A stretch of DNA of 64,000 bases from an uncultured Thermoleophilia bacterium (GCA_963785155.1 CAWAUB010000010.1:1829-65828); one strand, 5' to 3'. Counted from the stretch's first letter, positions 1 through 64,000 are shown. The notes: a model not told the origin generated them from the letters alone. Program-made: numbers and translations.

Positions 1-466
1 CCTCGGCGACGTAGTTCGAGATCGCGATGACCGTGTCCGCGAGCCGGGCGACCAACGAGACGAGCAGGCGCACCGGTCCTCGCGGGGGAAGGCGATCCGG
101 CACGTACCAGACGACCCGACGCCCCAGTCCCAACGCGCCCACCGCGGCGATCATCCCGGGTCGAATGGCGGTTCCGTAGATGATCGTGCGATCCGGGTGC
201 TTCCGGATCAATGCACGCAGGTCGCGCGCGGCCAGGACCCCGCGCACCGCCGAGCGCACCGTCTCGAGTGCTCCGCCACTGTGGCGGAGCACTCGGAACG
301 GCAGCGGCGCCGTTTCGATGCCCTCGGATCGCGCGAGCTCCTCGGTGGGCGATTCCGGCGGGCACACAAGAAGAGCGTCAGGATCGGATCGCAACAGCGG
401 CAGGTGGAGTAGCTCGGCGCCGCTGTACTTGGCCTGGTTCATCACGTAGAGGACGCGGTCGGCCAT
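1..466 (-). CDS. Glycosyltransferase family 1 (GT4-like), N-terminal part; the gene continues past the left window edge
   Basis: My own translation of the minus strand from the ATG at 466 gives MADRVLYVMNQAKYSGAELLHLPLL...RVVWYVPDRLPP...ADTVIAISNYVAE, which looks like a GT-B N-domain. The ATG shares a base with the TGA of the upstream gene (TGATG coupling). It is absent from the ORF track because it runs off the edge. Confidence 0.6.
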   Translation of the reverse strand, partial: MADRVLYVMNQAKYSGAELLHLPLLRSDPDALLVCPPESPTEELARSEGIETAPLPFRVLRHSGGALETVRSAVRGVLAARDLRALIRKHPDRTIIYGTAIRPGMIAAVGALGLGRRVVWYVPDRLPPRGPVRLLVSLVARLADTVIAISNYVAE

Positions 467-2527
467 CACTCAGCCAGTTCCTCCGCTTGACGCTCCTGCC
501 GCCGAAAGTAGATACGCGTGAGATCGCGCTTCGTGAAGACCTGCTGCCCATACAGGAAGAACGGCGAGTAGTACGGCAGCTGAGGGGCGAGCTTCCTGCC
601 TCCGTTGAACGTCCTGGACCGCTGCCCGCCGGTCGCCCTGGTCGGCCTCGATCGGGGCCAGGACGAGCGGCCACTCCCAGTTCTCCGGCTCGCGTTCGAT
701 CGCCGCTTCGATCTCGTCGTGTGCCGCCTCCAGGTCGCCCGCCTCCTGCTCGACGACGGCGAGCTGGGCATGCGGGCTTGCCGCCCAGGACTGGGCGTCG
801 ACCGCCTGCTGCGCCGAGAGCCCGAGCGGCTGTGACGTCGCCTGCCGAAAGCGCCTCCTCGCTCGCGCGCACCCGCTGCGTCGCGACGATCCCCGGGATC
901 AACACGAGCACGACCAGCAGAGCGCCGACGACCACCGCGGCCCGCCCGCCGGGCCTGAGCAGGGCGCCGCGCCGGCTGCTGCGCGCTCGTCTCGTCGAAC
1001 CTGCCGCGGCGGCGACGGCGACGCCGCCGATGCCGAGCACGGCGACCGCGGTCTCCTCCCACATCCAGTCGACGCCGGCGCTCACGCAGAAGACGATGAA
1101 GGCGCTGGTTAGCGCCACGCTCGCGGCGATGTCTCCCGGCCGCTCGAGCTGCCGCGGGCGGTGAGAGCCACGGCCAAGAGGCCGAGGAGCCCTGTGACCA
1201 GGAGGATCGTGCCAGGGAATCCGAGCTCGGCGGCGTGTTCGAGATAGAGGGAATGGGCATCCCGGACGTACTCGGGGTCGTCCGCCTCGCGCAGCCAGAA
1301 GAACTCGAAGGTCCCGGCGCCGACGCCGCGCATCGGCTCCGTCTCGAAGGCGTCGATCGCGGCGTTCCAGATGTCGTTGCGGTTGCCGCCGGCGGTGGTC
1401 AGGCGCTCAGCCGGATCCGAACCGGCGACCGGAGCATCCTCGGAGCGGAACTCGTCCCACCAGTCCGAGATCGGGCCGCGCCCTCCCACCGCGGCGGCGA
1501 GCAGGACGATCACGAGGATCGCCGGAACCGCCCAGCGAGCCTGTGCTCTCGGCAAACGGGCTCGGTCCGCCTTCATCACCGAGGTCATCACGACGGCGCC
1601 GACGCAGATCGCGCCGCCAACCGCGAGCGCGAGCACGACCTCTCCCGCTCCGGAGCCGCCGGTCGCCTCGGCGATCTCCTCGTTGCCGCGAACGGCGAGG
1701 ATCGCCGCCCCGGTCCCCGCCCCAGCGGCGAGAACATGCACGAACGCGGTCCAGCGGTTGCGGCTCAGGACGAGGATCGCGACCAGCGCCGTCGCCGTGC
1801 CGACCACGCCCCCGCGGGAATAGCTGAGGTAGACGGCGAGGCCGGCGATCGGCACGGCCGCAAGGCTGATGGCGCGGGTGAGCGCGAGGCGCGCGTGGGC
1901 GCTCCAAGCCAGGCCGATCGCGCAGCACATCGCGCCCCAGGTGCCAACCGCGTTCCAGTAGTCGAGCGGGAAGTCGAGGCGGTCGGTCCGGAACTGGGTG
2001 GCGACATCGGTCGCGCCCGGGAACGTTCCCGGGGAAAGGCGGCTCGCGACCGCGATCGCCGCGATGCCCAGCGCGGCCACCGAGAGCCCCGCCGCCGCAG
2101 CGCGGAACGTGTCGCGATTCAGCGCGGTCAGCGCGAGGACCGCGATCCCGGCGTAACCGAGAAAGCGGGCGAGCTCCGCCGCCGTGCGCTCGTCGCTCGC
2201 GGTCCAGCCGAAGCTGAGCAGCATCCAGAGCACGAGCCCGGCAGCGGCGATCGCCGGCACGAGCAAGATGCGCCCCGGCGAGCTACGAGGCAGGACGCCG
2301 AGCGCGAAACCGACCGCGATCACTCCCCAGATCACCACCGAAACCGATTGGCGGACGACGATGTCGTAGCCGCCGCCTTCGAGGGCCAGGACGACGACGA
2401 GCGCGAAGGCCGCGGCGAACGCAATCGCGCGCCGAACGAGGAGGCGCGTAGGCGTGTTGCTCCACGGCCACTGGCGCGGAGCCCGGTGAGGACCGCCCTC
2501 ACCCGCGGATTTGAACTGGCGACTCAC
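466..2527 (-). pseudogene. O-antigen ligase/polymerase-like (Wzy_C-type) membrane protein with a TPR-like C-terminal tail; the reading frame is broken about three times (or assembly errors)
   Basis: ORF 1109..2707(-) has a multi-TM body and a ligase-like loop (DIWNAAIDAFETEPMRGVGAGTFEFFW...DAHSLYLEHAAELG). The likely start is the GTG at 2527. The protein continues in other frames: first ALTSAFIVFCVSAGVDWMWEE, then AQQAVDAQSWAASPHAQLAVVEQEAGDLEAAHDEIEAAIEREPENWEW (own translation), then LAPQLPYYSPFFLYGQQVF...AEELAE with a stop at 466-468. The frame changes lie near 1143, 820 and 618. Confidence 0.6.
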
Positions 2528-2574
2528 CGAAGCGGGCTGGGTACTATGACGGCCTCGGTACGTAGGGGTTGCAG

Positions 2575-3056
2575 GTGAAATTCTCGAACATCGTCGCATC
2601 GATTGCCGTGTTCGCGCTCGCCTCGCTTGCGGGTGGCGGCGTGGCCGCGGCGCAAGCGCCGCCGGCCGCGGTTGACCAGTACAGGCCTGCCCCGCCCGGG
2701 AACCCACCTGAGAACGGTCGGCCGGGGGGCCCGAACGGCTCCGACCCAGCCGGCCCCGGCGCTGCCGTCACGGGAGCCCCAGCCGTCGGCCCGGGCGAGC
2801 CCCCGTCCCGATCGACGAGAGCACGGCCGGTGATGGCAAGGCCGACCGCGGTGGCGGCGGAGGGAGCAAGGACACCCAGGCGCGGAGCAGCGATGACGAT
2901 TTCCAGGGGGCGGACGGCCCGGGTATCGCCGGCTACCCGCTCACCTCGTCGTTGCTGGTCCTGATCATCGCGATCGTGATCGGCCTCTGCGCCGCGCTCG
3001 GCGTTGCGGCATGGCGCCGGTACCGCGGCGGCGCCGCGCTTGCCGGGTCGAGCTAG
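2575..3056 (+). CDS. Small secreted, C-terminally membrane-anchored Pro/Gly-rich protein of unknown function; one apparent frameshift
   Basis: There is an N-terminal signal peptide, VKFSNIVASIAVFALASLAGGGVAAAQA (ORF 2569..2964). After a C5 run at 2800-2804 the sensible frame switches (own translation): PIDESTAGDGKADRGGGGGSKDTQ...GYPLTSSLLVLIIAIVIGLCAALGVAAWRRYRGG, with a stop at 3054-3056. Confidence 0.45.
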
Positions 3057-3063
3057 TGGCCTG

Positions 3064-4487
3064 ATGCGCCGGCCGCACGTTCGAGCTCCGCTCGGGCTGG
3101 TCGCGGCGCTCGCCGCGCTCGTGCTCGGCGCCTGGCCGCAGCCCGCCTGGAGCCGTGGGATCACGCTCGGCTTCGGCGATCCGGCCTTCAACGAATCGGC
3201 GCGCGACACGGCGCTCGACCAGAGCGTGGCCGCCGGGGCCCAGATGGTCCGGCTCGGCGTCAATCTGGGCCGCGGTCGCGCCGCAGCGGCCTGCCAATCC
3301 CTCGAACCCTGCCGACCCCGCCTACCGGTTCGCGAACGTCGATGCCGCCGTGCGGTCCGCGAGCGCGCGCGGGCTCGCAGGTGCTGCTCGAGCTGGGGCG
3401 GGCACCCGGCTGGGCCGAAGGCCCGAATCGGCCCGGCCGATGCGCCGCCCGGCGAACATGGCGCCCGGACGCCGGCGCCTACGGGCAGTTCGCCCGTGCG
3501 GTGGCGGTGCGATACAGCGGCGGGTTCTCAGCCGGGATCGGTCAGCCGGCCCTGCCGCAGGTGAGCCGCTACCAGGCATGGAACGAGCCGAACCTGACCA
3601 CCTACCTGACCCCGCAGGGAAGCGACGGGGATCCCGAGTCGGCGCGCACCTACCGGGGTCTCCTCAGCGCCTTCTACGCCGGGGTGAAGAGCGTCGATCC
3701 GGGCAACCTCGTCGTGAGCGCCGGCACCGCCCCATACGGCGGCGCGACCCAGTCCGGCAGCCCGCGGACGCACCCGGTCTCGTTCCTGCGCGAGCTCCTC
3801 TGCCTCAACGGCGGAAGCCTCGCGGCCGCGGGTTGCGACGAGCCGGTGCCGCTCGACGTCCTCGCCCACCACCCGATCAACGCCGGGAGCCCGTTCGAGC
3901 GCGCGGAGCATCCGGCGGATGCGACCACGCCGGACATCGGCCGCATCCGGAACGTGCTGCGGGAGGCGGAACGAAAGCGCCTGGTCGTGCCGAGCGGATC
4001 GCACCCGATCTGGGTAACCGAGTTCTGGTGGGAAACCGATCCCCCCGACCGCACCTACGGGATTCCCGAGCGGACCCAGGCCCGCTATACGGCGGAGGCG
4101 CTGTACCTCTTCTGGAAGCAGCGCGTTCCGCTCGTGCTCGGACTGCAGCTCGCCGACTCGCCGATCGACCCCGCCGCGCCCGGCGACAGCTTTCAGACAG
4201 GTGTGTTCTTCAGCGACGGCACGGCGAAGGACTCGCTGAGCGCTTTCCGCTTCCCGCTCGTCGGGGTGCTCGGGCGCCGGGCGACCCAGGTCTGGGGGCG
4301 AGCGCCAGCGGACGGGCGCCTGCGGATCCAGCAGCGCCTGCGGGGCCGCTGGCGGACGGCCGATCGCGTCACCGTCGATGCGGGTTCGGTCTTCAAAAGC
4401 CGGCTGCGCGGCCACAGGAAGGCGAAGCTGCGTGCCCGGGTCGGCGGCGAGACCAGCCACGCCTATCGGCCGCGGCCGAAGAACTGA
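3064..4487 (+). pseudogene. Secreted glycoside hydrolase, clan GH-A fold (family not assignable by eye); two N-terminal frame changes
   Basis: The signal peptide is MRRPHVRAPLGLVAALAALVLGAWPQPAWS (frame of 3004..3564). The sequence continues as WAAVAPQRPANPSNPADPAYRFANVDAAV (frame of 3155..). The main body lies in 3342..4487 and carries the acid/base motif YQAWNEPN and the nucleophile motif IWVTEFWWE. Frame changes lie near 3265 and 3378. Confidence 0.6.
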
Positions 4488-4694
4488 CGCATTCGTGCAT
4501 TCGTCTCCGCTTGCAATTCGCTAACAGGTTCGTTACCCTTCGGCGGCGCCGAGGGGGTGCACCGCCTGGGGAGGCGGAGAAATAAGCGGCCGGGGTGGCC
4601 GCGACGACGTTGCCGTGGGGGTAGAGACATCACTTTTCATCGAATTTCCGACGAGCGCGTGACGTTCGCCGCCCGTTTCCGTTCGTAGTGTCGA

Positions 4695-6221
4695 ATGGGT
4701 AACGGGGAACTGACAATGAGCTCGTCGATGGCGACCCCTGGGGGCGGCCTCGACATCCTGGATGCGCTCGACGGCCCGCAGTCCGAGGTCGACGACAGCC
4801 AGCTCACCTCAGACGTCGCCGAGGCCCGCCCGTGGGAGTTCACGGTCCGATCCCCCGCCCGCAACGCGACTCGCCGGCGTGACGCGATCTACAAGCGCCT
4901 GCTCGCCGTTGCCGACGTCCTCGGGCTAGGAGCTGCGATCGCGATCGCGATGGTCCTGGTCGACGGCGTCGCGCTCAGCCCCTACGTTCTGCTCGCCGCG
5001 CCCGCGATCATCGTTTCCGCGAAGGTCCTCGGCCTCTACGACCGCGACCAGCACATCGTCCACAAGACCACGCTGGACGAGCTACCAAAGCTGTTCCAGT
5101 TGACGATCCTGATCGCATTCTGCGCCTCCCTTCTCCAGGGGCCGCTCGTCGACGGAATGCTCAGCGCCGCCGGCCTCCTGGCCTTCGCCGCAACGTTCTT
5201 CATCGGTGTCGCTACCGTCCGCGCCGGCGCGCGCCAGGTCGCCAAGCAGCTCGCGCCCCCCGAACGCTGCGTCGTCATCGGCGATCAGGACCATGCGGAC
5301 GAGCTCGCCACGAAGGTCGAGGCGAGCGGCGGCACCACGGTCGAATTCGTCGGTCGTTTCGATGCGGCGAATGGCGAAGCCGGCTCTCCCGAGCGCCTCG
5401 ACGGAATCGCCGATTTCCTCGTCGACAACGACATCCACCGCGTCGTCCTCGCTCCCGGAATGGAGCACCGCGGCGACATGCTTGCGCTCGTCGGGGAGAT
5501 CAAGAGCCTCGGCGTGAAGATCAGCCTCCTGCCCTCCGTCTCACAGGCGGGCGGCACGTCCTTCGAGCTCGACCGGATCAACGGGATCACCCTCCTGGGG
5601 ATGCGCGGCTTCGAGTTCAGCCGGTCCTCGCTGATCCTCAAGCGCGCGATGGACGTCGCGATCTCCGGCGCAGCACTCCTCTTCCTCAGCCCGATGTTCC
5701 TGGCGATCGCCCTCGCGATCAAGCTCAATTCGCGCGGATCGGTCTTCTACCGCCAGACGCGCGTCGGTCGCCATGGGAAGCCGTTCGAGATGCTCAAGTT
5801 CCGGACGATGCACAAGAACGCGCACTCGCTGCGCGCCGAGCTCGACCACCTGAACGAGGCGAGCGGCGGACTCTTCAAGATCGCTGACGACCCGCGCGTG
5901 ACCCGGGTCGGCAAGCCCCTCCGTTCACTCTCACTGGACGAGCTGCCGCAGCTCTGGAACGTGCTCCGAGGCGAGATGAGCCTCGTCGGCCCGCGTCCGC
6001 TGGTCAGGGAAGAGGACCGCCTGATCCAGGGCTGGCATCGTCAGCGGCTCACGCTCACGCCCGGGATGACCGGTCACTGGCAGGTCATGGGCTCCGCCCG
6101 CCTGCCGCTCGACGAGATGGTCAAGCTCGACTACTCCTACGTGCAGAACTGGTCGGCGTGGAGCGACCTTCAGCTCCTGTTGCGGACGATCCCGTTCGTC
6201 GCCGCCCGCCGCGGCCTCTGA
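4695..6221 (+). CDS. Polyprenyl-phosphate glycosylphosphotransferase (WbaP/EpsB-type priming sugar transferase)
   Basis: The 508-aa ORF has N-terminal TM helices and a central nucleotide-binding-like region. The C-terminal bacterial sugar transferase domain reads LKRAMDVAISGAALLFLSPMFLAIALAIKLNSRGSVFYRQTRVGRHGKPFEMLKFRTM...DELPQLWNVLRGEMSLVGPRP. Confidence 0.9.
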   Translation: MGNGELTMSSSMATPGGGLDILDALDGPQSEVDDSQLTSDVAEARPWEFTVRSPARNATRRRDAIYKRLLAVADVLGLGAAIAIAMVLVDGVALSPYVLLAAPAIIVSAKVLGLYDRDQHIVHKTTLDELPKLFQLTILIAFCASLLQGPLVDGMLSAAGLLAFAATFFIGVATVRAGARQVAKQLAPPERCVVIGDQDHADELATKVEASGGTTVEFVGRFDAANGEAGSPERLDGIADFLVDNDIHRVVLAPGMEHRGDMLALVGEIKSLGVKISLLPSVSQAGGTSFELDRINGITLLGMRGFEFSRSSLILKRAMDVAISGAALLFLSPMFLAIALAIKLNSRGSVFYRQTRVGRHGKPFEMLKFRTMHKNAHSLRAELDHLNEASGGLFKIADDPRVTRVGKPLRSLSLDELPQLWNVLRGEMSLVGPRPLVREEDRLIQGWHRQRLTLTPGMTGHWQVMGSARLPLDEMVKLDYSYVQNWSAWSDLQLLLRTIPFVAARRGL

Positions 6222-6240
6222 TTCCGGCGACACACTTGGC

Positions 6241-6861
6241 ATGAACGCGACGACGTTGACAGCACCGACCAAGAGCCTCAGCGGCGAGAAGGCGCGCCGG
6301 ATCGTCGAAGCGATGCGTGAGAGCGTCGCCGAGGTCGGCATCGCCGGCTCGACCTTCGATCGTGTCTCGCGCAAGGCCGAGGTGAGCCGCGGGCTGCTCC
6401 ACTACTACTTCGGGACGAAGGAGCGGCTGCTGGTCGACGTGATCCGCCGCGACACCGAGATCCGGGTCGCGACGCTCGGCGCGGCGCTGCGCGAGGCAGA
6501 AACCGTCGACGAGGTGATCTTCGCCTTCTTCCGCGCCTTCGAGCGGACCATGCAGACCGAGACCGGCTACGTCTACATGGTCTCCGAGCTCTTCGTCGCC
6601 GGACGCGACAACGAGGAGATCCTGCGCGAGCTCGGCAACCTCTACGGCACCGCCCGCACGGCATTCTCGGAGATCCTCCGCGAGAAGGAAGCTGACGGCG
6701 TTCTCAGGCTTCGCTTCCCAGCAGAGGACGTCCTCACCTACCTGTTCTCGGCGGGCGACGGAGCGGCCGTCCAGCGGCTCTCTCAGCCTGAGATCGACTT
6801 TTCCGGAGCCGACGGGCTCGCCTACGAGACGGCCCGCTTCCTACTTTGGGCGGACAAATGA
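6241..6861 (+). CDS. TetR-family transcriptional regulator
   Basis: The N-terminal HTH reads RIVEAMRESVAEVGIAGSTFDRVSRKAEVSRGLLHYYFGTKERLL. The 206-aa length is typical of TetR regulators. Confidence 0.85.
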   Translation: MNATTLTAPTKSLSGEKARRIVEAMRESVAEVGIAGSTFDRVSRKAEVSRGLLHYYFGTKERLLVDVIRRDTEIRVATLGAALREAETVDEVIFAFFRAFERTMQTETGYVYMVSELFVAGRDNEEILRELGNLYGTARTAFSEILREKEADGVLRLRFPAEDVLTYLFSAGDGAAVQRLSQPEIDFSGADGLAYETARFLLWADK

Positions 6862-6930
6862 CCTGCGCAGGCCGCCCCGACATCCCGTATCTTTTCGTTG
6901 CTGCACCGTCCAACCGAGGGGAAAGGTGTG

Positions 6931-7572
6931 ATGGGGGATAGGACCAAAAGTTCGGGGACGCGCGCGAAAGTGCTCGTTCTGTTCTCGATCTGCGCGCTCG
7001 CAGGCGGTGCGCTCGCAGCCGCACTCACGACCGCGCAGGGACCCGGCGACTACGAGCCGTCGACGGTGACGACGACCGTGACGGCGACGACTTCCACGAC
7101 CACGCTCCCCTCCGGCGAGACCGTCGAGATCGTGATCAAGCTGAACCTGACGGGAACCGCCGGAACTCAGAAGGTCGGCGCGAACATCGTCGTCATCGTC
7201 AAGGCGACCGCCCAGGAGCGACGCCGTCAGGTAACGCAACCGATCCTCGTCTCGGGACACGGGAAGGTCGCGCTCAAGGTGGAGCCAGGTGGGCGAGGCA
7301 AGCGGTGCCTGGGCCGGCCAAAGGGCAAGGAAAAGAAGTGGAAGCTCGGCACCGACTTCAAGACGATCAGCAACGGCGGCAAGACGAAGCTGAAGTTGAA
7401 GGTCCCCAAGAGTGCCCGCAAGACGATGAACAAGCAGATCATCTGCAAGGACTCGAAGGCCAAGGCGAAGGTCCGCATCGACGCAAGCGATGCCTTCGGT
7501 GCGGAGGGCACCAAGGACCGCACGGTGAAGCTCCGCCCGAACGACAAGTCCGCAAGCGCTCCGGCCGGCTAG
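6931..7572 (+). CDS. Secreted Thr-rich/Lys-rich protein of unknown function
   Basis: A Shine-Dalgarno-like GAGGGGAAAGG precedes the GTG/ATG at 6928/6931. The signal peptide is VLVLFSICALAGGALAAALTTAQG. A Thr-rich linker (TVTTTVTATTSTTT) follows, then a very basic C-terminal half (KGKEKKWKLG...KTKLKLKVPKSARK). AAG/GGC codon usage matches the host. No family was recognised. Confidence 0.55.
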   Translation: MGDRTKSSGTRAKVLVLFSICALAGGALAAALTTAQGPGDYEPSTVTTTVTATTSTTTLPSGETVEIVIKLNLTGTAGTQKVGANIVVIVKATAQERRRQVTQPILVSGHGKVALKVEPGGRGKRCLGRPKGKEKKWKLGTDFKTISNGGKTKLKLKVPKSARKTMNKQIICKDSKAKAKVRIDASDAFGAEGTKDRTVKLRPNDKSASAPAG

Positions 7573-8716
7573 CGAGAGCCGGTCGCCGCGAGGCGGAAGG
7601 CGTCGAGCGCCGGCTTCGCCTCCCGGGCGACGGTCACGAGCCCCACGTGGGCGCAGAAGGCGCAGGCGCCGCGCTCCTCGGTGTCCTGCCACGCGAACCA
7701 GGTGACCCCGGCGATGTTCCAGGGACTCCGCTTGCGCTCGAACTTGCGCGTAGGTCTTGCTCAGCAGGTCGGCCTGCACCTCAGGGGTCTTCGAGAGCTG
7801 CGGGTGGGGGCCGCCCGAGGCCCAGCCGATCTCGGTGAGCCAGAGCGGCCGGTCGCCGAAGCCGGCGCGCTTGAAGACCTTGCGCGCGTTACGGACCTGG
7901 GTCAGCGATCGCTTCAGGGTCGGGCCGTAGGGGTGAAGTGCAAGCGAGTCGAAGGAGTCGCTGAGGTCGCGGCTGCGAAACAGGGCGTTCAGGTAGGGCT
8001 TGGCGTCGATTCCCCCGTTCTCCTCGTTCGGCGTGCCGAAGACGCCTGCCAGGATGATCTCGGCCGCGGGATCCACAGCGCGGATGCCCGCGGCGCTCAG
8101 CTCGACGAGGTCGCCGTACTCGGCCGCATCCGGGCGCGGGTGCCAGAAGGTCCCGTCCGAGGGCTCGTTCCAGATCTGCCAGCGCCGGATGGGCAGCGGC
8201 GCGGCGCCCGGATGCTGCGCCGCGTATTCCTCGCTCCAGAAGGTCCCGTTCGGGCCGTAGCGGCCGACGAGCGAGCGGAGCCACGAGGTCCAGGCGGCGC
8301 GGTCGGCGTCGGAGCGGATCGGCGGCGCGTTCTCGTGCTCGGAGACCCAGGAGGGGACATTCAGCAGGTAGGGCAGCACCTCGACGCCGGCAGCCGCGGC
8401 GCCGCCGATGATCCGGTCGTAGTAGCCCCATTCGCATGAGCCGAGCACCGGGGTGTCGGTCGGCAGGGGCAAGGTCGGCTCGCAGTTGCCCTCGTTCGGC
8501 TGCACCCGCATCCAGGAGACCTGGAGCCGCATGATCCCGACGCCGTTCTCGCCCATCCGCGGCGAAATCGTCGTCGGTGAGGCCGGACTGGGAAACGACC
8601 CCGTAGAACTCGGGCGGCGCACCGGCTCCCTGGGCCGCGGCGGGAGCCGCGAGCGCGAGAGAAACGGCGATCAGCGGCCAGACCGGCCGCGGAGCCCCCC
8701 GGCTACCCCTTCGCAT
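7569..8716 (-). pseudogene. Secreted glycoside hydrolase, clan GH-A, paralogue of 3064..4487; two frame changes
   Basis: The signal peptide MRRGSRGAPRPVWPLIAVSLALAAPAAAQG lies in the frame of 7889..8914. The body lies in the frame of 6841..8622 (MGENGVGIMRLQVSWMRVQP...RRWQIWNEPS...RPLWLTEIGWASGG). The C-terminus from my own translation is WNIAGVTWFAWQDTEERGACAFCAHVGLVTVAREAKPALDAFRLAATGSR, with a stop at 7569-7571. Frame changes lie near 8557 and 7720-7750. Confidence 0.6.
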
Positions 8717-10181
8717 ACTCCAGCCGTATCTGCTTGCCCTTGAGCTTCGTCCCGTCGAGCATCTCGAGCGCCTTGTCCGCCTGGTCCGCGTCGAGCTCGA
8801 TGAACGAGAACCGCTCGAGGACACGGATCGGGCCGATCGAATCCTCGGGAACCACCGCGCCCTCGACCAGGGCCCAGCGAATGTCCTCCTCGGAGATGCC
8901 GCTGCGCTCGCCACGGTTCACGAAAACCTTCGCGACCCCGTTCGTTGCGGCCGCCTCCTCCGTCTCCTCCGTCTCGGCCGGTTCGGCCTTCTCCGCCTTC
9001 TTCGCCTTCTCCGCCTTTTCCTTGGTGTGATCCCGGCGCTTCGGATCGGGCGCGTGCTGCAGGCGCTCCTCGGGCGGCTCCCACTCGTCGATCCGCGTCT
9101 TCGCGTGGTTCTCGATCACGCCGATCTCCTCGCGCTGGGCGGGTGTGACGAACGTGATCGCGCGGCCGGTGCGGCCGACGCGGCCGGTGCGGCCGATCCG
9201 GTGCACGTAGATCTCGGGGTTGTTCGGGAGGTCGTAGTTGATGACGTGGGTGACGTGGTCGATGTCGAGGCCGCGGGCCGCGACGTCGGTGGCGACGAGG
9301 AGCGGGATCCGGCGGCCCTTGAAGGCGAGCATGACGCCGTCGCGCTGGCCCTGGCTCAGGTCGCCGTGCAGCGCCTTGACCCGCATGCCGCGGTCGCGCA
9401 GCGTGCGGTCGAGTCGCGCGGTCCCGATCTTCGTGCGACAGAAGATGATCGCCTGCTCGGGCTCCTCGGCCTTCAGCACCTCGGCCAGCTTGTCCGTCTT
9501 CTCCTTGGCGGGAACCTCGATAAAGGCCTGCGCGATCGCGTCGACCGTGAGGGTCTTCGGCGCGATCCGGATCGTGATCGGGTCGTACATGTAGCCCTCG
9601 GCGAGCTTCGTGATCGGCGGCGGCATCGTCGCCGAGAAAAGCGCGGTCTGCCGCCCTGACGGAGCCTGGCGCAGAATCTGCTCGACGTCCTCGATGAAGC
9701 CGAGGTCGAGCATCTCATCGGCCTCGTCGAGGACGATGTAGCGCGCCGAGCTGAGCTGGAGGGCCCCACGGCCCATCAGGTCCATCATCCGGCCGACGGT
9801 GGCGACGACGACCTGAGCGCCGGCGCGCAGCTGCGAGGTCTGGGAGGAGATCGGGGCGCCGCCGAAGACGGCGACGATGTCGACGCCGTCGAGGTGCTCG
9901 GCGTAGGCGCGCAGCGCCTGGGTCACCTGGATGCAGAGCTCGCGGGTCGGGGTCAGGACGATCGCCTGCGTGTCCTTGTCCTCCGGGTCGATGTATTGGA
10001 GGAGCGGCAGGCCGAAGGCGGCGGTCTTGCCCGTACCGGTCTGCGCCTGGCCGATCACGTCGTGGCCGGCGAGCAGCTCGGGGATCGCCTGCTCCTGGAT
10101 CGGAGTCGGATCCTCGTAGCCGAGCTCGTCGAGCGTCTGCTGGATCTCCTGCTTCAGGCCGAGGTCTTTGAAGGCGGGCAT
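8703..10181 (-). CDS. DEAD-box ATP-dependent RNA helicase with a Lys/Glu-rich linker and a DbpA-like C-terminal RNA-binding domain
   Basis: The Q motif and motif I read FKDLGL...PTPIQEQAIP...AQTGTGKTAAFGLP. Also present are DEAD (VLDEADEMLD), SAT and HRIGRTGRVGRTG. The likely start is the internal Met MPAFKDLG at 10181. Confidence 0.9.
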   Translation of the reverse strand: MPAFKDLGLKQEIQQTLDELGYEDPTPIQEQAIPELLAGHDVIGQAQTGTGKTAAFGLPLLQYIDPEDKDTQAIVLTPTRELCIQVTQALRAYAEHLDGVDIVAVFGGAPISSQTSQLRAGAQVVVATVGRMMDLMGRGALQLSSARYIVLDEADEMLDLGFIEDVEQILRQAPSGRQTALFSATMPPPITKLAEGYMYDPITIRIAPKTLTVDAIAQAFIEVPAKEKTDKLAEVLKAEEPEQAIIFCRTKIGTARLDRTLRDRGMRVKALHGDLSQGQRDGVMLAFKGRRIPLLVATDVAARGLDIDHVTHVINYDLPNNPEIYVHRIGRTGRVGRTGRAITFVTPAQREEIGVIENHAKTRIDEWEPPEERLQHAPDPKRRDHTKEKAEKAKKAEKAEPAETEETEEAAATNGVAKVFVNRGERSGISEEDIRWALVEGAVVPEDSIGPIRVLERFSFIELDADQADKALEMLDGTKLKGKQIRLEYAKG

Positions 10182-10227
10182 GCGGCGTCTCAGGGTAGGG
10201 GTACGGCTCGGGGTCCCACGCCGGTGC

Positions 10228-11179
10228 TCAGCGCGAGGGATCGAGCAGCAGCTTGCCCTGGGTCGTCCGCGCCTGCAGGTCCTCATGTGCGCGGGCAACG
10301 TCGGAGAGCGGGTAGGTGCCTCCGATCACGACCTCGAGCTCGCCGTCGGCGAGGGCGGCGAGCAGCTCCCCGATCCCCTCGCGAAGCGCATCGGGCCGCG
10401 TGAACAGGTGCATCAGCCAGAACCCGACGACGGCGCGGCTCGTCGACATCAGCTTGCGGGTGTTCACCGTGTTCGAGTCGCCGGAGGCGATGCCGAACGT
10501 GACCAGGCGGCCGAACGGCGCCAGCGACGAGAGGCAGGCGTCGAAGATCTCCCCGCCCGCCATCTCGAGCACGACGTCGACCCGCTCGCCGCCGTTGGCC
10601 TCGATGATCGCGTCCTTCAGGTCGTCGGAGCGGTTGTCGACGGCCGCATCGGCGCCCAGCCGCATGGCCAGCTCGCGCTTCTCCTCGGATGAGGCCAGCG
10701 CGATCACGCGGCCGGCGCCGAATCGCTTCGCCAGCTGGACGGCGAGCGTGCCGGTGCCGCCGCCGGCCGCGCCGACGACGACCGATTCGCCGGGATCCAG
10801 CCGGCCGCTCACCCTCAGCATCGTTCGCGCGGTGAGTCCCTGCAGCAGGATCGCCGCGGCCTGGTCGTCGGTGACGCTGTCGGGCACCGGGACCAGCGCG
10901 GCCTCGGGGACGACCACCTTCTCCGCGTAGCCGCCGCCCGTCAGGAGAGCGGCGACGCGGCGGCCGTCGGCGGTCGTTGCCGCTGACCTCGCCGCCGGGG
11001 ATGAACGGCAGCTCGGCCTTCGCGAGGTACTCGTCACGGCGCTGGTGGGTGTCGGCGAAATTGATCCCCGCGCGGGCGACCTCGACCAGGACCTGGCCGT
11101 CGCCGGCCACGGGATCGGGCAGGTCGACCTGCTCGAGCACCTCGGGGCCGCCGAACTCGGATACCTGGATCGCGCGCAT
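10228..11179 (-). CDS. NADPH:quinone oxidoreductase / zeta-crystallin-type MDR dehydrogenase; one apparent frameshift near 10975
   Basis: The N-terminus is MRAIQVSEFGGPEVLEQVDLPDPVAGDGQVLVEVARAGINFADTHQRRDEY...PFIPGGEVSG (frame of 10283..11179). The remainder, TADGRRVAALLTGGGYAEKVVVP...VVVGAAGGGTGTLAVQLAKRFGA...TTQGKLLLDP, lies in the frame of 10228..11037. Confidence 0.75.
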
Positions 11180-11204
11180 GCGCGAGGAGTCTTGCGGAAC
11201 CGCG

Positions 11205-12014
11205 TTAGATGCGCGGCGCGATCAGCAGCGTGCGGTCGGAGAAGGCGGCGATGTCGGGTGGATTGCAGCCGCAGTACCCGTAGCGGAGCTCGTAGGTGTG
11301 CTGGCCGGGCGCGCGCTTCAGGATGAACGAGCCGGCCGAGGTGCCGGAGATGCCGCAGCCGCCGGTGAGAATGTCGATGACCGGCGGGGTCGAGAAGTAG
11401 GCCTCGGCCCCGGGGGGCACCTGAGAGGAGATGATCTGGTCCTCTAGGTCGGGGTTGTTGATGTTCGAACAGAACTGGTTCGGGTCGATCGGGACCCGCT
11501 GCCCGTCCTCGAAGAGCGCGATCGCGCCCTCGCCGGTCACGAGCGGGTCGGGGTCGTTCTGGTCGCCGAACTTGGCGGTCGCCCAGACCTCGATGTAGCC
11601 CGACTCCGGGACGGTCACCGTCACCGAGGGGCCGCCGGCAAGTGCCACGTAGTCGGTGGAGCTTGCTGTCTGGACCTCGCCCACGGCGGTCGCGGACTTG
11701 ATCTGCGTCAGGTCGATGCGCCCGTTGGCGGCGTTCGCCGTGGCGAGCGCCTGGGTTGCGGTCCCCTGCGCCTGGTCGATCTGGGGCTGCAGGCCGTTCG
11801 CGAACTGGCGGGCGCCGCGGGCCATGCCGCGGGCCTTCCTCGCAACGTTGAAGGCCTTCCGGGAGGTGACGAACTCATCCTTGGCGGCGGCCTGGTTGAC
11901 CTCGAGCGCCGCCTCGTCGCCCGCAAGCTGCGGCGCGACGACGACCGCGCCGGCCACTCCTCCGCCGATCGCAAGTGCTGCTCCCGCAAGCAGTGTTCCA
12001 ATGCGTCCTTGCAC
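11205..12014 (-). CDS. Membrane-anchored or secreted hypothetical protein with a Cys-containing C-terminal domain
   Basis: The 269-aa ORF has an N-terminal hydrophobic segment (IGTLLAGAALAIGGGVAGAVVVA) and an Ala/Gln-rich helical region. The C-terminal domain has paired Cys (FCSN, GGCGISG, YGYCGCNPPD). Codon usage matches the host. No family was recognised. Confidence 0.55.
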   Translation of the reverse strand: MQGRIGTLLAGAALAIGGGVAGAVVVAPQLAGDEAALEVNQAAAKDEFVTSRKAFNVARKARGMARGARQFANGLQPQIDQAQGTATQALATANAANGRIDLTQIKSATAVGEVQTASSTDYVALAGGPSVTVTVPESGYIEVWATAKFGDQNDPDPLVTGEGAIALFEDGQRVPIDPNQFCSNINNPDLEDQIISSQVPPGAEAYFSTPPVIDILTGGCGISGTSAGSFILKRAPGQHTYELRYGYCGCNPPDIAAFSDRTLLIAPRI

Positions 12015-12028
12015 TGCGACCGATATTA

Positions 12029-13930
12029 CTAGCCCGGCATCTCGAGGAAGACCTCGTCGTCATCGGAGTCGGTGTCCTCCTCGCCGGTGCGCAGCTCGCT
12101 GAAGACCGCGGTGCGGCTGCGCTCGCCGCGGACGTCGTCGGCGACCACGTGGGCCACGGCGTTGATCAGCGACAGGTGGGTGAAGGCCTGCGGGAAGTTG
12201 CCGAGGAAGTCGCCGCTCTCCGCCTCGAGCTCCTCCGCGTAGAGGCCGAGGAAGCTCGCGTGCGCGAGCAGGCGCGCGCACGCGTCCTTCGCCATCCCCC
12301 GCTCGCCGATCTCCGAGAGCGCCGAGACGAGCCAGAACGAACAGATCATGAAGGCGCCCTCCTTGCCCGAGAGCCCGTCGTCGGTCTCCTCGACCTTGTA
12401 GCGGAGGACGAAGCCGTTCTCGGTCAGCTCGTCGTTGATCGCCATCACCGTGGCCCGCACGCGCTCGTCGTTGGGCGGCAGGAAGCGGACCAGCGGGATC
12501 AGCAGGGTCGACGCGTCGAGCGCGTCGGTGTCGTAGTGCTGGCGGAAGACGCCGCGCTCGGATACGCCACGGGCGAGCAGGTCCTCGCGCAGCGCGTCCG
12601 CCTCCGCCTTCCAGCGCTCCGCGTCCTCCGTCTCGCCGTGCTCGCGGGCAAGGCGCATACCGCGATCGAGCGCAACCCAGGACATGAGCTTCGACGAGGT
12701 GAAGTGCTTCGGCTCGCCGCGGACCTCCCAGATCCCGCGGTCGGGCTGGCGCCAGCTCTGGACCGCGCCCTCGACCTGGTCGTGGACCACCTGCCAGAAG
12801 CCGTCCGGCAGGCTCACCTGCCGCGCCCGGGTGTGGATGTAGACCGAGTCGAGGAAGGTCCCGTAGACGTCGTTCTGGCGTTGGTCCCACGCACCGTTGC
12901 CCACCCGGACGGGGCGCGCCCCCTTGTAGCCCGACAGCTGCGGCAGGGTCCGCTCGGGGAGCTCGCGCTCGCCGCCGATGCCGAACATGATCTGCGGGTC
13001 CGGACCCGCGTCCTGATAGAGGGTCCCCATGAAGGACATGAAGTTGAACGCCTCCCGGTCGAAGCCGAGGATGTGGAGGCCCCAGAGTGCGAACGAGGAG
13101 TCGCGGACCCAGCTGTAGCGGTAGTCCCAGTTGCGCTCGCCGTTCGGCGTCTCGGGCAGTGATGTGGTGAGCGCGGCGATCAGGGCTCCGGTCGGCTCGT
13201 AGACGAGACCCTTCAGAGCCAGGGCCGAGCGCTGCAGGTAGATCCGCCAGGGATGGTCGGGGAACTTGCCGCGTTCGAGCCAGTGGCGCCAGTACTTGAC
13301 GGTGGCGTCGATCCGCCGCGCCGCCTCGCCCGCGTCCTGCGGCGGCTTGATCCCGTCCCAGGAGAGGGCGCAAAAGCAGGACTCACCCTCCTTCAGGACC
13401 TGCCGCGAGATCGCTGCGCCGTCCTCGATCTCGATCGGGCCCGCGACGCCGAGGTGGAGCGGCTCGTCGACGCCCGGCACGTCCGTGCGCAGGATGCCGT
13501 CGCGGTCCTGAGCCCATCTGGCGGGCTTGGCGCCGTAGTTCAGCATCGGCTCGCAGTTGAGCTCGACCTCGACCTCGCCCCAGGTGCAGGTCGCGGTGCG
13601 GATCAACATCCCCTCGGGCTCGCCCTCGGCGGCGATCGCCAGCGCGTCGTGGACGACGAGCCAGTCGCCTCCCTCGGTCATCCAGGTGGTCTCGAGAACG
13701 TTGGTTCCGGGGACGTAGCGGGCCGCGGCAGGGACCCGGATTCCCTTCGGCGCGAAGCGGAAGGCGCCGGCGCTTCGGTCGAGGATCGCGCCGAAAACGC
13801 TCGGCGAATCGAAGCGCGGCAGGCACATCCACTCGACCGCACCGTCCGGAGCGACCAGGGCGCCGGTGCGGCCGTCCGAAAGGAAGCCGTACCGGGCGAT
13901 CGGGTAGTAGGTCGAAGCCGCAGCGCCCAT
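12029..13930 (-). CDS. Glycoside hydrolase family 15 (glucoamylase/trehalase-like)
   Basis: The 633-aa ORF starts with YYPIARYGFLSDGRTGALVAPDGAVEWMCLPRFDSPSVFGAILD and contains ALTTSLPETPNGERNWDYRYSWVRDSSF. These are characteristic of actinobacterial GH15 proteins. Confidence 0.9.
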   Translation of the reverse strand: MGAAASTYYPIARYGFLSDGRTGALVAPDGAVEWMCLPRFDSPSVFGAILDRSAGAFRFAPKGIRVPAAARYVPGTNVLETTWMTEGGDWLVVHDALAIAAEGEPEGMLIRTATCTWGEVEVELNCEPMLNYGAKPARWAQDRDGILRTDVPGVDEPLHLGVAGPIEIEDGAAISRQVLKEGESCFCALSWDGIKPPQDAGEAARRIDATVKYWRHWLERGKFPDHPWRIYLQRSALALKGLVYEPTGALIAALTTSLPETPNGERNWDYRYSWVRDSSFALWGLHILGFDREAFNFMSFMGTLYQDAGPDPQIMFGIGGERELPERTLPQLSGYKGARPVRVGNGAWDQRQNDVYGTFLDSVYIHTRARQVSLPDGFWQVVHDQVEGAVQSWRQPDRGIWEVRGEPKHFTSSKLMSWVALDRGMRLAREHGETEDAERWKAEADALREDLLARGVSERGVFRQHYDTDALDASTLLIPLVRFLPPNDERVRATVMAINDELTENGFVLRYKVEETDDGLSGKEGAFMICSFWLVSALSEIGERGMAKDACARLLAHASFLGLYAEELEAESGDFLGNFPQAFTHLSLINAVAHVVADDVRGERSRTAVFSELRTGEEDTDSDDDEVFLEMPG

Positions 13931-13956
13931 CGCGGGGCGGACGCTACCTTCCCGGC

Positions 13957-15033
13957 GTGGCGCGCGCGATCGTTACCGGCTCGGGCGGCCTGATCGGGTC
14001 CGAGACCGTGCGCCGCCTCACCGCGGCGGGATTCGACGTGGTCGGCATCGACAGCGACGCTCGGGCGACCTTTTTCGGGCCCGAGGCCTCGACGCGCGCG
14101 GTCAGCGAGGGCCTAGCCGAAAGCTGCGACGGCTTTCGCTGGATCGACCTCGACGTGCGCGATGCGGAAGGCGTCAGGCGAGTCGTCGGCGAGGCGGGAG
14201 CGGGACTCGAGCTGGTCGTCCACTCGGCGGCCCAGCCCTCGCACGACTGGGCGGCGAGCGATCCGGTCGCCGACTTCACGATCAACGCCAACGGCACGCT
14301 CAATCTCCTCGAGGCGGTGCGCGAGCACGCCCCTTCGGCCACCTTCGCCCACCTCTCGACGAACAAGGTCTACGGCGATACGGCGAACAGGCTGCCCCTG
14401 CGCGAGCTCGAGACCCGCTGGGAGCTGCCGGAGGACCATCGCTGGTACGGCGGGATCGACACGTCGATGTCGATCGACCGCTCCACCCATTCGCTTTTCG
14501 GGGTCTCGAAGACGGCCGCGGACCTGCTCGTCCAGGAGTTCGGGCGCTATTTCGACATCCCGACGGTCTGCCTGCGGGCGGGCTGCGTCACCGGGCCGGC
14601 CCACGCCGGCGCCGAGCTGCACGGCTTCCTCGCCTACCTGATGCGCTGCACCGTCAGCGGCCGGCCCTACACCGTGTACGGCCATGGCGGCAAGCAGGTC
14701 CGCGACAACCTCCACGCGGCCGACGTCGCCGCGGCGATCGAGGCCTTCCACGCCGCCCCGCGCACGGCCGCGGTCTACAACATCGGCGGCGGCCGAGGTT
14801 CGAGCTGCTCCGTGCTGGAGGCGATCGAAGCGTGCGAGCGGATCAGCGGCCGCAAGCTCGACTGGACGCTCTCCGACGACGCGCGAATCGGCGACCACAT
14901 CTGGTGGATCAGCGACCTGGACGAGTTCCGCGCGGACTTCCCCGATTGGTCCCCGACATACGACATCGATGGAATCCTGCGCGAGATCCACGACCGCAAC
15001 GCGGAGCGCTGGATGGCCGGAACCGGGGCCTGA
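13957..15033 (+). CDS. NAD-dependent sugar-nucleotide epimerase/dehydratase (CDP-paratose 2-epimerase-like)
   Basis: The Rossmann motif is AIVTGSGGLIGSE. The active-site region is STNKVYGD...FGVSKTAADL (YxxxK-type). The ORF is 358 aa. Confidence 0.85.
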   Translation: MARAIVTGSGGLIGSETVRRLTAAGFDVVGIDSDARATFFGPEASTRAVSEGLAESCDGFRWIDLDVRDAEGVRRVVGEAGAGLELVVHSAAQPSHDWAASDPVADFTINANGTLNLLEAVREHAPSATFAHLSTNKVYGDTANRLPLRELETRWELPEDHRWYGGIDTSMSIDRSTHSLFGVSKTAADLLVQEFGRYFDIPTVCLRAGCVTGPAHAGAELHGFLAYLMRCTVSGRPYTVYGHGGKQVRDNLHAADVAAAIEAFHAAPRTAAVYNIGGGRGSSCSVLEAIEACERISGRKLDWTLSDDARIGDHIWWISDLDEFRADFPDWSPTYDIDGILREIHDRNAERWMAGTGA

Positions 15034-15064
15034 GCCTCGGGTTTCCCGTACTCTGCCCCGCCTC

Positions 15065-15982
15065 GTGTCCCTGACCGTCGTCGGCTCGATCGCGTTCGAT
15101 TCGGTGCGCACGCCCTTCGGCGAGCGCGAGCGGATGCTGGGCGGATCGGCCGTCCATTTCGCCCTTGCGGCGAGCTTCTTCACCGACGTCGGGGTCGTCG
15201 GGCCGGTCGGCGACGACTTCGGGGCCGAGCACGTCGAGCTGCTGGAGAGCCGGGGCATCCGCACCGGCGACATCGAGCGCGTCGAGGACGGCAAGACCTT
15301 CTTCTGGCAGGGCCACTACGACCACGACATGAACGTCGCCCATACGGACGACACCCAGCTCAACGTCTTCGCCGAGTTCGAGCCGAAGCTCTCCGAGCAT
15401 TCGCGCGAGGCCGAGCTGCTGTTCCTCGGCAACATCCAGCCGGACCTCCAGCGCGACGTGCGTTCGCAGTCCTCAGCCGGCTTCGCCGCGCTGGACTCGA
15501 TGAACCTCTGGATCGAGACGACGAAGGAGTCGCTCGTCGCCGCGATCGGCGAGGTCGACTGCCTGCTGCTGAACGACGCCGAGCTGCGGATGCTGACCGA
15601 GGAGCCGAACCTGGCGCGGGCCGCGAAGGCGACGATGGAGCTGGGACCCTCGGTCGTCGTCGCGAAGCGCGGCGAGTACGGCGCCGCCCTTTTCACGGAG
15701 GCGGGGCACTTCGCGATCCCCGGCCTCCCCCTCGAGGACGTCCGCGACCCAACCGGCGCCGGCGACAGCTTCGCCGGCGGTTTCCTCGGCTACCTGGATT
15801 CCGCCCGTACCAACGGCACCTACAACGACGCCGCCCTGCGACGAGCGATGGCCTATGGCTCGGTGATGGCCTCGTTCAACGTCGAGGACTTCGGGACCGA
15901 GCGCGTCAGCCGCCTCGACGAGTCGGAGATCGCCGACCGGCTCGGCGACTTCAAGCGCCTCACGCACTTCGACGAAGCCTGA
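15065..15982 (+). CDS. PfkB-family carbohydrate kinase
   Basis: From the GTG at 15065 the sequence reads VSLTVVGSIAFDSVRTPFGE. The C-terminal PfkB signature is DPTGAGDSFAGGFLGYL. The upstream part of track ORF 14684..15982 overlaps the epimerase and was rejected. Confidence 0.85.
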   Translation: MSLTVVGSIAFDSVRTPFGERERMLGGSAVHFALAASFFTDVGVVGPVGDDFGAEHVELLESRGIRTGDIERVEDGKTFFWQGHYDHDMNVAHTDDTQLNVFAEFEPKLSEHSREAELLFLGNIQPDLQRDVRSQSSAGFAALDSMNLWIETTKESLVAAIGEVDCLLLNDAELRMLTEEPNLARAAKATMELGPSVVVAKRGEYGAALFTEAGHFAIPGLPLEDVRDPTGAGDSFAGGFLGYLDSARTNGTYNDAALRRAMAYGSVMASFNVEDFGTERVSRLDESEIADRLGDFKRLTHFDEA

Positions 15983-15993
15983 GCTTCAGGCGG

Positions 15994-16461
15994 TCAGGGC
16001 ACGGGCTCGCGGCGGAAATCGCGGAGGACCGCCCGCGCGCCGCGGTTGATGAAGAGTCGCGCCATCTCCGTCGGCGAGAGCCCATACAGGTCGGCGGCCC
16101 GACTCAGAGCGTCGTACTGCCAGCCCGTAATGCGGACGTTTACCTGGCAGGTGCGCTGCATCCGCAGCCTCGAGTCGCGCTCCTCCAACGGCTCCGGCCG
16201 CTCCAGGGAAACGTCGCCCGGCAGCCCGCTGAGCAGCTCCGCTGGATACTCGCCTTCGGCCGGCGGGAGCTCGGCGGGACCTGCCGGCGCTCCGGAGCGG
16301 ATCGACCCTTCGTTCTCGCGCTGATAGCTGTTGCTATCGCCTTGATAGTTCCCGCTATCGGGCGCAGAGCGGAGGGCACGTTTCATCCGCCGGCGGTTCG
16401 CGTGCTCCGGTGACTCCCAGTCGTCCCGCCCTCCGAGCTCCGATCGTGGCTTGAACGACAT
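15994..16461 (-). CDS. Hypothetical protein with a ribbon-helix-helix-like C-terminus
   Basis: The 155-aa ORF has a disordered, charged N-terminal half. The C-terminus, VNVRITGWQYDALSRAADLYGLSPTEMARLFINRGARAVL, resembles a CopG/MobC-type RHH. Confidence 0.5.
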   Translation of the reverse strand: MSFKPRSELGGRDDWESPEHANRRRMKRALRSAPDSGNYQGDSNSYQRENEGSIRSGAPAGPAELPPAEGEYPAELLSGLPGDVSLERPEPLEERDSRLRMQRTCQVNVRITGWQYDALSRAADLYGLSPTEMARLFINRGARAVLRDFRREPVP

Positions 16462-16585
16462 CGGACCAGGATCCAGGACCCGGGGTCACCCGTGCCGCGC
16501 GGATCGTCACGAGCATGTGCCGGAAGAGTGCCGACTGCGATAATTGGTGCTCACCCGCCGCCCAACCAACCGCAGGAGGGTCAGT

Positions 16586-17935
16586 TTGGCCGAGGACACG
16601 CTTTCGATCACGGATAACCGCACCGGCGAGACGTACGACGTCGAGATCTCTGACGAGACCATCAAGACGATGGACCTCCGCCAGATCAAGGTCAACGACG
16701 ACGACTTCGGGATGATGGGATACGACCCGGCGTTCACGAACACCGCGTCCTGCCGGTCGGCGATCACCTACATCGACGGCGAGGCGGGTGTCCTCCAGCA
16801 CCGCGGGATCCCGATCGAGCAGCTCTGCGAGCACTCGTCCTACGTCGAGGTCGCCTACCTCCTGATCTTCGGCGAGCTGCCGACCGAGAAGCAGCTCGAG
16901 CGCTGGACCCACGACATCACCCACCACACCTTCGTCCACGAGGACATCAAGAACCTCTTCGAGACGTTCCGCTACGACGCCCACCCGATGGGGATGCTGC
17001 TCTCGGGCGTCGGCGCGCTCTCGACCTTCTATCCGGAGTCGAAGGAGATCGAAGACCACGAGGAGCGCTACATGGCGGCGATCAGGCTGATCGCCAAGGT
17101 GCCGACGCTCGCCGCGTTCGCCTACCGCCACAGCCTCGGCCTGCCGTACGTCTATCCCGACAACGACCTCAGCTACTCCGAGAACTTCCTCGGGATGATG
17201 CGGATGATGACCGAGGTGAAGTACGAGCCCGACCCGCGGCTCGCGAAGGCCCTCGACGTCCTCTTCATCCTGCACGCCGATCACGAGCAGAACTGCTCGA
17301 CCGCGGCGGTCCGCTCGGTCGGCTCGTCGCAGGTCGACCCTTATTCGGCGGTCGCCGCCGGCATCGCCGCGCTCTACGGACCGCTGCACGGCGGCGCCAA
17401 CGAGGCGGTGCTGAAGATGCTCCGCCGGATCGAGACGACCGACAACATCCCCGACTTCCTCGAGGGAGTGAAGAACCGGGACGAGAAGCTGATGGGCTTC
17501 GGCCACCGGGTCTACAAGAACTACGACCCCCGGGCACGGATCATCAAGCACCACGTCGAGGAGGTGCTCGAGGCGACCGGCGACAACCCGCTGCTCGACA
17601 TCGCCACCGAGCTCGAGAAGCGAGCCCTCGATGACGAGTTCTTCACCGAGCGCAAGCTCTATCCGAACGTCGATTTCTACTCCGGCCTCATCTACGAGGC
17701 GCTCGGCATCCCCGCCGACATGTTCACGGTGATCTTCGCGATCCCGCGTACATCGGGCTGGATCTCGCAGTGGATGGAGATGCTCGATGATCCCGACCTG
17801 AAGATCGCGCGTCCCCGCCAGATCTACACGGGCAAGCGCGACCAGGACTATGTGCCGGTCAGCGAGCGCTCCGGCGAAGAGAAGATCACCGGCCCGCCGG
17901 CGAAGCGGCCGAAGTTGCCGCGGCGCGGCGCCTGA
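16586..17935 (+). CDS. gltA: Citrate synthase (type II, hexameric-type)
   Basis: LSITDNRTGETYDVEI...GFGHRVYKNYDPRA...YPNVDFYSG. The likely start is the TTG at 16586, 5 nt after GGAGGG. Confidence 0.9.
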   Translation: MAEDTLSITDNRTGETYDVEISDETIKTMDLRQIKVNDDDFGMMGYDPAFTNTASCRSAITYIDGEAGVLQHRGIPIEQLCEHSSYVEVAYLLIFGELPTEKQLERWTHDITHHTFVHEDIKNLFETFRYDAHPMGMLLSGVGALSTFYPESKEIEDHEERYMAAIRLIAKVPTLAAFAYRHSLGLPYVYPDNDLSYSENFLGMMRMMTEVKYEPDPRLAKALDVLFILHADHEQNCSTAAVRSVGSSQVDPYSAVAAGIAALYGPLHGGANEAVLKMLRRIETTDNIPDFLEGVKNRDEKLMGFGHRVYKNYDPRARIIKHHVEEVLEATGDNPLLDIATELEKRALDDEFFTERKLYPNVDFYSGLIYEALGIPADMFTVIFAIPRTSGWISQWMEMLDDPDLKIARPRQIYTGKRDQDYVPVSERSGEEKITGPPAKRPKLPRRGA

Positions 17936-18027
17936 GGCACCCGCTGGCGACGTACAAGCTGACGATCCGGCGGGGCTCTTCGGTCGACCGGGAGAGTTTC
18001 GACAGGCTCGGAGACGCCGTCGAGACG

Positions 18028-18285
18028 ATGGAGGCCGAGGCTGAAGCCGTCGTCGCCGAGGGCCCGCTGCCGAAGCGCTCGATGATCCGCGACTACGAGC
18101 CCGAGACGCAGGTGGCCGCGCGATTCGAGATCTCGACCGGTGGGCTCCTCGGCGGCGACACCGCCGGGATCGACGTGATGGGCGACGGCAGGCTGGTCCC
18201 GTTCAAGGGAGGTATGGTGCGCCGAGAGCTGGAACCCAAGGGCGCGCAATCGCCGTTCGATGCGGTGCGCAAGGCCCTCCGGTAA
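18028..18285 (+). CDS. Small hypothetical protein
   Basis: The track ORF is 85 aa. The frame is open upstream to 17938 (HPLATYKLTIRRGSSVDRESFDRLGDAVET...), so the true start may be an upstream non-ATG codon. Confidence 0.4.
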   Translation: MEAEAEAVVAEGPLPKRSMIRDYEPETQVAARFEISTGGLLGGDTAGIDVMGDGRLVPFKGGMVRRELEPKGAQSPFDAVRKALR

Positions 18286-18303
18286 CGAACGAGGGAGACA
18301 GGG

Positions 18304-18843
18304 ATGGAAGCAGGACAGACACCGCCGCCGTCAGCGCGTCCGGGAAGGATCGGCGCCGCGGTGATCGTCGTCGCCGCGGTCACGTTGCTCGCAACGTTCC
18401 TCTTCCTTGACTACGTGGACTACGTCCAGACGTACAGCAACGCGCCGGCGTTCGGGGAGGAGCTGGTCCCTGGAGACGTGGGTTACGAGGCGCCAAGTTC
18501 GTACGAGAAAAAGTTCACGGGGATGGACATCTCCGACGAGGAAACCGATGGGTCGGCGATCTTCGTCTGGACGATCTTCGCCGGCGGGCTCGCGCTCATC
18601 GGCGGTCTGGTCGGACTTATCCCGGCCGTGGCAAGGCGGATCTGGGTCGTCGCGCTGCCGGTCGCGGTTGTCGCCGCGGGGTGGTGCATCTACTCCGCGA
18701 CCTGGTTCAACGGTGAGTACGAAGACCTCTCCCGAATGGGGCCCGGCGGAAAGATCTCGCTGGCCGCCGGAGTCGTGATCTTCATCGCCGCCATCGCCAC
18801 CAGCGTCGTCGTGGCAATGCGCAACCGCCGAACGGCGCCCTAG
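18304..18843 (+). CDS. Integral membrane protein of unknown function
   Basis: The 179-aa ORF has 4 predicted hydrophobic helices: AAVIVVAAVTLLATFLFL, IFVWTIFAGGLALIGGLVGLI, IWVVALPVAVVAAGWCIY and LAAGVVIFIAAIATSVVVA. Confidence 0.55.
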   Translation: MEAGQTPPPSARPGRIGAAVIVVAAVTLLATFLFLDYVDYVQTYSNAPAFGEELVPGDVGYEAPSSYEKKFTGMDISDEETDGSAIFVWTIFAGGLALIGGLVGLIPAVARRIWVVALPVAVVAAGWCIYSATWFNGEYEDLSRMGPGGKISLAAGVVIFIAAIATSVVVAMRNRRTAP

Positions 18844-18891
18844 CCGCTGCGGGGCGCCAGCGACACCGAGGTCCCGAAAGGCAGCGTCGCC

Positions 18892-19164
18892 GTGGGGCGG
18901 CGGGTGCGCCTCCCGGCCGGCGCCGGGGCACCGATCGCCGTCTACGTCAACGGCGTGCGCCAGAGCGAGGGCACGGACTACCGCCTGGCCGAGGGTGGGA
19001 TCGAGTTCGATCGCCAGATCATCAAGGAGCAGGTCAGCGGCGCCCGCTGGCTGGCGATGCTCCTCGGCCTGTTCGGGAGCTACGGAAAGAACGAAACGGT
19101 CGACGTGGAGTACCGGCTCCGCGGCGAGACGAAGCTGATCTCCGACGCGGAGATCCTGCCTTGA
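18892..19164 (+). CDS. Small hypothetical protein
   Basis: The ORF is 90 aa with host-like codon usage. It lies in the same frame as the two preceding ORFs and is separated from 18304..18843 by a TAG plus 16 sense codons. Confidence 0.4.
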   Translation: MGRRVRLPAGAGAPIAVYVNGVRQSEGTDYRLAEGGIEFDRQIIKEQVSGARWLAMLLGLFGSYGKNETVDVEYRLRGETKLISDAEILP

Positions 19165-19174
19165 GCGGCGCGGC

Positions 19175-19582
19175 CTAGCTGCCGCTGAGCACGTCGCCCT
19201 GGCGGCGGCGGGCGGTGAAGCGGAAGGTCTGGCCGCGTCCCCAGCGGCCGCGCATCTTCACCTGGCCATCGACGTGGTTCTCGTCGACCCAGGAGGCGGT
19301 CAGCTCGAAGCCGACGTGGCTTGTCTCGACCCGTCCGTCGCGGATCGGCGCGTGGGCGGCCTGGGAAAGCCCATCCACGCGGAGGTTGCGAATCTGGCCC
19401 CCGCGCACGGAAAACGAGATCCGGTGACGGGAGTCGCCACCGGCGTTACCGAGGTATGCGCCCGCGGCGGGCCGGAGCCCTGACGCTGTCGCAGCGGCGG
19501 GCGAAAGCTTCGGCGCATCGGGCAGACTGAGCCCGGCGGCCGAGATCGCCGCCGGCCGCTCGCGCGGGGGCGGTGGAGTCAT
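19175..19582 (-). CDS. Hypothetical protein
   Basis: The track ORF is 19175..19654. I chose the internal Met MTPPPPRERPAAIS at 19582. The C-terminal half (ISFSVRGGQIRNLRVDGL...VDGQVKMRGRWGRGQTFRFTA) looks like a beta-rich domain. Confidence 0.4.
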   Translation of the reverse strand: MTPPPPRERPAAISAAGLSLPDAPKLSPAAATASGLRPAAGAYLGNAGGDSRHRISFSVRGGQIRNLRVDGLSQAAHAPIRDGRVETSHVGFELTASWVDENHVDGQVKMRGRWGRGQTFRFTARRRQGDVLSGS

Positions 19583-19688
19583 CCTTGCGGTCTGGGGAGC
19601 CACATCGACATGTTCGCAGCGAAAGGGGCTTGCCAACACCGGGGGAAACCGCACTCCTGCTACGGGAAACTACTAGCCTCAAATCGCT

Positions 19689-20775
19689 ATGGAGGGCACC
19701 CCCACGCAGGGAATCACCGTATTTCTCGACAGCGCGGACATCCTCATCGTCGACGATGAGGAATCGAACACCGCGGTCCTAAAGCGGCTGCTCGAACGCG
19801 AGGGACACGCTTCGGTGAGCACGGAGACCGATCCGGCCAGAGCGGTCGAGCTCTGCCGAGCGGTCTCCCCCGATCTCGTCCTGCTCGATATCCACATGCC
19901 GCAGATGGATGGCTTCGCGGTGCTCGGCGAGCTGCGCGAGGTGTATGGAACCGAAGGACCGATGCCGGTGATCATGCTGACCGGCGACCTCTCCGAGACG
20001 GTGCGAAGGCGGGCACTCAGTGAGGGCGCGAGCGACTTCATCACGAAGCCGTTCAACGAGACCGAGGTCGTGCTTCGGGTACGCAACCTGCTCCAGACTC
20101 ACCAGCTTCACGTCGCGCTCGAGCGGGCCAACGCCTCCCTAGAGGCCCGGGTTCGCAAGCGCACCGAGGAGCTCGACCAGGCGCGCATCGAGATCCTCGA
20201 ACGGCTCGCGGCGGCCGGCGAATATCGCGACGACGCCACCGGCGAGCACGCTCAGCGGGTCGGCCGGATCGCAGCCCTCCTCGCCGAGTCGCTCAAGTTC
20301 GGCGACGAGCGGGTGGACCTGATCCGCCAGGCGGCGACCCTCCACGACATCGGCAAGATCGGCATTCCCGACGCCGTCCTCCTCAAGCCCGGCAAATTCA
20401 CCGACGAGGAATACGAGTTGATGAAGGGCCACACGACGATCGGCGCGGGGATCCTCTCCGGCAGCGATTCGCCATTGCTCCAGATGGCCGAGGAGATCGC
20501 GCTCAGCCACCACGAGCGCTGGGATGGCAGCGGCTATCCCCGCGGCCTGGCCGGGAAGGACATCCCGATCACCGGGCGCATCGTCGCCGTTGCGGACGTC
20601 TTCGACGCCCTCACGCAGAACCGGCCTTACCGCGACGCCTGGGGCCTCAACGACGCGGTCGAGGAGATCGACGCACAATCCGGGACGGCACTTCGACCCG
20701 AACGTCGTCGAGGCCTTCTCACAATCGATCGCCGGCGCCGCGGCGGAGCTGATGCGAAGCGGAGCGGTCTCCTAG
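19689..20775 (+). CDS. Response regulator with an HD-GYP (c-di-GMP phosphodiesterase-type) output domain; one apparent frameshift near 20685
   Basis: The receiver domain reads ILIVDDEESN...LVLLDIHMPQMDG...ITKPF. The HD-GYP domain reads ATLHDIGKIGIPD...HHERWDGSGYPRGL. The C-terminus GRHFDPNVVEAFSQSIAGAAAELMRSGAVS lies in the frame of 20524..20775. Confidence 0.8.
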
Positions 20776-21779
20776 GCGGCGAGCCCGGCGAGCTCCGCGA
20801 CCCGGACGCGGTGGGCGCCCGCGGGGCCCATCAGGGCGCCATCGGTCTTGGCCCGCTTGAGCAGGAACTGCAGGTCGTGCTCCCAGGTGAACCCGATACC
20901 GCCGAAGACCTGCAGCGCCGAAGCGGTGACCGCCCACGCGCTGTCGGAGGCACGGGCCTTCGCCATGTGGGCCGCAAAGGGGAGCGACTCCGGCTGGGCG
21001 TCGGCGCACCACGCGGCGTAGAGCGTGAGCGAGCGCGCCTCCTCGACGTCCCAGAGCATCTCGGCGCAGCGGTGCGAGACCGCCTGGTAGGCGCCGATCG
21101 GGCGGCCGAACTGCTCGCGCTCCTTCGCGTACTCGACCGCCATCTCCATCGCCCGCTGCGCGATCCCGACCATCTCGGCGGCGATCGCAACGGTGCCGCG
21201 GGCGATGTGCTCGAGCTCGTCGCTCGGGAGCGGGTCGCCGCCGGTCGCGGTGGCGCGGGCGTAGGAGCGCGTCGTGTCGATCAGTTCGAGCGGCTCGAGC
21301 TCCGCCTGCGATGGCTCCGCGATCACTCCCTTAGGGCCGTGATCACATGGGGCGAGAACGAGCACTGCGGCACCGTCGCCGTCGATGACGGTCGCCTTCT
21401 CGCTCGGCTCGACGGCGGCGGCGCCCCGTTCCTCGCCTGACGCGATCCCGGGGAGCCACTTCGACTTCTGCTCGTCGGTGCCGTTCCCCTCGATCAGGAT
21501 TCCGGCGATGGCGTTCGAGAGGTACGGGACCGCGGCGCACGCGTAGCCGAGCTCCTCGCAGATGATCGCCAGCTCAACCGTGCCGAGCCCCTGGCCCCCG
21601 TGCTCCTCGGCGATCGAGATCCCGGGCCAGCCGAGCCCGCAGATCTCGCTCCAGAGCTCGTCGTCGCGGGTGCCCGCCTCGGCGTGCTCCCGGACGCGCG
21701 AGAGCGGCGAGCGCTTGGTCAGCATCTCGCGCGCCGTGTCGCGGATCGCCTGCTGCTCGTCGTTGAAGCCGAAGTCCAT
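20772..21779 (-). CDS. Acyl-CoA dehydrogenase family protein (short, beta-like subunit)
   Basis: The ORF is 335 aa: MDFGFNDEQQAIRDTAREML...AKEREQFGRPIGAYQAVSHRCAEM...LQVFGGIGFTWEHD. It lies 10 nt downstream of the preceding ACAD gene. Confidence 0.85.
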   Translation of the reverse strand: MDFGFNDEQQAIRDTAREMLTKRSPLSRVREHAEAGTRDDELWSEICGLGWPGISIAEEHGGQGLGTVELAIICEELGYACAAVPYLSNAIAGILIEGNGTDEQKSKWLPGIASGEERGAAAVEPSEKATVIDGDGAAVLVLAPCDHGPKGVIAEPSQAELEPLELIDTTRSYARATATGGDPLPSDELEHIARGTVAIAAEMVGIAQRAMEMAVEYAKEREQFGRPIGAYQAVSHRCAEMLWDVEEARSLTLYAAWCADAQPESLPFAAHMAKARASDSAWAVTASALQVFGGIGFTWEHDLQFLLKRAKTDGALMGPAGAHRVRVAELAGLAA

Positions 21780-21788
21780 GGGTTGGTC

Positions 21789-22982
21789 CTAGCGGAGCTT
21801 GGGTAGGCCGAGCACCCGCTCGGCGACGATGTTCTTGAGGATCTCCGTGGTGCCACCCTCGATCGAGTTGGCCCGGGCACGGAGGAAGCGATAGGCCCAC
21901 ATCGAGTCGCGCTCGAGCATCTCGACTCCGCCGATGTCCACGGCGAGCTCGGTCATCGCCTGGTTGGTCGAGGACCACTGAAGCTTCGCGACCGAGCCCT
22001 CGGGGCCCGGGATGCCGACCTTCATCGTCTGGGTCAGGGCGCGCATCGCGCCGAGCCGCAGGCCCTCGATCCCGATCTTCAGGCGGGCGATCTTGTCGCG
22101 GATCAGCGGGTCGCCGCCGAGGCCGCGCTCGTTCGCGAGCTCGACGAGCTCGTCCAGCGCAGCCGACATCGCCATCGCCGCCGAGCCGCCGAGGCCGGCG
22201 CGCTCGTGCATCAGCGTCGTGATCGCGACGTTCCAGCCGTTGCCGACGCCGCCGATCACGTTGTCGTCGGGGATCCGCGCCTCCTCGATGAAGAGCTCGT
22301 TGAACTCCGACTCGCCGGTGATCTGGCGCAGGGGCCGAACCTCGACCTCGTCCTGCTCCATGTCGCAGATGAAGTAGGTGAGCCCCTTGTGCTTGGGCAC
22401 GTCCGCGTCAGTGCGGGCGACGAGCATGCACCACTTCGCCTCGTGCGCGAACGTGGTCCAGACCTTCTGCCCGGTCACGACCCAGTCGCCGTTGTCCTTC
22501 ACGGCGCGCGTCTTCAGCGATGCGAGGTCGGATCCCGACTCGGGCTCGGAGAAGCCCTGGCACCAGATCTCCTCGCCGGAGAGGATCGGATCGAGGAAGC
22601 GCTCCTTCTGGTCCTCCGTGCCGTGGGCGATGACGACCGGGCCGCCCATGACGAGGCCGAGCACGTTCGCCGGCCGGGGGACCTTGGCGCGGGCCATCTC
22701 CTCGGCGGCGATCGACTGCTCGATCAAGGTGGCGCCGCGGCCGCCGTAGTCCTTCGGCCAGGAGATCCCCGCCCAGCCGCCGGAGTGCATCACCTTCTGC
22801 CAATCGCGCTGGAACTGGAACTCGGCCTGGTCGCCGCCGCCGGGGCTCGGGCCAGGGTGGTTCTCCTCCAGCCACGAGCGGATCTCGTCGCGGAATGCCT
22901 CTTCCTCGGAGCTGAGCGTCAGGTCATTCGAAAGATGCAGCGAGATGCGTCTATGACGGGAACCTATCGCGGCTCGCGCCAC
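21789..22982 (-). CDS. Acyl-CoA dehydrogenase family protein (long, alpha-like subunit)
   Basis: The ORF is 397 aa: LSSEEEAFRDEIRSWLEENHP...WCQGFSEPESGSDLASLKTRA...SIEGGTTEILKNIVAERVLGLP. The exact start is uncertain, and the track start overlaps the GNAT gene. Confidence 0.85.
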   Translation of the reverse strand: MARAAIGSRHRRISLHLSNDLTLSSEEEAFRDEIRSWLEENHPGPSPGGGDQAEFQFQRDWQKVMHSGGWAGISWPKDYGGRGATLIEQSIAAEEMARAKVPRPANVLGLVMGGPVVIAHGTEDQKERFLDPILSGEEIWCQGFSEPESGSDLASLKTRAVKDNGDWVVTGQKVWTTFAHEAKWCMLVARTDADVPKHKGLTYFICDMEQDEVEVRPLRQITGESEFNELFIEEARIPDDNVIGGVGNGWNVAITTLMHERAGLGGSAAMAMSAALDELVELANERGLGGDPLIRDKIARLKIGIEGLRLGAMRALTQTMKVGIPGPEGSVAKLQWSSTNQAMTELAVDIGGVEMLERDSMWAYRFLRARANSIEGGTTEILKNIVAERVLGLPKLR

Positions 22983-23549
22983 ATCGGCGCGACGACGGGT
23001 CCGCCGTCCGGCATCTGCTCGTGGGCGAGCGCCTCAAAACCGAGCCGCTCGTAGAAGCCGACCGTGTCCGGGTTGGTCGCGTGGAGGTACGCGTGCTCGC
23101 CGCGCTGGTCGCACGCATCGAGGACCGGCGCGAGGATCGCCGCCCCCGCGCCGTTGCCCTGATTCTCCGGGCGAACGGCGACATAGACGAGGTGGAGGCT
23201 CGGCGGCTCCTCTGGCTTGTGGGCACCCACCGAACCGAGGGCGCCCATGACGTCCGACGCCCGCTCGCCGAGCTTCTCCTCGACGAACGCGCCGACCCTT
23301 GCCATCTCCTCGGGCTCGGCGAGTGGCACTCCGAGGGCGGTCCAGACCGCCGCGGCGCCGGCCTCGTCGTCGATGTGGGCCGGGCCCTTGCCGAGCGTTA
23401 CGCCCACGACCATCTCGAGCCATTCGTGCAGCGCCGAGTCGAAGTCGATCGCGCCGAACATCCAGCGGAACATCGGGTCCTCGTCGAAGCCGCCAGCGAG
23501 GATTTCCACGATCGAGCCGAGGTCCTCGCGGGTGGCGTCGCGCATCGAC

Positions 23550-23557
<8 letters not shown>
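22964..23557 (-). CDS. GNAT-family N-acetyltransferase
   Basis: The 197-aa ORF has an acetyl-CoA binding motif VYVAVRPENQGNGAGAAIL followed by HATNPDTVGFYERLGF. Confidence 0.8.
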
Positions 23558-25536
<1,979 letters not shown>

Positions 25537-25569
25537 CGGTCCGATTATCGGCGTTTTCGGGCCGTCTTG

Positions 25570-26554
25570 TTAGAACGCGTACAGCAGCAGCAACGCGGTG
25601 CCCACCCAGACGACGGCGGCGGCGATCATCCCCGGGTCGCGGGTCAGGATCTCCGCGGTCGAGCGGGTATCGCCCCGGTCGTAGATCAGGTAGAGGTAAC
25701 GGAAGATCCCGTAGATCACCGGCGGCGCCGTCGCCAGCATCTCCGAGCCGATGAAGGGCGAGTCGACCGCATAGACGGCGTAGCTGATCACCGCCGCCGC
25801 GGTGACCATCGCGATCATCTGGTCGAGGAACGGCAGCGAGTAGTGCTCGAGGACGGGCGGGTGTACCCGGGCCCGGGGGGACCCGGACGCGAAGCGGAGG
25901 ATCCCCCGGCGATTGTTTCTCCTCCTGCATGGCCTCCTGGCGTCGCTTGGTGAAGCCGAGGAAGAGGGCGAGCATGCCGGTGCAGACGAGCAGCCACTCG
26001 GAGGCCTGCGCGTCCACGGCGACCGCGCCGGCGACGACGCGGAGGATGAAGAGCCCGGCGATCGTCATCACGTCGACGATCACGAGCCGCTTCAGGATCA
26101 ACGTGTAGGCGGCCGTCGCGACGCCGTAGCCCGCGACGATGGCGGCGACCTCGGCGGAGACGGTGAACCCGATCGCGATGGCGGCCGCTGCGAGGGCGAC
26201 CCCGACGGCGGCGGCGAGGCCCGGCGAGAGCTCCCCCGCCGCGATCGGCCGCCGCCGCTTCTCGTGGTGGCGGCGATCGTGCTCCGCGTCGCGCAGGTCG
26301 TTGAGCAGGTAGCCCGCGCTGGAGATCGCGCAGAAGGCGGCGAAGGTCAGCAGCGCCGCGCCGAACGGCTCCGCCTCGTCGAACTGCCGCGAGAAGATGA
26401 GCCCGGCGAAGACGAGCAGGTTCTTGACCCACTCCTGCGGCCGCATCGCGACGATTAGGGCGTGCAGGGTGGTCCGGCGTGGCGTGGGCGGCGTCATGGT
26501 GGGCGGCATTTCGGGAGGCGCAGGCCGCTCCCGGGTGAGCGATTCCATGGGCAA
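25570..26554 (-). CDS. UbiA-family prenyltransferase, decaprenyl-phosphate phosphoribosyltransferase-like; one apparent frameshift near 25905-25925
   Basis: The N-terminal 210 aa of track ORF 24368..26554 read MRPQEWVKNLLVFAGLIFS...YLLNDLRDAEHDRRHHEKRRRPIAAGELS. The C-terminus GILRFASG...VLEHYSLPFLDQMIAMVTAAAVISYAVYAV...VWVGTALLLLYAF lies in the frame of 25570..25818. Confidence 0.7.
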
Positions 26555-26700
26555 GGGAGGATAGGTCTGGTGCGTGGCGGCGGCTGCAGGACGAAAAACA
26601 GCGGCAAGTAGGGGAGGGCGACTGGGCCGGAAAGGGGGGCGCGAAGCCGTCCTCGCGACTTATTCGTTCTGTGGACGAATTTCTCGCGAAGGCGGAGCGA

Positions 26701-27361
26701 ATGGTCGCGGAGATCGCAGGTCGGCAGCATGGGTGATCTACGCCGTCGGCCACCGAAAGATCTCTCAGGAAGGCCGCTGGATCGCCTCCGTTTTCGCCTT
26801 CGGCCCTCAGGCCGTATTGAGCCACGACTCCGCAGCTGCCCTCTGGGGCCTCGCACGTTCCCCTACAGGCGCAGTTGTCCACGTCAGCGTCCCGGACCGA
26901 GGCACTCGAACCAAGCGCCGAGGTATCCGCCTGCACTACTCCTCGAGCCTCACGTCCTCCGACACCACCCGGCGCAAGAACATCCCGGTCACCACCCGCG
27001 AGCGCACCCTCGCCGACATGGGCTGGGACTCAGAGCCGACCCGAAGCCACCTCGAGCGGCTCTTCCTGAAGCTGATCCGCGACGCCGGCCTCCCACGCCC
27101 CGAAGTGAACGCCAAGTCGGTCCCTACACCGTCGACTTCCTCTGGCGCACCCCAGCGCCTCATCGTCGAAACCGACGGCTACGAGTTCCACTCCTCACGA
27201 GCGTCGTTCGAAGTCAGATCGCGCGCCGCGACCGCGAGCTTCAGCGGCGCGGCTTCGTCGTCCTGCGCTTCACCTACCGAGAGGTCGCCGACGATCCCGA
27301 CCTCGTCGTCTCGGCCCTTCGTGCCCCTCTGGCTAGGGATCGATCAGCACACCCGGGTTGA
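26701..27361 (+). pseudogene. Degraded DUF559 / AbiEi-N-like (endonuclease-related) gene relic
   Basis: MVAEIAGRQHG is followed by a TGA. The sequence then reads VIYAVGHRKISQEGRWIASVFAFGPQAVLSHDSAAALWGL...IPVTTRERTLADM...LERLFLKLIRDAGLPRPEVNAK. The next segments, VGPYTVDFLWRT, QRLIVETDGYEFHSSRASFE and DRARDRELQRRGFVVLRFTYREV, lie in alternating frames. The segment between RQHG and VYAVGH that is present in the other copy (49.7 kb) is missing. Confidence 0.6.
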
Positions 27362-28989
27362 GAATCCCGTTTGGATCCACCGCCTTCTTCGCGCCGCGCA
27401 GCGCCTCCGCGAAGCGGTCCGGGCGCTGGCGGTCGTACCAGGGGCGGTGGTCTCGGCCGACGGCGTGGTGGTGGGTGATCGTGCCGCCGGCGTCGATCAC
27501 CGCGTCGGAGGCGGCGGCCTTGATCTCGTCCCACTGGGCGACCTCGGAGCCGCGGCGGCCGGGGGCGAGGATCGTGAAGTAGGGCGCCGGGCCGTCAGGG
27601 TAGACGTGGGTGAAGCGGCAGGAGACGCGGGCGGCGCCGGGGCCCTCGGCGGGCGCGCCGGTTACCTCGGCGACGGCGGCCCGGACCCGCTCGGAGACCC
27701 CGGCGTGGAACTCGGGAAAGCGGTCCCAGGTGATCGAGGTCTCGAAGGTGTCGGAGATCACGCCGCAGGCCACGAGCGTGTCGCGCAGGTAGGGCGCGGC
27801 GAGGAACGCGTGCCGCCAGGCCCGACCGCGTCACCGCCCAGGGCGGGTCACCCGACCGTCGGTGTGCGGCTCGGTCTGTCCGCCTCCCCTTCGATCTCGC
27901 CCGCCTTCCCCCCATGCCCCTGCGCCATCTCGATCACCGCCGCCATCGGCTCGTCCACCGGCACGTGCGCCGACTCGAAGCCGAGCACCAGGACGGCTAC
28001 GGACCCGTCCCCCGCCCCGGAGGTCTCCGCCTCGAGCGGATCGAGCAGGCGGCAGTTCGACGGGTTGAGGCCGGACTGCGCGATCTCGCGGACGGCCTCG
28101 GCGCCCGCCTCGAACGAGTCGAAGGCCACGCCGCACGAGAGCTTTGCCGTCGGCCGCGGGCGCACCCGGACCCAGGCCTCGGTGACCACGCCGAGCGTTC
28201 CCTCAGAGCCGATCAGCATCCGGTCGGGACTCGGCCCGGCTCCCGAACCCGGCAGCCGCCGGCTCTCCCACTCGCCCGTCGGTGTGATCGCCCGGACGGA
28301 CTCGACGAGGTCGTCGATGTGGGTGTAGAGCGTCGCGAAGTGCCCGCCGGCGCGGGTGACCACCCAGCCGCCGAGGGTCGAATACTCGAAGGACTGCGGG
28401 AAGTGGCGGAGGGTCAGCCCCCGCTCGCGCAGCTGGTCCTCGAGCGACGGACCCAGCGCGCCGGCCTGGATCCTCGCCGCGCTCGAGACCTCGTCGACCT
28501 CGAGGACGCGGTCGAGCCGGCCGAGGTCGATCGTGACCGCGCCCGGGTACTCGTCGCCGAAGCGCGGCTCGACGCCGCCGACGACGCTCGTGCCGCCGCC
28601 ATAGGGGATCGCCGCGATCCCCTCCTCCGCGCACCAGCCGAGCACCGCCTCGAGCTCGGCCTCATCAGCCGGGCGCGCGACCAGATCGGGCGGGTTCTCG
28701 AACTCGCCGCGAAAGCCGCGGACGACGTCCCGGTAGGCCTTGCCGAGGGCATGCGAGACGCGGTCGTGGCGGTCCGCGCCGACGAACCCGGCAAGCGAGC
28801 AGGCGCCTCGACCCGCGGTTCGCGCAGCTCGACGTCCTCGAGCGCCACCGGCTCGTCGATCCGCTCGACCTCGAAGCCGAGCCGCTCGTGGACCGCCTTC
28901 GCCGCCGCCTCGAGCCCGGCGCGGTCGGGCTGCTGGTCCTCCCAGCCCCAGCCCCAGTGCTTGCGCCGCCTCGTGCTCGTCGTCGCCAT
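27333..28989 (-). pseudogene. FAD-linked oxidase of the alkylglycerone-phosphate synthase (AGPS)-like type, with at least three lesions
   Basis: The N-terminus MATTSTRRRKHWGWGWEDQQPD has the WxGWG motif typical of AGPS-like proteins. The FAD domain reads AAIPYGGGTSVVGG...FPQSFEYSTLGGWVVTRAGGH. The C-terminus reads AWRHAFLAAPYLRDTLVACGVISDTFETSITW...GGTITHHHAVGRDH...NPGVLIDP. The three pieces lie in three frames: a frame change near 28800, an in-frame TGA at 27848-27850 and a frame change near 27820. Confidence 0.7.
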
Positions 28990-29029
28990 TCGCCTCGACC
29001 CTACCTGCCGGGATAGAGTCGGATCGCGA

Positions 29030-30130
29030 ATGGTCGAGAGCGCGGCGACTCCAGAAATCCCGACGTGGCGTCGGCGCGCGATGGCGCTCGCCAAGTCGAT
29101 GACGTTCCCGCTGGTTCCCGACGACTACCTCGGCCTCCTCAACCCGGCCTGGTCGGCACGCGAGCTGACCGGGCAGATCGAGCGGATCAAGCCCGAGACC
29201 AGCGAGACATCGACCGTCGTCATCCGGCCGCACTTCCCCTGGCCAGGTCATCGCCCAGGCCAATACCTGCGGATCGGCGTCGAGCTCGACGGGATCCGCC
29301 ACTGGCGGGCCTACTCGCTGACCTCGGACCCGGACCATCCGGAGGGGCTCGTCTCGATCACGGTCAAGCACGTGCCCGAAGGGCTGATGTCGCCCTACTT
29401 CACCCAGCGCGTCGAGCCCGGCTCGATGGTCTACCTGGGCGACGTCGAGGGCGAGTTCCGGATGCCCGATCCCCTGCCCCAGCGCACGCTGCTGATCAGC
29501 GCCGGCAGCGGGATCACGCCGATCTGGTGCATGCTGCGCGAGCTCGAGCGGCGCGACGAGCTGGGCGACGTGCTCCACATCCACTGTGCGCGCGAGCCCG
29601 ATCAGGTGATCTTCGGCGATGACCTGAGACGGATGAACGACACCTACGAGGGCTACACGCTGCAGGAGCACCTGACCGGCCAGGTCCCCCGCCTAAACGG
29701 CGAGAGCCTCGCCGAGATCTGCTCGGACTGGGCCGACCGGGAGACGTTCCTCTCCGGTCCTCGAGGTCTGATGGACGTCCTCGAGGACCACTGGAAGGCC
29801 GAAGGCGATCACGCCCGCCTCAACATGGAGCGCTTTCAGCCCGTGATCGGGCGCGGCGACGCGGAGGTCGGCTCCGGCGGGACCGTCAGCTTTCGGGTCA
29901 CCGACGCCGAGGCGACCTGCGACGTCGGCATCTCGATTCTCGTCGGCGGCGAGGAGGCCGGGGCGATCCTGCCCTTCGGATGCCGTCTGGGGATTTGCCA
30001 CACCTGCAAGGGAAAGCTGCAATCAGGGCAGGTCCGCGATCTGCGAACCGGCGAGCTCCACGGCGAGCCGGGCCAGACCATCCGGACCTGTGTAAACGCC
30101 CCCGAAGGGCATATCGAGATCGCACTATGA
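29030..30130 (+). CDS. Ferredoxin-reductase-type oxidoreductase (FAD/NAD-binding plus C-terminal 2Fe-2S), the electron donor for the adjacent desaturase
   Basis: This is the last 366 aa of track ORF 27914..30130, starting at the ATG at 29030. The FAD motif is RAYSLTS, the NAD motif is LLISAGSGITP, and the 2Fe-2S cluster motif is CRLGICHTCKGKL. The arrangement matches the mycobacterial Rv3230c/DesA3 pair. Confidence 0.85.
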   Translation: MVESAATPEIPTWRRRAMALAKSMTFPLVPDDYLGLLNPAWSARELTGQIERIKPETSETSTVVIRPHFPWPGHRPGQYLRIGVELDGIRHWRAYSLTSDPDHPEGLVSITVKHVPEGLMSPYFTQRVEPGSMVYLGDVEGEFRMPDPLPQRTLLISAGSGITPIWCMLRELERRDELGDVLHIHCAREPDQVIFGDDLRRMNDTYEGYTLQEHLTGQVPRLNGESLAEICSDWADRETFLSGPRGLMDVLEDHWKAEGDHARLNMERFQPVIGRGDAEVGSGGTVSFRVTDAEATCDVGISILVGGEEAGAILPFGCRLGICHTCKGKLQSGQVRDLRTGELHGEPGQTIRTCVNAPEGHIEIAL

Positions 30131-30141
30131 GGAGCTGAACG

Positions 30142-31341
30142 ATGCCCAGTGTCAACGGTGCGTATACGAGTGCCGACCCCAATCATCCGCTGCACCGCCT
30201 GACGCCCGAGCAGATCGACGAGATCGGCGAGGCCTTCCAGGCGATCGGCGACGAGGTGCGGGCCGACCTCGGCGCGCGCGATGCCGACTACATCCGCAGC
30301 ATCGTCCAGTTCCATCGCCGTCTCGCCGCCCTGTCCCGGATCGTGCTGATGGCCTCGCGCTATCCGCCGGCGTGGATTCTCGGAACGGCCGGCCTGGGCA
30401 CGGCGAAGATCCTCGAGAACATGGAGATCGGGCACAACATCCTCCACGGGCAGTGGGACTGGATGAACGACCCGAACATCCACTCCTCTACCTGGGACTG
30501 GGACACCACCTCGACCTCGGCAGCGTGGAAGCACTCGCACAACTACCTCCATCACACCTACACGAACGTCGTCGGCAAGGACAAGGACGTCGGCTACGAG
30601 GTCATGCGCGTCGATCCGAAGCAGAGGTGGGAGCCACGCTTCCTCGCCCAGCCGCTGGTCAACGTGTTCCTGATGCTCTTCTTCGAGTGGGGCGTCGCCG
30701 TCCACGACATCGACATCGAGGCGATCCGCGCCGGGACCAAGGACAAGAAGCAGCTGCGCCGCGAGCTCAAGGAGTTCGGCCAGAAGGCGGGCCGCCAGAT
30801 CCTCAAGGACTACGTGATGTTCCCGGCGCTCAGCGGCCGCAAGGGGTTCAAGCGGACGCTCCAGGCGAACCTGGCCGCGAACTTCATCCGCAACATCTGG
30901 TCGAACGCGATCATCTTCTGCGGGCACTTCCCCGACCAGGCCTACACGTTCACCGAGGAGGAGGCCGCCGACGAGAGCCGCGGTGCCTGGTACGTCCGCC
31001 AGCTGATCGGCGCCGCGAACATCGAGGGCAACGACACGTTCCACCTGATGAGCGGCAACCTCAGCTACCAGGTCGAGCACCACCTCTACCCGGACATGCC
31101 GAGCTCCCGCTACAAGGAGATCGCGCCGCAGGTCAAGGAGATCTGCGAGCGCTACGAGCTGCCCTACAACACGGGCCCGTTCTTCCAGCAGTGGCTGATG
31201 GTCCAGCGAACGATCCTGCGGCTCGCGTTCCCCGGCGGCTCGACGCGCCCGAAGGCGCCCCCGTATGTCGAGCCGCCGGCCGTCGAGGATCCGGGGCCGG
31301 TGGTGGCCAGCGCCCAGGGCCCGATTCCGGCGTTCCCGTAG
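30142..31341 (+). CDS. Membrane fatty acid (acyl-CoA) desaturase, DesA3-like
   Basis: Three His boxes are present: HNILHG, HSHNYLHH and QVEHHLYP. The ORF is 399 aa and starts 12 nt after the reductase gene. Confidence 0.9.
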   Translation: MPSVNGAYTSADPNHPLHRLTPEQIDEIGEAFQAIGDEVRADLGARDADYIRSIVQFHRRLAALSRIVLMASRYPPAWILGTAGLGTAKILENMEIGHNILHGQWDWMNDPNIHSSTWDWDTTSTSAAWKHSHNYLHHTYTNVVGKDKDVGYEVMRVDPKQRWEPRFLAQPLVNVFLMLFFEWGVAVHDIDIEAIRAGTKDKKQLRRELKEFGQKAGRQILKDYVMFPALSGRKGFKRTLQANLAANFIRNIWSNAIIFCGHFPDQAYTFTEEEAADESRGAWYVRQLIGAANIEGNDTFHLMSGNLSYQVEHHLYPDMPSSRYKEIAPQVKEICERYELPYNTGPFFQQWLMVQRTILRLAFPGGSTRPKAPPYVEPPAVEDPGPVVASAQGPIPAFP

Positions 31342-31365
31342 GCGGGTCGAACCCGAGTCTGGGGC

Positions 31366-33390
31366 CTACCAGTGCACGCCGCGCATCAGGTATGCGAACG
31401 CGACGCCCTCCGAGGAGACGTCCTCCTCCTTGCGCTCCTCCTTCGCCCCATCCTCGCCCGCAGGTAGCGCCTTCTGCTTCCCCTTCGCCGCGCTCGAGTC
31501 CGGGAAGAGCTTGTAGCCCTGGTTGAGGATCGCGTCGGACATCTTCGGCGCGAGTGAGTAGAGGACCTCGCCGAAGGTCCCGAGGCGAGTCGCGATCTTC
31601 TTCGGCTTGTAGATGATCGCCCGCGAGACCATGTCCGCGGCCTCCTGCGGCGAGGAGGTCGGGAACGCGTCGTACATCTTCGTCGGCGCGATCATCGGCG
31701 TCCGCACGAGCGGCATGTGGATCGTCGTGATGTTGATCCCGTCGTCGATCACCTCCGAGCCGATGCAGCGGCTGAACGCGTCGAGCGCCGCCTTCGAGGC
31801 GACGTATGCCGAGAACCTCGGGGTGTTCGTCTGGACCCCGATCGAGCTGATGTTGATGATGTGCCCAGACTTCCGCTCGCGCATCACCGGCAGGATCTTC
31901 ATGATCAGCCTCAGCGCCCCGAAGTAGTTGAGCTGCATCGTCCGCTCGTAGTCGTGGAAGCGGTCGTAGGAGAGCGCGACCGAGCGCCGGATCGAGCGGC
32001 CCGCGTTGTTGACGAGGATGTCGACGTGCCCGTGCTCCGCGAGCACCTCGTCCGCCATCCGGTCGATGTCCTCGAGGTCGGAGAGGTCGCAGCGATGGAT
32101 GTGCGCCTCCCCTCCTCGTTCCTCGATCTCCTGCTTGGTCTCCTCGAGCTTCTCCGGGGTGCGGGCGACGAGCAGCGCCTTTCCGCCTGCGATGGCGATG
32201 TCGAGCGCCGCCGCCTTCCCGATCCCCGACGAGGCGCCGGTGATCATCACCGTCTTGCCGGTGACCGCGCCGGCGAGCGAGCGGTCCTTGAACAGGTCCG
32301 GGTCGAGGTTGCGCTCGTAGTAGTCCCAGAGCTTCGGCGCGTAGGTCTCGAGCGGCGGGACGTCGATGCCGGTGCCCTCGAGCGCCGCCTGCGCCTCGCG
32401 GCAATCGAAGTCGGTCGGATAGTTGATGTAGGTGAGGACCGAGCGCGGGATCCCGAGATCGCCGAGCACCGTGTCCGAGATCCGCTTTACCGGCGGCAGC
32501 ATCATCATCCCGCTGCGCACCGCGTCGGGGACGATCGCGAACATCTTCGGGTCCAGGCGCATGCCCATCTGGGGCGCGTGCGCGGCGCGGGCGAAGATGT
32601 TGATCACCTGTCCCGCCGTCTTCGGGTTCGGGTCGACGAGGTGGAACGCCTGCCCGTCGAGGCCGTCGAGGTGGGCGATGTGGTCCATCGCCTTGGCGAC
32701 GAAGTCGACCGGGACGATGTTGATGTTCTTGCCCTCGATCCCGATCGTGGGCATCCATGGCGGCAGGGCGTTGCGCAGCCGCTGGATCAGCTTGAAGAAG
32801 TAATAGGGGCCGTCGATCTTGTCCATCTCGCCGGTCTCGGAGTGGCCGACGACGATCCCCGGCCGGTAGACGCGCCAGGGCCGGGTGCACTCGTTGCGGA
32901 CGACCGCCTCCGAGTCGTGCTTGGTGCGGAAGTAGGGATTGGTGTCGAGATCCTGGGCCTCGTCGAACATCGACTCGTGGAACGTCCCCTTGAAGAGGCC
33001 GGCGGCGGCGATCGAGCTGACCATGTGCACGCGCCCGGCCTCGACCGCCTCGGCGAGCTCGACCATGTGCCTGGTGCCCTCGATGTTGGCGACCTTCTGC
33101 GACTCCTCGTCGGCGGTCATGTCGTAGATCGCCGCGAGGTGGAACATGTGGTCGACCTCGCCCTTGAGCTTGTCGAGGTCCTCGTCGGAGACTCCGAGCA
33201 GCGGCTGGGAGAGGTCGCCGATGACCGGCACGATCCGGCCGTCCTCCGCGCCCCAGCGGTTGATCAGCTCCTCGAGGCGGCCACGCGAGCCCTCCCGCAC
33301 GAGCACGTAGATCGTCCCGTCGCGTTCGAGCAGCTGCTCGACCAGGTTCCTGCCGATGAATCCCGTTGCGCCGGTGACGAAATAGGCCAC
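31366..33390 (-). CDS. Fused fatty acyl-CoA reductase (thioester-reductase domain) plus short-chain dehydrogenase, AcrA1 (Rv3391)-like
   Basis: The ORF is 674 aa. The N-terminal domain reads YFVTGATGFIGRNLVEQLL...HLAAIYDM. The C-terminal SDR reads VMITGASSGIGKAAAL...NNAG...YVASKAAL. Confidence 0.85.
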   Translation of the reverse strand: MAYFVTGATGFIGRNLVEQLLERDGTIYVLVREGSRGRLEELINRWGAEDGRIVPVIGDLSQPLLGVSDEDLDKLKGEVDHMFHLAAIYDMTADEESQKVANIEGTRHMVELAEAVEAGRVHMVSSIAAAGLFKGTFHESMFDEAQDLDTNPYFRTKHDSEAVVRNECTRPWRVYRPGIVVGHSETGEMDKIDGPYYFFKLIQRLRNALPPWMPTIGIEGKNINIVPVDFVAKAMDHIAHLDGLDGQAFHLVDPNPKTAGQVINIFARAAHAPQMGMRLDPKMFAIVPDAVRSGMMMLPPVKRISDTVLGDLGIPRSVLTYINYPTDFDCREAQAALEGTGIDVPPLETYAPKLWDYYERNLDPDLFKDRSLAGAVTGKTVMITGASSGIGKAAALDIAIAGGKALLVARTPEKLEETKQEIEERGGEAHIHRCDLSDLEDIDRMADEVLAEHGHVDILVNNAGRSIRRSVALSYDRFHDYERTMQLNYFGALRLIMKILPVMRERKSGHIINISSIGVQTNTPRFSAYVASKAALDAFSRCIGSEVIDDGINITTIHMPLVRTPMIAPTKMYDAFPTSSPQEAADMVSRAIIYKPKKIATRLGTFGEVLYSLAPKMSDAILNQGYKLFPDSSAAKGKQKALPAGEDGAKEERKEEDVSSEGVAFAYLMRGVHW

Positions 33391-33505
33391 GCTCTCTCCT
33401 CCTAAGTAATTACGCCGAATCCTCCGCTTCGCGTCCGGTTCGGCTCGATCTCATCTGCATGAGATTCCGCTTTTAGCCCTGCGGCGTGACCCTACACTCC
33501 GAGCG

Positions 33506-33883
33506 ATGGCCCTTCACCTCGACCCGGGCGAGCTGGAGCCACACCGCGAGGAGCGGACGGAGCTCCTCCCCGGCGCCGAGGAGAAGCGGAAGCTCACGCG
33601 CACCTGGCAGGTCGGAGGCGGCACCTTCGCCTGCCCCGCGTGCGATCTACCCGTTCACTTCGAGGGCTCACTCGAGCTGGGCGCCGCGCTCGCCTGCCCT
33701 TACTGCGACCGCGCCGCTCCGGCCCGCGACTTCCTCACCCTCACCGACGAGCCGCGGCCGGCACGGGTTCAGGTGACGGCGACGATCGGCTCAGGCGTCT
33801 TCGAGCAGGGCCAGCGCGATCGCCCCGCCCGCCGCGGCGGCGCCGGCGATGGCCATCACGAAGGCGCGGCCGCTCAGCGGTAG
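33506..33883 (+). CDS. Small zinc-ribbon protein (hypothetical)
   Basis: Two CxxC pairs are present (ACPACD, ACPYCD). The 3' end is uncertain because the track ORF overlaps the convergent gene 33791..34168. Confidence 0.35.
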   Translation: MALHLDPGELEPHREERTELLPGAEEKRKLTRTWQVGGGTFACPACDLPVHFEGSLELGAALACPYCDRAAPARDFLTLTDEPRPARVQVTATIGSGVFEQGQRDRPARRGGAGDGHHEGAAAQR

Positions 33884-34168
33884 GTCGTCCCCCGCCGCGG
33901 CGGTGGCGCCGAAGTCGACGACGTCGGCGAGGACGGCGGCGGCGAGCCAGGGCCGCAGCGCCTGGGTGTCGCCCATCGAGCGCAGGGTCCCGGCGGCGAT
34001 CACGAGGTCGCGGCCGCCCAGCGCGCGCCCGATGACGTGATTCGAGGTGCGCCGCGCCTCCTTCGGGCCGATCCACGGGCCGAGCAGGCGCGCGGGGTCG
34101 ACGATCGCCCCGATCCCGATCGCCGCACGGCCGATTGCATTGCCGAGGATGAGGGGCTTCGCGTCCAC
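33791..34168 (-). CDS. Small Gly/Ala-rich membrane protein (hypothetical)
   Basis: This is the last 125 codons of track ORF 33791..35008, starting at the GTG at 34168: VDAKPLILGNAIGRAAIGIGAIVDP...AFVMAIAGAAAAGGAIALALLEDA. The upstream part of the track ORF is antisense to the lipoyl-domain region. Confidence 0.4.
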   Translation of the reverse strand: MDAKPLILGNAIGRAAIGIGAIVDPARLLGPWIGPKEARRTSNHVIGRALGGRDLVIAAGTLRSMGDTQALRPWLAAAVLADVVDFGATAAAGDDLPLSGRAFVMAIAGAAAAGGAIALALLEDA

Positions 34169-34204
34169 CGCTGGCGATCGTATGCAAATAGACTCGACAG
34201 GGGA

Positions 34205-34522
34205 ATGGCGAGCACGACCACGGTCGACATCGAGATGCCCCAGATGGGGGAATCGGTGACCGAGGGCACCGTCCTCGAATGGCACAAGAACGAGGGCGAT
34301 TTCGTCGAGGAGGGCGAGACCATCGTCGAGGTCTCGACGGACAAGGTCGACGCCGAGGTGCCGGCCCCCACGAGCGGAACGATCGCCAAGGTGCTGAAGC
34401 AGCCCGACGACGTCGTGAAGGTGGGCGAGGTGCTGGCCCAGCTCGAGCCGGGCGAAAATGGAGCCCAGCCCTCCGCGGACCCGGCCGCCCCCGGACGCGA
34501 AGCGGAGGAGGCGGACGCCTGA
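34205..34522 (+). CDS. Lipoyl domain 1 (E2-type lipoyl-attachment domain), ending at a TGA inside the linker
   Basis: MASTTTVDIEMPQMGESVTEGTVLEWHKNEGDFVEEGETIVEVSTDKVDAEVPAPTSGTIAKVLKQPDDVVKVGEVLAQLE, followed by a linker. The lipoyl-lysine lies in STDKVD. The ATG at 34205 follows AGGGGA. Confidence 0.75.
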   Translation: MASTTTVDIEMPQMGESVTEGTVLEWHKNEGDFVEEGETIVEVSTDKVDAEVPAPTSGTIAKVLKQPDDVVKVGEVLAQLEPGENGAQPSADPAAPGREAEEADA

Positions 34523-34590
34523 TCGAAGGCGGCGGCGAGGGCGACCAGGACCTCGGCGACGACGACGTCGACGGTCCGACGAGCCCGCAG

Positions 34591-34998
34591 CCGGGGTCTG
34601 ACCCGAGCCCGGACGGAAGCGTCGGAGCCCGCGGAGGCGCAGGGGTCTGACCCCATCAGTCGAAGCCGAGTCCGCCCAGCTGACGATGCCTGAAATGGGC
34701 GAATCGGTCACCGAGGGCACCGTCCTCGAGTGGCATAAGCAGGAGGGCGAGAGCTTCGCCGAGGGCGACACGCTGGTCGAGGTCTCGACCGACAAGGTCG
34801 ACGCCGAGGTGCCCGCGCCGGGCGACGGCACCCTGACCAAGATCCTCAAGCAGCCCGACGAGATCGTGAAGGTGGGCGAGGCGCTGGCCGACCTGTAGCC
34901 TGGGAGCGAGCGCGGGAGGAGAACCGAGCGCGGGGTCTGAGCCCGAGCCCAGCGGCAACGCCGGAGCCCGCGGCGAACAGGGGTCTGACCCCACAGTC
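34591..34998 (+). repeat. Two homologous linker segments (34591-34660 and 34930-34998), each carrying two copies of a GGGGTCTGA(C/G)CC motif
   Basis: This is from direct reading. The motif is GGGGTCTGACCCG at 34593, GGGGTCTGACCCC at 34642-34654 and GGGGTCTGAGCCC at 34932. The fourth copy is GGGGTCTGACCCC at 34980-34992. The two perfect copies are inverted repeats (GGGGTC-T-GACCCC). Confidence 0.7.
34686..34898 (+). CDS. Lipoyl domain 2, with no convincing independent start, ending at a TAG
   Basis: MPEMGESVTEGTVLEWHKQEGESFAEGDTLVEVSTDKVDAEVPAPGDGTLTKILKQPDEIVKVGEALADL. The first beta-strand residues (SAQLT) lie upstream of the ATG in the same frame. The TAG at 34896 aligns with GAG of domain 1. 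Confidence 0.65.
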   Translation: MPEMGESVTEGTVLEWHKQEGESFAEGDTLVEVSTDKVDAEVPAPGDGTLTKILKQPDEIVKVGEALADL

Positions 34999-35073
34999 GC
35001 CACCCCAACCGGCGACGCCGACGGCAAGGCCTCCCCCGTAGCCCGTCGCGTAGCGGCGGCGAAGGGCGTCGAC

Positions 35074-38000
35074 TTGACTTCCGTCCGGGGCACCGGGATC
35101 GGCGGCAAGATCACCCGCGACGACGTGCTGATGGCCGCCGGTGGCGGCAACGGAGCCGCTCCCTCCGCCGCGCCGGCGCCGCCGGCCGAGGCCGAAACGA
35201 AGGTCCTACGCGGGCCCGCCGGGATGCTCGCGCAGGCGATGAACGAGAGCCGCGAGATGCCCACGGCCACCTCGTTCCGCACCCTTCCGGTCGACGTCCT
35301 CGATGCGAAGCGCAAGGCGCTGAACGGCGTCCTGAAGGACCGGGGCATGAAGCTGTCCTTCACCCACCTGATCGCCTGGGCGATCGTCCGCGCGGCGGCC
35401 GAGGACCACCCGTCGATGGCCCGCACCTACGCCGAGGAGGGCGGCAAGCCGGTCCTCGTCGACCACGGCCAGGTCAACCTGGGGATCGCCGTCGACGTCG
35501 AGCGCAAGGGCGAGCGCAGCCTGATGGTGCCCTGCATCAAGGGAGCGGACGGCGGCGGCTTCGACAGCTTCCACGCGATGTACGAGGAGCTGATCACCAA
35601 GACCCGAGAGAACAAGCTGACCGCGGACGACTTCCAGGGCACCAACATCACCCTGACCAACCCGGGCGGGATCGGCACGATCGCCTCGGTGCCGCGGCTG
35701 ATGAAGGGTCAGGGCACGATCGTCGCGACCGGCTCGATCGCGCTGCCGGTCGAGTGGACGCACGCGCCTCCGGAGAAGACCAAGTCGCTCGGAATCTCGA
35801 AGGTGATGACGATGACGTCCACCTACGACCACCGGATCATCCAGGGCGCCGAATCCGGCGCGTTCTTGCGCCGGATCGAGCAGCTCCTGCTCGGCGAGGA
35901 CTCCTTCTACGAGTCGGTCGCCGAGGACCTCGAGGTCAGCACCAACATCGTCAGCAAGGCTCACCCCGCCTCCGCCTCCGCCCCGCCGATGCCCGCCGCG
36001 GCCGCCGCCGCGCCATCCGCGGTCACCACCGCAAAGCCCGACGAAGAGCTGCTGCAGGCGGTGCAGGCGGCGACCTCCTTGCTCAAGGCCTACCGCACTC
36101 ACGGCCACCTCGCCGCGCGGCTCGACCCGCTCGGCTCCGAGCCGAAGGGCGACCCGGCGATCCAGCCGGAGAACCTCAACCTGACCCCCGAGCTGATGGC
36201 CGACATCCCGGCCCACATCCTCCGCATCGGCGTCCAGGGCGAGACGCTGCTCGACGCGCTGCCGCGGATGCAGAGCGTCTACTGCGACACCGCCGGCTAC
36301 CAATTCGAGCACCTGTCATCACACCAGCAGCGGGTCTGGCTGCGCGAGATGATCGAGACCGCGTCGCACCGCAAGGCGCTCACATCCGACGAGAAGCGCC
36401 AGCTCCTGCATCGCCTGATCGACGTCTTCCAGTTCGAGCGCTTCATCCAGAAGGCCTACCTGGGGCAGAAGATGTTCTCGATCGAGGGCCTCGACGCGAC
36501 GGTGCCGATGCTCGACGAGGTCGCGACGATCGGCCAGCGCGACGGCGCGCGCGAGATCGTCCTCGGCATGGCCCATCGCGGCCGGCTCAGCGTCCTCGCC
36601 CACAACTTCGGCCGCTCGGTCGAGTCGATCTTCGCCGAGTTCGAGGGCGCGAAGGCGATCGACACGGTGAAGGCGGCGACCGCGATGCCACACGGCGGCA
36701 CGGGCGACGTCAAGTACCACCACGGGGCCGAGGGGATGTTCGACACCCGCGACGGCGAGCAGATCAAGATGCGCCTCTACCCGAACCCGAGCCACCTCGA
36801 GTTCGTCGACCCGGTCGTCGAGGGCGGCACGCGCGCCGACCAGACCGGTCACTCGGGGCCGAAGCTCCATCACAACCCCGAGTCGGTCGTCCCGGTGCTC
36901 CTGCATGGCGACGCCGCCTTCCCCGGCCAGGGCGTCGTCGCCGAGACGCTGAACCTGCAGGCGCTCGACGGCTACTCGACCGGCGGCACGATCCACATCA
37001 TCCAGAACAACCAGGTGGGCTTCACGACGAACCCGACTGAGAGCCGGTCGACCCCCTACGCCGCCGACATGGCGAAGGGCTTCAACGTCCCGATCATCCA
37101 CGTCAACGCCGACGACGTGGAGGCCTGCATCGGCGCGATCCGGCTCGCGATGGCCTACCGCAAGGAATGGGGGCGCGACGTCGTCATCGACCTGATCGGC
37201 TACCGCCGCTACGGACACAACGAATCCGACGAGCCCGCCTACACGCAGCCGAAGATGGCTGGGGCGATCAAGGAGCACGCGCCCGTCTCCGAGCTCTACG
37301 CGGAGAAGATGGTCAAGGAGGGCGTCGTCACCGTCGAGGACGTCGACACCGAGGCGAAGGAGCGCCGCGAAGACCTCTCGAGCCGGCTCAAGGACCTGAG
37401 GGCGAAGATCGAGCTCGGTGAGTACGAGGACCCGAGCTCGACCGCGGTCGGCACCGGCGAGCTCGACCGCTCGAAGAGCCCCGAGGTCGAGACGGCGGTC
37501 AAGGAGAAGCGCCTTCGCTCCCTCAACGAAGAGCTGCTCCAGGTTCCGGAGAGCTTCTCGATCCACCGCAAGCTGCGCAAGCCGCTGCTCCGCCGCGACG
37601 ATCTACTCGAGAACGGGCCGATCGAGTTCGGCCACGCCGAGGCGCTCGCCTTCGCGACGCTCCTCACGGAGGGGACCCACATCCGCCTGACCGGCCAGGA
37701 CTCCGAGCGCGGCACCTTCTCCCACCGCCACCTGACCCTGCACGACGAGAAGACGGGGCTCGAGTACTCGCCGATCCAGAACCTCTCCGGCGCCCTCGCC
37801 CCGTTCGAGCTCTACAACAGCCCGCTCTCGGAGATCGCCTGCCTGGGCTTCGAGTACGGCTACGCCGCCGCCTCACCGGAGAGCCTGATCCTCTGGGAGG
37901 CGCAATTCGGCGACTTCGCCAACGCGGCGCAGGTGATCATCGACAGCTTCATCGTCTCCGGCGAGGCGAAGTGGGGCCAGATGACGCGGCTCACCCTGCT

Positions 38001-38652
38001 CCTCCCGCACGGCTACGAGGGCTCCGGCCCCGAGCACTCGAGCGCCCGCATCGAGCGCTTCCTCGCCCTCGGTGCCGAGGGCAACATCCGCATCGCCAAC
38101 CCGACCACCGCGGCCCAGTACTTCCACCTGCTCCGCCGCCAGGCGCGGATCGCGAAGGCGCGGCCCCTGATCGTCTTCACCCCGAAGGGCCTGCTGCGGC
38201 TCGAAGCCGCGGCGTCGAAGCTCTCGGACCTGACCGAGGGCAGCTTCCAGTTCGTCATCGACGACCCGCGCGCCGAGGGCCGCCACGAGGAGATCGAGCG
38301 CCTCGTGCTGTGCTCGGGCAAGGTCTATTACGACATCGACGCGAGCGAGAACCGCGAGAAGGCGAAGACGACCGCGGTCGCCCGGGTCGAGCTGCTCTAC
38401 CCGTTCGCCCGCAGCGAGCTGACCGAGCTGATCGGCAGCTACCCCAACCTGAAGCAGGTGGTCTGGGCCCAGGAGGAACCGCAGAACATGGGCCCGTACA
38501 AGGTCCTCTCGCGGCGGATCGAGAAGCTCGTCCCCAAGGGCACCGAGTTCCGTTACATCGGCCGCCCGCAGCGCGCGGCGCCCTCCGAGGGCTACCCCGC
38601 GGCGCACCGCAACGAACAGACGCGCATCGTCCTCACGGCCCTTCAGGGCTGA
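35074..38652 (+). CDS. kgd: Multifunctional 2-oxoglutarate dehydrogenase, Kgd/OdhA type: E3-binding domain, E2 acyltransferase domain and E1o
   Basis: The track ORF is 1192 aa. The frame is open upstream to 34897 and already encodes ASPVARRVAAAKGVDLTSVRGTGIGGKITRDDV (PSBD). The E2 core reads FTHLIAWAIV...TSTYDHRIIQGAESGAFLRRIEQLL. The E1o part reads AYRTHGHLAARLDPLG...GMAHRGRLSVLAH...HGDAAFPGQGVV...FGDFANAAQVIID. Confidence 0.9.
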   Translation: MTSVRGTGIGGKITRDDVLMAAGGGNGAAPSAAPAPPAEAETKVLRGPAGMLAQAMNESREMPTATSFRTLPVDVLDAKRKALNGVLKDRGMKLSFTHLIAWAIVRAAAEDHPSMARTYAEEGGKPVLVDHGQVNLGIAVDVERKGERSLMVPCIKGADGGGFDSFHAMYEELITKTRENKLTADDFQGTNITLTNPGGIGTIASVPRLMKGQGTIVATGSIALPVEWTHAPPEKTKSLGISKVMTMTSTYDHRIIQGAESGAFLRRIEQLLLGEDSFYESVAEDLEVSTNIVSKAHPASASAPPMPAAAAAAPSAVTTAKPDEELLQAVQAATSLLKAYRTHGHLAARLDPLGSEPKGDPAIQPENLNLTPELMADIPAHILRIGVQGETLLDALPRMQSVYCDTAGYQFEHLSSHQQRVWLREMIETASHRKALTSDEKRQLLHRLIDVFQFERFIQKAYLGQKMFSIEGLDATVPMLDEVATIGQRDGAREIVLGMAHRGRLSVLAHNFGRSVESIFAEFEGAKAIDTVKAATAMPHGGTGDVKYHHGAEGMFDTRDGEQIKMRLYPNPSHLEFVDPVVEGGTRADQTGHSGPKLHHNPESVVPVLLHGDAAFPGQGVVAETLNLQALDGYSTGGTIHIIQNNQVGFTTNPTESRSTPYAADMAKGFNVPIIHVNADDVEACIGAIRLAMAYRKEWGRDVVIDLIGYRRYGHNESDEPAYTQPKMAGAIKEHAPVSELYAEKMVKEGVVTVEDVDTEAKERREDLSSRLKDLRAKIELGEYEDPSSTAVGTGELDRSKSPEVETAVKEKRLRSLNEELLQVPESFSIHRKLRKPLLRRDDLLENGPIEFGHAEALAFATLLTEGTHIRLTGQDSERGTFSHRHLTLHDEKTGLEYSPIQNLSGALAPFELYNSPLSEIACLGFEYGYAAASPESLILWEAQFGDFANAAQVIIDSFIVSGEAKWGQMTRLTLLLPHGYEGSGPEHSSARIERFLALGAEGNIRIANPTTAAQYFHLLRRQARIAKARPLIVFTPKGLLRLEAAASKLSDLTEGSFQFVIDDPRAEGRHEEIERLVLCSGKVYYDIDASENREKAKTTAVARVELLYPFARSELTELIGSYPNLKQVVWAQEEPQNMGPYKVLSRRIEKLVPKGTEFRYIGRPQRAAPSEGYPAAHRNEQTRIVLTALQG

Positions 38653-38739
38653 CGCAACTCGCGGGCTTTCCGCCCCGCAAGTCCGGCCACACCGCGACGT
38701 ATAGTCGCAAGCGGTGTTTCTAGCGCCGAAGAGCGCGAT

Positions 38740-40620
38740 TTGAGTAAGGCCGTCGAAGAGAAGGAGCGGGTTGTAGTCCGGTTCGCCGGGGACTCCGGCG
38801 ACGGCATCCAGCTCGCGGGCACTCGCTTCGCGGCGGCGACGGCGATGATCGGGAACGACCTGGTCACGCTGCCGGACTTCCCGGCGGAGATCAGGGCGCC
38901 GGCGGGAACCCTGGCCGGGGTCTCGGCTTTCCAGATCCACTTCGCCTCGCGCCACATCCTCACCCCGGGCGCGCAGCCGAACGTGCTCGTCGCGATGAAC
39001 CCGGCCGCGCTGAAGGTGAACCTCCCGCAGCTGGGCCGAAGCGGCATCATCATCGTCAACGAGGACGGCTTCTCCGAGCACAACCTGCGCAAGGCCGAGT
39101 ACGAGTCGAACCCGCTCGAGGACGGCACGCTCGACGACCTCCGCGTCTACCGCGTACCGATGACCTCGATGACGGTGCGGGCGACGGAGGGGATCGACGG
39201 GATCAGCTCGCGCGACGCCGCGCGGTCGAAGAACTTCTTCGCCCTCGGCCTCGTCTCCTGGATGTACAGCCGCCCGACCGACGTCACGGTCGACTGGATC
39301 GAGGACAAGTTCTCCGAGACCGAGGACGTCAGGGAGGCCAACCTCGCCGCGTTCCGCGCCGGCTACAACTTCGGCGAGACCGCCGAGCTGCTCCAGGTCC
39401 ACTACGAGGTGAAGCCGGCCGAGGCCGAGCCGGGCACCTATCGCGGCGTGAACGGGACGACGGCGACCGCGCTCGGGCTCGTGGCGGCGAGCGTCCGCAG
39501 CGGTCTCCCGCTCTTCCTGGCGAGCTACCCGATCACACCGGCGTCGGAGATCCTCCACGAGCTCTCCCGCCAGCGTCGCTTCGGCGTCCGCACCGTTCAG
39601 GCCGAGGACGAGATCGCCGCCGCCAATATGGCGCTCGGAGCGGCGTTCGGCGGCCACCTCGGCGTCACCGCGACGAGCGGCCCGGGCATGGACCTGAAGG
39701 CGGAGACGATCGGGCTCGCGGTGGCGCTCGAGCTGCCGCTGCTCGTGATCGACGTCCAGCGCGCCGGCCCTTCGACCGGGATGCCGACCAAGACCGAGGC
39801 GGCCGACCTGCTGATGGCGATCCACGGCCGCCACGGCGAGTCGCCCCTGCCGGTCATCGCCGCCTCCTCCCCGGCCCAGTGCTTCGACGCGGTGATCGAG
39901 GCGGCGCGGATCGCGGTGACCTACCGGACGCCGGTGATCCTCCTGACCGACACCTTCATCGCCAACTCGTCGGAGCCGTGGCGGCTGCCGAACGCCGCGG
40001 ACCTTCCCGAGTTCGATCCGCACTTCGCGACGGAGCCGAACAAGGGCGACGAGTTCTGGCCGTATCTGCGCGACGAGCGTGGCGCGCGGCCCTGGGCGCT
40101 GCCGGGAACCGAGGGCCTCCAGCACGTGATCGGCGGGCTCGAGAAGGAGGAGGGCACCGGCCACATCTCCTACGACGCCGCCAACCACTCGGAGATGACC
40201 CGCCTCAGGGCGGAGAAGATCGCCGGGATCGCCGGCGAGATCGATGAGCTCGAGGTGGACGACCCCGACGGAGCGGAGATGCTGGTGCTCGGCTGGGGCT
40301 CCACCTACGGCGCGGTCAAGGGCGCCGTGCGCCGGGTCCGGCTGCGCGGCGAGAAGGTCGCCCGGGCGCACCTGCATCACCTGAACCCGCTGCCGCGCAA
40401 CACCGGGGAGGTGGTCCGCTCCTACTCGAAGGTGTTGGTGCCCGAGACCAACACCGGCCAGCTGAGCCGGATCCTCCGCGACGAGTTCCTCGTCGACGTC
40501 GAGGGCTACAACAAGGTCGAGGGCATCCCGATCTTTGCCGAGGAGCTCGACGAAATCATCACCGACCGGATCCTCCGAACTATGGGACGCGTCCGAGTCC
40601 GGCCGGGCGCGGGTAGATGA
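38740..40620 (+). CDS. korA: 2-oxoglutarate:ferredoxin oxidoreductase, alpha subunit
   Basis: The ORF is 626 aa: VRFAGDSGDGIQLAGTRFAAATAMIGNDLVTLPDFPAEIRAPAGTLAGVSAFQIHF...YPITPASEILHEL...ATSGPGMDLK. Confidence 0.9.
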   Translation: MSKAVEEKERVVVRFAGDSGDGIQLAGTRFAAATAMIGNDLVTLPDFPAEIRAPAGTLAGVSAFQIHFASRHILTPGAQPNVLVAMNPAALKVNLPQLGRSGIIIVNEDGFSEHNLRKAEYESNPLEDGTLDDLRVYRVPMTSMTVRATEGIDGISSRDAARSKNFFALGLVSWMYSRPTDVTVDWIEDKFSETEDVREANLAAFRAGYNFGETAELLQVHYEVKPAEAEPGTYRGVNGTTATALGLVAASVRSGLPLFLASYPITPASEILHELSRQRRFGVRTVQAEDEIAAANMALGAAFGGHLGVTATSGPGMDLKAETIGLAVALELPLLVIDVQRAGPSTGMPTKTEAADLLMAIHGRHGESPLPVIAASSPAQCFDAVIEAARIAVTYRTPVILLTDTFIANSSEPWRLPNAADLPEFDPHFATEPNKGDEFWPYLRDERGARPWALPGTEGLQHVIGGLEKEEGTGHISYDAANHSEMTRLRAEKIAGIAGEIDELEVDDPDGAEMLVLGWGSTYGAVKGAVRRVRLRGEKVARAHLHHLNPLPRNTGEVVRSYSKVLVPETNTGQLSRILRDEFLVDVEGYNKVEGIPIFAEELDEIITDRILRTMGRVRVRPGAGR

Positions 40621-41643
40621 GTCTCAACGGAGACAGCGCGCTCGAGCCTGACGAAGAAGGACTTCGCCTCCGACCAGGAGACGCGCTGGTGCCCGGGCTG
40701 CGGCGACTACGCGATCCTCGCCACGGTCCAGCAGTTCCTGCCCGAGCTCGACCTGCCGCCGGAGCGGCACGTCTTCATCGCCGGGATCGGCTGCTCCGGC
40801 CGCTTCGCCTACTACATGAACACCTACGGGATGCACGGCATCCACGGCCGCGCGCCGGCGATCGCGACCGGCATCGCGCTCGCGCGGCCCGACCTCTCGG
40901 TCTGGGTCGTGACGGGTGACGGCGACGGCCTCTCGATCGGCGGCAACCACCTGATCCACGCGCTGCGGCGGAACGTCCCGATCAAGATTTTGCTCTTCAA
41001 CAACCAGATCTACGGGCTGACCAAGGGCCAGTACTCACCGACCTCGGAGCAGGGCAAGGTCACCAAGTCCACCCCGTTCGGCTCCCACGACCATCCGTTC
41101 AACCCGATCGCGCTCGCGCTCGGCGCCGAGGCCAGCTTCGCCGCGCGCACCGTCGACACCGACCGCACGCACCAGGCGGAGGTCCTTCGCGCCGCTGCCG
41201 AACACGAGGGCTCCTCCTTCGTCGAGATCTACCAGAACTGCAACGTCTTCAACGACGGCGCCTTCGAGGCCGTGCGCGGCAAGCGCCGGGCGGAGAACCA
41301 GATCCGCCTGGAGCACGGTGAGCCGATCCGCTTCGGCGCCGAGCTCGAGCGCGGCATCGTCCGCGGCGACGACCAGCGGCTCGGCATCGCGGAGATCGCC
41401 GACGTCGGTGAGGACGCGCTGCTCGTCCACGACGCCCACGACCCGAACCCCAGCCAGGCCTTCGCCCTCGCCCACCTCGCCGAGCTGCCGACCGGGCCGA
41501 CCCCGATCGGCATCTTCCGCGACATCGACCGCCCGGTCTACGCCGAGGCGCTCACCAACAAGCTCGAGGGCGAGCACGGCCAGGCCGGCCCGGCGGAGCT
41601 CGACGCCCTGCTCCGCTCGGGCGACACCTGGACCGTTACCTAG
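40617..41643 (+). CDS. korB: 2-oxoglutarate:ferredoxin oxidoreductase, beta subunit; one apparent frameshift near 40640-40650
   Basis: The ATG at 40617 overlaps the korA stop (ATGA). After about 10 codons the sensible frame shifts (own translation): LTKKDFASDQETRWCPGCGDYAILATVQQFLPEL...IAGIGCSGRFAYYMNTYGMHGIHGRAPAIATG...VTGDGDGLSIGGNH. That frame continues to 41643. Confidence 0.8.
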
Positions 41644-41646
41644 CCC

Positions 41647-43149
41647 CTAGAGCTCGGCGAGAACCTCGGCCGCCACGCGCTCTCCTGAGCGGATCGCGCC
41701 GTCCATGTAGCCGACCCAGTAGCCCGAGGTCTCGGTGCCGGCCCAGTGGATGCGGCCGGCTGGCTCGCGCAGGGCACGGCCGTACGCGCTCAGAGCGCCT
41801 GGAGAGGTGAAGCCGACCGGGCCGCCGCGGGACCAGCGCTCGCCCGGCCAATCGGACTCGAAGTACTGAGTTGGGCTTCCCGCGGGTGCGCCGAAGTACT
41901 TGGTGAAGTTGGCGAGGACGGCGGCGCGGCGCGCGTCGGGGGACATCCGCGCGAACTCGCGCGCGAGGTCGCCGCCGACGAAGCCGAAGATGATCCCGGG
42001 CGAGCCGTCGGGCGGCGAGGCGTCGTAGGTCACCTGGACCGGCCCGTCGTAGGAGACGACCGTCCCGTTCAACCCCTGCTCGCGCCAGAACGGCTTGTCG
42101 TAGACCGCGGTCGCCTTCATCAGCGTGCCCTGCGAGATCCGCTGGGTGAGCTGATCGCGCTCGGTGGGAAGCGCGGGCTCGCATTCGATCCGGGCGGCGA
42201 GCGATGGCGGGATCGCGACGATCGCCCGCTTCGCCTTGACCGTGACCCCCTTCGCCTCGACGGTCACGCCTCCGCCCTTCTGCTTGATCCGCTCGACCGG
42301 CGCCTTCTTGATCACCCGCTTGCTGCCGAGCTCGGCGGCCATCCGGTCGCAGATCAGCCCTGTGCCCCCGACGAACCGCGATTCCTGCGCGCCGCCGCGG
42401 GTGTTGAAGTTGCGCTCGAAGGTCCCGACGTTCTGCTCGTTGCCGGAGGCGGCGATGTAGAAGAGGACGTAGAGCAGCGAGAGCTCGCGCGGCTCGGCAC
42501 CGAAGATCGGCCGCGTCGCGAGGGAGACGATCTCCTTGAACTGCGGGGTGACGCTGTTCGACTCGATCCACGAGGCGAACGTCTCGCTGTCGAGGTCGAC
42601 GGCGCCGGCGGCGTCGTAGGGCCGTTCGACGTCGATCGCTGCCGCCATATCGTTCAGCCGGGCGACGGCCTGCGCCAGGTCGCCGAGGATCAACGGGTCG
42701 GGCGGCGCGGTGCCGGTCGGCCCCGTGTCCGAGTAGGTCGAGCGGGCGCCGGTCGAGTCGACGTAGACGTTCTGGCCTTCGACGAAGGTCGGGAAGGTGT
42801 CGACGCCGAAGCGCTTGGCCATCGCCTGCAACCGGTCCTGGGTCGGCCCGGTGAAGGTGCCGCCCTTCTCGGAGATCTCCCCGCCGCCGATGTCCGCGTT
42901 GTGGACGCGTCCGCCGACGCGGTTGCGCGCCTCCAGCACGATCACCGACTTGCCGGCTGCGACCAGCCCGAGGGCTGCCGTCAGCCCGGCGAAGCCGGCG
43001 CCGACGATCGCGACGTCGGCGCTCCGCCGTTTCCCGCTTGGCTTCGCCGCCGCCGGGTCGGGCTGGAGCGCCCGGGGCAGTGCGGCGCCCGCGGCGCCCG
43101 CGGCGGCGCCGCCGACGAGGCCTCTGCGACTGATCCGTGCTCCTGCCAC
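41647..43149 (-). CDS. Secreted (Tat-signal) flavin-dependent amine oxidase
   Basis: The Tat-like N-terminus is RISRRGLVGGAAAGAAGAAL. The FAD motif is DVAIVGAGFAGLTAALGL...VLEARNRVGGRV. The ORF is 500 aa. Confidence 0.85.
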   Translation of the reverse strand: MAGARISRRGLVGGAAAGAAGAALPRALQPDPAAAKPSGKRRSADVAIVGAGFAGLTAALGLVAAGKSVIVLEARNRVGGRVHNADIGGGEISEKGGTFTGPTQDRLQAMAKRFGVDTFPTFVEGQNVYVDSTGARSTYSDTGPTGTAPPDPLILGDLAQAVARLNDMAAAIDVERPYDAAGAVDLDSETFASWIESNSVTPQFKEIVSLATRPIFGAEPRELSLLYVLFYIAASGNEQNVGTFERNFNTRGGAQESRFVGGTGLICDRMAAELGSKRVIKKAPVERIKQKGGGVTVEAKGVTVKAKRAIVAIPPSLAARIECEPALPTERDQLTQRISQGTLMKATAVYDKPFWREQGLNGTVVSYDGPVQVTYDASPPDGSPGIIFGFVGGDLAREFARMSPDARRAAVLANFTKYFGAPAGSPTQYFESDWPGERWSRGGPVGFTSPGALSAYGRALREPAGRIHWAGTETSGYWVGYMDGAIRSGERVAAEVLAEL

Positions 43150-43204
43150 AAACCGGATTCTTCCCTCTTGCTCGCGCCGATGCGCCAGCTGCCGACGCCC
43201 TGAG

Positions 43205-44701
43205 CTAGCCCGACAGCTTCGAGCTCGCCTTGATCTTCTTGCCGCGGTTGCCGGCGGCGTCGGTCCCGCGGGCGGTGAACTTCGCGGTCACCTTGCCGGC
43301 GTCGCGCGCGGCGCGCTTCTCATCGCCGTCGAGCTTCCAGCTCACCTTGCCGGTGCCGCCGGGGCCGAGCTCGACCGACTTTTCCTTCGGCTTCGCGATC
43401 GTCCCTCGCCGCGCCGACTTGCCCGAGGCGACGACCTTCAGCTGCGCGGTCACCTCGGCCGCCTCGACGGTCGCAAGCTCGAGCTTGATCTTGCCGCCGG
43501 CCTGCTGGCGCTTCGCCGCCTCGGCTTCGATCTCCGGCGGGGTGGTGTCGCCACCGGTCTCGCAGGTCGACGGGGAGTCGCCCACGAAGCGGGAGACCGC
43601 GCCGTTCAACGAGGCGACGTAAAGGTGGCCGCAGGCGTCCTCGCCGAACGAGCTTGGCCGGGCGACGTTGAGGTTCTCGGAGCGATCGCCGCTCGCACGC
43701 GGGAGGCCGGGGACGAGCGAGCGGATCTGGCCGTCGCAGTTATCCGAGTAGACGTAGCGGCCGGCGAGGTCGCCGAGGCTCGGGTCGCGGGCGACATAGC
43801 CCCCGGTGACCGAGCAGCCGCCGCCCGAGTGCGAGTACTCGTGGATCGGGTCGGTGAACCCCGTGGCGCCGACGCAAAGAGGGTCGGAAGTCGCGAATGG
43901 CGCGGAGCCTTCGCGACAGCTCCAGCCGAAGTTGTCGCCGCGACCGGCCTGAGGCTGGGGCTCGTAGTCGATCTCCTCGATCAGGTTCTGGCCGACGTCG
44001 CCGATGGAGAGCGCGCCGGTCTGGCGGTCGAAGGAGAAGCGGAACGGATTGCGCAGCCCGTAGCTCCAGATCTCGTCGGCCCCCGCCACCGCGCCGGCGA
44101 ACGGGTTGTCGGCCGGCACTCCGTAGGGAGCGCCGCCGCTCGGGCGCGGGTCGATACGCAGCAGCTTCCCGAGCAGCGCGTTGAGGTTCTGGGCGTTGTG
44201 GAAGCTGTCGCCTCCGCCGCCACCGTCACCCGTGCCGATGTAGAGGTAACCGTCGGGTCCGAACTGGATCTGGCCGCCATTGTGATTGCTCGCCTGGCCG
44301 TGGGGCACCGTGAGCACCGGTCGGCGGGTGGCCGGATCGACGGCGTTCCCCGAGGAGACGAACTCGTCGATCTGGATGTCCCCGTTCGGCCGCGACGTGT
44401 AATAGACGTAGAACCGCCCGCTGGACGCGAAGTCCGGGGCGAAGGCCATCGACAGCAGGCCCCGCTCCCCGCAACAGAGCGTGAGCGTGGTGATGTCCAG
44501 GAAGGTGTTGGTCGATCCGCCGGCGATCAGCCTGATCGTTCCGCCCTGCTCGACGACGAAGAGGCGCTTGGCGTCGTTCGGATCCGAGGTGACGAATACC
44601 GGGCTCGCGAAGCGGCCGACCTCCTGCAGGGTCGCGGCGCTCGCAGGGGCCGCCGCAAGCAGCGCCACGAGCCCGACCGCGATCGCAAAGATTCTCCGCA
44701 T
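43205..44701 (-). CDS. Secreted PQQ-dependent (soluble glucose/sorbosone dehydrogenase-type) sugar dehydrogenase with a C-terminal Ig-like extension
   Basis: The signal peptide is MRRIFAIAVGLVALLAAAPASA. Also present are GERGLLSMAFAPDF...HNGGQIQFGPDGYLYIGTGDGG...GKLLRIDP...EIWSYGLRNPFRFSFD. Confidence 0.8.
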   Translation of the reverse strand: MRRIFAIAVGLVALLAAAPASAATLQEVGRFASPVFVTSDPNDAKRLFVVEQGGTIRLIAGGSTNTFLDITTLTLCCGERGLLSMAFAPDFASSGRFYVYYTSRPNGDIQIDEFVSSGNAVDPATRRPVLTVPHGQASNHNGGQIQFGPDGYLYIGTGDGGGGGDSFHNAQNLNALLGKLLRIDPRPSGGAPYGVPADNPFAGAVAGADEIWSYGLRNPFRFSFDRQTGALSIGDVGQNLIEEIDYEPQPQAGRGDNFGWSCREGSAPFATSDPLCVGATGFTDPIHEYSHSGGGCSVTGGYVARDPSLGDLAGRYVYSDNCDGQIRSLVPGLPRASGDRSENLNVARPSSFGEDACGHLYVASLNGAVSRFVGDSPSTCETGGDTTPPEIEAEAAKRQQAGGKIKLELATVEAAEVTAQLKVVASGKSARRGTIAKPKEKSVELGPGGTGKVSWKLDGDEKRAARDAGKVTAKFTARGTDAAGNRGKKIKASSKLSG

Positions 44702-44745
44702 GCCCCTCGAACACCATTATCGGTGCCGAGGAGCGGAGGCGTGAG

Positions 44746-44940
44746 CTACGCGGACGCCAGCGCGGCGCGCCTGATCACGGCCACGGCGAGGTGCTCGCCG
44801 CAGTCGGGGCAGGCACGCATCCGCGTCCAGGACCGGTGCTCGCCGCCGCAGCTCGCGCACTCGTAGTTGCGCTCGAGCCCGACGAGGCGTCGCGACCCTT
44901 CACCCGGTGAGAACGTCTTGTCCAGCTTCTTCGTCTTCAT
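44746..44940 (-). CDS. Small zinc-ribbon protein (hypothetical)
   Basis: MKTKKLDKTF... has CASCGG and CPDCGE pairs. The ORF is 64 aa from the ATG at 44940. Confidence 0.45.
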   Translation of the reverse strand: MKTKKLDKTFSPGEGSRRLVGLERNYECASCGGEHRSWTRMRACPDCGEHLAVAVIRRAALASA

Positions 44941-45007
44941 GGGCAACATGTTCGCGGGCCGGGACGCACGAACCTATGGACAGAGGTCGAAGATCTAGCC
45001 TCCTTCC

Positions 45008-45349
45008 ATGTCCACGGCGTCCACCCCCGCTCACGAGCTGCGCCGCGCACGCCCGGGCGCGCTCTATCCCTGGGTGCGCCGCGCCTCCTGGCTCGAGGCG
45101 GCGATCTTCCTCGCCCTCGTCTTCTTCTGGCTGGCGCCCGGGTTCCCGTCGGAGACGACCGCCTTCGGCTGGGCGCACGGGATCGGCTATCTGGCGCTGC
45201 TCGGGCTGATCTTCGTCGCCGTGATCCGCCACGAGGTGCCGTTCTGGCTCCTCGCGGCAACCTTCACCCCGCTGGGCCCGATCGGCAGCGTCGCCGGGAT
45301 CGCCTGGCTCGATCGCCGGGATCGGCGCGAGGCGGCCGCGGGGTTTTGA
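45008..45349 (+). CDS. Small integral membrane protein (DUF3817-like)
   Basis: The 113-aa ORF has three hydrophobic helices. The pattern WLEAAIFLALVFFW...GWAHGIGYLALLGLIFV is typical of that family, judged by eye. Confidence 0.5.
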   Translation: MSTASTPAHELRRARPGALYPWVRRASWLEAAIFLALVFFWLAPGFPSETTAFGWAHGIGYLALLGLIFVAVIRHEVPFWLLAATFTPLGPIGSVAGIAWLDRRDRREAAAGF

Positions 45350-45377
45350 TCCGCGCGATCTGGATATCTTTGGCTCG

Positions 45378-45884
45378 ATGACCAGATCGTGGGCCTTGGC
45401 AGCAGCTGGTGGGCTCGCCGCGAGTGCGGCGTTCGCGGTCGGCTGCGGCGGCGAGGAATTCGAAAGCCAGACGCTGGTCTACGACTCGCCGACGATCGAG
45501 ATCGAGGTCATCGACAACCCCCCGAAGGACGCCAGCCGCGCCGACACCCGCGCGTTCAACTCACCGCTCATCGAGGAGGGCACCGACGAGGAGGTCGGGC
45601 GCCTCGACGGCACGGTGCTGGTCACGGACGTCGAAGAGCGCGACGGCGAGGAGGTCGAGTACCGCACCGGCACGATCCAGTTCACGCTCGACGAGGGGAA
45701 CATCGTGGCCGCGGGCGTCTACGTCGCGCCGGTGGGCACGGTCGTCCCGGCCAAGGGCGGCGTGTCACGGCCGATCATCGGGGGGACCGGGGCATACCTG
45801 AACGCCAGGGGCCAGGTCACGCAGACCGACCTGGGCGGCGGCGCGTATCGCAGTGAGCTCCAGCTGGAGCTTCCGAGCGAGTAG
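45378..45884 (+). CDS. Lipoprotein of unknown function (dirigent-like C-terminal signature)
   Basis: The lipobox is AAFAVGC. The acidic mature protein has the C-terminal signature RPIIGGTGAYLNARGQV. Confidence 0.55.
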   Translation: MTRSWALAAAGGLAASAAFAVGCGGEEFESQTLVYDSPTIEIEVIDNPPKDASRADTRAFNSPLIEEGTDEEVGRLDGTVLVTDVEERDGEEVEYRTGTIQFTLDEGNIVAAGVYVAPVGTVVPAKGGVSRPIIGGTGAYLNARGQVTQTDLGGGAYRSELQLELPSE

Positions 45885-45911
45885 CGCGCGAAGACAGGCG
45901 TGGTTGTGGGG

Positions 45912-45940
45912 TTGACAGGGATGGTCAGCTGGGAGACAAT
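45912..45940 (+). promoter_or_regulatory. Candidate sigma-70-type promoter for the sRNA candidate
   Basis: TTGACA (45912-45917), a 17-nt spacer, then GACAAT (45935-45940). It lies in an intergenic region with no downstream plus-strand CDS. Confidence 0.3.
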
Positions 45941-45975
45941 GGACGCACACGCAGGGGCCTTTTTTTCCAAGGCTC

Positions 45976-46103
45976 GTTCCCGGTCAGTCCCGCCTCCGGG
46001 AACGATCGCGTCGGCATCCCTCCCTGGCTACCGACGCGCAGGCGTGGGTGCGGGTTGTGTGGACCCCCTGCCTCCCACAGCCCCACTCACGCCATCCTTT
46101 TTC
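45976..46103 (+). ncRNA. 6C-like small RNA candidate (hairpins with C-rich loops plus an intrinsic terminator)
   Basis: Hairpin A: GTTCCCGG/CCGGGAAC (45976-46003). Hairpin B: GCGTCGG/CCGACGC (46008-46037) with loop CAUCCCUCCCUGGCUA. Hairpin C: a long GC stem from GGCGTGGGTG... to ...CCCCACTCACGCC (46041-46093) with loop ACCCCCUGCCU, followed by AUCCUUUUU (46094-46102). Confidence 0.45.
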
Positions 46104-46116
46104 GGACGGGAGTCGC

Positions 46117-48928
<2,812 letters not shown>

Positions 48929-49872
48929 GCATTCAGTATCCCCGATAGGCGAGCTCGCAACACCTCTGAGCGTGCGCCCGACGAACAGCGGCGCGTGGGC
49001 GACATGGAAGTGGGTGAAGCGCAACCGTTCGAGAGCCCGGCCACGGCGTGCGCCTGGTCGCTGCCGTGCGTCGTCCGCTTGCTTCGCTGCCGTGCGGTGG
49101 TAGCGGAGGCTGTCGGTTTCGACGACGAGGCCTAGATCCGGCCAGAAGAAGTCGACCTTGAAGCCGTTGATCCATTGCTGGGTGAGCGGTGGCGGGAGGC
49201 CGGCGCGAGCGGCGATCGGGAGGAAGAGGCGCTCGAGCTCGGTGGTTGGGAGATGGAGGGCGTACTTGAGGAGGGTTCGTCGGAGGGTGGCGATTCCCGC
49301 GCGGCGTGGCTGTTCTTCCAGCGAGGCGAGTAGGGCGGGCGGGGAGATGCGGTCGAGTCGGTCGGCTTCGTTGATGGCGTGCTCGAGCTGGCGGGGGCCG
49401 ACGGTTGCGGCGAGGTCGATGAGGGTGAGGGTTGGGCTGGTGGTGGGGAGGCCGGCGTGGATGATCACGTCCTGCGGGTCGCAGGACGCGGCGGTGGACC
49501 TGGATTCCCGGGTGATCGACGAACAACTGCGGCATGTAGAGAGATGTGTACGGGGCCGGCGTGGTGCCATTCGATGCCCAGGTGGCTCGCCGCGTCGTCG
49601 TGACTCAGGGCGATGAGCTCGGGGCCTGGCGGGTGCTTCCAGCCACAGGCGAGCAGCGCCGCGATCCGCTCGCCACGCGTGGAGAGCTCACGACGGCCCA
49701 CGGCATACACGCCGCGATGCCGCGGATGTAGCCGTCCCTCACGGACCCGATGCTCGATCGCGTGCCTGTCCGAGCCCCAACTCGGCGAGCTGCCATCGAC
49801 GCAACCGCCCACTCCTGCTCCCGCGCGATCCGCCAGATCCGCGCTCGACTGTGCACTTTTACCGGCCATCAC
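48929..49872 (-). pseudogene. Degraded DUF559 / AbiEi-N-like gene relic, second copy
   Basis: Fragments lie in several frames: IAREQEWAV, then [43 protein letters not shown]. Further fragments are [37 protein letters not shown] and [49 protein letters not shown], then [11 protein letters not shown]. The last fragment reads without a stop into the acnA ATG. Confidence 0.55.
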
Positions 49873-49980
49873 CGGTCTAAGCGCACAGTCGACGAAATTC
49901 GCCCCGGATTTCGCGGGGGTGGCCCGTCCCTCACCCCCTACGTGCCCGCCGTTTTTGCCGTTTTGCGTCCCTCCGCGCGC

Positions 49981-50778
49981 CTAGCGCTTATCCGTCTGCC
50001 CTTTCGCGATCTCCGCCGCGACCTCGCCCGCCTTGCGGCCCGCGACTCGGCCGGATAGCTCCGGGGCCATCATCCCCACCCTCGCAAGGGCGCGTTGCCG
50101 GATCGGCCCGACCGTGACCTCGCCGCGATCCCGCTCGATCGCGGAGATGACCGCGCCGGTGACGTGCTCGGGCTTGGCGGTGCCGAGGCCCGGCGGTGGG
50201 GCGGCGCCCGAGTCGGCGAACATGCCGGCGTCGCGGACGGCTCCGGGTGAGACCACGGAGACGCCCACGCCCGTGGCACGCAGGTCCTCGCGCAGGGCGA
50301 GCGCGAAGCCGCGCAGGCCGAACTTCGTGGCGCAGTACATCGACGCGTAGGCCGTCGCCGCCTGGCCGGAGATCGACGAGATGAAGACCATGTGTCCCTC
50401 GTCGCGCTCCCGCATCGCCGGAAGCATCTCGCGCGCCAGACGCACCGGCGACTCCAGGTTCACGCGAAGCGTCCGGGTGATCTCCTCCTCCGAGAAGTCA
50501 TCCAGCTGCCCCGTGCCCGGCAGGCCGGCGTTGGCGACCAGCACGTCGACGTTTGCCGCCTCCTCGGCGAGCCGCAGCGCCGCGCCCTCCTCCGCCAGGT
50601 CGGACACGATCGAGCGGTGGCCCACTCCCGGGAGCCCAGCCACGAGCCCGTCGAGCTCCTCCGACTTGCGCGAGCTCGCGATCACGGTCGCCCCACGCTC
50701 GGCGAGAGCAAGCGCGATCGCACGCCCAAGGCCCCCGGTAGCGCCCGTCAGCAGCGCATTCTTCCCTTCGAGCCGCAT
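49981..50778 (-). CDS. Short-chain dehydrogenase/reductase (SDR)
   Basis: From the internal Met at 50778: MRLEGKNALLTGATGGLGRAIAL...NAG...YCATKFGL. The upstream 68 codons of the track ORF were rejected. Confidence 0.85.
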   Translation of the reverse strand: MRLEGKNALLTGATGGLGRAIALALAERGATVIASSRKSEELDGLVAGLPGVGHRSIVSDLAEEGAALRLAEEAANVDVLVANAGLPGTGQLDDFSEEEITRTLRVNLESPVRLAREMLPAMRERDEGHMVFISSISGQAATAYASMYCATKFGLRGFALALREDLRATGVGVSVVSPGAVRDAGMFADSGAAPPPGLGTAKPEHVTGAVISAIERDRGEVTVGPIRQRALARVGMMAPELSGRVAGRKAGEVAAEIAKGQTDKR

Positions 50779-50868
50779 TCGATCCAACCTACTCCACATG
50801 CGCTGTTTCGAAGGACCGGGCGCCGGCGAACCGGCGCCCGCGCAGCGGGCCAAAGTTACGCTCACGCG

Positions 50869-53244
50869 ATGCTCTCCAAGCTCTTCGCCGCCACCGCGCT
50901 CGCCGCCCTCGTCCTCCCCGCCGCCGCGACCGCCGAGACGCTCGAGGCCGAGGCGATCCTGCCGCCGGGTCAGAGCGGGCACGTCTCGCTCGCGGGCGTC
51001 GCGAACGGCACCGGCTCATCCCACCTGACCGACCAGATCGAGCTCTACGAGAACTTCCAGTACAAGCCGTTCGGCTTTAACCAGCCCGGTGAGACGGAGA
51101 CGCCGAAGCCGGGCGTCGAGATCGTCCGCGACTCCTTCGGCGTTCCGTCGATCACCGCGCAGACGGACGCCGACGGCTGGTGGGGAGTCGGCTACGCCGT
51201 GGCCCAGGACCGGATGTTCCAGCTGGAGCTCTTCAGGCGGGCGACGTCGGGCCACCTCGCCGAGATCCTCGGCGCGAGCTACCTGGACGACGACCTGATC
51301 GCGCGGCGCGACTACTACACCGACGCCGAGATGGATCAGATGATCGCCGGATACCCGCAGGAGTTCGTCGCCCGCAGCGAGGCATACCGGGACGGGATCA
51401 ACGCCTGGATCGCGCACCTGCGCCAGAACCCGCAGGACGTGCCGGGCGAGTTCACGGCGCTCTCGGTGCCGCTCACCGATTGGACCGTCCGCGACTCGGC
51501 GAGGGTCGGCGTCTTCCTGGCCCGCACCGTTCCGTCGGGCGACGGCGTCGAGCTCGAGAACGCGCAGGCGCTGGCCGCGATCGGCCCGGAGAACTTCGAG
51601 ACCCTGCACCCGGTGCGGACGCCCGGGAGGCGGATCACCGTGCCGAAGGGCGAAGGCAAGTTCCCGGCCCAGCCCGGGCGCACGCGCCGCGACGAGAAGA
51701 TCGGCTTCCGCCGCACTCAGGAGTTCCTCGCCGGAACCGACCTGTCCGCGGTCGAGAACACGACCGACCACCTGGCCACGCGCGCCGGGATCCCGGCGCC
51801 GGAGAACCCCGGCGCCGACCTGCGCCGGCTCCTCCCGAGCCCCGGCGGATCGTTCATGTGGGCGATCGCCGGCGACGATCGCGCCTACCAGTACAACGGG
51901 CCGCAGCTGGGCTTCTCGATCCCAGAGCTGTTCGTCGAGTTCGAGCTGCACTCCCCCGAGCTCCCCTCGATTCGTGGTGTCAGCGCGGCCGGGATCCCGC
52001 TCGTGGGGATCGGCCAAAACGGCCATGTCGCCTGGGGCTTCACCTCCGGCCTCTCCGACGAGGACGACCTCTACGTCGAGGACGTGACCGGCCCCGAGAC
52101 CTACAGCTTCAAGGGGGAGGAGCGGCAGATGGACTGCCGCGACGAGGTCTTCCGATTCCAGACGCCGGCCACCGACCTCCCCGACCTCCCCTCCAACCCC
52201 TCGGCTCCCTCGGGCTCGGTAACCGAGCGGGTCTGCCGAACGGTCCACGGACCGGTGCAGCACACCGGCGATGGTGTCGCGCTGGCCCGCCGCTACGCCA
52301 TCTGGGGCAAGGAGCTGGACACACTGGTGGGAATCGACATGCTGAACAAGGCGCGGACGATCGCCGACGTCGACCGGGCGATGGCGAACGTCACCTGGAA
52401 CGAGAACGTGATCGCCGCCGACGAGAACGGCGACATCGGCTACTGGCATCCGGGCCTGCATCAACTGAAGCCGAAGCGCTGGGACGAGCGCCTCCCGATG
52501 CCGGGAACCGGCGAGGCGGAGTGGCGCGGGCTCCTCCCCGAGCGAAAGACCCCGCAGGTGATCAACCCGGATCAGGGCTGGCTCGCGAACTGGAACAACC
52601 CGCCGTCCTCCGGCTGGACCAACGGCGACGGCGAGGCGCGGGAGCGGCTCAGCGGCCCCTATCACCGCGTCCGCATCATCCAGCGCGAGGTCGCCCGTGT
52701 GGCGAAGAACCCGAGCTTCGAGAAGAGCACCGCGATCGTGGAGACGACCGGGACGACCGCGCAGCAGTTCCCGTTCTTCAAGCCGAAGCTCGACGGGGCT
52801 GTGAAGTCGGCCGATGGTGCGGGCAGGGCGCTGATCGCCGAGCTGCAGAGCTGGGACGGCAACTACGACCGCGAGGCGGCCGACGGGACGGTCGATCCGG
52901 GCGTGGCGATCTGGGAGGAGTACAAGGACCGGCTCGAGGCGATCCTCCTGAACCCGATGGGCGACGGAGCGGAGATCCTCGCCGGGGGGACCGGCTCGTC
53001 GCATGAGTTCGACATCTCGAACGGCGAGGCCGCCGCCATTCGGCTGCTCGGCCCAAAGCAGTACGGGAAGGCCGCGACCGCCGCGGCCGCGGCGCTCACC
53101 GCGAGGTTCGGCTCCGCCGACCCCGCAACCTGGCGGGAGCCGCGCCGGATGTACGAGGTCGGCGCGATGGGCGCCGGCGCCTCACCCGACATCGAGTTCT
53201 TCGACCGCGGCACCTGGAACCAGTCGGTGATGGTGGGGAAGTAG
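50869..53244 (+). CDS. Penicillin acylase family (Ntn-hydrolase S45) protein, possibly an acyl-homoserine-lactone/beta-lactam acylase
   Basis: From the ATG at 50869 the signal peptide is MLSKLFAATALAALVLPAAATA. Also present are VRDSFGVPSITAQTDADGWWGVGYAVAQDRMFQLELFRR, the candidate beta-chain N-terminus GGSFMW, and NWNNPP. The upstream 159 codons of track ORF 50392.. are antisense to the SDR gene. Confidence 0.8.
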   Translation: MLSKLFAATALAALVLPAAATAETLEAEAILPPGQSGHVSLAGVANGTGSSHLTDQIELYENFQYKPFGFNQPGETETPKPGVEIVRDSFGVPSITAQTDADGWWGVGYAVAQDRMFQLELFRRATSGHLAEILGASYLDDDLIARRDYYTDAEMDQMIAGYPQEFVARSEAYRDGINAWIAHLRQNPQDVPGEFTALSVPLTDWTVRDSARVGVFLARTVPSGDGVELENAQALAAIGPENFETLHPVRTPGRRITVPKGEGKFPAQPGRTRRDEKIGFRRTQEFLAGTDLSAVENTTDHLATRAGIPAPENPGADLRRLLPSPGGSFMWAIAGDDRAYQYNGPQLGFSIPELFVEFELHSPELPSIRGVSAAGIPLVGIGQNGHVAWGFTSGLSDEDDLYVEDVTGPETYSFKGEERQMDCRDEVFRFQTPATDLPDLPSNPSAPSGSVTERVCRTVHGPVQHTGDGVALARRYAIWGKELDTLVGIDMLNKARTIADVDRAMANVTWNENVIAADENGDIGYWHPGLHQLKPKRWDERLPMPGTGEAEWRGLLPERKTPQVINPDQGWLANWNNPPSSGWTNGDGEARERLSGPYHRVRIIQREVARVAKNPSFEKSTAIVETTGTTAQQFPFFKPKLDGAVKSADGAGRALIAELQSWDGNYDREAADGTVDPGVAIWEEYKDRLEAILLNPMGDGAEILAGGTGSSHEFDISNGEAAAIRLLGPKQYGKAATAAAAALTARFGSADPATWREPRRMYEVGAMGAGASPDIEFFDRGTWNQSVMVGK

Positions 53245-53254
53245 GGTTCGTCCG

Positions 53255-53554
53255 ATGAAGCTCTACATCTGCTGGGGAACGTTCCAGACTCCGCGACCCG
53301 GAGGGCACCCGTGCGCGAACGCCTACAACGCGGTTCGCGACGCCGGCTACGAACCTGAGGTGATCAAGGTCCGAGGCCTCGGCGTCGGGCCCCTGAAGCT
53401 CGACACCGGTGGCCGGCGCGAGGTCGAGGAGATCTCGGGCCAGAAGGTCGTGCCCGTCCTCGTCACCGACGACGGCGAAGTGATCAAGGATTCGAAGCGG
53501 ATCGTCGAGTGGGCCGAGGCCCACCCCGCCTCGGCCACTGCACCCACGGCCTGA
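53255..53554 (+). CDS. Thioredoxin-fold protein (glutaredoxin/GST-N-like)
   Basis: The ORF is 99 aa: MKLYICWGTF...GHPC...GQKVVPVLVTDDGEVIKDSKRIVEWA. This is the glutaredoxin-2/GST-N pattern. Confidence 0.5.
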   Translation: MKLYICWGTFQTPRPGGHPCANAYNAVRDAGYEPEVIKVRGLGVGPLKLDTGGRREVEEISGQKVVPVLVTDDGEVIKDSKRIVEWAEAHPASATAPTA

Positions 53555-53657
53555 AGCTCCGCAAATAGCGGGGTTCGATCGTGCGCATCCGCACGAAGTG
53601 TTAAGGGTTCATAACACTTCGCCGGGATAACCGTTATTGTGCCGCCCGCAAGATCCC

Positions 53658-53800
53658 AAACAGACGCCGAATCCCCGTCCGCTTCGGATGGGGAGCGGGG
53701 GAACCAAACAGTTTGGGGCGAACCCGGTATTCAGCCGGGAGCGCGGCTCCTTAAGCGCTAGCCCGACAGCTAACCCCGTAGGCCCGCTGAGGAGCTGGTC
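53658..53800 (+). promoter_or_regulatory. Cyclic-di-AMP riboswitch (ydaO/yuaA motif), copy 1
   Basis: The blocks match the ydaO consensus: ACGCCGAAUCC, GGGGAGCGGGGGAACC, UUUGGGGCGAACCC and CCCGACAGCUAACCCCGUAGGCCCG. It sits 43 nt upstream of an NlpC/P60 gene, the classic actinobacterial context. Confidence 0.8.
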
Positions 53801-53842
53801 AAGCTGTCCCAACCCGCATACCGAATCCGGAAGCTATCGAGG

Positions 53843-54355
53843 ATGTCCGCGCTCGCCGCGGCCGCCGCGCTCTGCCTGGCCGTTCCAGCCGGGGCCGCCA
53901 GCTCCGGCACCGGCGGCGCCATCTCGCCGACCGCGACGGTTCCAGGCGGCAAGGCGAAGCTCGCCAAGGACGGGAGCGCGATTCCGCCGGCCGACGCACC
54001 GCCGGAGGTCGTCGAGGCGATCATGGCGGCCAACGAGATCGAGGACAAGCCGTATGTCTACGGCGGTGGCCACGGCGACTTCAAGGACAACGGCTATGAC
54101 TGCTCGGGCGCCGTGTCCTACGCGCTGCACGCCGCCGGCCTACTGAAGACCCCGATGGACTCGGGCGACCTGATGAAGTGGGGCGACGCCGGCAAGGGCA
54201 GCTGGATCACGGTCTACACGAACCCCGGCCACGCCTACGCGGTGATCGCGGGCCTGCGCTGGGACACCTCGATGACCGACGGTGACGGACCCGGCTGGAG
54301 CGACGAGATGCGCCCCGGCCAGGGCTTCAAGAAGCGCAACTGGAACGGTCTCTAG
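53843..54355 (+). CDS. Secreted NlpC/P60 (C40) cell-wall peptidase-like protein
   Basis: The signal peptide is MSALAAAAALCLAVPAGAAS. The catalytic region is KPYVYGGGHGDFKDNGYDCSGAVSYALHAAG...NPGHAYAVIAG. Confidence 0.8.
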   Translation: MSALAAAAALCLAVPAGAASSGTGGAISPTATVPGGKAKLAKDGSAIPPADAPPEVVEAIMAANEIEDKPYVYGGGHGDFKDNGYDCSGAVSYALHAAGLLKTPMDSGDLMKWGDAGKGSWITVYTNPGHAYAVIAGLRWDTSMTDGDGPGWSDEMRPGQGFKKRNWNGL

Positions 54356-54501
54356 GCCCCTCCCGAGACAGGCATTGCCGCTCTGCAAGCGGTGTTGCGG
54401 GGCTTCATAAGCATGCCCCCGGACATCGTGCGGATCCGCATATATTAAGGATCCGTAACAAAACGCCGATAAAAGGGTTACACTCCCTGACCTCGTAACT
54501 G

Positions 54502-54645
54502 AAACAGACGCCGAGTCCCCGCCCCAACTGGTGGCGGGGAGCGGGGGAACCAAGCAGTTGGGGCGAACCCACATGAGTGTGTGGGAGCGCGGCTCCTTAA
54601 GCGCTAGCCCGTCAGCTAACCCCGTAGGCCCGCAAAGGAGCTGGT
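54502..54645 (+). promoter_or_regulatory. Cyclic-di-AMP riboswitch (ydaO/yuaA motif), copy 2
   Basis: The same conserved blocks as copy 1 are present: ACGCCGAGUCC, GGGGAGCGGGGGAACC, UUGGGGCGAACCC and CCCGUCAGCUAACCCCGUAGGCCCG. The variable hairpins differ from copy 1. Confidence 0.8.
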
Positions 54646-54697
54646 TCAAATTCGCACGCCCACACACCTACGGAAGCTTGTATTGGCCGGGTCCACC

Positions 54698-55201
54698 ATG
54701 GCCCTCGCCTGCCTCGCGCTCGCCGGTCCCGCCGGCGCCGCCAACACCGGTGGTGCCGCGCTCCCCGGCCAGGAGGCAAGCGACGGCCCGGTCGGCAAGG
54801 CCAAGCTGGCGAAGGACGGAACGGCGATCCCGCCCGTCGACGCGCCGAAGAAGGTCGTCAAGGCGATCGAGGCCGCAAACAAGATCGAGGACAAGCCGTA
54901 TGTCTACGGCGGTGGCCACGGTGACTTCAAGGACAACGGCTATGACTGCTCGGGCGCGGTTTCCTACGCCCTGCATGCGGCCGGCCTGGTCTCGAGCCCG
55001 CTGGACTCGAGTGGATTCATGAAGTGGGGTGACCGTGGCAAGGGCAACTGGATCACGGTCTACTCGAACCCCGGCCACGCCTACGCGGTGATCGCGGGCC
55101 TGCGCTGGGACACTTCGATGACCGCCGGTGACGGCCCCGGTTGGAGCAACGAGATGCGCTCCTCCAGCGGCTTCAAGGACCGCAACTGGAACGGCCTCTA
55201 G
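54698..55201 (+). CDS. Secreted NlpC/P60 (C40) cell-wall peptidase-like protein, paralogue of 53843..54355
   Basis: The signal peptide is MALACLALAGPAGA. Long runs are identical to the first copy (KPYVYGGGHGDFKDNGYDCSGAVSYALHAAGL, NPGHAYAVIAGLRWDTSMT). I preferred the ATG at 54698 to the track TTG at 54683. Confidence 0.8.
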   Translation: MALACLALAGPAGAANTGGAALPGQEASDGPVGKAKLAKDGTAIPPVDAPKKVVKAIEAANKIEDKPYVYGGGHGDFKDNGYDCSGAVSYALHAAGLVSSPLDSSGFMKWGDRGKGNWITVYSNPGHAYAVIAGLRWDTSMTAGDGPGWSNEMRSSSGFKDRNWNGL

Positions 55202-55223
55202 GCCCGACCGCGAATAGAGCTGT

Positions 55224-55261
55224 GCCGACGCCGCCGGTGACCCGGCGGCGTCGGCGTTTTC
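55224..55261 (+). terminator. Rho-independent terminator after the second peptidase gene
   Basis: A perfect 14-bp stem, GCCGACGCCGCCGG / CCGGCGGCGTCGGC, with loop TGAC, is followed by GTTTTC. Confidence 0.75.
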
Positions 55262-55332
55262 AGAGCCGATTTCTGGGATCTTGCTTGGCATGAGCGCCAT
55301 GCCCTCAGCGCGACGTCGTTACCTGGCCGCCG

Positions 55333-57036
55333 GTGGTCGTCGGCGCGCTCCTCGTGGGAAGCATCGTCGCGGCCCTGATCGTCTGGTCGGCCGAGCGCGA
55401 CGACGCCCAGCGGGCCAACGAGGCGCTGGCGCGGCAAGCGGCAGTCGTCGCTGAGCGAACCGTTGAGCTCAGCGGCGCCAGCCTGCGCGGCGGCGAGGGG
55501 GTGCTGCGCGCAGGGGGTCCGATGCCCGAGCGCGGGTTCCGCCGGTACGCCCGGGACATCGTCACGACGACGCCATTCCCCGGTCTCGGATGGTCGCAGC
55601 GCGTTCCGGCCCGCGAACGGCGTGCATTCGAGAACGTCATCCACCGCGCGATCTCCGAGCCGCGGCCGCCGACGGAGCGCAATCCGGAAGGCGACCTCCG
55701 CCCGGTCGCCCGGCATAAAGGCTCCTACCTGCCGATCCGGCTCGTCCATCCGAAGGACGGCCCCGGGCGCAAGTTCATCGGCGTCGACCTGCTCGCCGAG
55801 CCCACCCGAGGCGCCGCCGTGCGCGAGGCGCGTGATACTGGCCGACCGGCGATCACGACGCCACTGGTGACCCTCTCGGGCGGCGATCCCGCGGTCAACG
55901 TCGTCGACCCCGTCTACCAGCCCGGTGCCGCCACCCGCACCCTGAGCCAGCGCCGACTCGCCCTGCGCGGGGTGCTCTCAGGAGCGATCCCGGCCGATTC
56001 GATCCGAGCCGAAATCGACCAGCAGCTCGGCGCCGATCTGGACGTCGCCATCACCGACGGGGAGATGCCCCTGCTCGCCGCCCAGGGCACGAGCACCGAG
56101 GGCACGACAGCCATGGTCGACGTCCTCGGTCGCCCCTGGACGGTCCGGGTCGCCGACATCGAGGAACCGGCGGCCTTCGCACCGCTGGCAGTCGGTGCGA
56201 TCGGCGTGACGCTCGCGGCGCTCGTCGCGGCGCTCATCGCCCTCGCCAGCCGACGCGAGCAGCTGCTCGCGAGCGAGCGGGACGTCGCCGCCGCTGAGGC
56301 GACGACCCAGCGCGAGACCGCAGCGACGCTGCAGGAGGCCCTGCTGCCGCCGAGCCTGCCGGAGATCCCGGGCGTCGCCACCGCCACGGCCTACCGGCCC
56401 GGGGCTGCCGGCCTCGAGGTCGGGGGCGACTTCTACGACCTGTTCGAGAACGGGGCGAGCCGCAGCTGGACAGCCGCGATCGGCGACGTCTCGGGCAAGG
56501 GGGCGCCGGCCGCGGCGCTCACCGCGCTCGTCCGCCACACCATCCGCGCCTTCGCCGAGCAGGGGCCAGCCACCGCGGTCATGGAGGTCAACCGGGCGAT
56601 CCTGCGTGAGGAGCGCGCGGGAACGTTCGCGACGCTCTGCGCGGCAACCCTTAGTAGGACGCGTTCGGGAGGTCTTGAGATCGCCATCTCGGTCGCCGGC
56701 CACCCGCCGCCGCTCGTCGTTCGCGGCAGCGGCGAGGTCCAGCCCATCGCGCCAAACGCACCTCTTGCCGGCGTCATGGACGAAATCGACGCCACGACGA
56801 CCGAGCTGACCCTCGAGCCCGGCGACACGCTCTTTCTGTTCACCGACGGCCTCACCGAAGCCCGCACGCAGGAGTCCGGCCTGTTCGGGGAAGAACGACT
56901 GCGCGAGGCGCTCGGAGAGCTCGCGGGCGAGCCGCCCGAGGCGCTCGTGGCGGCGGTGCTCGAGCGCGCCGCGGAATTCGCTCCCGGCTTCCCCGACGAC
57001 GACGTGGCGATCCTCGCGATCCGGCCGGTCCCGTGA
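55333..57036 (+). CDS. Membrane sensor phosphatase: extracytoplasmic CHASE domain plus PP2C/SpoIIE-type Ser/Thr phosphatase
   Basis: The N-terminal TM is VVVGALLVGSIVAALIVW. The CHASE pattern is GLGWSQRVPARERRAFE...YLPIRLVHP...GVDLLAEPTRGAAVREARDTGRPAITTPL. A second TM follows. The PP2C part reads LEVGGDFYDLF...AIGDVSGKGAPAA...LFLFTDGLTEAR...DDVAILAIR. Confidence 0.8.
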   Translation: MVVGALLVGSIVAALIVWSAERDDAQRANEALARQAAVVAERTVELSGASLRGGEGVLRAGGPMPERGFRRYARDIVTTTPFPGLGWSQRVPARERRAFENVIHRAISEPRPPTERNPEGDLRPVARHKGSYLPIRLVHPKDGPGRKFIGVDLLAEPTRGAAVREARDTGRPAITTPLVTLSGGDPAVNVVDPVYQPGAATRTLSQRRLALRGVLSGAIPADSIRAEIDQQLGADLDVAITDGEMPLLAAQGTSTEGTTAMVDVLGRPWTVRVADIEEPAAFAPLAVGAIGVTLAALVAALIALASRREQLLASERDVAAAEATTQRETAATLQEALLPPSLPEIPGVATATAYRPGAAGLEVGGDFYDLFENGASRSWTAAIGDVSGKGAPAAALTALVRHTIRAFAEQGPATAVMEVNRAILREERAGTFATLCAATLSRTRSGGLEIAISVAGHPPPLVVRGSGEVQPIAPNAPLAGVMDEIDATTTELTLEPGDTLFLFTDGLTEARTQESGLFGEERLREALGELAGEPPEALVAAVLERAAEFAPGFPDDDVAILAIRPVP

Positions 57037-57722
57037 ACGAGAGCATCTGCGCAGGGATGCGGGCCGGCGTCGCCTATGCGGTCGCGGCGGGCGTGCTCGG
57101 CATCTCCTACGGCGTCGTCGCCGAGCCCGTCCTGGGCGGCGCCGCGACGATCGTCTTCTCGGCCATCGTCTTCGCCGGCGCCGCCCAGTTCGCGGCGACC
57201 GCGGTGCTCGGCGCCGGAGGCGGAGCGCTCGCCGCGATCATCGCCGGCCTCCTGCTCAATGCCCGCTATGGGCCGATGGGGGTTGCTCTCGCGCCGTCCC
57301 TGCGCGGACGGGCCTGGCGGCGCGCCGCGACGGGCCAGGCGATGATCGACGCCTCCTGGGCGATGGCTCATCGGGGAGAGGGCCGTTACGACCCCGCCTT
57401 CATGGTCGGGGCCACCCTCCCCTCCATCCCGGCCTGGATCGGCGGGACAGCGATCGGGGTCCTCGCCGGCGACGTGATCGGCGACCCCGAGGCGCTCGGT
57501 CTCGACGTCCTCTTCCCCGCCTTCTTCCTCGCCCTGCTCGCCTCCGAGCTGCGGACCAAGCGCGGACGCGGCGCGGCCGCGATCGGCGCCGCGATCGCCC
57601 TCGTGCTGACCCCATTCACGCCGCCGGGGGTACCGATCTTGGCGGCTTCAGTAGGCGCATTCCTCGGCCTGCGTGGGCCCGGCCGAACCGGACGCGAAGC
57701 GGAGGATTCGGACGGTGTCTGA
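57033..57722 (+). CDS. azlC: AzlC-family branched-chain amino acid permease/exporter subunit
   Basis: GISYGVVA...IVFAGAAQFAATAVLGAGGGALAAIIAGLLLNARYGPMG. The GTG start overlaps the stop of the phosphatase gene (GTGA). Confidence 0.8.
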   Translation: MNESICAGMRAGVAYAVAAGVLGISYGVVAEPVLGGAATIVFSAIVFAGAAQFAATAVLGAGGGALAAIIAGLLLNARYGPMGVALAPSLRGRAWRRAATGQAMIDASWAMAHRGEGRYDPAFMVGATLPSIPAWIGGTAIGVLAGDVIGDPEALGLDVLFPAFFLALLASELRTKRGRGAAAIGAAIALVLTPFTPPGVPILAASVGAFLGLRGPGRTGREAEDSDGV

Positions 57723-58027
57723 AATCTGGGTCACGATCGGCGTGCTCGCCGTCGGCACCGCCCTGATCCGCGCCTCCGGCCCGGTCATCCTCGGCGGCCG
57801 TGAGCTCCCGCAGCGGGTCATGGACGTGATCGCGCTCCTCGCCCCAGCGCTACTCGCGGCGCTGGTCGTGGTCGAGACCTTCACCGGGACCCGACCAGAC
57901 CCTCGAGATCGACGCCCGCGCGCTCGGCCTCGCGGCGGCGGCAGGCGTCCTCTACGTCCGTGACTCGATGCTGCTCGCGGTGGGCGCGGCCGCTCTCACC
58001 GCAGCCCTGGCGCGGGCGATCTTCTAG
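57715..58027 (+). CDS. azlD: AzlD-family small membrane subunit; one apparent frameshift near 57886-57892
   Basis: From the GTG at 57715: VSEIWVTIGVLAVGTALIRASGPVILGGRELPQRVMDVIALLAPALLAALVVVETFTG. My own translation in the next frame continues with QTLEIDARALGLAAAAGVLYVRDSMLLAVGAAALTAALARAIF, with a stop at 58025-58027. Confidence 0.6.
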
Positions 58028-58866
58028 GGCATCGCTGTCGCCTGGGTCTCCACGGCGGCTCCCCCGCCGCCCCGGCCGCCAGCCGGGTCGCTCGAGAGCT
58101 TGTGGGCGATATAGACGGGGATGATCGAGAGGAGGATCACGAACAGCGCGATGACGTAGACCTCCGGCAGGTTGTTCGGGCGCGCGAAGTTTTCGAAGAA
58201 CCAGATGGGCAGGGTGTCGGCGCCGCCGACCGTGAACGTCGTGACGACGATCTCATCGAACGAAAGCGCGAACGAGAGCAACGCGCCGGCGACGATCGCG
58301 CCTCGCATGTTCGGCAGGGTGACGCGCAGGAACGTCTGCCATGGCGGCGCCCCCAGGTCCGCGGACGCCTCCGCGAGGGATCCGGAGGTTCGCCGCAGCC
58401 GCGCGACCACGTTGTTGTAGACGACGACGATGCAGAAGGTCGCGTGGCCGACCACCACGGTGTACAGGGAGAGGTTGAAACCAAAGATCTCGACGAACGT
58501 CGAGTTGAGAGCGAGCGCCGTGACGATCCCCGGGAGGGCGATCGGGAGCACGACGAGGAACGAGATCGTCTCGCGGCCGAAGAACCGGTGTCGGGCAACG
58601 GCCATCGCCGCGAGCGTGCCCAGGATGAGCGCGACCGCGGTCGCGGCAGCCGCAACCTTGACCGAATTCCAGAGTGCGTCCCGCGCGCCCGTGTTGTCGA
58701 TCGCCTTGCCGACCCAGTCGAGCGTGAAGCCAGGGGGCGGCCATTCGAGGGTCGACGAGGACGAGAACGCGTAGACCGCCACCATGATGAGCGGGATGTA
58801 GATGAAGGCGAGGATGGCGGCGACCGCCACGCGCAGCGCCCATCGCGATGTCGGCGAGAGCCTCAT
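58024..58866 (-). CDS. potC: Spermidine/putrescine-type ABC transporter permease
   Basis: This is the last 280 codons of track ORF 58024..59781, starting at the ATG at 58866: MRLSPTSRWALRVAVAAILAFIYIPLIMV...EASADLGAPPWQTFLRVTLP (EAA loop). Confidence 0.85.
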   Translation of the reverse strand: MRLSPTSRWALRVAVAAILAFIYIPLIMVAVYAFSSSSTLEWPPPGFTLDWVGKAIDNTGARDALWNSVKVAAAATAVALILGTLAAMAVARHRFFGRETISFLVVLPIALPGIVTALALNSTFVEIFGFNLSLYTVVVGHATFCIVVVYNNVVARLRRTSGSLAEASADLGAPPWQTFLRVTLPNMRGAIVAGALLSFALSFDEIVVTTFTVGGADTLPIWFFENFARPNNLPEVYVIALFVILLSIIPVYIAHKLSSDPAGGRGGGGAAVETQATAMP

Positions 58867-59735
58867 ATGTGCTCGAACGCCCCGAGCCGGCGCGCGATGG
58901 CCAGGTAGATGATCATCACGATGATCGGCACCAGCGAGAACGCCGCGGCGAGCGGCAGGTTGGTCTGGTAGTTCGTGTAGATGAAGTTGCCGATCAGGTT
59001 GGTCTTCGAGACCAGCAGCGGCGTGAAGATGTCGCCGAGGGACAGGGAGAACGTGAAGATCGAGCCGGCGACGAGCGCCGGGAACACGAGCGGCATGATC
59101 ACCCGGCGGAAGGTCTGGGTCGCCTTCGCGCCCAGGTCCTCGGACGCGGACAGGAGCGAGTTCGGGATCCGCTCGAGGCCGGCGTAGATCGGGATGATCA
59201 TGAACGGCAGCCAGAGGTAGGCCAGCACCAGGAATATCCGGACCAGGTCGTCGGTCGGAGCCAGCCCGATCGAGCCCAGGAGCCCGCCGCTCGACATGAT
59301 CGTGCGCCAGACGTAGACCTTGACCAGGTAACCAGACCAAAGCGGCATCAGGACGGCGACGACCAGGGCCCCCCTGACCCGCGGTGACGCCACCTTCGCC
59401 ATGTAGAAGGCGATCGGGAACGCGAGCAGTGCGTCCACGACGGTCACCGCCGCCGCGATGCCGACGGTCCGCCCGATGATGGCGCGGTTCGTCGGCTCCG
59501 TGAAGAGCGTCTCGAAGTTGTCGAGCGTGAACGACTTCTCGAGCTCCTGGCTGAGCTCGCCGACGCTCCAGAAGCCGGTGATCAGCAGGATCGCGAGCGA
59601 GCCGAGATAGCCGACCACCAACCACGCGATCGGCCCAGACAGAAGCGCCCCCACCTGGAGGTGGGGGCGGCCGTGGAAGAGGCCGGCGAGCCGTCGGCTC
59701 ACCGACCTCTTCGGGGCTGCTACGCCCGCTTCCAC
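58863..59735 (-). CDS. potB: Spermidine/putrescine-type ABC transporter permease
   Basis: The 290-aa ORF has six hydrophobic helices and the EAA loop SASEDLGAKATQTFRRVIMP. Its stop overlaps the potC start. Confidence 0.85.
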   Translation of the reverse strand: MEAGVAAPKRSVSRRLAGLFHGRPHLQVGALLSGPIAWLVVGYLGSLAILLITGFWSVGELSQELEKSFTLDNFETLFTEPTNRAIIGRTVGIAAAVTVVDALLAFPIAFYMAKVASPRVRGALVVAVLMPLWSGYLVKVYVWRTIMSSGGLLGSIGLAPTDDLVRIFLVLAYLWLPFMIIPIYAGLERIPNSLLSASEDLGAKATQTFRRVIMPLVFPALVAGSIFTFSLSLGDIFTPLLVSKTNLIGNFIYTNYQTNLPLAAAFSLVPIIVMIIYLAIARRLGAFEHI

Positions 59736-59747
59736 GGTCCGTCTGTA

Positions 59748-60941
59748 CTAGCCCTTCACCTCGTTCCAACCCTGGACCCACTCGTCGTAGGTCTTGCAGT
59801 CGGTGTTGCCATCACCGCAATCGGAGACGGGGGTCTTCCAGAACTCGATCTGGTCGAAGAACTCCTCGTCGTCGGCGTGGTAGATGTCGCAGTGCTCCTT
59901 GTCCGCGGTCAGCGCGCACGACTTCTCGTTCGCTGGCGCCTCTCCGAACCACTCGGCCACGGCGGCGTTCGCCTCCGGGCTGATGATGTGGTTCATCCAC
60001 GCGTACATGCAGTTCGGGTTCTTCGCTTCCGAACTGAGCATCCACGTGTCCGACCAACCGGTCGCGCCCTCTTCGGGCAGCACGACCTCTTCCTTCGATC
60101 CGTCCGCGTTCAGCAGGTTGGCAATTACCTGCCACGTCGTGCCGACCTCGAGGTCGTCGTTGGCGAACGCCTGGATCTCCTTGGTGTAGTCGGACCAGTA
60201 CTCGCCGATGTGCTCGTTCTGCTGCTTCAGCAGCTCGATCGATGCGTCGAACTGCTCCTGATTGAGCTCATACGGATCCTCGATCCCGAGGTCCGGCTGA
60301 TGCTCGCGCAGGTACAGCGCCGCGTCGGCGATGTAGATCGGGTTGTCGTACGCCGTGACCCGACCGCTGTATTCGGACGCGTTGTCGAACACGACATCCC
60401 ACGACTTCGGCGGCGGGTCGACCGACGCCGGGTCGTACATGAGCAGGTTCGATCCACGGCCGTGCGGCACGCCGTAGTTCTCGCCGTCGAACGTGTTGTA
60501 CTCGGTGTCCTTGAGGGCATCGAACACGTCCGCGTAGTTCGGGATCAGGTCGGTGTTGACCGGGACCACGTCGTCGCCCTCATAGAGCCGGCCGGTCGCG
60601 TCGCCCGATGCCGAGACGCCGTCGTACTGACCGGTCCGCATCAGCTGCACCATCTCGTCCGAGGTGTTGCCGATCTTGACGTTGACCTGGCAGCCCGTCT
60701 CCTTCTCGAAGTCGGTCACCCAGTCGACCTTCGGGTCGGTCGACCCGTCCTCCACGTAACCGGCCCAGGCGACGAGGTTCAGCTCGCCCTCGTTCTCGCC
60801 CAGCTCGGTCAGCGCCTCAGAATCCGAGCCGCCGCCGCTGTCATCTTCGTCGTCCGAGCCGCAGCCCATGACGAAGATGAACATCGCCAGACCGGCCAGG
60901 ATCATCAATGCAACCCTGGGGTTGGGTCCTCTCTCGCGCAC
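59748..60941 (-). CDS. potD: Polyamine-type ABC transporter substrate-binding lipoprotein
   Basis: The lipobox is LAMFIFVMGCGSDDEDD. The mature domain is typical of the PotD/PotF family (LNLVAWAGYVEDG...YDPASV...). The start may be the internal Met at 60905. Confidence 0.8.
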   Translation of the reverse strand: MRERGPNPRVALMILAGLAMFIFVMGCGSDDEDDSGGGSDSEALTELGENEGELNLVAWAGYVEDGSTDPKVDWVTDFEKETGCQVNVKIGNTSDEMVQLMRTGQYDGVSASGDATGRLYEGDDVVPVNTDLIPNYADVFDALKDTEYNTFDGENYGVPHGRGSNLLMYDPASVDPPPKSWDVVFDNASEYSGRVTAYDNPIYIADAALYLREHQPDLGIEDPYELNQEQFDASIELLKQQNEHIGEYWSDYTKEIQAFANDDLEVGTTWQVIANLLNADGSKEEVVLPEEGATGWSDTWMLSSEAKNPNCMYAWMNHIISPEANAAVAEWFGEAPANEKSCALTADKEHCDIYHADDEEFFDQIEFWKTPVSDCGDGNTDCKTYDEWVQGWNEVKG

Positions 60942-61951
60942 TACTTGCTCCTCTCCTCAGCGATGGGGACCATGTGCTCGGCCCTCCATCCGATGGTTAT
61001 CTCCTGCCCCTGGCGCCCGTCGTCCTCGGGGTTTCCCTCGACGTTCTGGCGGACCACCTGGAGCTCTCCTCCTGCGTCCAATTGGACCCAATAACGGGTC
61101 AGCATTCCCGCGTACGCGATGTCGCGGACCCGTCCCTCCTCTATGTGAAGACCGTCTCGCGACGCGCCGTTCTCGAGCAGGCGGATCTTCTCCGGCCTGA
61201 TCGTGTAGCGGTGGCCGTCGCGCTCGACGACGTTCGAAACGCCGACGAAGTCGGCGACGAAGGCGTTGGCCGGATGCTCGTAGACCTCGATCGGCGTGCC
61301 CACCTGCTCGATCCGGCCGTCGCTGAAGACCGCGATCCGGTCCGACATCGTCAGGGCCTCCTCCTGGTCGTGGGTCACGTAGACGAACGTGATCCCCACC
61401 TCGGTCTGGATCGCCTGGAGCTCGATCTGCATCTGCTCGCGCAACTTCAGGTCGAGCGCGCCGAGCGGCTCGTCGAGCAGGAGCACCTTCGGCCGGTTGA
61501 CGATCGCCCTCGCGAGCGCGACGCGCTGGCGCTGGCCGCCGGAGAGCTCCTCGGGCTTGCGCTCCTCGTAGCCCTCGAGGCGGACGAGCTCCAGCGCCTC
61601 GTGCGCGCGCTTCGCCCGATCCTCGCGGTCCACCTTCTTCACCTTCAGCCCGTACTCGACGTTCCGTGCCACCGTCATGTGCGGGAAGAGGGCGTAATCC
61701 TGGAAGACCGTGTTCACGTCCCGGTCATAGGGCGGCAACCGGCTGACGTCGGCCCCCCCGAGCTCCACGGTTCCCCGGTCGGGATCCTCGAACCCGGCGA
61801 TCATCCGCAGCGTCGTCGTCTTCCCCGACCCCGAGGGCCCGAGCATCGTGAAGAACTCGCCCGACTCGACCTCGAGATCGATGCCGTCGACGGCGACGAC
61901 GTCGCCATAGACCTTCCGTAGCCCGCGGAGGGCTATCTCGGGTTCGCTCAC
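60941..61951 (-). CDS. potA: Polyamine-type ABC transporter ATPase
   Basis: Walker A is GPSGSGKTTTLRMIAGFEDPDRG, the signature motif is LSGGQRQRVALARA, and Walker B is LLLDEPLGALD. The C-terminus has a TOBE-like domain. Confidence 0.9.
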   Translation of the reverse strand: MSEPEIALRGLRKVYGDVVAVDGIDLEVESGEFFTMLGPSGSGKTTTLRMIAGFEDPDRGTVELGGADVSRLPPYDRDVNTVFQDYALFPHMTVARNVEYGLKVKKVDREDRAKRAHEALELVRLEGYEERKPEELSGGQRQRVALARAIVNRPKVLLLDEPLGALDLKLREQMQIELQAIQTEVGITFVYVTHDQEEALTMSDRIAVFSDGRIEQVGTPIEVYEHPANAFVADFVGVSNVVERDGHRYTIRPEKIRLLENGASRDGLHIEEGRVRDIAYAGMLTRYWVQLDAGGELQVVRQNVEGNPEDDGRQGQEITIGWRAEHMVPIAEERSK

Positions 61952-63318
61952 TTCAGGATGCGTATCAGTTTCTTGTTGACGAACTCGTCCATGCCGTACT
62001 TGCCGAGCTCGCGGCCGAAGCCCGATCGCTTGACGCCGCCGAAAGGAAGCTCGACGCCGTCGAGGAGGACGCCGTTGACGAAGACCATCCCCGTATCGAG
62101 GCCGTCGGCCACGCGCTGCGCCTGCTCGGGATCGTCCGAGAAGACGTAGGAACCGAGGCCGAACGGGGTGTCGTTCGCCACCTCGATCGCCTCCTCCTCG
62201 GAGCCGACCCGGTAGACGCTCGCAACCGGTCCGAAGAATTCCTCGCGGTAGGCGTCGTTGTCTGGGGCGATGCCGGTCAGCACCGTCGTCGGGAAGAAGT
62301 TGTCCTTTCGCTCTCCCCCGGCGACGACCTCGGCACCCTGGGCCACGGCCCGATCGAGCTGGTCCTGCAGGCGCTCCGCGGCGGTCGACGAGGAGAGCGG
62401 CCCCATCGCGGCATCCTCGGAGGTCGGATCACCGGGCTCGGCCGCCTTCATCTTTTCCGTGAACTTCTCGAGGAAGTCCTCGTAGAGGTCGTCGGCGACG
62501 ATGAACCGCTTGGCGGCGTTGCACGACTGGCCGGTGTTGTCGAGGCGAGCCTCCACCGCGGAGTCGACCACCTCGTCGAGGTTCTCGGTGGCGAGCAGGA
62601 TGAACGGGTCGGAGCCCCCGAGCTCGAGCACGACCTTCTTCAGGTTGCGGCCCGCGATCTCGGCGACCGCTGCGCCGGCGCGCTCCGATCCGGTCAGTGA
62701 GACGCCGCGGACCCGCGGGTCGGCGATCGCGTCGGCGATCTGGTCGTTCGTGGCGAGGATCGACTGGAAGGCCCCCTCGGGGAAGCCGGCTTCGTCGTAG
62801 ATCGCCTGGATCGCCTTCGCCGACTCGGGGCACTGAGGAGCGGGCTTGAGCAGGATCGTGTTGCCGACGATCAGGTTCGGGCCGGCGAAGCGAGCCACCT
62901 GGTAGTAGGGGAAGTTCCAGGGCATGATCCCGATCAGCGGGCCCATCGACGTCCGCCGGATCAGCGCCGTGCCCTCTCCGGCCAGCAGCTCGATCGGCTC
63001 GTCGGAGAGGAAGTCCTCGGCGTTACCGGCGTAGTAGCCGTAGATGTCGCCGCAGAAGTCGACCTCGCCGAGGGCCTGCTCCATCGGCTTGCCCATCTCG
63101 CGGACGGCGATCTCGGCCAGCGCCTCCCGCCGCTCGACGTGAAGGTCGGCGACCTTCTGGATCATCGAGGCCCGCTCCGCCACGGAAGTGGTCTGCGACC
63201 AGGTCCGGTGTGCGTCCTCCGCCTTTGCGATGGCGGCCGCGAGACCCTCGTCGGAGATCTCCGGATACTCCTCGACCTTCTCGCCGGTGGCCGGGTTGAC
63301 GACTGCATATGAACTCAT
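61948..63318 (-). CDS. NAD(P)-dependent aldehyde dehydrogenase, succinate-semialdehyde dehydrogenase-like
   Basis: The ORF is 456 aa: YAVVNPATGEKVEEYPEIS...VVLELGGSDPFIL...GQSCNAAKRFIV...PFGGVKRSGFGRE. It has 4-nt overlaps with both neighbours. Confidence 0.85.
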   Translation of the reverse strand: MSSYAVVNPATGEKVEEYPEISDEGLAAAIAKAEDAHRTWSQTTSVAERASMIQKVADLHVERREALAEIAVREMGKPMEQALGEVDFCGDIYGYYAGNAEDFLSDEPIELLAGEGTALIRRTSMGPLIGIMPWNFPYYQVARFAGPNLIVGNTILLKPAPQCPESAKAIQAIYDEAGFPEGAFQSILATNDQIADAIADPRVRGVSLTGSERAGAAVAEIAGRNLKKVVLELGGSDPFILLATENLDEVVDSAVEARLDNTGQSCNAAKRFIVADDLYEDFLEKFTEKMKAAEPGDPTSEDAAMGPLSSSTAAERLQDQLDRAVAQGAEVVAGGERKDNFFPTTVLTGIAPDNDAYREEFFGPVASVYRVGSEEEAIEVANDTPFGLGSYVFSDDPEQAQRVADGLDTGMVFVNGVLLDGVELPFGGVKRSGFGRELGKYGMDEFVNKKLIRILK

Positions 63319-64000
63319 CTCAATGCCTCCTCGACGCTTACGTTTTCAGCTCCCACTCCCTCGGCCACCGCCGGGTGTGTGACGCTGCCGTTTGCGACGT
63401 TCACGCCCATCCGCAAACCGGGGTCGGCTTCGATCGCGTCGACCACGCCCTTGTCGGCGAGCGCCACCACGTAGGGGAGCGTCGCGTTCGTCAGGGCGAA
63501 GGTCGCGGTGATCGGCACCGCGCCCGGCATGTTGGTGACGCAGTAGTGGGTGACGCCGTCGACCTCGAAGGTGGGATCGCGATGCGTCGTCGGCCGGGAC
63601 GTCTCGAAGCAGCCGCCCTGATCGATCGAGACGTCGACGAGGACGGCGCCCGGGCGCATCGTCGAGAGCTGCTCGCGGCGGATCACATGCGGCGCTTTGG
63701 CGCCGTGGACGAGGACGGCGCCGATCACCATGTCGGCGCGCGGCAGCATCTCCTCGATCGACAGCACCGACGAGTAGACGGTCGAGGCGCGCCCGCCGAA
63801 GGCCATGTCGAGCTCGCGCAGGCGGTCGATCGAACGGTCGAAGACGAAGACGTCGGCCTCCATCCCGATCGCGATGAAGGCGGCGTTGAGACCGACGGCG
63901 CCGCCGCCGATCACCAGCACGTTGGCCGCGGCGACGCCGGGGACGCCACCGAGGAGAATGCCGCGGCCGCCAAAGGGCTTCTCGAGCATGTAGGCGCCCG
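63315..64000 (-). CDS. ald: Alanine dehydrogenase, C-terminal part; the gene continues past the right window edge
   Basis: [47 protein letters not shown]...[21 protein letters not shown]...[12 protein letters not shown]. The frame stays open to the window end. Confidence 0.85.

Follow-up and report, generated by a model that had tools for sequence, protein, structure and literature searches.

Layout of the gene

Two lipoyl domains, an E3-binding domain (PSBD), an E2o acyltransferase core and an E1o lie collinearly on the plus strand at 34205–38652 of the window, by which we mean the whole stretch of 64,000 nucleotides analysed. The modules are spread across three reading frames (Table 1). A scan for ORFs and stop codons gives an ORF in frame 2 (34205–34522, closed by TGA 34520–34522), one in frame 0 (34686–34898, closed by TAG 34896–34898) and a frame 1 free of stops from 34870 to the stop codon at 38650–38652, within which sequence homologous to the orthologues begins at 34897. 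The preliminary description had reported this arrangement, with its stops at 34520 and 34896, and our analysis confirms it.

Its domain assignments are also correct, as all of the domains pass Pfam in an HMM search. Seven domains were found in the order PF00364 (twice), PF02817, PF00198, PF00676, PF02779 and PF16870, with E values of 9.2e-22 and 1.9e-20 (Biotin_lipoyl, lipoyl domains 1 and 2), 1.5e-11 (E3_binding), 3.9e-44 (2-oxoacid_dh), 5e-52 (E1_dh), 6.5e-45 (Transket_pyr) and 1.1e-41 (OxoGdeHyase_C). There is no Pfam match to PF16078 (2-oxogl_dehyd_N) in the gene at E ≤ 0.01. The matches to NCBIfam NF006914 and TIGR00239 exceed their cut-offs, and the frame is open from the E2o core into the E1o with no stop codon between them. 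The lipoyl-lysine motif STDKVDAEV is intact in both lipoyl domains, the DNA of the second being 80% identical to that of the first, and the N-terminus of the gene is identical to that of the orthologues P0001–P0004. No other E2 or lipoyl locus was found in the window.

Table 1. Features of the ODH gene, in window coordinates
Feature	Position	Strand	Basis or remark
Lipoyl domain 1, with native gene start ATG 34205 (MASTTTVDIEMPQMGESV)	34205–34444	+	Frame 2; Pfam Biotin_lipoyl, aa 8–80
Linker 1 (lipoyl domain 1 to lipoyl domain 2)	34445–34676	+	GC3 frame plot, peptide match, DNA alignments; holds lesions 1 and 2
REP-like hairpin in linker 1, stem CCGCC/GGCGG around core CCGGACGCGAAGCGGAGGA	34485–34514	+	Exact 19-mer, fold, stem covariation
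Lesion 1, one base missing	34517–34522	+	DNA and protein alignments of relatives; repair checked
Conserved acidic linker motif LIEGGGEGDQDLGDDDVD	34519–34572	+	Frame 1; orthologue comparison
Lesion 2, frame 1 to 0, one base missing or two extra	34606–34646	+	Frame analysis; site placed only to this range
Lipoyl domain 2	34677–34895	+	Frame 0; Pfam Biotin_lipoyl
Lesion 3, one extra T, creates TAG 34896–34898, frame 0 to 1	34896	+	Alignment; repair checked
Linker 2 (lipoyl domain 2 to PSBD)	34897–35025	+	Frame 1
PSBD (E3-binding)	35026–35130	+	Pfam E3_binding, aa 43–77 of the translation begun at 34900
E2o acyltransferase catalytic core (..STYDHRIIQGAESGAF..)	35209–35889	+	Pfam 2-oxoacid_dh; NCBIfam NF008907
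E1o proper, with stop codon 38650–38652	36493–38652	+	Pfam; NF006914, TIGR00239
E1_dh	36493–37386	+	Pfam
Transket_pyr	37621–38199	+	Pfam
OxoGdeHyase_C	38215–38643	+	Pfam

Frame breaks in the linkers and intact relatives

A GC3 frame plot, together with the match of a frame-1 peptide to a linker motif of the orthologues, traces the coding frame from 2 to 1 (at about 34517–34519) and on to 0 (within about 34606–34646); the alignment and repair place the return to frame 1 at 34896. Linker 1 itself starts in frame 2, passes to frame 1 at about 34516 and is in frame 0 after about 34645. Its frame-1 peptide LIEGGGEGDQDLGDDDV..SPQPG corresponds to a motif that intact orthologues keep in their linker, and a further frame-1 peptide, LIEGGGEGDQDLGDDDVDGPTSPQPG, matches P0001, P0002 and P0003. 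Frame changes had been described around 34520–34650; these are present and are now resolved into two separate shifts.

At lesion 1 the relatives have EEADG..L[VI]EGGGEGD. A sequence GAC G(G)C CTG ATC is now read GAC GCC TGA, the stop codon being an out-of-frame reading of CTG ATC (Leu-Ile). The simplest repair of lesion 2 is to extend the G4 run at 34642–34645 to G5, which yields ...GARGGAGGLTPSVEAESAQLTMPEMG and a continuous ORF. At lesion 3 the window has CTGT[A]GCCTGGG where a relative has CTGT-CCCTGGG; with the T deleted, the codons CTG AGC CTG GGA give LSLG, matching the relatives. These three one-nucleotide edits, all within about 400 nt of linker, produce an ORF of 1482 codons, residues 1–1482 of which align with 1–1471 of P0001 at 83.6% identity, and they restore residues conserved in the relatives (EEADG-LIEGGGEGD and LSLGA).

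The relatives carry the same gene without interruption. Among the best 120 matches listed, nearly all of them full-length, at least 118 are intact orthologues of more than 1400 aa (1426–1585 aa, 69–84% identity, 100% coverage) with the same Pfam set, entered in the databases as "multifunctional 2-oxoglutarate metabolism enzyme". Two lipoyl-lysine motifs are present in 115 of these 118, and a GGGEGDxDLG-like linker motif in 84; the DNA changes within the acidic motif are synonymous and leave its protein sequence conserved. The synteny comparison proposed earlier gave the same answer: on the syntenic contig L001 the gene is a single ORF of 1452 codons, flanked as in the window by an SDR/epimerase fusion upstream and by KorA/KorB-like, GSDH and aconitase genes downstream. 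At genome level the best matches are MAGs of Solirubrobacterales/Thermoleophilia (68–70% identity over residues 1–1450), which suggest the same lineage for the window itself. The architecture is also found in Eremiobacterota MAGs, and some Thermoleophilia (Gaiellaceae, L019) have a plain E1o.

Origin of the frame breaks

Frame breaks also occur in at least six other genes of the window, which holds at least ten lesions. The aconitase gene has a 1-nt insertion at about 47563, an AbiEi-like gene is split, an FAD oxidase gene has two breaks, UbiA is broken inside a G6 run (G5 would recover both the frame and the symmetry of a stem), and the Pfam domains of the Zn-ADH and GH15 genes are split. A contig of a related MAG (L204) contains at least eight breaks in 24 kb, at positions that differ from those in the window, and agrees with L001 at the site of the window's aconitase lesion.

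In our view the locus is a single Thermoleophilia-type full-fusion ODH gene of about 1482 codons whose three breaks are most likely to be assembly artefacts, a reading to which, judging from the sequence comparisons, we give a probability of roughly 0.85. The preliminary description had allowed for assembly errors in a Lip-Lip-PSBD-E2-E1 protein, for a snapshot of the loss of the lipoyl arm and for lipoyl domains expressed as separate small carriers, and the evidence favours the first of these. The indels may be residual long-read indels, or they may stem from a consensus built over variant strains where the linkers are hypervariable and rich in hairpins. Readings that invoke splitting, arm loss or free carriers are disfavoured because many genes across the window, unrelated to this one, are frameshifted too. 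Arm loss and separate carriers are further disfavoured because the lipoyl and PSBD parts show no relaxed constraint, because lipoyl domain 2 and the PSBD lack a start codon or Shine–Dalgarno (SD) sequence of their own and because the relatives are intact. We do note a mild enrichment of lesions in this gene, which has three in its 4.4 kb where the rate elsewhere would predict about 0.5 (Poisson P about 0.016); this counts somewhat against assembly error.

The first alternative is a genuine and recent pseudogenisation or splitting, in which the strain is losing its lipoyl/PSBD arm and represents an intermediate towards an E2-E1 of the Kgd/OdhA kind. The breaks are concentrated in the N-terminal linkers and leave 3.7 kb of E2-E1 uninterrupted, the modules affected are exactly those absent from classical OdhA, and the hairpin-rich linkers could be true mutation hot spots. 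We nevertheless regard this as unlikely. Indels of the same 1-nt kind affect further genes of the window, aconitase, FAD oxidase and UbiA among them, and at least 118 close relatives among the matches listed are intact. Four of 100 conserved columns are changed in the lipoyl domains and PSBD, all conservatively, compared with 22 of 698 in E2/E1; neither lipoyl domain nor the PSBD has an excess of substitutions or shows relaxed constraint. The leftover E2-E1 frame, moreover, has its first ATG, GTG or TTG only at TTG 35074, within the PSBD, and would lack the 2-oxogl_dehyd_N-type N-terminus of OdhA.

Two of the at least ten lesions in the window (lesion 1 of the ODH gene and that in UbiA) are located at, or within a few nucleotides of, copies of one hairpin element, a proximity that could mean real mutability of these sites, not proneness to error. 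A more elaborate version would then have genuine indels in linkers that became mutational hot spots after colonization by the REP-like hairpin. The outcome in this strain would be one of two: a free lipoyl carrier of 105 aa alongside a truncated E2-E1, which would make the strain a living intermediate linking the full fusion with classical OdhA, or recoding at the hairpin that recovers the frame. We consider this quite improbable.

Less probable again is a functional split, with lipoyl domains 1 (105 aa) and 2 (70 aa) serving as free lipoyl carriers for a separate PSBD-E2-E1. Lipoyl domain 1 does have its native start and terminates at a stop, and public gene calls on the contig list products of 105, 70 and 1192 aa. 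The ATG at 34686, however, encodes the conserved Met of MPEMGESV in lipoyl domain 2 and is not a start codon: the frame upstream of it is open and homologous (SAQLT), and no SD-like sequence was found upstream of it. The 1192-aa product is called from TTG 35074 and would start in the middle of the PSBD. Such an arrangement is absent from the intact relatives among the matches listed.

Least credible is recoding, in which real frame changes are overcome by programmed frameshifting, by slippage during transcription or by translational bypassing associated with a hairpin (cf. T4 gene 60 and the byp elements of Magnusiomyces). In its favour, a stable hairpin lies immediately 5' of lesion 1 and a stop codon follows the lesion, lesion 3 would formally call for a +1 shift at CUG UAG C, and the UbiA break is likewise inside a hairpin element. 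Against it, no slippery heptamers or matched take-off and landing codons were found at the sites, and the sites are not conserved, the DNA of the relatives being in frame at each of the three. Copies of the same hairpin element are also read in frame in orthologues and in some 20 further ORFs, and other lesions, that in aconitase among them, have no such context.

Known architectures and the hairpin element

The catalytic modules are those of the canonical SucA and SucB found in most bacteria, and the E2 part shares the Lip-PSBD-core order of SucB. Unlike in SucB, where the E2 core ends the protein, the C-terminus of the core is here not free but runs into E1. The protein falls under the cut-offs of the SucB models, with TIGR01347, NF004309 and TIGR02927 giving partial matches and the first two of these below cut-off. 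As in OdhA of Corynebacterium glutamicum and Kgd of Mycobacterium, an E2o core is fused N-terminally to E1o, and a DHRxIQG-type E2 motif is held in common (PMC10415282). The Kgd/OdhA equivalog NF008907 is matched at 1465 bits against a cut-off of 878, over profile positions 119–1240 only, Lip-Lip-PSBD taking the place of the first 118 or so positions. OdhA and Kgd have neither a lipoyl domain nor a PSBD and depend on the PDH E2 to supply lipoyl arms in trans; the gene in the window encodes both, and the contrast drawn with these enzymes in the preliminary description is correct.

Its suggestion that the architecture would be undescribed does not hold, given the intact lipoyl-bearing OdhA orthologues described above and a published account. 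An "LB-PS-E2-E1 full fusion" was described in Thermoleophilia, from three genomes, by Bruch et al. (bioRxiv 10.1101/2020.07.24.212647, section 9, Fig. 5; later PNAS 2021), and hundreds of database copies now exist. That fusion has the same domain order as the gene reported here, likewise without 2-oxogl_dehyd_N, and the genomes nearest to our gene are of the same class; its orthologues are uninterrupted, whereas the frame in the window, as assembled, is broken three times in linkers. By analogy with 2-oxoacid dehydrogenase complexes and OdhA, we infer that the E1o part would decarboxylate 2-oxoglutarate and succinylate a lipoyl-lysine, the E2o core would pass the succinyl group to CoA and the PSBD would recruit E3. 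With two lipoyl arms of its own, the full fusion would differ from classical OdhA/Kgd and should be able to do without those of the PDH E2. Such self-sufficiency is speculative in the source paper (Bruch et al., bioRxiv 10.1101/2020.07.24.212647), which had already asked whether a self-contained E2o-E1o carrying its own lipoyl arms could function in the absence of a PDH E2 core; among the intact orthologues, P0004 would be well suited to answering this.

The value of the locus as a discovery is small, the architecture having been reported in 2020/2021 and the split being best explained by assembly error. It does serve as a caution that, where a MAG is error-prone, multi-domain genes whose linkers are of low complexity and rich in hairpins break into plausible-looking small ORFs, and that the fragments (here of 105, 70 and 1192 aa) enter protein databases as if real.

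We also observed that a hairpin with a constant loop and a covarying stem has colonized the linkers of the full-fusion ODH gene. The copy in linker 1 encodes a PAAPGREAEEAD cassette, and its exact 19-mer occurs four times in the window. Linker 2 contains two GGGGTCTGA(C/G)CCC palindromes, at 34932 and 34980. The hairpin element is dispersed in either orientation, mostly at gene junctions and sometimes in frame inside ORFs, and no Rfam family matches it. REP elements and Rickettsia palindromic elements (RPEs) offer the nearest comparison. The hairpin resembles them in being a short dispersed palindrome, in its preference for gene junctions and in the in-frame peptide cassette that it contributes to some ORFs. 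It is much shorter than RPEs, at about 30–40 nt, and it reverses the pattern of typical REPs in that its apical loop is constant and its stem is variable with covariation. This element, a small mobile palindrome through which flexible linkers gain peptide cassettes, may be the more original lead.

Domain content and distribution of the fusion

The odhA-like gene at 34205–38652 encodes a 2-oxoglutarate dehydrogenase (ODH) in which two lipoyl domains (Lip1 and Lip2) and an E3-binding domain (PSBD) precede the E2 and E1 parts. The open reading frames and stop codons of the preliminary description are present as described, and every module named there was recovered by Pfam: Biotin_lipoyl (9.2e-22 and 1.9e-20), E3_binding (1.5e-11), 2-oxoacid_dh (3.9e-44), E1_dh (5e-52), Transket_pyr (6.5e-45) and OxoGdeHyase_C (1.1e-41). 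The Pfam search found no 2-oxogl_dehyd_N domain in the gene. The NCBIfam Kgd/OdhA equivalog NF008907 matches with 1465 bits (cut-off 878) over profile positions 119–1240 only, which indicates that the OdhA N-terminus has been replaced in this protein. The Lip1 and Lip2 segments share 80% DNA identity.

Orthologues were sought with the conceptual joined translation (1480 residues). Among the best 120 matches, 118 are intact proteins of more than 1400 residues (1426–1585), with 69–84% identity, 100% query coverage and the same Pfam set, and 115 of these carry two lipoyl-lysine motifs. They are named 'multifunctional 2-oxoglutarate metabolism enzyme' or 'multifunctional oxoglutarate decarboxylase/.../succinyltransferase subunit' at JGI/NCBI, and the closest genomes are Solirubrobacterales/Thermoleophilia MAGs. 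The architecture had been put forward as undescribed, a claim which must be withdrawn: lipoyl-bearing OdhA orthologues are common, and the full fusion (LB-PS-E2-E1) was reported in 2020 for Thermoleophilia, from three genomes, by Bruch et al. (bioRxiv 10.1101/2020.07.24.212647). The Lip-Lip-PSBD-E2-E1 architecture is therefore already known. Intact ORFs of this type are also found outside Actinomycetota, in Eremiobacterota/Baltobacteraceae MAGs (L013 and L020), and such occurrences modestly widen the published distribution. A one-lipoyl version is present in a complete Thermoleophilia chromosome (L005), Gaiellaceae (L019) have a plain E1o, and the classical OdhA type with an E1o-type N-terminus occurs in Gemmatimonadales, Acidobacteriota and Acidimicrobiales (L014, L023 and L041).

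By homology with OdhA/Kgd (PMC10415282) and canonical E2o, the E1o part would decarboxylate 2-oxoglutarate and succinylate the lipoyl-lysine, the E2o core would form succinyl-CoA and the PSBD would dock E3. The two N-terminal lipoyl domains may make the pyruvate dehydrogenase E2 dispensable, in line with the speculation of Bruch et al. that the full fusion functions without lipoyl domains in trans. Our literature search found no later papers characterising the full-fusion enzyme. A predicted 2-oxoacid:ferredoxin oxidoreductase lies directly downstream of the fusion with conserved synteny, so that two alternative 2-oxoacid-oxidising systems stand side by side.

Frame breaks in the ODH gene and its surroundings

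In a GC3 frame plot the coding signal starts in frame 2, lies in frame 1 over about 34520–34640, moves on to frame 0 and returns to frame 1, which indicates three frame changes, every one in a linker. The sites were placed by DNA and protein alignments with relatives. The TGA at 34520 is an out-of-frame reading of CTG ATC (Leu-Ile); the database contig L003 has TTG GTC (Leu-Val) at the homologous position. The frame-1 stretch LIEGGGEGDQDLGDDDV corresponds to a linker motif found in 84 of the 118 intact orthologues, which validates the frame path. Three single-base edits yield an ORF of 1482 residues that aligns end to end with the orthologue P0001 at 83.6% identity. In the syntenic contig L001, which shares the neighbours of the window gene (an SDR/epimerase fusion upstream; the oxidoreductase subunits, GSDH and aconitase downstream), the ODH gene is a single uninterrupted ORF of 1452 codons.

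Other frame breaks were scored against syntenic proteins (tblastn) or as split Pfam domains; GC3 alone was dropped as a frameshift detector since most frame switches are gene boundaries, which makes it too unspecific. At least seven lesions were found outside the ODH gene, in otherwise highly conserved sequence. The aconitase halves on both sides of the break, for example, are 88% identical to L001. Together, the broken aconitase, AbiEi-like, FAD-linked oxidase, UbiA, Zn-dependent alcohol dehydrogenase (Zn-ADH) and GH15 genes indicate that the assembly carries roughly one indel every 6 kb. The related MAG contig L204 (ENA ERZ25039504, contig_158294) has at least eight breaks over 24 kb, at positions other than those in the window: its acyl-CoA dehydrogenase is spread over four ORFs, its aconitase over three or four pieces and its GSDH over three, and its odhA-like gene has breaks in linker 1 (between Lip1 and Lip2) and at residue 1349/1350. 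The resulting fragments are separate protein-database entries (e.g. P0042). At the site of the window's aconitase lesion L204 has the same sequence as L001; this and the different positions of its breaks argue for lesions that are independent and not inherited.

Coordinates of the features in the window and of their counterparts in related contigs
Feature	Position	Strand	Remarks
Lip1 ORF	34205–34522	+	Frame 2; TGA stop 34520–34522; complete lipoyl domain
Lip2 ORF	34686–34898	+	Frame 0; TAG stop 34896–34898; complete lipoyl domain
PSBD-E2-E1 reading frame	34870 to stop 38650–38652	+	Frame 1; stop-free; orthologue homology from 34897
Lesion 1	about 34517	+	One base absent, GAC G(G)C CTG ATC
Lesion 2	within 34606–34646	+	One base absent or two extra; simplest repair G4 to G5 at 34642
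Lesion 3	34896	+	One extra T; removal gives CTG AGC CTG GGA (LSLG), as in relatives
Acidic motif L(V/I)EGGGEGD(E/Q/A)D(L/I)GD(D/E)	34519–34572		Frame 1; otherwise variable Lip1-Lip2 linker
13-nt palindrome GGGGTCTGACCCC	34593–34605, 34642–34654, 34932–34944, 34980–34992		Linkers
GGGGTCTGACCCC in relatives	L001 10624 and 10672; L003 1204 and 1246
Hairpin element (dispersed, REP-like)	25871–25910	+
	33414–33444	−
	34485–34514	+
	57675–57720	+
Two-subunit 2-oxoacid:ferredoxin oxidoreductase	38740–41640	+	POR_N/POR and TPP_enzyme_C; L001 counterpart 14445–17278
Zn-ADH	~10940–10990		Split Pfam domain
Three same-frame segments	17791–18282, 18286–18840, 18844–19161 (span 17791–19161)	+	Single stop codons between
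GH15/TREH_N glycosidase	~24740–25160		Split Pfam domain
UbiA prenyltransferase	25871–25876		Extra G in G6 run (G-run of hairpin stem)
FAD-linked oxidase	~27857–27878 and ~28786–28798		Two breaks
Aconitase	~47563		1-nt insertion versus syntenic relative
AbiEi-like gene	~49480–49515		Frame-broken

In our view, the three breaks in the ODH gene are an assembly artefact, with a probability of about 0.85. This reading, which was among those proposed in the preliminary description, holds up because frameshifts occur throughout the window, the related contig L204 is broken at other positions, the fragments lack signals for separate expression (see below) and the cut-off parts show no decay: against the 118 orthologues, the window differs at four of 100 conserved columns in Lip/PSBD, all conservatively, compared with 22 of 698 in E2/E1. 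It is improbable that the lesions are genuine and recent. Two observations speak against an artefact: the gene holds three lesions where about 0.5 would be expected (Poisson P of about 0.016), and two of the breaks in the window (odhA lesion 1 and the one in UbiA) coincide with copies of a hairpin element. A snapshot of the loss of the lipoyl arm, also suggested earlier, was rejected as the main reading on the window-wide distribution of frameshifts and for lack of relaxed constraint in the cut-off parts. Expression of the lipoyl domains as separate carriers was likewise rejected. The ATG of Lip2 encodes the Met conserved in the MPEMGESV motif; the sequence upstream of it is homologous coding sequence too, and no Shine–Dalgarno sequence precedes it. 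The PSBD frame has no start codon before TTG 35074, which is within the PSBD itself, so the fragments could hardly be expressed separately. Programmed frameshifting or bypass was rejected: there is no conserved signal, and at each of the three sites the orthologues simply continue in frame.

A hairpin element and other motifs in the linkers

The 19-mer CCGGACGCGAAGCGGAGGA, which encodes PGREAEE in linker 1 (34491–34509), has four copies in the window, at 25883 (+), 34491 (+), 57688 (+) and 33420 (−), and is present in at least 120 soil-metagenome stretches (L084–L203). It forms the constant apical part (~19–20 nt) of the hairpin element and contains a GCGAAGC mini-hairpin and GGAGGA; the core fold consists of a CC/GG step and the CGC-GAA-GCG mini-hairpin. 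The stem of 5–10 bp differs among copies, with 30 distinct stems, yet covaries so that complementarity is kept: it reaches at least 6 bp in 90 of 129 distinct copies, whereas shuffled partners give 9.9 on average and 17 at most. Copies lie mostly at gene junctions without orientation bias, and about 20 of 118 are in frame within ORFs. The copy in UbiA is absent from L204 and was acquired in the window. No Rfam family matched the element, and a literature search on in-frame palindromic elements in Actinobacteria found nothing relevant. The pattern resembles that of REP elements and Rickettsia palindromic elements, from which the present element differs in being much shorter and in combining a constant loop with a covarying stem.

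The linkers between the domains of the full-fusion ODH gene have been a recurrent target of this element. A hairpin-derived cassette (PG[RSG]EAEE or PRARQDD; cassettes such as PAAPG(R/S/G)EAEEA(D/G)G or AAPRARQDDSEEADG) occurs in 25 of the 118 orthologues at three different linker positions; besides the window gene (34478–34519), carriers include P0001–P0003, P0006, P0011–P0013, P0019, P0029, P0040, P0049 and P0079. In L001 the same hairpin DNA core is translated in another frame (EPDAKAEDSAGG).

Because several copies elsewhere end in GCCTGA, the TGA at 34520 was considered as a part of the element, which its origin from CTG ATC rejects. Excision of the hairpin would not restore the frame either: the linker-1 element is 30 nt long and in frame, and what breaks UbiA is a surplus G in the G-run of the stem.

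In some metagenome contigs (L166, 539–636; L170, ~12284–12380, minus strand; L143, 5174–5238) the hairpin forms tandem arrays, either of three copies at a spacing of 39 nt or of two at 45 nt, which may represent in-frame peptide repeats.

The palindrome GGGGTCTGACCCC, possibly another small element, occurs in the linkers in pairs 42–49 nt apart, against 0.24 expected by chance; the rest of the window yielded no further copy. In linker 2 (between Lip2 and the PSBD) of relatives it is kept at the DNA level amid hypervariable sequence, and depending on the frame it is translated as GSDP, GLTP or GV*. The acidic motif of linker 1, found in 84 of the 118 orthologues, shows synonymous DNA changes that leave its protein sequence conserved, and may serve as a docking motif.

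Away from the ODH gene, the segments within 17791–19161 gave no Pfam match and have a coding-like GC3 of 0.87–0.94; they could be one gene with in-frame stops or three abutting small genes.
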